DNA from: Paenarthrobacter sp. NPDC092416
GTDB taxonomy: Bacteria > Actinomycetota > Actinomycetes > Actinomycetales > Micrococcaceae
NCBI RefSeq assembly: GCF_044755025.1
Contig: NZ_JBIVQG010000012.1
Span: 60,790-84,789, forward strand
Length of the DNA stretch: 24,000 nt
Direction: 5' to 3'
Part shown: one piece after another, positions 1 to 24,000 of the stretch
How the letters are laid out: each line of letters opens with the position of its first letter
How positions within the stretch are numbered: position 1 is the stretch's first letter
Translations under genes and position numbers: made by a program
The notes under the pieces: model-generated
What the model saw: the letters and a program-made list of their open reading frames with translations, nothing else
Told to the model about the DNA's origin: nothing
Databases searched by the model: none

Positions 1-1664
1 ACGGAAGCAGCTACGAACCGTACTGGGACGACTGGGCCGCGCAGGAAGACGAATGGCTGGAAGCCGATCCCGTCATCAGCAGTGCGGACATCCGCGTGCA
101 GAACCGGGCGGACGGCCGCGCGCCGGACGACGTACTGCAAGCAATGCGGTACTTGCCGGCCCTGGCCGCGGTCCTCTCACCCGAGCTCAGCGCGCGCAGG
201 GGTCTGCAACTGCGGTCGGAACGGATCGACGCGACTCCGGACGCTGCTGCGCTTTTCCAGAACCTTTATGGCGACTCCGCCAACGCCGTCTGGTTGGATT
301 CCTCGAATGCATCCACGGCGCCCTCCGCGTCCGGCCAGGCCGCGGAGCGCAGCCGGTTCAGCATTCTGGCGGACGACGGCGGGACATTCGGTCAGTCTGT
401 ACTGCACCGGGCAGGGGCCACCCAGTTAACAGCGGGCTCCGCGACGGTTGAAACGTCCGGGCCGTTCTTCCGCTGGCTGGATTCGGTATGGGGCCGGCGC
501 GCGGTCCGCGCACCCCGAGGCTACGACGGCCAGTTCACCCTCGGCTGGCTCGGCTACCTGGGCTATGAACTCAAGCGTGAAACCGGCGGCAACGACGTCC
601 GCGCTGACACCCCCGACTCCGCACTCCTGTTCGCGGGCCGGGCAGTGGTGCTGGATCATCGCGAGCGCACCGTATGGCTGCTCGCCTTGGCCGCCCCCGA
701 CGCCGATGACTGGCTGCGCGAGGCGCGCACCGCCGTCGGGGCTGCTGCCGCCGCCGTCGAGCCGCCGGCTGCTGCCGTCGAGTTGCCGGCAAGTGGGCCG
801 TTAAGCGCAATTCCGGAGTTCGCCAGCCGCGACTCCGCCACGGATTACAAGAGCAAAATCGCCGAAGCCCAGCACGAAATCAGTGAAGGCAACTCATACG
901 AGGTCTGCCTGACCACCACGCTTGAGTCCAACGCCGCGGACCTTGACCCGTGGCAGAGCTACCTCGCGCTGCGACGCCGGAATCCGGCACCATTCGCCAG
1001 CTACCTGAAGTTCGGCGAACTCGTGGTCGCCAGCACCTCGCCGGAGCGGTTCCTTCGCATCCATTCCGACGGCGGCATGCGGGCCGAGCCCATCAAGGGC
1101 ACCCGCCGCCGCTCCCAGGACCCCGCCGCCGACGCCGAGTTGCGCCGCGAGCTGGAGGCATCGTTGAAGGACCGCGCGGAAAACATCATGATCGTGGACC
1201 TGCTGCGGAACGACCTCAGCCACTTCGCCACACCGGGTTCGGTGACCGTCAGCCGACTGTGCGCCATCGAAAGCTACGCCACCGTCCACCAGATGGTGAG
1301 CACCATCGATGCCCATCTTCGTCCGGGAGCTCCCCGTGCCGAAGCCGTTGCCGCGGCGTTCCCTGCCGGCTCCATGACGGGGGCTCCGAAGATCAGCACC
1401 ATGGACATTTTGGATCGCCTCGAGTCAGGGCCACGCGGCATCTATTCGGGCGCCATCGGCTACTTTTCGCTGAACGCGGCTACGGACCTCGCCGTCGTGA
1501 TCCGCTCGCTGGTGATACATCCCGACGGCGACGGCAAGCAGACGCTGAGCCTCGGCGTCGGTGGGGCCATCACCGCGGACTCAGTGGCCGACGATGAGTA
1601 TGAGGAAATCCGCACCAAGGCTTTTGGGGTGTTGTCGACGCTCGGAGCCACGTTCCCCGAGTGA
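1..1664 (+). CDS. pabB: Aminodeoxychorismate synthase component I (PabB), 5'-truncated by the window edge
   Basis: Frame 3 is open from nt 3 to TGA 1662-1664. The ORF-track start at 96 is only the first in-frame GTG. Chorismate-utilising core motifs are present: SPERFLR, PIKGT (Lys is the ADC-synthase hallmark; anthranilate synthase has PIAGT), AFPAGSMTGAPK and GIYSGAIGY. The upstream part (possibly a fused PabA amidotransferase domain) lies outside the window. Confidence 0.85.
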   Translation, partial: GSSYEPYWDDWAAQEDEWLEADPVISSADIRVQNRADGRAPDDVLQAMRYLPALAAVLSPELSARRGLQLRSERIDATPDAAALFQNLYGDSANAVWLDSSNASTAPSASGQAAERSRFSILADDGGTFGQSVLHRAGATQLTAGSATVETSGPFFRWLDSVWGRRAVRAPRGYDGQFTLGWLGYLGYELKRETGGNDVRADTPDSALLFAGRAVVLDHRERTVWLLALAAPDADDWLREARTAVGAAAAAVEPPAAAVELPASGPLSAIPEFASRDSATDYKSKIAEAQHEISEGNSYEVCLTTTLESNAADLDPWQSYLALRRRNPAPFASYLKFGELVVASTSPERFLRIHSDGGMRAEPIKGTRRRSQDPAADAELRRELEASLKDRAENIMIVDLLRNDLSHFATPGSVTVSRLCAIESYATVHQMVSTIDAHLRPGAPRAEAVAAAFPAGSMTGAPKISTMDILDRLESGPRGIYSGAIGYFSLNAATDLAVVIRSLVIHPDGDGKQTLSLGVGGAITADSVADDEYEEIRTKAFGVLSTLGATFPE

Positions 1665-3137
1665 TTACTGGAGCGTCGCCGTCAATCGGGCCACGTTATC
1701 CACATACTTGGCCAGGGTAGGTCTCTGCATCCAATCGCCAAGGGTAAGCTCACGGGACACCTCGCGGTAGGTGGACTCCACGGACCGCATGAGGTCCACG
1801 GTTTCGGCGCCCAGGAGCATCACCGAGACCTCCATGTTCAAGGAGAAGGAGCGCATGTCCATGTTGCTGGATCCGAGTACGGCCACTTCCTCATCGATGG
1901 TGAAATGCTTGGCGTGGAGCACGTACGGAGCCCGGTACAGGTAGATCCGGACGCCTGCTCCCAAAAGGGCTTCGTAGTAGGAGCGCTGGGCGTGATGGAC
2001 CAGGAACTGGTCGCCCTTTTCGGAGACGAAGAGCTCCACATCGACGCCTCGTTGTGCCGCTGTAGTAATGGCGTACAGCAGGGAATCGTCGGGGACGAAG
2101 TACGGGCTGCAGATGGAAATGCGGTGCTGCGCCGAGTAGATGAGCGTGTTGAACAGTCGCAGGTTGTTCTCTGTCGCGAATCCCGGGCCACTTGGGACCA
2201 CCTGGGCAGTGACCCGTCCGGGCGAGGGCTGGGTCGGCAAGCGGAGCTGGTTCTCCAGTGACTCGTCTGTTTCGCTGAGCCAGTCCGTGGCAAAGACGAC
2301 GTTGAGGGTGGCCACAATGGGGCCCTCAAGGCGGGCCATGAGCTCCACCCACTGACGTCCGGCCCGGCGATGCTTGGGGTTGTTATAGGAGGGCTCGATC
2401 AGGTTCTGCGAGCCCGTAAAGGCCAGCACGCCATCGATCACCAGGATTTTGCGGTGGTTGCGGAGGTCCGGGCGTCGCCACTGGCCGTGGATGGGGAGCA
2501 ACGGCAGCATCCGTCGCCACTGAATCTTGCCCGCTTTGAGCCTGCGGACCAGCCTGCGATAGCCCTTGATGCGCAGCGTGCCGATGTGGTCGAACAGCAG
2601 CCGAACCGTGACACCACGTCCGGCAGCGTTCTCCAGTTCCGTGAACAGCTCGTCAGTCACCGCGTCACTGCTCATGATGTAGAACTCCGCGTTGACGTAC
2701 TCCTTTGCACCGCGGACAGCATCGGCCATGGCTTTGATGGACTCTTGGTAGCCGGGGATCAGCTCTACCTTGTTGCCATCAACCATGGGCAGCGAGCCAA
2801 GGCGGTGGTTCAGCTCACCGGCGGACTTCACCCATTCCGGGCCGGAGTAAGTGCTCACGGGATCAGACAGCTCAGAGGTGACGGCCCGAACGCGATCGTT
2901 GACTTCTTCCTGCTGCTCACGCCGGCGCTTGGACAACCGGAAGTTGCCAAAGAGCAGGAAGAGCACAAAGCCGACGGAGGGGATGAGGAAAACGGCCAGG
3001 AGCCAGGCCATGGCGGTGGTGGGGCGACGGTTGCCGGGGATGATGCCCAGGAGCACAATGCGCATGATCACTTCCGTGATGGCCCATGCGCCCAGAAGCC
3101 AGGTCCACTCCAAGCCAATCGGAAACGGAAAAAGCAC
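1665..3137 (-). CDS. cls: Cardiolipin synthase (phospholipase D superfamily)
   Basis: Two HKD motifs are present (HRKILVIDG...GSQN and HAKHFTIDE...GSSN). The N-terminal hydrophobic pair followed by FRLSKRRRE resembles ClsA. The ORF-track start at 3410 would run through the divergent pabC-like start. GTG at 3137 gives about 490 aa and leaves a 96-bp divergent intergenic region; the exact start is uncertain. Confidence 0.85.
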   Translation of the reverse strand: MLFPFPIGLEWTWLLGAWAITEVIMRIVLLGIIPGNRRPTTAMAWLLAVFLIPSVGFVLFLLFGNFRLSKRRREQQEEVNDRVRAVTSELSDPVSTYSGPEWVKSAGELNHRLGSLPMVDGNKVELIPGYQESIKAMADAVRGAKEYVNAEFYIMSSDAVTDELFTELENAAGRGVTVRLLFDHIGTLRIKGYRRLVRRLKAGKIQWRRMLPLLPIHGQWRRPDLRNHRKILVIDGVLAFTGSQNLIEPSYNNPKHRRAGRQWVELMARLEGPIVATLNVVFATDWLSETDESLENQLRLPTQPSPGRVTAQVVPSGPGFATENNLRLFNTLIYSAQHRISICSPYFVPDDSLLYAITTAAQRGVDVELFVSEKGDQFLVHHAQRSYYEALLGAGVRIYLYRAPYVLHAKHFTIDEEVAVLGSSNMDMRSFSLNMEVSVMLLGAETVDLMRSVESTYREVSRELTLGDWMQRPTLAKYVDNVARLTATLQ

Positions 3138-3233
3138 TCGACAACCCCCACGGTCAAAGAACAAACGGTGACCACAGCCTATCTGTCTGCCCCGCCGGAG
3201 GGCCGCACCGGAGGGCCGCACTAAGCTGGGAAC

Positions 3234-4175
3234 ATGACTTCTCCTGCTCCGACGGTCCTCGTTTTCCTGGACCCGGCCTTCGAAAACGGCCGCGTTGCCG
3301 ACTCCAGCCAGCCCCAACTCATGGCCACGGACTTGGGCGCTACCCGCGGCGACGGCGTGTTCGAGTCGCTCCTGGCCGTGCAAGGCCGCGCCCGGAAAGT
3401 GCAGGCCCACCTGAACCGTCTAGGTACTTCGGCGCAGGCTCTGGACCTGGCGATTCCTGAGCAGGATGCCTGGCGTAAGGCAATCGACACGGCGATCACG
3501 GAGTTCCGCAGCGTCTATCCGGCCCCGACGCCGGAAGAGGACGAGGTGGTCGTCAAGCTGATCGTGACCCGCGGTGTTGAGGGTGCGGCAAGCCCCACGT
3601 GCTGGGTTCAGGCTTCGCCCTCACCCGCCGGCAGCCGCCGACAGCGCGAGACGGGCATCGACGTCGTGCTTCTGGACCGCGGTTTCGACACCGAAGCCGG
3701 CGAGCGTGCGCCGTGGTTGCTGCTGGGCGCCAAGACGCTCTCGTATGCCGTCAACATGGCGGCGCTGCGCTACGCCCACAAACAGGGCGCCGATGACGCC
3801 ATCTTCACCTCCACAGACGGACGCGTTCTGGAAGGGCCGACGTCCACCGTGTTGCTGGCCCATCTGGAAACGATCGACGACGGTGAAGGTTCGGTCAGGA
3901 CTGTTCGGCGCCTGATCACGCCGCAACATGACAGCGGTATCCTTCCTGGCACGTCGCAGGGCGCATTGTTCGCCGCGGCCAAGGCAGCTGGGTGGGAGCT
4001 CGGATATGGACCGCTCGTACCCCAGGACCTGTTTGATTCAGATGCCGTCTGGCTCATTTCGAGCATTCGCTTGATCGCGCCCGTGAACCACATCAATGGC
4101 CACGAAATCGGTACGCCGGCAGTGCGGAAACAGCTCACCGCGGAACTGAACGAGCTCTTCGCAGGGATCGAATAG
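3234..4175 (+). CDS. pabC: Class IV (BCAT/DAAT fold) aminotransferase family, probable aminodeoxychorismate lyase
   Basis: The N-terminal DLGATRGDGVFESL...HLNRL pattern and overall length are typical of fold-type IV PLP enzymes. The PabC assignment rests on the pabB neighbour (context inference). Confidence 0.7.
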   Translation: MTSPAPTVLVFLDPAFENGRVADSSQPQLMATDLGATRGDGVFESLLAVQGRARKVQAHLNRLGTSAQALDLAIPEQDAWRKAIDTAITEFRSVYPAPTPEEDEVVVKLIVTRGVEGAASPTCWVQASPSPAGSRRQRETGIDVVLLDRGFDTEAGERAPWLLLGAKTLSYAVNMAALRYAHKQGADDAIFTSTDGRVLEGPTSTVLLAHLETIDDGEGSVRTVRRLITPQHDSGILPGTSQGALFAAAKAAGWELGYGPLVPQDLFDSDAVWLISSIRLIAPVNHINGHEIGTPAVRKQLTAELNELFAGIE

Positions 4176-4428
4176 GCCCTGCCGCCTCTGGAGTGGGTTC
4201 ACGGGCCCCGCTGGGAACTTAGCAGATAGCAAGTAGAGTAATTGCTCGCATGACTTATTGATTAGGAATTCTTAGCCTCGGCTGGGGCCTCAAACGGGGT
4301 TCAATCGCGTTCCTTATCCTCCTTGAAATGGGTGTCCGTCATGTGATGAATCTTGTTCTCGTGTTAGTTGGATCACTCCAACGCGTACGACATTTCACAG
4401 ACTTTGCTGTCTACTTCCCGGAGGGAAC

Positions 4429-5883
4429 ATGGGACACAGCTCCCCCACAACTGCCGAGGCATCGGCAACCGAGGCGCAGTCCGAGACTGTAGCCCCGCAG
4501 GCAGGACTTCGCCGGTCCATGGAGGCCCGGCACCTGGTGATGATTGCGATGGGCGGCGTCATAGGCTCCGGCCTGTTCGTCAGTTCCGGTTACACCATCG
4601 CCACAGCAGGTCCCTTGGGCGCAGTCCTTGCATTCCTTATCGGCGCCGTCGTGGTCTATCTGGTCATGGCATGTCTCGGGGAGCTCGCTGTTGCGTTCCC
4701 CGTTTCCGGCGCCTTCCACATCTACGCTGCCCGCACCATCGGCCCGGCCACCGGTTTCGCCACGGCCTGGCTCTATTGGCTGTGTTGGGCAGTGGCCCTG
4801 GGCTCGGAGTTCACCGCCGCCGGACTTCTCATGCAGCGCTGGTTCCCGGGCGTCGACGTCTGGATCTGGTGCTTCGTCTTCGCCACCGTCCTCTTCACCT
4901 TGAACGCCATTTCATCGCGCGTCTTTGGTGAATCGGAGTTCTGGTTCGCGCTCATCAAGGTCGCCGCCGTCGTCGGCCTGATCATCCTGGGCGGTGCCGC
5001 CCTGATGGGCTTCCACCCGCTCGCCGCAGGCGAATATCCGTCGCTCACCAGCAACTTCAGTACGCCGGACGGGCTCTTCCCCAATGGCTTCACGGGTGTC
5101 TTCGTCACCACACTGGCCGTCTTCTATGCCTTCTCGGGATCCGAACTGATCGGTGTGGCCGCGGGTGAAACCGCCAACCCCGGCGTAACGATCCCGAAGG
5201 CGATGCGGACCACGGTTATTCGCCTCATGATCTTCTTCGTCGGCGCGATCACCGTCATCGCAGCCACCATCCCCTACGAAAAGGTCAGCGTGGACGAAAG
5301 CCCGTTCGTCACGGTCTTCTCGATGCTCGGCATTCCTTTCGCAGCGGACATTATGAACTTCGTGATCATCACGGCGCTGCTCTCGGCCGGCAACTGCGGC
5401 CTGTATTCGTGCGCCCGAATGCTCTTCTCGCTCGCCGACGAAGGGCATGCACCCAAGGCGTTCAGGAAACTGACCAAGCGCGGCATTCCCATGATCGCCC
5501 TGTGCGTCAGCATGCTCGGTGGCCTGGCATCGCTGATCAGCAGCATCGTTGCGCCCGCAACGGTCTACCTGGTGCTCGTCTCCATCGCAGGCTTTGCAAC
5601 CGTGGGAGTGTGGATGTCCATTGTGGCCTCGCACTTCGTATACCGGCGGACGTTCGTCAAAAACGGTGGCGACCTCAGCACGCTCCCGTACAAGGCGCCG
5701 CTCTTCCCGCTGGTTCCGATCCTGGCCTTCGCGTTGTGCGTAGTCTCGCTGGTCGGCATCGCGTTCGACCCCAACCAGGTGGCGGCACTGCTGTTCGGAG
5801 TTCCGTTCGTCGGGGCCTGCTATGCGTTCTTCTACTTCAAATACGGACGACGGCGGTCGCTCAGGAAGGCGCTCAAGGCGTAG
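4429..5883 (+). CDS. APC-superfamily amino acid permease (LysP/AroP-like, 12-TM type)
   Basis: Motifs RHLVMIAMGGVIGSGLFVSSG, GELAVAFPVSGAF and FGESEFWFALIKV closely resemble the AAT family (E. coli LysP-like). A strong SD (GGAGGG, 4419-4424) precedes ATG 4429. Substrate cannot be determined from the sequence. Confidence 0.85.
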   Translation: MGHSSPTTAEASATEAQSETVAPQAGLRRSMEARHLVMIAMGGVIGSGLFVSSGYTIATAGPLGAVLAFLIGAVVVYLVMACLGELAVAFPVSGAFHIYAARTIGPATGFATAWLYWLCWAVALGSEFTAAGLLMQRWFPGVDVWIWCFVFATVLFTLNAISSRVFGESEFWFALIKVAAVVGLIILGGAALMGFHPLAAGEYPSLTSNFSTPDGLFPNGFTGVFVTTLAVFYAFSGSELIGVAAGETANPGVTIPKAMRTTVIRLMIFFVGAITVIAATIPYEKVSVDESPFVTVFSMLGIPFAADIMNFVIITALLSAGNCGLYSCARMLFSLADEGHAPKAFRKLTKRGIPMIALCVSMLGGLASLISSIVAPATVYLVLVSIAGFATVGVWMSIVASHFVYRRTFVKNGGDLSTLPYKAPLFPLVPILAFALCVVSLVGIAFDPNQVAALLFGVPFVGACYAFFYFKYGRRRSLRKALKA

Positions 5884-5935
5884 GTTCCCGCGACCTTCTT
5901 GGAAGCCGCGCCTTCCTGACCTTCTTTGACTACGG

Positions 5936-5984
5936 ATCAGCCCCTAGGCAACCATTTCGGGTTGCCTAGGGGCTGATGTTGTTT
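5936..5984. terminator. Perfect 18-bp stem / 6-nt loop hairpin between convergent genes (intrinsic terminator candidate)
   Basis: ATCAGCCCCTAGGCAACC (5936-5953) is the exact reverse complement of GGTTGCCTAGGGGCTGAT (5960-5977). The loop is ATTTCG and a weak T-tract GTTGTTTG follows on the + strand. It sits between the permease stop (5883) and the CMD-family stop (6014). Confidence 0.7.
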
Positions 5985-6013
5985 GAAAGTCGGTCACGAC
6001 GGAACGCGCACTC

Positions 6014-6496
6014 CTATTTCTTGGCCGTGCGCACCGGGTGCTCGCTCAGGATGGACAAGCGGTTGAAGGCGTTGATCCCAATGGCTGCCAGACACAACAC
6101 GCTGATTTGCTCGTCGGTGTAGTGCTGCCGGGCGCGTTCGAAGAGTTCCGGGCTCGGTCGCGATGTACTCATGCGGGTGATCTGCTCAGTGATTTCCATG
6201 GCGACCCGCTCGGCCGGTTCAAACATTGGCACTTCCTTGTAGACGGCCACCAAGGACAGACGCTGTTCCGTTTCGCCATACCCCAAGGCTCGGCGATGGT
6301 GCAGGTCCAGGCAGAATGCGCAGCCGTTAATCTGCGAGGCGAGGTAGTTCAGCAGTTCGATGGTCCGGCGCGGAATACCTGTTCGGTCCGCTTCCCCAAC
6401 CACCTGCTGTGCGTAGTGGCTCAACGTCGCGTAGAGCTCTGGCTGCTGCTTGTCCAGATAGCCGGCAAGGCGTGGTTTCTTTTCCTGATCGGGCAT
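6014..6496 (-). CDS. Carboxymuconolactone decarboxylase / AhpD-like family protein
   Basis: 160 aa with the AhpD-core CxxC signature in NGCAFCLDLHHR. Size and helical character are typical of the CMD family. Confidence 0.8.
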   Translation of the reverse strand: MPDQEKKPRLAGYLDKQQPELYATLSHYAQQVVGEADRTGIPRRTIELLNYLASQINGCAFCLDLHHRRALGYGETEQRLSLVAVYKEVPMFEPAERVAMEITEQITRMSTSRPSPELFERARQHYTDEQISVLCLAAIGINAFNRLSILSEHPVRTAKK

Positions 6497-6848
6497 GGTT
6501 GGAGCCTAGCGCACGGGCCTGCCCTGCGGGCTCCGGAGAGTGTCCACCGGGCAGCCGACCCGAGCCCGCGAAACCCCGTTTATTATCCAAGAATTCGTGG
6601 TTATCGACTTTATATGACAGCCAATTACCGTTTCCATTAAGTGATACTTAACTACTGATCAAAGAGGGTTTGAGTGCCGCGGCGGATTCATGAAAATACA
6701 TTCACAACTTCTATTGCGCGCGCATTCCAACAGTGATTCACTAAGGCGCAGTGATCCCTGCTGGGGCGGGAGAACTCCCTCTCTGTCCGGCGGGACACCC
6801 TGTTTCCACTATGACGTGAAAACAGCAATGTTGATGGAGGGCATCATT

Positions 6849-8597
6849 GTGAGTGCAGTTTCTTCGTCCCAGAATTTCAACCACGGGTTTCCCACGCCCG
6901 GCCCCCAGGATCCTTCCCCGCAGAAGGTCATGGACCACGTGTTTTTCCTCAATCAGGAAGAATGGAAAGACGTCCGCGAAACGGAGCAATTCGACCATAT
7001 TGTCATCGGCAGCGGGTTCTGTGGTTACGCCTTCGCCGAGAGGACGTTGACCGTAAATCCGCATGCCAGGATCCTCGTCATTGAGCGTGGCCCGTTCTTC
7101 CTGCCACAGCACTTCCAGAACCTGCCATTGCCCTATCGCGAGACCCTGGGCGGGCTCTCCGAAACTTTCCCGTGGACCTTGGCGGCAGCCACCGCCAACC
7201 AGCCTGCCGGCAAGATCTCGTGGCAGCACGGAATGGTCCCCTTCTATGGAGGCCGCTCCATTATGTGGAGCGCGTGGTGTCCACGCCCCGAGGAGGACGA
7301 GATGCGTGGCTGGCCACGCGCGGTCATGGATGCTGCAAAAGCCCACTTCAGCAGTGCCGAGGATTTGCTGAATGTGGTCAGCGCCGACCAAATCGACGCC
7401 GGCGCGTCGGCCGACGTCGTGGATCTCATCAACAACACCCGGCCCGTCTACGGGATCATGCAGAAGGCGCTCCAGGACCGGCTCGCCGTTGGCTTGCACA
7501 AGATCGACTCCGCGACCCGCTCCATGCCCGCGCCGCTGGCCGCGGCTTCGGGCGCCACTTCGGGCATCGACTTCGCCAAGTTCTCCACGCCAGCGGTCCT
7601 GCTTGAACTCTCGGACAGGCAGCAACGGTTGGCAGCTGCGGGCAAGGGATCGCCGCTCCGCATCGTCACGGACTGCACCGTGAAGAGCATCGTCCAGCAG
7701 AACGGTCAGGCCACTGCGCTCGATACCTCCCGGGGCGTGGTGAACATCGGCGGCGCCAATCTGGTGCTGGCCATGGGCACCCTGCCACCTGCCACGCTCG
7801 TGCTGAATTCCTTCCCGGATGTGCCCGGAGTTGGCGAGCAGTTCAGCGCCCACTTCATCACGTCCGTGGTGGCCAGGGTCCCCCGCAAGGACTACGACTT
7901 CAGCGAGGCACTGGGCGAACTGGAACTGGCGGCCATCTACATGGCAGGCATGAGTCCGGCCGGCATGCAGTACCACGTGCAGCTCTCCGTGCTCTCGGAC
8001 CGGAGTCCGGACAAGAATGCGCAGAAGTCCGAGCGGTACGCCCCGGACGTCGTCGCAACAGCGTCTCTGGCACAATTGCAGTCCTCCGAGGACTACTTGG
8101 TGTTCGTGTGCGCGGTTCTGGGCGAGCTGGACATCGATAATCCGGAGAATCACCTGCGCCACACCGGCGGAGCGGACCCCACCAGCAACGTGACGCTTCA
8201 GGTGCTGGCCAACTCCACCGACGACGCCACCTGGGACACCATGGATGAGGGCACCTTCCAGATGTTGGAGCGCGTGCTCTCGCCTGACGGAGCCGACCAT
8301 GTGGAGTACTGGCACGGGGATCCTGATACGGGAACGTGGGGCCTGGACCGCCCCAGTATTCCCGAACGCCGCGTCCCGGGGTTGGTGCACGAGAGCTCCA
8401 GCCTTCCAATCGGCGACGAGGAGAACTCCACCGTCGGCACCGACTACCGCCTCAACGGCGTCGACAATGTCTTTGTCGCAGGCGGTTCCCTGTGGCCGAC
8501 GGGCGGATCCTGGAACCCGACCATGACCATGGTCGCGTTGACGCAGGATCTTGCCGAACGTCTGGAGGCCGACGGCGGCACGGGAGATGCGCTGTGA
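6849..8597 (+). CDS. GMC-family FAD-dependent oxidoreductase (pyranose-oxidase / cholesterol-oxidase-like)
   Basis: N-terminal Rossmann motif DHIVIGSGFCGYAFA followed by VIERG. C-terminal GMC signature NVFVAGGSLWPTGGSWNPTMTMVALT with HESSSLPIG upstream. The start is set to GTG 6849 because GGAGG (6836-6840) lies 8 nt upstream. The ORF-track start at 6690 lies in AT-rich, non-coding-looking sequence. Confidence 0.8.
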   Translation: MSAVSSSQNFNHGFPTPGPQDPSPQKVMDHVFFLNQEEWKDVRETEQFDHIVIGSGFCGYAFAERTLTVNPHARILVIERGPFFLPQHFQNLPLPYRETLGGLSETFPWTLAAATANQPAGKISWQHGMVPFYGGRSIMWSAWCPRPEEDEMRGWPRAVMDAAKAHFSSAEDLLNVVSADQIDAGASADVVDLINNTRPVYGIMQKALQDRLAVGLHKIDSATRSMPAPLAAASGATSGIDFAKFSTPAVLLELSDRQQRLAAAGKGSPLRIVTDCTVKSIVQQNGQATALDTSRGVVNIGGANLVLAMGTLPPATLVLNSFPDVPGVGEQFSAHFITSVVARVPRKDYDFSEALGELELAAIYMAGMSPAGMQYHVQLSVLSDRSPDKNAQKSERYAPDVVATASLAQLQSSEDYLVFVCAVLGELDIDNPENHLRHTGGADPTSNVTLQVLANSTDDATWDTMDEGTFQMLERVLSPDGADHVEYWHGDPDTGTWGLDRPSIPERRVPGLVHESSSLPIGDEENSTVGTDYRLNGVDNVFVAGGSLWPTGGSWNPTMTMVALTQDLAERLEADGGTGDAL

Positions 8598-8998
8598 CCG
8601 CGGTTCCGGCTCTGGATCCGGCGGTCCTGCCCACCTTGCCGCCGATGACAGTCGCCGACGTCCTGGCCAGGCAGGACGGCGTCTATTGGGTGGTCAAGGA
8701 CGCAAACTCCGTATTCCTGTGGGTCAACCAGAACTTCGCCGACCTCGTAGGAATGACCAAGGCCGAACTGATCGGTCATCAGGACTCCAGGGCAGCCCAC
8801 GTTGCCCACGACAAGGAGGTGATGGCCAGCGGCAAGCCGTTGCTCAACTTCCACGAAGTCATTGAAGTTCCGCTGAAGGATGGCGGGACTGTGAACGTTG
8901 ACATCGTGACCCAGAAGGGGCTGCTGCGGTCGCTGGACACGGGCGCAATCATCGGGATCACTGTCTGCTTCTCGCTCGCGGATCCTCCCAATGACTGA
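8594..8998 (+). CDS. Stand-alone PAS domain protein (no output domain)
   Basis: The pattern VYWVVKDANSVFLWVNQNFADLVGMTKAELIGHQD...GKPLLNFHEVIEVPLKDGGTVNVDIVTQKGLLRS..GAIIGITVCF fits a single PAS fold. GTG 8594 overlaps the GMC stop (GTGA). ATG 8645 is an alternative start. Confidence 0.65.
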   Translation: MTAVPALDPAVLPTLPPMTVADVLARQDGVYWVVKDANSVFLWVNQNFADLVGMTKAELIGHQDSRAAHVAHDKEVMASGKPLLNFHEVIEVPLKDGGTVNVDIVTQKGLLRSLDTGAIIGITVCFSLADPPND

Positions 8999-9548
8999 CG
9001 TCGACATCGCGGGCCGCGGCCAGGATCTCCGCTCAGGCGGGCAAAGCGCGAAGGAATGGATCGAGCGGCTGGACTTGACGCCGTCGGGCGTTGGTGGCTG
9101 GTTCGCGCCCGCGATGGTGAGCGACGAGCTCATCGCGGGTTCGGCATTGCCTCCGCGTTTCGGCTGTGACCATCCGCTGTACAGCTCCAACTGGTACCTG
9201 CTGCAGGCGGGCGAAGTGCTGCAATTGCACACGCTGAAGCAGGACGAGCTGTGGTTCTTCCACGTGGGAACGCCCATCCAGCTGCACGTCTTTTCGCAGA
9301 CAGGTGGGTACTCGGAAACGGTCTTCGGGCCGGATCCGGACGCCGGTGAAATCCTGCATGGAGCGGCGCCGCATTCCACGTGGTTCGGTGCCGAGCTGGC
9401 TGGGCCGGGGTTCGCCTTGGTCAGCTGCAGCCTCTCTCCCGGCTACGAGCCAACGGATTCTGCAAAGCCCACGGGTGAAGATGTGGAGGCGCTCGTGGCG
9501 CAGTTCCCTGACCAGGCGGAGTTGATCCGCCGACTCGCGGTCGGGTAA
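8991..9548 (+). CDS. Cupin-fold protein, DUF985 (YML079w-like) family
   Basis: EWIERLDLTPSGVGGWFAP...LYSSNWYLLQAGEVLQLHTLKQDELWFFHVGTPIQLHVF resembles the DUF985 cupin family. Its ATG 8991 overlaps the PAS gene stop by 8 nt (ATGACTGA). Confidence 0.75.
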   Translation: MTDVDIAGRGQDLRSGGQSAKEWIERLDLTPSGVGGWFAPAMVSDELIAGSALPPRFGCDHPLYSSNWYLLQAGEVLQLHTLKQDELWFFHVGTPIQLHVFSQTGGYSETVFGPDPDAGEILHGAAPHSTWFGAELAGPGFALVSCSLSPGYEPTDSAKPTGEDVEALVAQFPDQAELIRRLAVG

Positions 9549-9557
9549 AGCGCTACT

Positions 9558-9591
9558 CGGAGTGCGCCCGTTGGGGGACGGGCGCACTCCG
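9558..9591 (+). terminator. GC-rich hairpin after the cupin gene (terminator candidate without U-tract)
   Basis: CGGAGTGCGCCCGT (9558-9571) pairs perfectly with ACGGGCGCACTCCG (9578-9591), with a 6-nt loop. It starts 10 nt after stop 9548. No T-tract follows. Confidence 0.5.
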
Positions 9592-9641
9592 CTGTGGCGG
9601 CCTGTAGCCTCATTGCATGAACAGTATGGGGGTGCTGGCCA

Positions 9642-10478
9642 ATGACTGGGACCGTGCGTAGTCGGCGACGATGGTGGCTGATCATCGCACTTCTGATAGC
9701 CGCGGCAGTAGCTGCCTATCCCATTGCGCTGGTGGTCAAACATATGATCGGCAGTGCTGTGGGGCCGACAACTGTGGCCCACAACGCCGATGGAACCGAG
9801 CGGACAATATTTTGGCGTGACTACCCGGGTGTCGCTGGGATTGACCCGCAGGAAACGCTTGATGGACCCTCGCCCGAACAGGCGTTGGAGACCGGCCGGA
9901 AAATGATCGCTGAGATCAGATCTGCCCTCTCTGCAGAGCTTCAGCTTGAGTGGGCGACCGACTATGACCCTTCCGGCACCGGCGGCCCGCTTGTCAGGCA
10001 CGTTTCCAACGGTTTCGGAGGTACGTCGCTGTTATCGGTTGTGAACGGCACCGAGTCGCAGAGCACGTCAGTGCCGGAGACATGGGCTGGAAAGCAGCGG
10101 GCCGTCGACATCATCGGCGACGTCGCGGACAAGTATGGATTCGGAGAGCCTGCCTTCGACGACCTCGCCGCCTGGTCCGATGAGGATCGCGTCCGGGATC
10201 TCGGCGGACGAACCCCGGATCAACAGGTGATCGTTTCCGGCATGGTCCCCGGGCCCGCTGGCCAGTGGCTCTCCTTCAGGTTCCAGGATCTTTCGAAGGA
10301 CACAGACGGCAGACTTGAAGAGCGGCTCCGCCCACCGGCAGGAAGCGGATGGCAGCTGAACACGGTGGCCCTCAGCTACGGGGCAAACGGACTTCTGGCG
10401 GAAGAAGACCGCGCTGCGTTCGAATCCCGGCTTCGGCCGTTTCTCGGGCTCACGCCGCCGGCGCCGCTGGAGAGTTGA
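9642..10478 (+). CDS. Hypothetical membrane-anchored / exported protein
   Basis: The N-terminal RRRWWLIIALLIAAAVAAYPIALVV is a signal-anchor helix and the rest is hydrophilic. Codon usage is GC3-rich like the neighbours. I recognise no family. Confidence 0.6.
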   Translation: MTGTVRSRRRWWLIIALLIAAAVAAYPIALVVKHMIGSAVGPTTVAHNADGTERTIFWRDYPGVAGIDPQETLDGPSPEQALETGRKMIAEIRSALSAELQLEWATDYDPSGTGGPLVRHVSNGFGGTSLLSVVNGTESQSTSVPETWAGKQRAVDIIGDVADKYGFGEPAFDDLAAWSDEDRVRDLGGRTPDQQVIVSGMVPGPAGQWLSFRFQDLSKDTDGRLEERLRPPAGSGWQLNTVALSYGANGLLAEEDRAAFESRLRPFLGLTPPAPLES

Positions 10479-10516
10479 TACTTACTGGACGGCTGAACGG
10501 CTGAACGGCGGGACGG

Positions 10517-10666
10517 CCCGACGGGACGTGAGAGACGGTCCACCCAAACCCGACGGGACGTGAGAGACGGTCCACCCAAACCCGACCGGACGTGAGAGAC
10601 GGTCCACCCAAACCCGACCGGACGTGAGAGACGGTCCACCCAAACCCGACGGGACGTGAGAGACGG
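10517..10666. repeat. Tandem repeat of a 32-bp unit, 4.7 copies
   Basis: Unit CCCGACSGGACGTGAGAGACGGTCCACCCAAA starts at 10517, 10549, 10581, 10613 and 10645 (last copy truncated). The only polymorphic position is S (G,G,C,C,G). The array lies between two convergent stop codons (10478 and 10670). Confidence 0.95.
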
Positions 10667-10669
10667 ATC

Positions 10670-11722
10670 CTAGTCGGCGGCATCGGCGGCGAGGCGGATG
10701 CCGTTCTCCGCCAGCCACACCGGGTTGAAGGCCTTGCTCAGGTAGTTCGTGCCGGCGTCGGGCGCTATGGCCACCACTACCGAACCGTGAGGCGCGGCGC
10801 GGGCCACCCGCAACGCGGCGGCGACGGCGAGCCCGGACGACGGACCCAACGCCAGCCCTTCTTCATCGAGCAGCCGGTGGACGGTGGAGTAGACCTCATC
10901 ATTGGGGATGCGCACGAAACGGTCCACGATGGAGCGGTCAAATGCCTTGGGCCACTCGGGCTCGGGCCAGGAATTGCCGACGCCGTCCACCAGGATCTCC
11001 CCAGGGTGTCCGCCGCTGTACACGGAACCGTAAGGGTCAGCCCCAACCACTTCCAGATGCCCGCCCGGCCGTGACGCTGCAACCTGTTCCCTCAGGTACC
11101 GGCCGTTGCCGCTGATGGTCCCGCCGGTGCCGATGCCGGCCACGAAATGGGTCACCAAACCCTGGGTCTGCTTCCAAATCTCGGGTCCCGTGGTTTGGTA
11201 ATGTGCTGCAGGATTGGCCGGGTTGTCGAACTGCATGGGCCTCCACGCGCCGGGGGTTTCGGCGGTGATCCGCGCCGCCACGGCACGGGCGTTCTCCGGC
11301 GATTCGGAGGGCGCGCTCCAGTCCGTGAGGATCACGCGGGCGCCGTAATTATGCAGCGCGGCGAGCTTCTCGTGCGAGATGGTGTCACCGGTGACCACCA
11401 CCACCGGATGCCCGGTCAGGCGCCCAATCAGCGCCAGGCCGATCCCCGTATTGCCCGACGTGCTCTCCACAATCGTCGCTCCCGGCCGCAGCTCCCCCGA
11501 CCTTTCCGCCGCGCGAACCATGCTCAGCGCAGTACGGTCCTTGATGGATCCGCCGGGGTTTTCCGACTCGAGTTTGATGTGGATGCTGCTGCCCAGGCCG
11601 CGGCCCATGGCCTCCAGCTTCACCAGTGGCGTGTTGCCCACTCTGTCCAGGACAGAGACATCGAGCCCGTCCGGCACCGCCGCCGCGTGGACGCCGTGCT
11701 TTCGGGTTGCTGTTTTCACCAT
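10670..11722 (-). CDS. Cysteine synthase / cystathionine beta-synthase family PLP enzyme (fold type II)
   Basis: Motifs: NTPLVKL, PLP-lysine motif NPGGSIKDR, substrate loop TSGNTG and glycine loop GIGTGGTISG. ATG 11722 overlaps the upstream gene's TGA (ATGGTGA). Confidence 0.85.
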   Translation of the reverse strand: MVKTATRKHGVHAAAVPDGLDVSVLDRVGNTPLVKLEAMGRGLGSSIHIKLESENPGGSIKDRTALSMVRAAERSGELRPGATIVESTSGNTGIGLALIGRLTGHPVVVVTGDTISHEKLAALHNYGARVILTDWSAPSESPENARAVAARITAETPGAWRPMQFDNPANPAAHYQTTGPEIWKQTQGLVTHFVAGIGTGGTISGNGRYLREQVAASRPGGHLEVVGADPYGSVYSGGHPGEILVDGVGNSWPEPEWPKAFDRSIVDRFVRIPNDEVYSTVHRLLDEEGLALGPSSGLAVAAALRVARAAPHGSVVVAIAPDAGTNYLSKAFNPVWLAENGIRLAADAAD

Positions 11723-13344
11723 GTCCCGCCTCCTTCGGCTTGTGCCACTTCACGGGCGGCGGCCCCTCGGTTCGCGGCAAAACGGTCGGCCGGAGCAGCC
11801 ACAACCAAAGAGTCCACAACCAACGCCTCCCGCAGCTCACGCCGCGCCCGCTCTACCAAGTCAGGTGCCGATGGCCGGTCCGTCAGCACATCAGCAAGTC
11901 GACCCACGACGGCGCCGGTCCCCTTTCCGAGCGGCCGCGCGGCTCCCGCTTCAAGCAGCAGGTAAGACGCCGTCAGCGCTTCGATCGTCAAAAGCTTTTC
12001 GGCCGCGTCCAAGGACTTCTCCAGTTGCTGCAAGGCAAGCGGCGCAAGGGTGGAATGGTCCTCGACGTCGGCCGAGAGGGTTGGGGCGCCAAGGGTCGCC
12101 GGTGCCGCCAGGAACTTCAGTTCGGCCAGCAATCCGGCGGCGGAGTACCACAACAGCCCGGGCAGTTCCTCCTGGGCAAGGCCTGACTCCGACGTCGCAG
12201 CCTGCAAGTGCTTCGCCCGGATGGCCCGCTGGGGCGGATACAGCTTGGCGATGCGTCGTTCGCTGGAAATCCCCACATGCGCGAGGGCCAACCGCAGGCC
12301 TTCAAAGGACAACGCGAGCTGCATGGGTTGGAAGTTCCCACCGGACACCATCAGCCCGGACTCGACATCCGCCAACGGGTTATCCCCGCGTCCGTTCAAT
12401 TCCACGTTCAACGCGGCGCCGAGTTGTGAAACCAAGGCGCGAAAAGCTCCGTGGGTCTGCGGCGCCGCACGGAAGGAGAGGGCATCCTGAACCGAAACTT
12501 CGGGACGGATGTCTTCCAGCCACCCGCCGCTGAGGAGACGGCGCACTGCAGCGGCCGATTCGCGTTGCCCGTCCACGGCCTTGGCCGCCTGGATTGCCGG
12601 CGAAAACGGGCTGAGGTTCCCACCGTCGTCGTACCTTGCGATCGTCTCCAGCGATAGTGAAAGCGCGACGTCGGCCAGTTCCGCAAGCTGCTGCAGCCGC
12701 ACCAGAGCGAGGGTGCCGGCGCCCACCGAATACGCGTTGGCACTGACCAGCGCGAGTGCCTCCCCGGGCGCCAGGCGCAATGGCTGTAGTCCGGCGTCGG
12801 CGAGCGCCTTGGCCCCTGGCACCAGCGTGCCATCAGCATCGAACGCCTCCCCCTCCCCGAGTGCGACGGCGGCGACGGCGGCCAGCTGGGTCAAGTCCGA
12901 GGAGCCCACCGAGCCTTCGCGCGGGATGGCGGGGAACACTCCGCGGTTGAGCAGCTCGGCATAGAAGCTGGCGGTTTCGGGTCGTACGCCGGAGCCGCCA
13001 CGACTGAAGCCGATGAGCCTGGCCAAAATCACGGCTCGTGCAGCGGAACGGTCCAGATACGGGCCGACGCCGCTGTTGTGATACCTGACCACCTGGATTT
13101 GGTACGCCAGGATCGACTTCTCCTCCACAGCGGTGTCCCGCCCGGAGCCGAGCAAGGTATTGAGCCCGTAAACCCGCTGACCCGAGGAAGCAGCCCGTTC
13201 CACCACCTCCCGCGAATGACCGATCAAAGACAACGCATCTTGGTTGAGTTTCACGTGAAACGTCGGATCCAACGCGGCTGCGGCAATGGCTGGGGCGTGC
13301 ACCGCCAAGGTACCGATCACCAGGGTCTTGGGCGTGGAGGACAT
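11716..13344 (-). CDS. Aromatic amino acid ammonia-lyase (HAL/PAL) family protein lacking the Ala-Ser-Gly MIO triad
   Basis: Family motifs: YGLNT, RYHNSGVG, QDALSFRAAPQTHGA, GDNPL, SGGNFQP and SADVEDHST. Canonical enzymes read GSVGASGDLAPLA; this protein reads GSVGSSDLTQLA (nt 12895-12915). The start is set to ATG 13344, 1 nt after the upstream stop. The ORF-track start at 13380 overlaps the upstream gene. Confidence 0.85.
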   Translation of the reverse strand: MSSTPKTLVIGTLAVHAPAIAAAALDPTFHVKLNQDALSLIGHSREVVERAASSGQRVYGLNTLLGSGRDTAVEEKSILAYQIQVVRYHNSGVGPYLDRSAARAVILARLIGFSRGGSGVRPETASFYAELLNRGVFPAIPREGSVGSSDLTQLAAVAAVALGEGEAFDADGTLVPGAKALADAGLQPLRLAPGEALALVSANAYSVGAGTLALVRLQQLAELADVALSLSLETIARYDDGGNLSPFSPAIQAAKAVDGQRESAAAVRRLLSGGWLEDIRPEVSVQDALSFRAAPQTHGAFRALVSQLGAALNVELNGRGDNPLADVESGLMVSGGNFQPMQLALSFEGLRLALAHVGISSERRIAKLYPPQRAIRAKHLQAATSESGLAQEELPGLLWYSAAGLLAELKFLAAPATLGAPTLSADVEDHSTLAPLALQQLEKSLDAAEKLLTIEALTASYLLLEAGAARPLGKGTGAVVGRLADVLTDRPSAPDLVERARRELREALVVDSLVVAAPADRFAANRGAAAREVAQAEGGGTW

Positions 13345-13345
13345 G

Positions 13346-14674
13346 TCAGAAGTCCAAGAGGTTCTGCCGGAAGCCGCCACTGCCGTAGCTCTTCCTCAAC
13401 AGGCCGCGGCGCCTGAGCTCGGGCGTGAGCTTGTCCAGCACGCCGTGGACGGTCACGGGGTCCACGAAGCCGGAGAACAGGAAACCGTCGCCACCGACAG
13501 CCGAGCCGGTCTCCTCGAGGTAGTCCGCAATTTCGCCCACCGTGCCGATGATCGAGTCCCCGGCACCGCCACTGCGGGCCTGCAGGATCTGGCGCAGGGT
13601 GGAACCGGGAGGCGCCGCCTTGGCAAAGTGGTCCAACGTGCCCTGGTTGCTGTTGGTGCTCAGCTCGGGCAGCGGGGCGTCGAGGTCGAACTGCTTGAAG
13701 TCGATGACCGAGAGATAAGAGATCGAGTTAAGCTGGCTGTCGATGTCCCGCTGGGTGAGCTGCCGGCGCTGGGCCCGCAATTCCTCCGCTTCAGCGGTAG
13801 AACCAACCACCGTGGGCTTCAGAACGAAAAGCACCTTGACGTCGTCCGGATTCCTGCCCGCCTTGGCCGCCTCAGCACGGATCGAATCCCTGTAGGACTT
13901 CATGCCGTCAACGCCACGGGCCAAGGCAATCGCCACATCCGCATGCCCGCCCGCGAACGCCTTGCCCCGAGGCGACGCGCCGGCCTGCACAAGCACCGGC
14001 TCCTCCGGCAGGGGCGCCGTGTTCAGCGGGCCTCGGACCTTGAAGAAATCGCCTTGGTGGTTGATCGGGTGAACCTTGGTGTGGTCGGCGTACACCCCGG
14101 CGTCCACGTCCTCAAGGACCGCACCAGGTTCCCAGCTCCGCCAAAGCTGCCTGACGACGTCGACGAATTCCTCCGCTTTCCCGTACCTCAAGTCGTGCTC
14201 GATCTGCTGGTCCAGCCCGTAGTTCTGGGCCGCGAGGTCGCTGCCCGAGGTGACCACGTTCCACCCCAACTGCCCCTCAGAGAAGTGCTGCAGCGTGGCG
14301 AGGAGCCTGGCAGCGGTGAAGGGCGGATAGAAGGAAGCGCTGACCGTGGGCACGATCCCGAGGTGCTCGGTCGCGGAAAGAAGGTACGGGACCAACGCGA
14401 GAGGATCGTGCTTGGGCGCAAAGGAAGCGTGGGCCAGCGAGACCTCGGCGGTGCCGCCGTAGGTATCGGGAACCGTGAGGGAATCCTCGATGATGAACAG
14501 GTCCAGGCCGGATTGCTCAAACGCCCGGACGGCCTCCTGATACAGGGCGGGTTTCTTCCAGTCGTAGCCCAGGCTGTAGCCGGGAGTCCCCCAACCCTGG
14601 ACTCCGAATCCGTGGCCCACAAACCAACCAAAATGCAGCATGGGCTTGAGTGTAGAACTGCTCCGTCCGTTCAC
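13346..14674 (-). CDS. LLM-class FMN-dependent monooxygenase, NtaA/SnaA/DszA subfamily
   Basis: About 440 aa. The N-terminus LHFGWFVGHGF..GW....Y.W....Y.E.VRAFEQSGLDLFIIEDSL is typical of the nitrilotriacetate monooxygenase A / DszA subfamily of luciferase-like monooxygenases. The start is either GTG 14674 or ATG 14641; I cannot decide between them. Confidence 0.85.
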   Translation of the reverse strand: MNGRSSSTLKPMLHFGWFVGHGFGVQGWGTPGYSLGYDWKKPALYQEAVRAFEQSGLDLFIIEDSLTVPDTYGGTAEVSLAHASFAPKHDPLALVPYLLSATEHLGIVPTVSASFYPPFTAARLLATLQHFSEGQLGWNVVTSGSDLAAQNYGLDQQIEHDLRYGKAEEFVDVVRQLWRSWEPGAVLEDVDAGVYADHTKVHPINHQGDFFKVRGPLNTAPLPEEPVLVQAGASPRGKAFAGGHADVAIALARGVDGMKSYRDSIRAEAAKAGRNPDDVKVLFVLKPTVVGSTAEAEELRAQRRQLTQRDIDSQLNSISYLSVIDFKQFDLDAPLPELSTNSNQGTLDHFAKAAPPGSTLRQILQARSGGAGDSIIGTVGEIADYLEETGSAVGGDGFLFSGFVDPVTVHGVLDKLTPELRRRGLLRKSYGSGGFRQNLLDF

Positions 14675-14827
14675 CGCGACCTGATTTCATGCGAAGTTAC
14701 AGGGGGTCGTACTGCGTCAATTATGCTCCCGTAGCGTCACATTTGGAGGCGCCTCGGACCGCCCCGGATTTCCACATACGGCGATCGGCATGTTCCACAA
14801 ACAGCCGGGGTCGGGAATGATCGCTCT

Positions 14828-16519
14828 ATGAGTGCACCAACCACACGCCCTTCCGCCAAGGAGTGGCTGTCCAGCGTCTGGGCGCTCAAAGGCTATAAGC
14901 GCGAATGGTTGCGGCACGACATCGTGGCGGGCGCGGCATTGTTCGCACTGCTCGTGCCCGCGGGCATGGCCTACGCGCAGGCAGCCGGGCTCCCTCCCGT
15001 CACCGGTCTCTACGCAACCGTGGTCCCGTTGCTGGTTTACGCCGTCGTCGGGCCCTCCCGAATCCTGGTCCTGGGACCCGACTCCGCGCTGGCCCCAATG
15101 ATCGCCGCGGCGATCGTGCCGCTGGCTGCCGGGAGCAACGAAAAGTCCGTGGCGCTGGCCGGGCTGCTTGCCGTGCTGATCGGGGTGATCATGATGGCGG
15201 GTTCAGCGCTGCGGCTCGGCACCATCACAGGTCTCCTATCCAAACCCATCAGGCTCGGCTACTTGAACGGAATCGCGCTGCTCGTGGCGCTTTCCCAATT
15301 ACCTGCCTTTCTGGGGATCGAGGCCGACGGCGACATCCGGGAAAAGCTCGCGACGGTCACCGCAGGGGTGCTGAACGGCGCTATCAACCTCACGGCCTTG
15401 CTGCTCGGCGTGGGGTCGCTGGCACTCATCTGGATCCCCCGGCTCCTGAAATGGAAGGTTCCCGGCGTCCTGCTGGCGGTGGTTGGCTCGTGCATCGCGA
15501 CGGCGGTTTGGGGCCTGAACGACGGCGTCAAAGTCACCGGCGTTTTGCCGCAAGGCCTGCCGATGCCGGCCCTGGGCGGAATTGGCTGGGCCGACGCACT
15601 CACCTTGCTCCCAGCCGCCGCAGGCATCGCCCTGATGGCTTTCGCGGACACCGGCGTCCTGTCGCAAACCCTGGCAGCCAAGGAAGGAAACCGGGTCTCC
15701 GGGAACAGGGAAATGGCAGCTCTGGGGGCAGCCAACGCTGCCACCGGGCTGCTGGGCGGATTCCCCATTTCAGGGAGCGCCTCCCGGACTCCCGTGGCCG
15801 TGGACGCAGGCGCCAAATCCCAAATGACGGGTGTGGTGGGCGCAACCCTCGTTCTGGCGTTCATGCTCCTGGCCCCCGGTGTTACCGAGTACCTGCCCTC
15901 CGCCACGTTGGCCGCCGTGGTCATTGCCGCGGCCATTGCGTTGGCGGATCCAGGCGGCGTCTGGCGGCTGCTGCGTATGAGCCGCAGCGAATCCGTAGTG
16001 ATGGTGGCAGCGTTCCTCGGCGTTCTGCTGGTGGGCGTCCTCCAAGGGATTGTGGTGGCCATGGCTTTGGCCCTCCTGGATTTTGTGCGCAGGGCGTGGG
16101 ATCCGTACCGCGCCGAACTCGGCTCCGAAGAGGGCCTGCCCGGCTATCACGACCTCGCCAGGCACCCGGACGGCGAACGGGTCCCCGGGCTGCTCATCCT
16201 GCGCTTCGATGCCCCGCTGTTCTTCGGCAACGGACAGGTCTTAGCGTCGTTTGTCCGGGAAGAAGTGGACGAGGCTCCAGACGACATCACCCACGTCATC
16301 CTCGCTGCCGAGCCGATCACCGGGATCGACACCACCGCGCTCGAGGATCTGGTCACCCTGGACGAGTGGCTCGCCAGGAAAGGGGTGGATTTGGTGTTCG
16401 CAGAGCTCAAAGGGCCCGTCAAAGACAAACTGATCCAGCTAGGCGCCGCGGCCCGTTTCACGCCGGACCACTTCTTCCCCACCACCGGCGCTGCAGTCCG
16501 CGCACTGAGGCGCGGCTGA
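14828..16519 (+). CDS. SulP-family inorganic anion (sulfate) transporter with C-terminal STAS domain
   Basis: The polytopic N-terminal region (DIVAGAALFALLVPAGMAYAQAAGLPPVTGLY, GFPISGSASRT) is characteristic of SulP. The C-terminal 120 aa or so (LLILRFDAPLFFGN...VILAAEPITGIDTTAL) is STAS-like. Confidence 0.9.
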   Translation: MSAPTTRPSAKEWLSSVWALKGYKREWLRHDIVAGAALFALLVPAGMAYAQAAGLPPVTGLYATVVPLLVYAVVGPSRILVLGPDSALAPMIAAAIVPLAAGSNEKSVALAGLLAVLIGVIMMAGSALRLGTITGLLSKPIRLGYLNGIALLVALSQLPAFLGIEADGDIREKLATVTAGVLNGAINLTALLLGVGSLALIWIPRLLKWKVPGVLLAVVGSCIATAVWGLNDGVKVTGVLPQGLPMPALGGIGWADALTLLPAAAGIALMAFADTGVLSQTLAAKEGNRVSGNREMAALGAANAATGLLGGFPISGSASRTPVAVDAGAKSQMTGVVGATLVLAFMLLAPGVTEYLPSATLAAVVIAAAIALADPGGVWRLLRMSRSESVVMVAAFLGVLLVGVLQGIVVAMALALLDFVRRAWDPYRAELGSEEGLPGYHDLARHPDGERVPGLLILRFDAPLFFGNGQVLASFVREEVDEAPDDITHVILAAEPITGIDTTALEDLVTLDEWLARKGVDLVFAELKGPVKDKLIQLGAAARFTPDHFFPTTGAAVRALRRG

Positions 16520-16538
16520 CTCAAGCGCGCGCCGGTTA

Positions 16539-16595
16539 CGCAACATGACGACGACGGCGGTGCAGCCCGCCGTCGTGGATGTTACGTTTTTCTTG
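16539..16595 (+). terminator. Intrinsic terminator candidate after the SulP gene
   Basis: The inner stem ACGACGGCGG (16551-16560) / CCGCCGTCGT (16567-16576) has a 6-nt loop. The outer stem is AACAT/ATGTT. TTTTTCTT follows (16587-16594). Confidence 0.6.
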
Positions 16596-16703
16596 AGTAA
16601 TGAGCACCAGCGTTAAGCCCTGACTTGCTGGTCGGCAACCCTCTCTCCGGCGGGGTGCCTCAGGTGACTACTCGGCGTATCGACACTTCGAATCTGCAAG
16701 CGT
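16595..16703 (+). promoter_or_regulatory. SAM-IV-type S-adenosylmethionine riboswitch
   Basis: GAGUAAUGAGCACCAGCGUUAAGCCCUGACUUGCUGGUCGGCAACCCUCUCUCCGGCGGGGUGCCUCAGGUGACUACUC matches, nearly block for block, the actinobacterial SAM-IV core as I remember it (AUGAG..CCAGCG..AAGCCC..CUUGCUGG.CGGCAACCCUC...GGGGUGCC...GGUGA). P1 is GAGUA (16595-16599) / UACUC (16669-16673). A downstream GCAAG (16696-16700) can form the family's pseudoknot with CUUGC. The element ends 5 nt before SD GAGGAG (16708-16713) and sits upstream of a methionine-pathway operon. Confidence 0.8.
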
Positions 16704-16722
16704 GACTGAGGAGCACCCAGCA

Positions 16723-16989
16723 ATGTCTGAACCCACTGAAGAAAAACTCTCCTACCGCCTGATTACAGGTCCCGATACCCGTGATTTCTGCGAGCGCATC
16801 CACAATGCCCTCGCGGAGGGCTACGTGCTGCATGGCAGCCCGGCCGCCACTTTCAACGGCACCGACGTGATCGTGGCGCAGGCAATCGTGCTGCCCACCG
16901 CGATCGCCAGTGCCGATGCCGCCGTCGCCTCAGCTGTTGACAAGCTCGAGAACTACAACGACGAAGAAGCATTCGAGGGACACGCATGA
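16723..16989 (+). CDS. DUF1737 domain-containing small protein
   Basis: YRLITGPDTRDFCERIHNALAEGYVLHGSPAATFNG..VIVAQAIV resembles DUF1737. ATG 16723 is chosen because SD GAGGAG lies 9 nt upstream and the ORF-track GTG 16702 falls inside the riboswitch. Confidence 0.75.
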   Translation: MSEPTEEKLSYRLITGPDTRDFCERIHNALAEGYVLHGSPAATFNGTDVIVAQAIVLPTAIASADAAVASAVDKLENYNDEEAFEGHA

Positions 16990-17396
16990 GCTACGCAGGT
17001 GACCTGAGCCCGCAGGATGCGTGGGCAAAGCTTGAACAAGGTGCCATTTTGGTGGACGTGCGGACCGAGGGCGAATGGGCCCACATCGGCATTCCGGACA
17101 CCAAGGCCACTGAGAACGATCCCCTGTTCATCCAGTGGAACCTTGCCGGTGGCATCCCCAACTCGCGCTTCCTCGAGGACCTGCAGCAGCAGGCACCCGA
17201 GGGCGACGGCGTGGAACTCGTCTTCATCTGCCGCTCAGGACAGCGTTCCATCTCCGCTGCCATCGCCGCGACGCAGGCCGGTTTCACTGCCTACAACGTG
17301 CTTGAGGGCTTCGAAGGCGAGCCGGACCGTTACGGCGAACGAACAGTGAATGGCTGGAAGAACCGTGGCCTGCCGACGAACCTGGGGACCGACTAA
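16986..17396 (+). CDS. Rhodanese-like single-domain sulfurtransferase
   Basis: The active-site loop CRSGQRS (CRxGxR[ST]) sits in a 136-aa rhodanese-sized protein. The start overlaps the upstream stop (ATGA). Confidence 0.85.
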   Translation: MSYAGDLSPQDAWAKLEQGAILVDVRTEGEWAHIGIPDTKATENDPLFIQWNLAGGIPNSRFLEDLQQQAPEGDGVELVFICRSGQRSISAAIAATQAGFTAYNVLEGFEGEPDRYGERTVNGWKNRGLPTNLGTD

Positions 17397-17397
17397 A

Positions 17398-18606
17398 GTG
17401 ACTTTCAATCCCGATGCCGCCAGCTGGAGCCCCGATACTCAGGCAGTCCGCGGCGGCCTTGACCGAACCAACTTCCAGGAAACTTCTGAGCCTGTCTTCC
17501 TGAACTCGGGCTTCGTCTACGAATCCGCCGCTGCCGCGGAACGCGCCTTCACCGGCGAGGACGAACGCTTCGTGTACTCCCGCTACGGCAACCCATCGGT
17601 GGCGACGTTCCAGGAGCGGCTGCGGCTGCTCGAAGGAACCGAGGCGTGCTTTGCGACGGCGTCAGGCATGTCCGCGGTCTTCACCGCCTTGGGTGCTTTG
17701 CTGGCTGCCGGCGACCGTGTGGTTGCTGCCCGTTCCCTGTTCGGCTCGTGCTTCGTGATCCTCAACGAGATCCTGCCGCGCTGGGGCGTGGAAACAGTAT
17801 TCGTCGATGGTCCCGACCTTGAGCAGTGGCGTTCCGCGCTCTCGGAGCCGACTACCGCTGTGTTCTTCGAGTCACCATCGAACCCCATGCAGGAAATCGT
17901 GGATATCGCCGCGGTCAGCGAGCTGGCGCACGCGGCCGGTGCCACCGTCGTCGTCGACAATGTCTTTGCCACTCCCCTGCTGCAGCGCTGCGGCGAGTTG
18001 GGCGCGGACGTGATTGTCTACTCCGGCACCAAGCACATCGACGGCCAAGGACGCGTCCTCGGCGGCGCCATCCTGGGCACCAAGGAATTCATCGACGGCC
18101 CGGTCAAGCAGCTCATGCGTCACACCGGCCCGTCGCTGTCCGCGTTCAACGCCTGGGTACTGACCAAGGGGCTTGAGACGATCGGGCTGCGCGTGAACCA
18201 CAGCTCGGCGTCGGCCTTGAAGATCGCGGAATGGCTTGAGCAGCAGCCCGCCATCAGCTGGGTGAAGTACCCGCTGTTGAAGTCGCACCCGCAGTACGAG
18301 CTCGCCGCGAAGCAGATGAAGGCCGGCGGCACCGTGTTGACGTTCGAGCTGCTCCCCTCCGCGGGACGTTCTGCCAAGGAATCGGCGTTCGCGCTGCTCG
18401 ATGGGCTCAGCGTCATCGACATCTCCAACAACCTTGGCGACTCCAAGTCCCTCATCACCCACCCGGCCACCACCACTCACCGGGCCATGGGTCCGGAGGG
18501 CCGTGCGGCGATTGGGTTGAGCGACGGCGTGGTCCGATTGTCCGTTGGCCTGGAAGACGTGGACGACCTCATCCTGGATCTGGAGAAGGCCCTCAAGCAG
18601 GTCTAG
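17398..18606 (+). CDS. metZ: O-succinylhomoserine sulfhydrylase / Cys-Met-metabolism PLP enzyme
   Basis: Typical family pattern (TQAVRGG, YSRYGNPS, SGMSA, SGTKHIDGQGRVLGG with the PLP lysine, SLGDSKSLITHPATTTH). The start is set to GTG 17398, 1 nt after the rhodanese stop. The rhodanese + metZ pairing is known from mycobacteria. Confidence 0.85.
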   Translation: MTFNPDAASWSPDTQAVRGGLDRTNFQETSEPVFLNSGFVYESAAAAERAFTGEDERFVYSRYGNPSVATFQERLRLLEGTEACFATASGMSAVFTALGALLAAGDRVVAARSLFGSCFVILNEILPRWGVETVFVDGPDLEQWRSALSEPTTAVFFESPSNPMQEIVDIAAVSELAHAAGATVVVDNVFATPLLQRCGELGADVIVYSGTKHIDGQGRVLGGAILGTKEFIDGPVKQLMRHTGPSLSAFNAWVLTKGLETIGLRVNHSSASALKIAEWLEQQPAISWVKYPLLKSHPQYELAAKQMKAGGTVLTFELLPSAGRSAKESAFALLDGLSVIDISNNLGDSKSLITHPATTTHRAMGPEGRAAIGLSDGVVRLSVGLEDVDDLILDLEKALKQV

Positions 18607-18618
18607 TTTTTGGTTGTT

Positions 18619-18668
18619 CGGGAGGGGCGTGGAGTCATTGACTCTGCGCCCCTCCCGGCGTATTTTCG
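18619..18668 (+). terminator. Intrinsic terminator after metZ
   Basis: CGGGAGGGGCG (18619-18629) pairs perfectly with CGCCCCTCCCG (18647-18657). The stem is extended inward by GAGTC/GACTC. GCGTATTTTC follows. Confidence 0.65.
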
Positions 18669-18716
18669 GCAACATATCGAGCCCTCGTCTCGTACTTCCA
18701 GTCGAAGCGGTATGCC

Positions 18717-19394
18717 ATGAACGGAAAACGTCCTTACCGTCGCGCCGGCGCGGTCATCGTAGCCGGGTCCATCGTGTGGCTCACGGGGATCTCCCCGGTG
18801 TCGCGCGTGTACATCACCGCCGATCCTGCCGAGCGGCTCCGCATGCTCGTGGACGGCGAGCGCGGCTGGATCGTCGGCCATCATCTCGCCGCGGCCGGTA
18901 CCGCCGCTGTTCCCATGGGCTTCGCCGCTTTCGCACGAGCCCAGCATCCCGGAATATCCAAGACCTGGGCCGGAGCCGCGGCCGCAGCTTTGCTCGGCGG
19001 CGCCCCGCTCTTCGTCTACAGCCTGTCGCGCCGGGCGTCGGACCTTGAACGCTTCGCCTACTTCCGAGGCTCGTCCTTTCCGTTCATGGCTTATTCGGCA
19101 CTCCACGTTGCGGCCTTGGCTGCCCTCGGAGGGAGTCTGCTGACCTCTCCCGCCAAGCGGTGGGTCGGCATCACGGCTGCTGGTGCGGCGACCCTCTATG
19201 GCACCATCCTGATGGTCAAGAAGGACATTCCGCCGTTCGCGTTCTATCTCGTCGAAGCGACTGTGGGCGCCTACTTGATGGGGTGGGAGCCTCCGGCCGA
19301 CGTTGTACGGGACGCCGACGTTGTACGGGACGCCGACGTTGTACGGGACGCCGACGTTGTACGGGACGAGGAAGGAACGCTCGGGGAGCAGTAG
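18717..19394 (+). CDS. Hypothetical integral membrane protein with C-terminal DVVRDA hexapeptide repeats
   Basis: Several hydrophobic segments are present (AVIVAGSIVWLTGI, AAAALLGGAPLFVY, ALHVAALAALGG, ITAAGAATLYGTILMV, FAFYLVEATVGAYLMG). GC3-rich coding pattern. I recognise no family. Confidence 0.6.
   Translation: MNGKRPYRRAGAVIVAGSIVWLTGISPVSRVYITADPAERLRMLVDGERGWIVGHHLAAAGTAAVPMGFAAFARAQHPGISKTWAGAAAAALLGGAPLFVYSLSRRASDLERFAYFRGSSFPFMAYSALHVAALAALGGSLLTSPAKRWVGITAAGAATLYGTILMVKKDIPPFAFYLVEATVGAYLMGWEPPADVVRDADVVRDADVVRDADVVRDEEGTLGEQ
19299..19370 (+). repeat. In-frame 18-bp tandem repeat, 4 copies (GACGTTGTACGGGACGCC)
   Basis: Copies lie at 19299, 19317, 19335 and 19353. The first three are identical and the fourth diverges only in its last 2 nt. 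Together they encode (DVVRDA)x3 + DVVRDE. Confidence 0.95.
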
Positions 19395-19449
19395 GCCTGG
19401 CTCTCGTCCGCCGCGTTGCGATCCGCTGTGCCCTGGCTGGCTCGGGCCT

Positions 19450-20658
19450 TTACGGCCTGCGGACCCTGGTCAGCATCGGCGCGGGGTCTTTGTGTGCGTC
19501 CGCGGAGGCGCCGCGCATGGTCACTTTTGCTGCGTGCCCAACAACGGCCGCCAAGGCTTCACGGCTCGGTGGCCGCCCGGGTTGGCCCCCGCCGCCCCGT
19601 TGCCGACTGGCAAAACGTGACGCGGCCTCACGTTGCTCGTGTGCTCCGTTGCCGCGCTCGAGGATGTCCGAGACACCCGCTTTCACCAGATCGAGTTCAC
19701 CCTGGTCGTCCAGCACCGGGCTGAGGTAATCCACCAAGGCCCAGACGACGTCGGCCGCGGGTTGAGGGCGGAAGTCGCCGAAGTCCAAGAGGTCACCGCG
19801 CAACCCTGAATTGCTCGCCTGCCAACTCGCCATCCTTAGCAGCGCCGTCGGCACTGTGGAGGGTTCCACGCCGTCGAGCATTTCCAAGGAAGCCGTCTCC
19901 ACCAAGGCGCGCACCAGCACCGCAATGAGCGCGGCGTCCTCGGCACGGAGGCAGACATCGGCAACCCGGACCTCCACCGTGGGGTGATTGCGTGAGATCC
20001 GGGCGTCGAAGTAGATCATGCCTTCATCCAGGAGCACGCCCGTCTCCAGGAGCCGCCTGACAATGCGGCGGTAGGCAGTTAACGAGCCAAACACGGCCGA
20101 AGGACCAGAGGTGGGCCAGCGGTTCCAAGCTTGCGTGCGGTAGCTGTCGAAACCCGTGGGGAGACCGCGCCAGAACGGGGAATTGGCGCTGATGGCCGTG
20201 AGCACCGCGAGTTTGTCCCGCATATGGTCGAGGACCACCACGCCTTCCTCCGGCGACTCCACTGAGGTGTGCACGTGGAACCCGCACGTCAGTTGCTCGT
20301 GGGCGGTCAGCCCGAAGCGTTCCAGCATCTCCGCATAGCGCGGGTCAGGGGTGGTGTGGCTCGTGGAGGCCATCGGGGAGGTCGCGATGGCGGCTACGCT
20401 GGCACCTTGCTTCCGGGCCGCCTCGTTGGCCATGGCCCGGCCGCGTCGGATCTGGTGGAGCAACTCCGCGTAGCTGTGGCAAGGGCGGGTCTGGGTTTCG
20501 ATTTGCTCCAGCTTGAGCTCATGGCTGAGGCCCGTTTCCAACGCTGGGTCCCTTGACGGCTCTTCATTCCGGGCGAGGAGGGCATCCGCCATAGCCAAGG
20601 GCTCGCCCGTCACAGGATCGACGATGAGTAGCTCTTCCTCAACCCCGAAGGTCCGCAT
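19450..20658 (-). CDS. Carboxylate-amine ligase, glutamate-cysteine ligase family 2 (YbdK/GCS2)
   Basis: The N-terminus [15 protein letters not shown] is the GCS2 signature. [19 protein letters not shown] and ERGNGA..QR are further family blocks. The start is set to ATG 20658. The ORF-track extension to 20862 runs through non-coding repeats. Confidence 0.85.
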
Positions 20659-20773
20659 GGTTCCATTCTGCGTCACAGATGCAGGGGTGGACAGGGCTTG
20701 GCCCGAGGTGCGGGCCCGGAGCCCGAACGTGCTGCCTGGGGCCGCACCACGTGCCGCCATCCGCACCAGTCCC

Positions 20774-20849
20774 AACCGGCGCGGATGGCGCGAAAGGGTG
20801 CGCCGACCGAACGAACCGGCGCGGATGGCGCGAAAGGGTGCGCCGACCG
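20774..20849. repeat. 36-bp direct repeat, 2 copies with 40-bp period
   Basis: AACCGGCGCGGATGGCGCGAAAGGGTGCGCCGACCG occurs at 20774-20809 and again at 20814-20849. A 10-bp piece (CGCCATCCGC, 20755-20764) is the inverted copy of GCGGATGGCG inside each unit. Confidence 0.9.
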
Positions 20850-20880
20850 CGCCAACCAACACGTGCGCCGAACGAAAGGG

Positions 20881-22404
20881 TCAGTCCTGGAAGTACTCCA
20901 CCTTGGCCCCGATGGTGTTGAGTCGCTCGGCGAGGTCCTCGTAGCCGCGTTCGATCACGTAGATGTTGCGCAGCTCGGAGGTTCCGCGGGCGGCAAGCAT
21001 CGCCAGGAGCAAGCACGCCGCCGGGCGGAGGGCGGGCGGGCAGCCTATTTCCGCGGCACGCCACTTGGTGGGTCCGTTGACGTAGATCCGGTGCGGATCC
21101 AGCAACTGCACCTGGGCGCCAAGTTTGTTCAGTTCCGTCAGGTAGATGGCGCGGTTCTCGTAGACCCAGTCGTGGATCATGGTCTGGCCCTCGGCGTTGC
21201 CCGCGATCACGGCAAAGAAGGGCAGGTTATCGATGTTCAGGCCCGGGAACGGCATGGGGTGAATCTTGTCCTGCGGCGCACGGAGCTCGGACGGCTTGGT
21301 GGTGACGTCCACCAGCCGGGTTCGGCCGTTCCGTGCCATGTATTCGCCGGACACTTCGAGCTTTTGGCCCATCTGCTCAAGAGTTGCGAGCTCGATTTCC
21401 ATGAACTCGATCGGCACGCGCCGAATGGTGACCTCGGAATTCGTCACGATGCCCGCGGTGATGAGGCTCATGGCCTCGATGGGGTCCTCGGACGGGAAGT
21501 ATTCGATGTCGACGTCGATCGCGGGCCGGCCAGTGATCTTCAGCGTCGTGGTTCCGACTCCCTTGATCTCCACGCCAAGTCCGTGCAGGTAGAAGCAGAG
21601 GTCCTGGACCATGTAGTTGGGGCTCGCGTTCCGGATCACCGTGGTGCCCTGGCGGTGCGCGGCAGCCATGATCGCATTTTCGGTGACGGTGTCTCCGCGT
21701 TCGGTCAAAACGAACGAGCGGTCATGGCCGTCAGCCGGAGGAGCCGCCACGGCGTAGAAACCGGACTTGGCCTCAACAGTGAGCCCAAACTGGCGCAATG
21801 CCTGCATGTGCGGCTCAACGGTTCGAGTGCCAAGGTCGCATCCGCCGGCATACGGCAGATGGTATTCGGCGGTCTCATCCAGGAGGGGGCCCAGCAGCAT
21901 GATGACGCTGCGCGTACGGCGGGCAGCATCCACGTCCATGGATGCGAGATCCAGGACCTCAGGCCGACGGATGCGAAGGTCGCTGCCATTGAGCCACGTG
22001 CATTCGACGCCAATGGAGGTCAGGACCTCCACAATCCGGTTGACTTCTTCTATGCGTGCCAACCGGCGCAGCGTGGTGGTGCCACGGTTGATCAGGCTCG
22101 CACACAACAGGGCAACGCCGGCGTTCTTGCTGCTGTTGACGTCCACTTCGCCGGAGAGCGTTCGTCCGCCCTCCACGCGGAGATGGGTCATCTGGGGCCG
22201 GCCGACCTTGACGATGGAGCGCCCAAAAATCGCTTCAAGGCGTTCGATCATCCGGAGGCTGAGGTTCTGTTTACCTTGCTCCATCCGGGCTATAGCGCTT
22301 TGGCTGGTTCCCAGCTCGGTAGCCAACTGCCCCTGGGTCCAGCCCTTTTCGCCACGGGCATCGCGAAGGAGGAGGCCTACATGTTCGGCGGTAGGTTGCG
22401 TCAT
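20881..22404 (-). CDS. XRE-family HTH domain fused to a MurA-like enolpyruvyl transferase (UDP-GlcNAc 1-carboxyvinyltransferase fold)
   Basis: Residues ~10-65 (LLLRDARGEKGWTQGQLATELGTSQSAIARMEQGKQNLSLRMIERL) form a Cro/C1-type HTH. The rest aligns by eye with E. coli MurA: SSKNAG (K22), RRTRS (R91), AGGCDLGTRTVE (C115/R120 loop; Cys codon at 21838-21840), SEDPIE (D305), ALRPAA (R397) and ERGYEDL. ATG 22404 is preferred over the ORF-track TTG 22410. Confidence 0.85.
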   Translation of the reverse strand: MTQPTAEHVGLLLRDARGEKGWTQGQLATELGTSQSAIARMEQGKQNLSLRMIERLEAIFGRSIVKVGRPQMTHLRVEGGRTLSGEVDVNSSKNAGVALLCASLINRGTTTLRRLARIEEVNRIVEVLTSIGVECTWLNGSDLRIRRPEVLDLASMDVDAARRTRSVIMLLGPLLDETAEYHLPYAGGCDLGTRTVEPHMQALRQFGLTVEAKSGFYAVAAPPADGHDRSFVLTERGDTVTENAIMAAAHRQGTTVIRNASPNYMVQDLCFYLHGLGVEIKGVGTTTLKITGRPAIDVDIEYFPSEDPIEAMSLITAGIVTNSEVTIRRVPIEFMEIELATLEQMGQKLEVSGEYMARNGRTRLVDVTTKPSELRAPQDKIHPMPFPGLNIDNLPFFAVIAGNAEGQTMIHDWVYENRAIYLTELNKLGAQVQLLDPHRIYVNGPTKWRAAEIGCPPALRPAACLLLAMLAARGTSELRNIYVIERGYEDLAERLNTIGAKVEYFQD

Positions 22405-22505
22405 ATCCAAGAAATATCACAAGTGATCTATATTCGATGCACAAAACGCCGATACAGCGGCAAAGGTCACATGGTACCCACCTCGTGCGATAGAGGCCGT
22501 TCGCG

Positions 22506-23216
22506 CTAAGAGGCCCGCCAGTACCCCAGCGCGTCGATTCGCAACTTGTCCACGCCCAGTACTTTACGCAGGTGCTTGACGATTGCCCGCGTGCTGGACG
22601 CCTCGCAAGCAACCCAAAAGAAGTCCTCCGCCGTGGAGACCACCTCCGGGTTCAAAGCCTCGCAGACTTCCTCCACATAGGCGGCACCGTCGCGTTTACG
22701 CGGAATCCAACTGACGACGTCGGACCCGTCAGTCCGCACCTCCAATGAGGGGTCGGTGTCGTGCTGGTATTCAAGCCAGGCCGTCACCGGCGTCTGGCGA
22801 CCACTCGCCGCGTCCATGATGCGCAGCTCATCGAGGAGCGAGTTGATGGCAGGCAGTGATGCAGGATCACCCACGACCCAGACGCGGCGCGGGGCTGGAT
22901 CCGGGAACGCAAAGGAGCTTCCCTGGACAGTGGCCTCAATGGTGTCGCCGGGCTGGGCAGTGCGGGCCCAGTTGGCTGCGACGCCGTCGTGCATGGCGAA
23001 ATCAATGCTGAAAGTTCCAGCGGCTGCGTCCGGATCAACCAGGGTGTAACCGCGCTGGTGGCCCTTGCCGGCGTCGTCAAACCAGAGCCGGATCCACATG
23101 GTGGGGTGGAGTCCTGACGCTTGAAGCAGCCCGCCGTCGCGCACGTGGATGCGAAGGAAGTCCGGGGTTAGCTCTTCGCGCCCGGTGAGCTCCAGGCGGA
23201 AGTCCTTGGCGCCCAT
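22506..23216 (-). CDS. Siderophore-interacting protein (SIP/ViuB-type FAD-binding ferric-siderophore reductase family)
   Basis: LTPDFLRIHV...RGYTLV (RxYT FAD motif)...GDTIEATV..G.F...VWVVGDPASLPAINSLL...CEASSTRAIVKHLR is the typical SIP architecture. The start is set to ATG 23216. The upstream part of the ORF (to GTG 23303) looks non-coding; the start is uncertain. Confidence 0.8.
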   Translation of the reverse strand: MGAKDFRLELTGREELTPDFLRIHVRDGGLLQASGLHPTMWIRLWFDDAGKGHQRGYTLVDPDAAAGTFSIDFAMHDGVAANWARTAQPGDTIEATVQGSSFAFPDPAPRRVWVVGDPASLPAINSLLDELRIMDAASGRQTPVTAWLEYQHDTDPSLEVRTDGSDVVSWIPRKRDGAAYVEEVCEALNPEVVSTAEDFFWVACEASSTRAIVKHLRKVLGVDKLRIDALGYWRAS

Positions 23217-23314
23217 GACTTTGAGGACTACGCCTTCCCACCTGCGCCTCAAGCAACACTCCTTCACGAATAGCCTCAATTTTGAGAACCGGACCAAAGC
23301 CACCTATCTTGAAC

Positions 23315-23333
23315 TTAAGTAAGCCTAACCTAA
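23315..23333. promoter_or_regulatory. DtxR/IdeR-type iron box
   Basis: TTAAGTAAGCCTAACCTAA against the consensus TTAGGTTAGSCTAACCTAA gives 17/19 identities, or 18/19 against the degenerate TWAGGTWAGSCTWACCTWA. It lies in the divergent region between the SIP gene and the acylase gene, 22 nt upstream of the acylase ATG. Confidence 0.75.
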
Positions 23334-23354
23334 TCTCGAAAGCGGCCAGAGATC

Positions 23355-24000
23355 ATGACGCCTGCCCCTGCGCAAGATTCCGCCCCGGCAGGCGGTACCG
23401 GCACCTACCGCGATCAATGGGGAATCCCGCATTTGTGGGCGGAAACTCCTGATGACCTCGCTTACGTCCAAGGCCTGAACGTGGCCACGGACCGCTCATG
23501 GCAGATTGAGCTGGAACGCTGGAGATCGGAAGGCCGCACCGCTGAAATGCTGGGTGCCGACGTCATCACCTGGGACCGCTTTGCCCGGCAGGCCCGGCTG
23601 GACGACACCGCGCGCCGCTGCTTCGAAGGGCTCGACGCCGAAACCCGGCGCTGGTGCCAGCGGTACGTTGACGGCATCAACCACGCGCTGGCCGACGGAT
23701 TGCGGGGCGGGCCGGAATTCGATGAGTCCGGCACGTCGCCCGAACCGTGGAACCCCTGGACTCCCATGGGCGTCTTTTTGGTGCACCACATCCTTTTCTC
23801 CACCTTCCCCAACAAGCTTTTCCGGGCCCACGTGGCGCGGACGCTCGGGCCCGAAGCCGTGGAGCTGTTCAACATCGAGGCTCCCGTCTGGTCCGGCAGC
23901 AACGCATGGGCGGCCCACGGCTCCACAACGAAGAGTGGCCTGCCCTTGATCGCCGGCGACCCACACCGCCTCATGGAACTCCCCGGTGTCTACCAGCAGG
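23355..24000 (+). CDS. Penicillin/AHL-acylase family (Ntn hydrolase, S45) protein, 3'-truncated by the window edge
   Basis: This gene is not in the ORF track because no stop is reached. My manual translation from ATG 23355 gives [52 protein letters not shown]...[28 protein letters not shown]. It contains the family blocks RD.WG.PH, A.DR.WQ and the self-processing nucleophile context GSNAW followed by GDPH. No N-terminal signal peptide is visible. Confidence 0.8.

Follow-up and report, generated by a model that had tools for sequence, protein, structure and literature searches.

The three minus-strand genes at positions 10670 to 14674 of the window (the whole 24,000-nt stretch of soil actinobacterial DNA analysed here) form one translationally coupled unit. 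They make up a single conserved Micrococcales cassette with a probable role in catabolism or salvage, in which the middle gene encodes a predicted trimethylamine-releasing (betaine) lyase. The first gene encodes a luciferase-like monooxygenase (LLM; 13346..14674, 442 aa), the second a HAL-fold lyase (11716..13344, 542 aa counted from ATG), and the last a CBS-core/CysK-type PLP enzyme (PALP; 10670..11722, 350 aa). The LLM/lyase junction TGAcATG, read directly as ttcTGAcATGtcc, comprises the LLM stop (13348-13346) and the lyase ATG (13344-13342). The lyase/PALP junction ATGGTGA, read directly as acATGGTGAaaa, comprises the PALP ATG (11722-11720) and the lyase stop (11718-11716), the two ORFs overlapping by 7 nt. 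A preliminary description of this DNA had taken the packed genes as one unit, and the ORFs, both junctions and the recurrence of the trio all agree with it.

The trio was present in 75 of the 77 Micrococcales genomes with enough flanking sequence, a recurrence that puts the arrangement far beyond chance. Among the loci that extend far enough, it was intact in all 23 from Microbacteriaceae, with the order PALP-LLM-lyase, and in 52 of 54 from Micrococcaceae, with the order LLM-lyase-PALP. Each of the three proteins is orthologous between the families, with identities to the Microbacteriaceae cassette orthologues of 67% (LLM), 60% (PALP) and 48% (lyase). Metagenomic relatives with lyases 42–50% identical again showed PALP-LLM-lyase or LLM-lyase. 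An exception was A. cavernae, which retains the lyase and PALP and lacks the LLM.

In a profile search the lyase matched PF00221 at 360 bits, as expected of the HAL/PAL-family member it had been called, but reached only 293–297 bits against the hutH models, whose cut-offs are 524–539. At the position of the MIO triad (12880..12915, minus strand) residues 144-155 read GSVGSSDLTQLA (nt 12915-12880), the first seven of which are the residues at nt 12895-12915 singled out in the preliminary description. The loop, GSVGSS-DL, has one residue fewer than GSVGASGDL and lacks the Gly. HMMER alignments with solved HALs opened a gap of one residue precisely where Ala-Ser-Gly has its Gly, whereas the alignment with the loop of ergothionase 6s7j (SSIGEGDITTLS) was gapless. 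No alignment put an ASG-type triad in register, and none of the 84 lyase orthologues had a full-length A/S/T/C-S-G triad. The loop had thus been described correctly, as had the change of QDAYS.RC to QDALSFRAA, found at residues 286-294 (12463..12489, minus strand). Judged by its sequence, the protein truly belongs to the HAL/PAL fold and lacks MIO.

The Tyr base and the carboxylate and imidazole ligands were retained. Tyr59 (13168..13170, minus strand; motif VYGLNT) aligned with the HAL catalytic base Tyr53 and was Tyr in 83 of 84 orthologues, and Gln286 and Arg292 are carboxylate ligands by alignment. Y59, Q286, R292, N337, F338 and E428 were each conserved in 83–84 of the 84 orthologues and H89 in 75, the imidazole-binding His being replaced by Ser in nine Microbacteriaceae orthologues. 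Equivalents of HutH Tyr53, His83, Gln277, Arg283, Phe329 and Glu414 were kept, whereas Tyr280 was changed to Leu (Leu289, as in ergothionase, QDPLSFRCA) and Asn195 to Ser. Because these catalytic residues are conserved across 84 orthologues, the lyase does not appear to be decaying. The conserved set corresponds to the one given for ergothionase and for histidine-betaine lyase, both reported to need a trimethylammonium group.

The best PDB structural match of the AF2 model (pLDDT 91) was ergothionase 6s7j (Foldseek E 1e-30, TM 0.89–0.90). Ergothionase, an ergothioneine trimethylamine-lyase (Treponema denticola 6s7j, Burkholderia sp. HME13), shares with the cassette lyase the short MIO-less loop, S-x-N-A, QDxLSFR, the Tyr base and the Gln/Arg and His/Glu ligands, but the two are only ~26–30% identical. 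Lys384 of ergothionase, thiolate-binding and essential (bioRxiv 10.64898/2026.04.22.720169), is replaced by Tyr400, preceded by a Trp (Trp399-Tyr400, 12145..12150, minus strand; LLWYS aligned with IQKTF of 6s7j). Tyr400 was Tyr in 84 of 84 orthologues, and the cassette lyase is therefore probably not an ergothionase in the strict sense. The histidine-betaine trimethylammonia-lyases of Shewanella woodyi (Swoo_3913) and S. oneidensis (SO_3299, acting on N-pi-methyl histidine betaine) are likewise MIO-less with the same catalytic residue set but have a neutral Asn or Gln at this position. They are periplasmic and associated with flavocytochrome/urocanate reductases for anaerobic respiration, whereas the cassette lyase is cytoplasmic and coupled to an O2-dependent monooxygenase.

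The lyase fell within a MIO-less clade that includes the trimethylamine-releasing lyases and was monophyletic in 60 of 60 NJ bootstraps; the cassette clade was recovered in 59 of 60. The short loop, S-x-N-A for N-G-T and QD(A/P)LSFR for QDAYSLRC were common to the lyase, 6s7j and all ~45 best cluster representatives, and the MIO-less state appears to be ancestral to this large clade. The nearest characterised relatives were ergothionase-type trimethylamine lyases, in line with the earlier mention of ergothionase as a MIO-independent relative; the cassette clade itself contains no characterised enzyme. In 12 of 60 bootstraps the cassette clade had as its sister the 'N/Q-type' group, whose representatives carry Asn or Gln in place of Lys384. 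Sister-clade lyases with Tyr at this position, 45–46% identical to the query (L085 and L088), adjoin urocanase homologues and S-Me-THD proteins, whose best NCBIfam matches were thiourocanate hydratase or S-methyl thiourocanate hydratase and thiohydantoin desulfurase. Another sister-clade lyase adjoins a BCCT betaine transporter. These hydratase-like and desulfurase-like genes, or the BCCT gene, point to an ergothioneine/hercynine-type betaine as the substrate. L085 and L088 belong to ergothioneine/S-methyl-ergothioneine clusters (lyase, (S-methyl)thiourocanate hydratase and (S-methyl)thiohydantoin desulfurase; NCBIfam NF058529-NF058532), whose partner enzymes differ entirely from those of the cassette. 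Thiourocanate hydratase and thiohydantoin desulfurase were absent from the window and from all 80 genomic loci, the cassette lyase being accompanied instead by the LLM and the CysK/CBS-type enzyme.

Both flanking enzymes belong to the families first proposed, DszA/NtaA-type and CysK/CBS-fold. The LLM matched PF00296 at 130 bits and TIGR03860 (NtaA/DmoA) at 368 bits (cut-off 280), and is predicted to be a two-component FMNH2-dependent luciferase-like monooxygenase of the NtaA/DmoA/DszA subfamily, to which the sulfur-scavenging LLM systems (DszA, DmoA, SfnG/MsuD with MsuE) also belong. We know of no HAL-fold lyase in those systems. The best solved relatives of the LLM were DmoA (6ak1), DszA (5tlc) and YtnJ (1tvl). 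No characterised family member is its orthologue: the best PDB matches scored 207–245 bits, whereas the Microbacteriaceae cassette orthologue reached 601 bits (BLASTP). The top 120 homologues all came from Micrococcaceae or Microbacteriaceae. PALP matched PF00291 at 245 bits, and its best solved relative was the core of M. tuberculosis CBS Rv1077 (296 bits). It carries the motifs GGSIKDR, TSGNTG and GIGTGGT and a clade-specific Trp-rich insertion (NSWPEPEW) beside the active-site loop, and is probably a fold-type II PLP beta-replacement enzyme of the CBS catalytic core/CysK type without Bateman domains.

The window had been said to lack a flavin reductase, and none was found among its larger ORFs. 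An MsuE-type FMN reductase (TIGR03566, 249 bits, above cut-off) lies beside the cassette in several Microbacteriaceae loci, which would supply the missing partner in cis. Microbacteriaceae cassettes often adjoin this reductase, an ABC importer for amino acids (SBP_bac_3, the polar-amino-acid type) and a GNAT; further neighbours are second NtaA/DmoA LLMs, a two-domain rhodanese and a MetY-like sulfhydrylase. In 15 Microbacteriaceae loci, and in the metagenomic L003, L087 and L091, the GNAT gene is convergent to the lyase gene and directly 3' of it; in L092 the distance is ~1.3 kb. Micrococcaceae cassettes neighbour a SAM-IV-controlled DUF1737-rhodanese-metZ operon and sometimes SulP. SulP (14828-16519, plus strand) is divergently transcribed, as first described, but its membership in the system did not hold up. 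Only about one third of Micrococcaceae loci, each of them labelled Paenarthrobacter or Arthrobacter sp., have SulP between cassette and metZ operon, and no Microbacteriaceae locus has it; across Micrococcales the trio is conserved and SulP is no conserved partner.

We tentatively read the cassette as a branch of ergothioneine-family catabolism that salvages sulfur in an aerobic, flavin-dependent way, in which the substrate, the LLM and PLP chemistry and the order of steps are inferred. The preliminary description had suggested that an uncharacterised pathway handles an unusual amino acid, probably sulfur-containing or of betaine type, and gene context points to a histidine derivative of that kind. 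Characterised MIO-less enzymes eliminate trimethylamine, not ammonia, from ergothioneine, hercynine and N-pi-methylhercynine. In the cassette lyase the Tyr base would take the beta-proton, Gln/Arg/Asn would clamp the carboxylate, and His/Glu would hold the imidazole. With Tyr in place of the thiolate-holding Lys, the substrate is most likely a histidine betaine with a neutral C2, namely hercynine or an S-modified ergothioneine such as S-methyl-ergothioneine. An MsuE-type reductase would feed FMNH2 to the DszA/DmoA-type LLM, which would perform an oxidative carbon-sulfur step on the 2-thioimidazole, either first, turning ergothioneine into hercynine and sulfite, or after the lyase, acting on its thiourocanate-type product. 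The CBS-core/CysK-type enzyme would put the freed sulfur back into cysteine or cystathionine. If true, ergothioneine-family betaines would serve as an aerobic source of sulfur (and nitrogen) through a flavin/O2-dependent alternative to the hydratase and thiohydantoin-desulfurase route. Such an oxygen-dependent route was not described in the literature searched.

The sulfur theme recurs across independent gene contexts, in support of this salvage reading; the sulfur-linked neighbours in Micrococcaceae could reflect simple synteny, the metZ operon having its own SAM-IV riboswitch. Several observations speak against it: the ABC importer is of the SBP_bac_3 type, whereas a betaine would predict an OpuAC or BCCT type; a CysK/CBS-type enzyme is not obviously required if sulfur exits as sulfite; nine Microbacteriaceae lyases have Ser for the imidazole-binding His; A. 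cavernae (L061) has no LLM; and the tree settles on no one sister group for the clade.

Sulfur might also move via a cysteine thioether rather than as free sulfite or sulfide, an unlikely route but one that several neighbours would fit. S-(imidazolyl or urocanyl)-cysteine would be made by the PLP enzyme or imported by the ABC system and N-acetylated by the GNAT; the LLM would split the C-S bond to give N-acetylcysteine, and the lyase would dispose of the histidine-betaine or urocanate-adduct moiety. YxeK and CmoJ of Bacillus subtilis reportedly cleave C-S bonds to give N-acetylcysteine. The Microbacteriaceae neighbours resemble the B. subtilis YtnJ/CmoJ and YxeK systems with a GNAT and an amino-acid ABC transporter, and the GNAT beside the lyase, the SBP_bac_3 importer, the MsuE-type reductase, YtnJ among the best solved LLM relatives and the NSWPEPEW insertion in a beta-replacement enzyme would all suit this route. 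However, the GNAT sits on the opposite strand, no GNAT or deacetylase was found beside Micrococcaceae cassettes or in the window, and the LLM is ~30–35% identical to YtnJ-type enzymes, no closer than to DmoA or DszA. To our knowledge, no such cysteine conjugate is an abundant metabolite.

A doubtful alternative is betaine catabolism without sulfur, in which the lyase would free trimethylamine from an aromatic or histidine betaine, the NtaA-type LLM would perform C-N cleavage or N-demethylation on the betaine or freed methylamine, and PALP would be merely a co-regulated cysteine/cystathionine synthase. A non-sulfur role of the LLM is possible because NtaA-family enzymes also cleave C-N bonds (TIGR03860 includes NtaA and EDTA monooxygenase), and the sister lyase with BCCT is compatible with it. 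Yet PALP co-evolves and co-localises with the LLM-lyase pair in two families despite the rearranged order, sulfur-related neighbours occur in independent contexts, and the imidazole ligands His and Glu are kept.

It is improbable that the cassette is biosynthetic, with PALP building a beta-substituted alanine, the LLM hydroxylating or oxidising it, and the HAL-fold protein working in the synthetic direction or on a small-natural-product intermediate. SbnA and O-ureidoserine synthase (CysK fold) are among the PALP matches and HAL-fold enzymes are known in biosynthetic clusters, but no NRPS, PKS, ligase, methyltransferase or exporter is conserved alongside, the importers and the reductase found next to it are of the kind expected in sulfur-starvation systems, and the characterised MIO-less enzymes are catabolic. 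It is very improbable that the lyase is a normal histidine ammonia-lyase (hutH) whose triad was misaligned, or an inactive copy that has decayed: its best PDB sequence match is HAL 7tqr (190 bits) and databases label it 'histidine ammonia-lyase', but a hutH identity is contradicted by the missing triad and the scores far under the cut-offs, no hutU or hutI lies near the cassette, and the MIO-less state goes back to the base of a large clade.

The LLM starts with GTG at 14674, whereas the annotation of many orthologues begins at the ATG at 14641 (431 aa). Upstream of it, at 14675..14730 (minus strand), lies a 5' leader or promoter-proximal block with no sigma-70 consensus and no Rfam family match, which reads GGGAGcATAATtGACG...GTAAC..cgcATGAAATCAGG and is conserved in an alignment of 14 Micrococcaceae upstream regions.

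The cassette consists of three minus-strand genes, the first encoding a luciferase-like monooxygenase (LLM; 13346-14674, 442 aa), the second a HAL-fold lyase (11716-13344, 542 aa) with a strong match to PF00221 (360 bits; cut-off, 27), and the third a fold-type II PLP enzyme (PALP; 10670-11722, 350 aa). The LLM/lyase and lyase/PALP junctions read TGAcATG and ATGGTGA, respectively, exactly as in the preliminary description, and the GC content of the cassette is the same as that of its flanks. No riboswitch or other known RNA was detected ahead of the cassette at Rfam gathering thresholds, and searches at the cassette found neither a sigma-70-like promoter nor an intrinsic terminator. The start of the LLM gene is ambiguous: GTG at 14674 gives the longest ORF, matches the PGAP calls for Paenarthrobacter and marks the point to which upstream conservation extends, while the alternative ATG at 14641 (431 aa) is annotated in most orthologues.

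A pattern scan with a six-sequence alignment as the query, covering one genome per GTDB species, yielded 80 related loci, all from Micrococcales. Their gene content was taken from tblastn maps queried with nine window proteins and eight proteins of two related loci (L002 and L001) and from the scan tool's own gene calls, as GC3-based calling was imperfect on these loci. Among loci with enough flank, the order LLM-lyase-PALP was found in 52 of 54 from Micrococcaceae (Arthrobacter, Paenarthrobacter, Pseudarthrobacter and Psychromicrobium) and the order PALP-LLM-lyase in all 23 from Microbacteriaceae (Leifsonia, Glaciihabitans, Conyzicola, Naasia, Agreia and Cryobacterium). One exception has an inverted PALP gene and the other lacks the LLM. 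The identity across the two families was 67% for LLM, 60% for PALP and 48% for the lyase, and distant metagenomic members, with lyases 42–50% identical, have the same partner genes. That the trio is kept despite the rearranged gene order is strong evidence of functional coupling. The three genes, previously described as one unit in this genome, are conserved together across Micrococcales in an order that differs between families, and their orthologues co-occur in 75 of the 77 loci with enough flank. The locus without an LLM, from Arthrobacter cavernae (L061, about 6050-10470), is the only one with enough flank to miss it; it keeps the lyase and PALP, and a SulP anion transporter gene directly abuts its lyase.

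The lyase is 100% identical to a protein of Paenarthrobacter sp. NPDC092416, and database entries call it “aromatic amino acid ammonia-lyase” or “histidine ammonia-lyase”. Its AF2 model (pLDDT 91) aligned to the HAL structure 1b8f at a TM of 0.81–0.86, and its best PDB match was ergothionase, slightly ahead of HAL. The loop in which the HAL/PAL family forms its MIO electrophile from Ala-Ser-Gly reads GSVGSS-DL; it is shorter by one residue and lacks the Gly, as in all 84 orthologues and all nearest cluster representatives. Aligning the lyase by HMMER with solved HALs or tyrosine aminomutases (TAMs) opened a one-residue gap at this Gly, and the alignment to Treponema denticola ergothionase (6s7j) was gap-free (GSVGSSDLTQLA versus SSIGEGDITTLS). 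The lyase and ergothionase also share QDxLSFR and S-x-N-A, whereas HAL has QDAYSLRC and N-G-T at these sites. Neither the HMMER comparison with five solved HAL/TAM sequences nor a MAFFT alignment of ~140 cluster representatives put an A/S/T/C-S-G triad in the loop. The preliminary description had reported a HAL/PAL-fold middle protein without the MIO triad; profile and structure alignments bear this out, and a genuine triad in register was looked for and not found. An ordinary histidase was rejected because no alignment placed a triad in register, and this function is excluded by the sequence. The lyase also scored below the hutH equivalog cut-offs (TIGR01225, 293 versus 539; NF006871, 297 versus 524), and lower still with the other curated hutH, PAL and TAM equivalog models, none of which it passed.

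Relatives of the lyase were retrieved from 1.84 billion cluster representatives and their motifs tabulated. The short loop was present in all of the ~45 best representatives, and true HALs with GSVGASGDLAPLA first appeared at an E-value of about 1e-64. In neighbor-joining bootstraps the short-loop proteins formed a monophyletic clade apart from the HALs in 60 of 60 replicates, indicating that MIO was lost in the ancestor of a large clade, not through a local defect. The same bootstraps gave no stable sister group for the cassette-lyase clade, so the substrate inference was not built on sister-group position.

Ergothionase and the histidine-betaine lyases use a Tyr base, Gln, Arg and Asn as carboxylate ligands, and His and Glu as imidazole ligands. 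Equivalents of all these residues were aligned in the lyase (Y59, Q286, R292, N322, H89 and E428). Y59, Q286, R292 and E428 were kept in 83–84 and H89 in 75 of the 84 orthologues, and N322, in a DNPL motif, was invariant within the six-sequence alignment; conservation across the 84 orthologues indicates an enzyme under selection. Residue 89, equivalent to the imidazole ligand His83 of HAL, is an invariant His in Micrococcaceae and Ser in nine of 28 Microbacteriaceae or MAG orthologues (e.g., those of L002 and L004, and P0124), which may mark a shift of substrate inside the clade.

The single ergothionase determinant missing from the lyase is Lys384, the thiolate ligand (bioRxiv 10.64898/2026.04.22.720169). 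The aligned residue, Tyr400, is Tyr in all 84 orthologues and is preceded by Trp in most clade members. Characterised relatives with a neutral residue here, namely Asn in hercynine lyase and Gln in N-pi-methylhercynine lyase, act on substrates that contain no sulfur, and the MIO-deficient lyases studied to date are all reported to need a trimethylammonium leaving group.

The LLM scored 368 bits with the NtaA/DmoA subfamily model TIGR03860 (cut-off, 280). Its best solved relatives, DmoA, DszA, HcbA1 and YtnJ/MoxC, lie at similar distances, and its best 120 homologues come exclusively from Micrococcaceae and Microbacteriaceae. No NAD(P)H:FMN reductase was found among the larger ORFs of the window, in agreement with the preliminary description. 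The gap that this had raised may be answered by an MsuE-type FMN reductase (TIGR03566, 249 bits; cut-off, 212) beside the cassette in several Microbacteriaceae loci; the reductase serving the window's genome may be encoded elsewhere.

PALP lacks Bateman domains and most closely resembles M. tuberculosis cystathionine beta-synthase (CBS) in its catalytic core. In the alignment with Rv1077 the PLP-Lys motif SxKDR, the Asn loop TSGNTG and the Gly-rich phosphate loop GIGTGGT are intact. The protein scored below the CBS equivalog TIGR01137 (339 versus 510), the C-terminal CBS pair being absent, and below the CysK and CysM equivalogs TIGR01139 (273 versus 351) and TIGR01138 (279 versus 394). The cassette PLP enzymes have a conserved four-residue Trp-rich insertion (NSWPEPEW or TRWPESNW versus ED----FW in M. 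tuberculosis CBS) in a loop beside the active-site entrance, located at about residues 239-246 of the window protein and also present in that of L002 (5628-6674); it may be linked to acceptor specificity.

Further clues to the substrate came from the operons of MIO-less relatives outside the cassette clade. These sister-clade lyases, 45–46% identical to the window lyase and likewise with Tyr at the Lys384 site, are encoded with two partners: a urocanase homologue with thiourocanate hydratase or S-methyl thiourocanate hydratase as its best NCBIfam matches, and an S-Me-THD protein with thiohydantoin desulfurase as its best match, both scoring near but below the curated cut-offs. L085 and L088 are sister-clade loci that contain both partners, and a BCCT betaine transporter gene follows another sister lyase. 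Ergothionase sensu stricto goes with thiourocanate hydratase and thiohydantoin desulfurase, whereas the window cassette has neither; no urocanase or S-Me-THD domain was detected in the window ORFs scanned. Given the sister-lyase partner genes and the trimethylammonium need of the studied MIO-deficient lyases, the most economical inference from sequence is that the lyase acts on an ergothioneine/hercynine-type histidine betaine without the C2 thiolate and eliminates trimethylamine from it, yielding a urocanate-type acid.

The DszA/DmoA-type LLM would use FMNH2 and O2 to drive a carbon-sulfur step on a 2-thioimidazole. It may act before the lyase, S-oxygenating ergothioneine to hercynine and sulfite, or follow it and take a thiourocanate-type product. 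The CBS-core/CysK-type enzyme would return the sulfur to cysteine or cystathionine. The cassette would in that case salvage sulfur aerobically by a route that differs from the known ones, namely hydratase plus desulfurase, reductive desulfhydrase, and dioxygenase plus desulfinase, which exist as named families (NCBIfam NF058529-NF058532). These known ergothioneine routes are reportedly described in papers of the Seebeck laboratory and in related work (Maurer 2019, Beliaeva 2021, Yan 2022, Vasseur 2024, Nalivaiko 2024).

A serious alternative is that sulfur is moved via an S-(imidazolyl)cysteine conjugate. A SBP_bac_3 polar-amino-acid ABC importer usually flanks the cassette in Microbacteriaceae, and a GNAT acetyltransferase gene is convergent to the lyase in 15 Microbacteriaceae loci and several metagenomic ones; together with the YtnJ-like LLM, these recall the Bacillus pathways for S-alkylcysteine and S-succinocysteine dealkylation. 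A pathway for a non-sulfur betaine, with the LLM cutting a C-N bond, and a biosynthetic role of the cassette are both less well supported.

The most novel form of this conjugate route, which we consider unlikely, is an aerobic, hydratase- and desulfurase-free pathway, unknown so far, that moves sulfur from ergothioneine-type 2-thioimidazoles to cysteine. In it, the CBS-like enzyme would couple the thione sulfur to a backbone derived from serine, unless the conjugate is brought in by a transporter. The DszA/YxeK-like flavin monooxygenase would cleave the imidazole-sulfur bond, in effect reversing the logic of EgtB/EgtE, and the lyase, lacking both MIO and the thiolate-binding Lys, would strip trimethylamine from the desulfurised betaine. 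If true, ergothioneine would have a third fate with a mechanism of its own, and a HAL-fold enzyme would for the first time be seen to work with a two-component flavin monooxygenase.

Among the sulfur metabolites that microbes and fungi contribute to soil, ergothioneine and its derivatives are abundant, and they interest medicine both as an antioxidant and as a potential trimethylamine source. To our knowledge, only a few fates of ergothioneine are known. They comprise ergothionase followed by hydratase and desulfurase, anaerobic reductive desulfhydration, dioxygenase plus desulfinase, and respiration-linked lyases. In the full texts searched, no description was found of the LLM/lyase/PALP trio, nor of the lyase clade, its Trp-Tyr signature or its pairing with the CysK/CBS-type enzyme and the two-component flavin monooxygenase. 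MIO-less lyases are already known; what appears to be new here is this clade, the signature and the obligate pairing. The conserved cassette ties a new MIO-less lyase subfamily to a flavin monooxygenase and an enzyme of the cysteine-synthase type, and its hosts are common Micrococcales of soil and plants (Arthrobacter, Paenarthrobacter, Leifsonia and others). If confirmed, the sulfur-salvage proposal would add an oxygen-dependent branch to the fates of ergothioneine, widen the known substrate determinants of MIO-less lyases to Tyr or Trp at the Lys384 site, and put right the annotation of hundreds of proteins now named “histidine/aromatic amino acid ammonia-lyase”. Direct testing is feasible, since the three proteins are soluble and the candidate substrates are available by purchase or synthesis.

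Additional genes in some of the Microbacteriaceae loci encode a MetY-like sulfhydrylase, a rhodanese with two domains or another NtaA/DmoA LLM. In Micrococcaceae, a DUF1737-rhodanese-metZ operon is a conserved divergent neighbour. In the window, a SAM-IV riboswitch (16596-16708, plus strand, 82.5 bits) precedes plus-strand genes for a DUF1737-like protein (16702-16989, 95 aa), a single-domain rhodanese (16986-17396, 136 aa) and the O-succinylhomoserine sulfhydrylase MetZ (17350-18606), whose ORF overlaps that of the rhodanese by 47 nt. With a riboswitch of its own and adjacency to the cassette confined to Micrococcaceae, the operon was counted as a neighbour, not as a component. The divergent SulP gene, suggested earlier as a companion, lies between the cassette and the metZ operon in some Micrococcaceae loci only and is missing from all Microbacteriaceae loci; it was rejected as a system component because of this patchy distribution.

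On the other side, a perfect-to-near-perfect 32-bp tandem repeat of 4.7 copies (CCCGACGGGACGTGAGAGACGGTCCACCCAAA; 10517-10666) immediately follows the PALP stop codon, with no further copy in the rest of the window or in 90 fetched loci. In 25 related loci of Micrococcaceae, a CMD/AhpD-like gene (160 aa, CxxC motif) comes directly after PALP in the same orientation; A. cavernae L061 is one of them, and the other 24 bear the label Paenarthrobacter or Arthrobacter sp. The window copy (6014-6496, minus strand) is parted from PALP by the repeat and about 4.2 kb of plus-strand genes, encoding a GMC-type oxidoreductase (6690-8597), a cupin_5 protein (8991-9548) and a 278-aa protein of no family (9642-10478); this block and the repeat look like a strain-specific insertion. 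Further along the window, a GCS2-family glutamate-cysteine ligase gene (19450-20862) adjoins a minus-strand gene (20881-22410) whose 509-aa product matches an N-terminal HTH_3/HTH_31 domain fused to EPSP synthase, and the same pair is present in the Arthrobacter oryzae locus L001.

What the first reader, a model, noticed from the sequence alone, without database searches (positions are those of the whole stretch)
20881..22431. Transcription-factor HTH fused to an apparently catalytically intact MurA-like enolpyruvyl transferase
One 507-aa ORF joins an N-terminal Cro/C1 (XRE) helix-turn-helix (nt ~22215-22380) to a full-length MurA-fold domain. That domain keeps the residues needed for catalysis in E. 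coli MurA (K22, R91, C115, R120, D305, R397 equivalents by eye). The C115-equivalent cysteine (codon 21838-21840) is notable. Housekeeping MurA of at least some actinobacteria (M. tuberculosis) carries Asp there, so this looks like a paralogue rather than the cell-wall enzyme. Possibilities include a metabolite-sensing enzyme-repressor, or an enzyme recruited to DNA. Just upstream of its start is an AT-rich patch with the inverted repeat ATCAC-AA-GTGAT (22416-22427), overlapping a TGTGATATT extended -10-like sequence on the coding strand. That is a plausible autoregulatory operator and could give a near-leaderless transcript. The co-directional downstream gene is an orphan GCS2 carboxylate-amine ligase, which hints at a two-enzyme module.
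Basis: partly seen in the sequence, partly recalled or inferred. Interest (0 to 1): 0.62.

Follow-up and report, generated by a model that had tools for sequence, protein, structure and literature searches.

The report
Self-regulating MurA enzyme with DNA-binding head
This gene joins a DNA-binding domain to a second copy of MurA, the first enzyme of cell-wall synthesis; a palindrome conserved across two phyla sits on its own promoter, so the enzyme probably switches off its own gene, which no paper I could search describes.

Summary
ORF 20881-22404 (-) encodes 507 aa: an XRE helix-turn-helix (residues 9-65), a short disordered linker, and a full MurA domain that keeps K22, N23, R91, C115, R120, D305, R331, R371 and R397.

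It is not an assembly artefact. The same architecture occurs in 9 of 38 Micrococcaceae genera sampled, all Streptomyces sampled (there it is almost certainly "MurA2", SCO5998), Nonomuraea, all 81 Propionibacteriales sampled, and many Patescibacteria. In Nocardioidaceae and Propionibacteriaceae (42/42 genomes) it is the only MurA homologue, so the domain must be a working cell-wall enzyme.

The inverted repeat at 22416-22427 is the core of an 18-bp site. It is conserved in 48/50 actinobacterial and 3/3 Patescibacteria loci, overlaps a TANNNT -10 box, and lies 6-7 nt before the start codon. It is the only strong copy in the genome. Best reading: a leaderless, self-repressing enzyme-repressor.

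The GCS2 neighbour is not conserved, so no two-enzyme module.

Earlier agents of this scan reached the same reading on other genomes. DNA binding and catalysis remain untested.

The parts
20881..22404 (-). HTH-MurA coding sequence, 507 aa (ATG 22404; stop TGA 20881-20883)
   Evidence: ORF list and sequence. The start is conserved as M-T/A/S-Q 32-33 codons before the SQSA motif in all 19 Micrococcaceae loci. GC3 is 0.80, like its neighbours.
22210..22380 (-). XRE/Cro-C1 helix-turn-helix domain (residues 9-65); recognition helix TSQSAIARMEQGKQN
   Evidence: PF01381 E 4e-13 and PF13560 E 7e-12. Four helices are modelled at residues 4-60. T33, S34, Q35, S36, A37, R40, E42, G44, Q46 and N47 are invariant across 16 sequences from 4 families.
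22186..22221 (-). Short linker (about residues 62-73) between the HTH and the MurA domain
   Evidence: No secondary structure at residues 61-73, and pLDDT below 50 at residues 66-70 in the AlphaFold2 model. E. coli MurA residue 1 aligns with residue 72.
20890..22191 (-). MurA-type enolpyruvyl transferase domain (residues 72-505)
   Evidence: NF006873 323.7 bits, above its cut-off. Best solved relative is C. jejuni MurA 5UJS, E 3e-58. The model superposes on MurA structures with TM about 0.9. The catalytic residues are kept.
21838..21840 (-). Codon of Cys189, equivalent to E. coli Cys115 (the fosfomycin target)
   Evidence: Alignments A1 and A2.
22413..22430 (-). Candidate operator TAGATCAC-TT-GTGATATT (core palindrome 22416-22427)
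   Evidence: Sequence. The site type TATCTCA-N4-TGAGATA matches at 10 or more of 14 positions and ends 8-12 nt before the start in 48/50 actinobacterial loci. The same design is in 3/3 Patescibacteria loci. A weight-matrix scan of the genome gives 30.2 bits here and 17.6 for the next best site.
22411..22416 (-). -10-like hexamer TATTTC, 6 nt before the ATG (alternative reading: TGnGATATT extended -10, 22413-22421)
   Evidence: Read from the sequence. In relatives a TANNNT hexamer follows the right arm and ends 6-7 nt before the start codon. There is no Shine-Dalgarno sequence and no room for one.
22485..22492 (-). Distal half-site-like element TATCGCAC, 81 nt upstream of the ATG; role unknown
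   Evidence: A half-site AT[CA][TG]CA[CT] lies 72-101 nt upstream in 18/19 Micrococcaceae loci, but not in Propionibacteriales.
22474..22479 (-). GGGTAC, which resembles the -10 box of SigB-type promoters; speculative second promoter
   Evidence: GGGTA[CTG] is conserved in genus g1 loci. The S. coelicolor SCO5998 promoter mapped as SigB-dependent has GGGTAT as its -10 box (PMC8346170). Not tested.
22447..22462 (-). Weak terminator-like hairpin plus T-run between the distal and proximal elements; possibly the terminator of the upstream SIP gene
   Evidence: Consensus scan found 2 such sites in the region, against 1.5 expected by chance. Weak evidence.

Best explanation
The gene encodes a bifunctional enzyme-repressor of the MurA2 type.

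[quoted passage not shown] In this genome it is a second copy beside a canonical murA.

The N-terminal XRE helix-turn-helix, tethered by a flexible linker of roughly 6-12 residues, binds (presumably as a dimer) the 18-bp palindromic site at 22413-22430. That site overlaps the -10 hexamer of the gene's own leaderless promoter. Bound protein would therefore block RNA polymerase and cap its own synthesis: negative autoregulation of a single-gene unit.

Shown here: the architecture, the kept catalytic residues, the distribution, the sole-MurA status in two families, the conservation and genomic uniqueness of the site, and its overlap with the -10 region.

Inferred: catalysis in this particular protein, DNA binding, repression, and leaderless transcription.

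Speculative: that DNA binding depends on the open or closed, ligand-bound state of the MurA domain (UDP-GlcNAc/PEP, UDP-MurNAc or a Cys adduct), which would couple expression to precursor flux.
For: Real fusion:
- All 120 best database relatives listed (79-97% identical) carry both the HTH and EPSP_synthase Pfam domains; 8000 candidates scored below E 1e-10.
- It is full length in 39/151 Micrococcaceae genomes (9/38 genera) with no internal stops.
- It is in 10/10 Streptomyces sampled, in Nonomuraea, in 81/81 Propionibacteriales by score and frame length (HTH confirmed in 22 of the 23 loci I read), and in 119 Patescibacteria proteins.

Working enzyme:
- All nine catalytic or PEP-binding residues are kept.
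- NF006873 scores above its cut-off.
- The model matches MurA structures at TM about 0.9.
- It is the only MurA homologue in 21/21 Nocardioidaceae and 21/21 Propionibacteriaceae genomes sampled (family names).

Operator:
- An 18-bp site ends 8-12 nt before the start in 48/50 actinobacterial loci from 7 families. The same palindrome-plus-leaderless design is in 3/3 Patescibacteria loci.
- The recognition helix TSQSAxxRxExGxQN is equally conserved.
- The site is unique in this genome: 30.2 bits against 17.6 for the next best. It is also the only match with up to 2 mismatches in the whole genomes G477 and G560.

Orthology to Streptomyces MurA2:
- The actinobacterial fusions form a 100/100 clade.
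- Two of three Streptomyces genomes checked have only two MurA homologues; the third has an extra copy at 239 bits.
- The fusion lies beside a divergent aconitase gene, as SCO5998 does beside SCO5999 (PMC12161575).
Against: The domain scores below the curated murA equivalog cut-off (313.5 against 392.7 bits).

It differs from canonical MurA in segments that I recall contact UDP-GlcNAc or act in product release: S162-V163-G164 becomes G-D-T, D369 becomes A, and there is a 14-residue insertion before the D305 loop. These changes are, however, shared by the sole-MurA lineages.

The conserved site overlaps the -10 box, so part of its conservation could be promoter rather than operator. In Micrococcaceae the left arm is degenerate, and the window matches only 10 of the 14 consensus positions.

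MurA is usually monomeric, so dimerisation on a palindrome is assumed, not shown.

The genome-wide count of the bare 12-bp palindrome is at chance level.
Confidence: 0.7

Rival explanations
1. The protein is mainly a transcription factor. The MurA fold serves as a ligand-sensing domain with little or no catalytic role in this genome, where the canonical MurA on contig C16 does the housekeeping work.
For: A canonical murA is present. Only 9/38 genera of the family carry the fusion, so it is dispensable for the family. A small branch of fusions from unnamed metagenome contigs, whose relatives are Patescibacteria, has lost K22, R91, C115 or R120 yet keeps the HTH recognition helix and the palindrome. 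One of these lies divergent from murA-murB inside a peptidoglycan gene cluster. That shows the architecture can work as a pure regulator. The subfamily also differs at V163 and D369.
Against: Every catalytic residue is invariant in all actinobacterial members across about 35% sequence divergence, which a pure sensor would not need. The same protein type is the only MurA in 42/42 genomes of two families. No other strong operator site exists in the genome, so there is no visible regulon beyond the gene itself.
Confidence: 0.15
2. It is an enolpyruvyl transferase acting on a substrate other than UDP-GlcNAc (NikO-like or wall-polymer-specific), possibly working with the neighbouring GCS2 ligase as a two-enzyme module.
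For: It scores below the murA equivalog cut-off. The S162-G164 segment is altered and there is a 14-residue insertion. The GCS2 gene is co-directional and close downstream.
Against: Solved MurA structures match at E 3e-58, against 7e-22 for NikO. It is the sole MurA in two families. GCS2 adjacency is confined to two genera, and no neighbour is conserved across genera except a convergent rhodanese and Cys/Met PLP-enzyme pair, which looks like plain synteny. No biosynthetic cluster surrounds it.
Confidence: 0.05
3. The conserved upstream element is only the promoter, or the site of another regulator. The fused HTH would then bind elsewhere or serve a non-DNA role such as protein-protein contact.
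For: The right arm coincides with the -10 region, which is conserved for promoter reasons in any case. Streptomyces murA2 is known to be controlled by BldM-WhiI and SigB and has a predicted DmdR1 site (PMC4125116, PMC8346170, PMC12161575). The left arm is degenerate in Micrococcaceae.
Against: The left arm lies upstream of the -10 box and has no promoter role. It is still a mirror image of the right arm, perfectly so in many lineages, for example TATCTCACATGTGAGATA. The palindrome travels with the fusion across two phyla whose promoters differ greatly in GC content. The palindrome and the HTH recognition helix are conserved together. The residue after SQSA[VI] (N, H or A) tends to track the right-arm variant (GAGATA, GAGTTA or GATATA); this is suggestive only.
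Confidence: 0.1
4. The fusion is an artefact: a frameshift or misassembly joining a small regulator gene to murA.
For: None found.
Against: The single open frame is the same in hundreds of independent genomes, many of them complete, and in thousands of database clusters. The linker is conserved in length.
Confidence: 0.01

Closest known systems
Streptomyces MurA2 (S. coelicolor SCO5998; S. venezuelae sven5810 / vnz_28735)
   Same: Probably the same orthologous group. It is 64-65% identical over the full length, HTH included, and sits in one 100/100 clade. The Streptomyces fusion is a MurA homologue additional to the canonical one, and it lies beside a divergent aconitase gene as SCO5998 does beside SCO5999. 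The same palindrome-on-promoter design is present.
   Different: The papers I could read treat murA2 only as a second UDP-GlcNAc transferase gene and as a target of BldM-WhiI and SigB, with a predicted DmdR1 site. None mentions the HTH or self-regulation. I did not see the SCO5998 sequence itself, so the identification rests on gene count and synteny. The window's organism does not sporulate, so the developmental control cannot carry over.
Canonical MurA (E. coli MurA, PDB 1UAE; EC 2.5.1.7)
   Same: Same two-domain fold and the same catalytic residues, including the fosfomycin-target Cys.
   Different: 27% identity. It belongs to a separate clade (97/97 against 100/100). It has an N-terminal HTH, the changes V163D and D369A, and a 14-residue insertion. 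It scores below the TIGR01072 cut-off.
Bifunctional enzyme-repressors ('trigger enzymes'): BirA/bioO, NadR, PutA of enterobacteria (named from my own knowledge)
   Same: One polypeptide carries both a metabolic enzyme and an N-terminal DNA-binding domain that (here presumably) represses its own or its pathway's promoter.
   Different: The enzyme and the HTH class are unrelated to those. Ligand control of DNA binding, the defining property of BirA, is untested here. The apparent regulon is only the gene itself.
XRE HTH + shikimate kinase fusion (NCBIfam NF006015, 'anaerobic benzoate catabolism transcriptional regulator')
   Same: An XRE-type HTH fused to an enzyme-family domain. The HTH of the window protein hits this model weakly (E 1e-4).
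   Different: A different enzyme fold and pathway. The match covers the HTH only.
NikO (enolpyruvyl-UMP transferase of nikkomycin synthesis, PDB 4FQD)
   Same: The same fold; an enolpyruvyl transferase from an actinomycete.
   Different: A much weaker match than to MurA (E 7e-22 against 3e-58). NikO has no HTH, and the window has no antibiotic gene cluster.

Membership tests
MurA (UDP-N-acetylglucosamine 1-carboxyvinyltransferase) | Two-domain EPSP-synthase / inside-out alpha-beta barrel fold over the full length | tested here: met
   PF00275 covers profile positions 1-417 of 417. The AlphaFold2 model has pLDDT 86.7 and superposes on MurA structures with TM about 0.9.
MurA (UDP-N-acetylglucosamine 1-carboxyvinyltransferase) | Catalytic and PEP-binding residues K22, N23, R91, C115 (or D), R120, D305, R331, R371, R397 | tested here: met
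   All are invariant in the alignment with E. coli MurA and across the actinobacterial fusions.
MurA (UDP-N-acetylglucosamine 1-carboxyvinyltransferase) | Score above the curated family cut-offs | tested here: inconclusive
   Subfamily NF006873: 323.7 bits against 297, met. Equivalog TIGR01072: 313.5 bits against 392.7, not met.
MurA (UDP-N-acetylglucosamine 1-carboxyvinyltransferase) | Canonical residues S162-V163-G164 and D369 (their roles recalled from memory, not checked) | tested here: not met
   The fusion subfamily has G-D-T at 162-164 and Ala at 369, including the lineages where it is the only MurA.
MurA (UDP-N-acetylglucosamine 1-carboxyvinyltransferase) | Enolpyruvyl transfer to UDP-GlcNAc | not testable with these tools
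   Indirect support only: it is the sole MurA homologue in 42/42 Nocardioidaceae and Propionibacteriaceae genomes sampled.
XRE / Cro-C1 helix-turn-helix transcription factors | HTH_3-type domain | tested here: met
   PF01381 49.6 bits (cut-off 23) and PF13560 45.9 bits (cut-off 27).
XRE / Cro-C1 helix-turn-helix transcription factors | A palindromic DNA target near a regulated promoter | tested here: met
   A candidate site at 22413-22430 is conserved with the gene in 48/50 actinobacterial and 3/3 Patescibacteria loci. Actual binding is not testable here.
Enzyme-repressor fusions (BirA / NadR / PutA type) | Enzyme and DNA-binding domain in one polypeptide | tested here: met
Enzyme-repressor fusions (BirA / NadR / PutA type) | DNA binding switched by the enzyme's substrate or product | not testable with these tools
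   No data; inference only.
Streptomyces MurA2 orthologous group | Full-length similarity and common ancestry with the Streptomyces HTH-MurA | tested here: met
   64-65% identity over residues 4-507 or 8-507. The clade has 100/100 support.
Streptomyces MurA2 orthologous group | The Streptomyces HTH-MurA is the gene published as murA2 / SCO5998 | tested here: inconclusive
   Two of three Streptomyces genomes have only two MurA homologues, and a divergent aconitase gene is the neighbour, as for SCO5999 (PMC12161575). The SCO5998 sequence itself was not examined.
NikO-like secondary-metabolite enolpyruvyl transferases | Closest similarity to NikO and a place in a biosynthetic cluster | tested here: not met
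   NikO E 7e-22 against MurA 3e-58. The neighbours are unrelated and not conserved.

The most novel reading that the evidence does not exclude
The HTH-MurA fusion is an ancient flux sensor shared by Actinomycetota and Patescibacteria. The open-to-closed movement of the MurA domain on binding UDP-GlcNAc/PEP (or UDP-MurNAc, or a Cys115 adduct such as fosfomycin) changes how the two HTH heads sit on the palindrome. The first enzyme of cell-wall synthesis would then set its own level according to precursor supply. In some Patescibacteria the enzyme half has decayed into a pure sensor that controls a divergent murA-murB operon.
Probability: 0.35. Interest if true: 0.8.

Novelty: new variant of a known kind. 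Interest (0 to 1): 0.64.

Why it matters
[quoted passage not shown] Its known controls act after translation (proteolysis through ClpCP and ReoM in Firmicutes, feedback by UDP-MurNAc; both from my own knowledge).

A MurA that carries its own repressor domain and sits on its own promoter would be a new and very direct way of controlling entry into cell-wall synthesis. It is not a curiosity of one genome. It is the only MurA in two large actinobacterial families, the second MurA of Streptomyces, and the common form among the Patescibacteria proteins examined.

It gives a simple, testable system: one protein, one 18-bp site, a handful of candidate ligands. It also bears on how murA2 data in Streptomyces development and stress studies should be read.

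Tried and rejected
- Rfam scan of 19000-24000: no RNA family matched, so the upstream conservation is not a known riboswitch or leader.
- Sigma-70 consensus scan: no -35/-10 pair passed. This fits an extended -10 or TANNNT-only actinobacterial promoter, but is no evidence for one.
- Wider regulon: the weight-matrix scan of the genome gave no second site. The best other hit (17.6 bits, contig C15) lies at the start of an ArsR-type regulator gene, next to a divergent gene, and is probably that protein's own site.
- Bare-palindrome statistics: 3 sites genome-wide against about 2.2 expected. Rejected as evidence on their own.
- GCS2 module: rejected on lack of conserved adjacency.
- Conserved convergent rhodanese and Cys/Met PLP-enzyme pair: treated as plain synteny, because the genes converge on the fusion gene and variable genes are inserted between them.
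- Literature: eight searches found no description of the fusion's HTH or its operator. Several hits were name collisions such as 'muralytic' or 'Murakami'.
- Covariation between the recognition helix and the operator: suggestive but not clean, so not used as evidence.
- Artefact hypothesis: rejected.
Full report
WHAT IS THERE. On the - strand, 20881..22404 is one open frame of 507 aa. An in-frame TTG two codons upstream is possible. The ATG is the start shared by all relatives: M-T/A/S-Q, 32-33 codons before the SQSA motif. Pfam finds an XRE-type HTH_3 domain at residues 13-65 (E 4e-13) and a full-length EPSP_synthase-fold domain at 77-495. NCBIfam places the latter in the MurA subfamily NF006873 (323.7 bits, cut-off 297). 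It scores below the strict murA equivalog TIGR01072 (313.5 against 392.7 bits). The best solved relatives are all MurA enzymes (C. jejuni 5UJS, E 3e-58). NikO is far behind at 7e-22. An AlphaFold2 model built on 16 relatives has mean pLDDT 86.7. It shows four helices at residues 4-60, no secondary structure at 61-73 (pLDDT below 50 at 66-70), then a two-lobed body that superposes on MurA structures with TM about 0.9.

CATALYTIC RESIDUES. I aligned the protein with E. coli MurA. My recalled sequence proved identical to PDB 1UAE. K22, N23, R91, C115, R120, D305, R331, R371 and R397 are all kept. The subfamily does differ from canonical MurA at S162-V163-G164 (here G-D-T) and at D369 (here A). 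It also has a 14-residue insertion before the D305 loop. From memory these segments touch UDP-GlcNAc or act in product release; I could not check that here.

THE GENOME HAS A CANONICAL murA TOO. A search of the window's own assembly (5.28 Mb, 44 contigs) finds three members of the fold: a canonical murA on contig C16 (419 bits, above the cut-off, 441 aa), the fusion, and aroA. The canonical enzyme also carries Cys at position 115 (LGGCKIGDRP). That argument does not apply to this organism.

NOT AN ARTEFACT; HOW WIDE IT IS. All 120 best database relatives listed are 79-97% identical, about 507 aa long, and carry both Pfam domains. They are named from Paenarthrobacter, Arthrobacter, Pseudarthrobacter, Sinomonas and Psychromicrobium. 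In 151 genomes of the window's family, 39 genomes in 9 of 38 genera hold a full-length copy at 79% identity or more. Every other match in that search is a canonical-type MurA at about 30% identity; there is nothing in between. In an even sample of 401 genomes of the phylum, the full-length fusion appears in five families besides its own. One of them is Streptomyces, 10 of 10 sampled (named). Others are Nocardioidaceae (Nocardioides, Aeromicrobium) and Propionibacteriaceae (Aestuariimicrobium). Nonomuraea has it as well. A representative-library search also turned up distant fusions at 31-44% identity. A search seeded with one of them listed 119 fusion proteins, with source names from Patescibacteria groups (Paceibacterota, Liptonbacteria, Taylorbacteria, Colwellbacteria, Doudnabacteria, Parcubacteria). 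A tree puts all HTH-type proteins and a few HTH-less relatives in one clade (97/97). That clade is separate from canonical MurAs (100/100). The actinobacterial fusions form a tight 100/100 group.

IT MUST BE A WORKING MurA. In the order Propionibacteriales, 81 of 81 sampled genomes carry a 280-330-bit MurA-like gene, in an open frame of about 511 aa or more in all but one fragmented assembly. In Nocardioidaceae (21/21) and Propionibacteriaceae (21/21) it is the only hit to the murA model at E 1e-30 or better. Looser searches with the canonical protein and with the family model in four such genomes found nothing else except aroA. I read the start region of 20 more of these genes, and 19 show the HTH. 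These are ordinary peptidoglycan-walled Gram-positive bacteria (established knowledge). Their only MurA homologue must therefore do the job. It carries the same V163D, D369A and insertion features as the window protein. This is the strongest argument that the window's domain is catalytically competent. In this genome, though, it is an accessory second copy.

LINK TO STREPTOMYCES murA2. Two of three Streptomyces genomes checked have exactly two MurA homologues, the canonical one (435 bits) and the fusion (300 bits); the third has an extra copy at 239 bits. In one complete genome the fusion lies about 850 bp from a divergent aconitase gene. Published work names SCO5998 as 'MurA2', one of two UDP-GlcNAc transferases of S. 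coelicolor, next to aconitase SCO5999 (PMC12161575). So the fusion is very probably murA2. That gene is a direct BldM-WhiI target in S. venezuelae (PMC4125116). It has a SigB-dependent promoter in S. coelicolor (PMC8346170). Its overexpression gave no exploration phenotype (PMC11005364). None of these papers mentions the HTH in the passages I read, and I did not see the SCO5998 sequence itself.

THE UPSTREAM SITE. On its own it is not remarkable genome-wide: 3 sites, about 2.2 expected. The comparison with relatives changes that. I anchored 50 actinobacterial loci from seven families on the start codon. In 48 of them an 18-bp site matching TATCTCA-N4-TGAGATA at 10-14 of 14 positions ends 8-12 nt before the start. 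Many are perfect palindromes, for example TATCTCACATGTGAGATA. The two exceptions have the site 39 nt upstream, followed by a Shine-Dalgarno-like AGGA. The window's version is TAGATCAC-TT-GTGATATT (22413-22430). In each locus I read, the right arm runs into a TANNNT-type hexamer that ends 6-7 nt before the start codon (here TATTTC at 22411-22416, then TTGGAT, then ATG). This is the usual layout of actinobacterial leaderless promoters (established knowledge), and there is no room for a ribosome-binding site. Three Patescibacteria loci show the same design in AT-rich DNA: TATATCA-N4-TGATATA. In one it overlaps a perfect TGATATAAT extended -10 box 6 nt before the ATG. The recognition helix TSQSAxxRxExGxQN is conserved in step with it. 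A weight matrix built from the Micrococcaceae sites scores the window's own site at 30.2 bits and the next best place in the genome at 17.6 bits. That second place lies at the start of an ArsR-type regulator gene, next to a divergent gene. In two genomes where the fusion is the only MurA, the own-promoter site is the only match with up to 2 mismatches in the whole genome. The economical reading is a dimer of HTH heads on a site that covers the -10 box of the gene's own promoter: negative autoregulation with no wider regulon. DNA binding, repression and the transcription start are inferred.

A PURE-REGULATOR OFFSHOOT. Of the 119 Patescibacteria fusions, 113 keep the full catalytic set. Six, including P0134, have lost several of K22, R91, C115, R120, R371 and R397. 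P0134 keeps the HTH and the palindrome. It lies divergent, 60 bp away, from an HTH-less MurA-family gene followed by murB. Downstream of it come ddl and a Mur ligase gene. So the architecture can survive as a regulator after catalysis is lost. This supports a real DNA-binding role for the head. It also hints that the MurA fold acts as the sensing part. It is the main support for the rival that the window protein is chiefly a regulator. I rate that rival low, because here every catalytic residue is kept.

NEIGHBOURS. The gene looks like a single-gene unit. GCS2 lies directly downstream in only 5 of the 19 Micrococcaceae loci examined (two genera), plus one locus with an insertion between. It is absent from every locus read in the other two genera. 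In the window a 222-bp spacer holding two 40-bp tandem units separates the two genes. The GCS2 family match starts at residue 68 of the longest ORF. The upstream siderophore-interacting (SIP) gene is shared only within the genus. The only widely shared neighbours are a convergent rhodanese and Cys/Met PLP-enzyme pair, with variable genes inserted between them and the fusion gene. That looks like plain synteny. The two-enzyme-module idea is not supported.

UNEXPLAINED. In 18 of 19 Micrococcaceae loci a further half-site-like element lies 72-101 nt upstream (window: TATCGCAC, 22485-22492). In the window's genus GGGTA[CTG] follows it (22474-22479), resembling the -10 box of SigB-type promoters such as the one mapped for SCO5998. 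In one relative an inverted partner lies 14 nt away. A weak hairpin plus T-run lies between this and the proximal site. This could be an auxiliary operator, a stress promoter, or both; I could not tell.

COMPARISON AND NOVELTY. It works like the classical enzyme-repressors BirA, NadR and PutA (my own knowledge), but the enzyme and the HTH class are unrelated to theirs. Whether a ligand switches DNA binding is unknown. By fold and residues it belongs to the MurA family, in a separate subfamily. It is most likely an orthologue of Streptomyces MurA2. Databases annotate it as 'UDP-N-acetylglucosamine 1-carboxyvinyltransferase' or 'helix-turn-helix domain-containing protein'. Eight full-text searches found no paper that describes the fused HTH or the self-operator; many subscription-journal papers are not in that library.

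Earlier agents of this scan reached the same reading on other actinobacterial and Patescibacteria genomes. My consensus site, the Streptomyces link and the Patescibacteria loci were worked out here independently. As far as those notes show, three points are additions: the sole-MurA status in two families, the degenerate offshoot beside murA-murB, and the failure of the Cys and GCS2 arguments. I class it as a new variant of a known kind.

Noticed in passing
window 20774-20853 (spacer 20659-20880): Two tandem 40-bp GC-rich units (93% identical) with several internal inverted repeats lie between the HTH-MurA stop and the GCS2 gene.
   Followed up: partly
window 19450-20862 (-): The longest GCS2 ORF starts at GTG 20862, but the family models match only from residue 68 ([11 protein letters not shown]). 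The real start is probably ATG 20658, which leaves the 222-bp spacer.
   Followed up: partly
window 18717-19394 (+): A 225-aa ORF with no Pfam match ends in four tandem copies of DADVVR (an 18-nt tandem repeat in the DNA). In a relative of the same genus it is kept while GCS2 is absent.
   Followed up: no
L047 10293-10310 (Streptomyces genome G203); also L033, L035, L036, L037, L039: A second perfect palindrome, TATCTCGA-CA-TCGAGATA, has the same outer arms as the HTH-MurA operator. It lies 390-770 bp upstream of the primary site, about 80 bp before the divergent aconitase gene in L047. It is present in 5 of 8 Streptomyces loci read. MurA2 may also act on the aconitase side, or on a small gene in between.
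   Followed up: partly
L071 1624-4503 (metagenome contig; nearest named relatives are Patescibacteria): An HTH fused to a MurA-like domain that has lost K22, R91, C115 and R120 lies 60 bp from a divergent murA-like gene followed by murB. Downstream of it come ddl and a Mur ligase gene. The spacer holds ATATCATATATGATAT. The divergent MurA-like gene itself appears to have G at R331 and Q at R371.
   Followed up: partly
L044 (genome G379, a different family in the same order as the window's): The only MurA homologue of this complete genome is an HTH-MurA split by a frameshift at ...HPLPF|PGLNIDN.... This is probably a sequencing error, otherwise puzzling.
   Followed up: partly
protein P0169 (1204 aa, unnamed): A long protein whose C-terminal 460 aa is a MurA-like domain with nearly all catalytic residues replaced. 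In the tree it nests, on a long branch, within the actinobacterial HTH-MurA clade. Its N-terminal 740 aa were not examined.
   Followed up: no
genomes of genera g3, g5, g11, g12, g20, g36, g37 of the window's family: These genera lack the fusion but have a second HTH-less MurA homologue, mostly about 420-440 aa. It is slightly closer to the fusion (E 1e-40 to 1e-45, about 30% identity) than their canonical MurA is.
   Followed up: no
window 22474-22492: A distal element, TATCGCAC followed by GGGTAC, is conserved upstream of the gene in Micrococcaceae only. It could be an auxiliary operator or a SigB-type promoter.
   Followed up: partly
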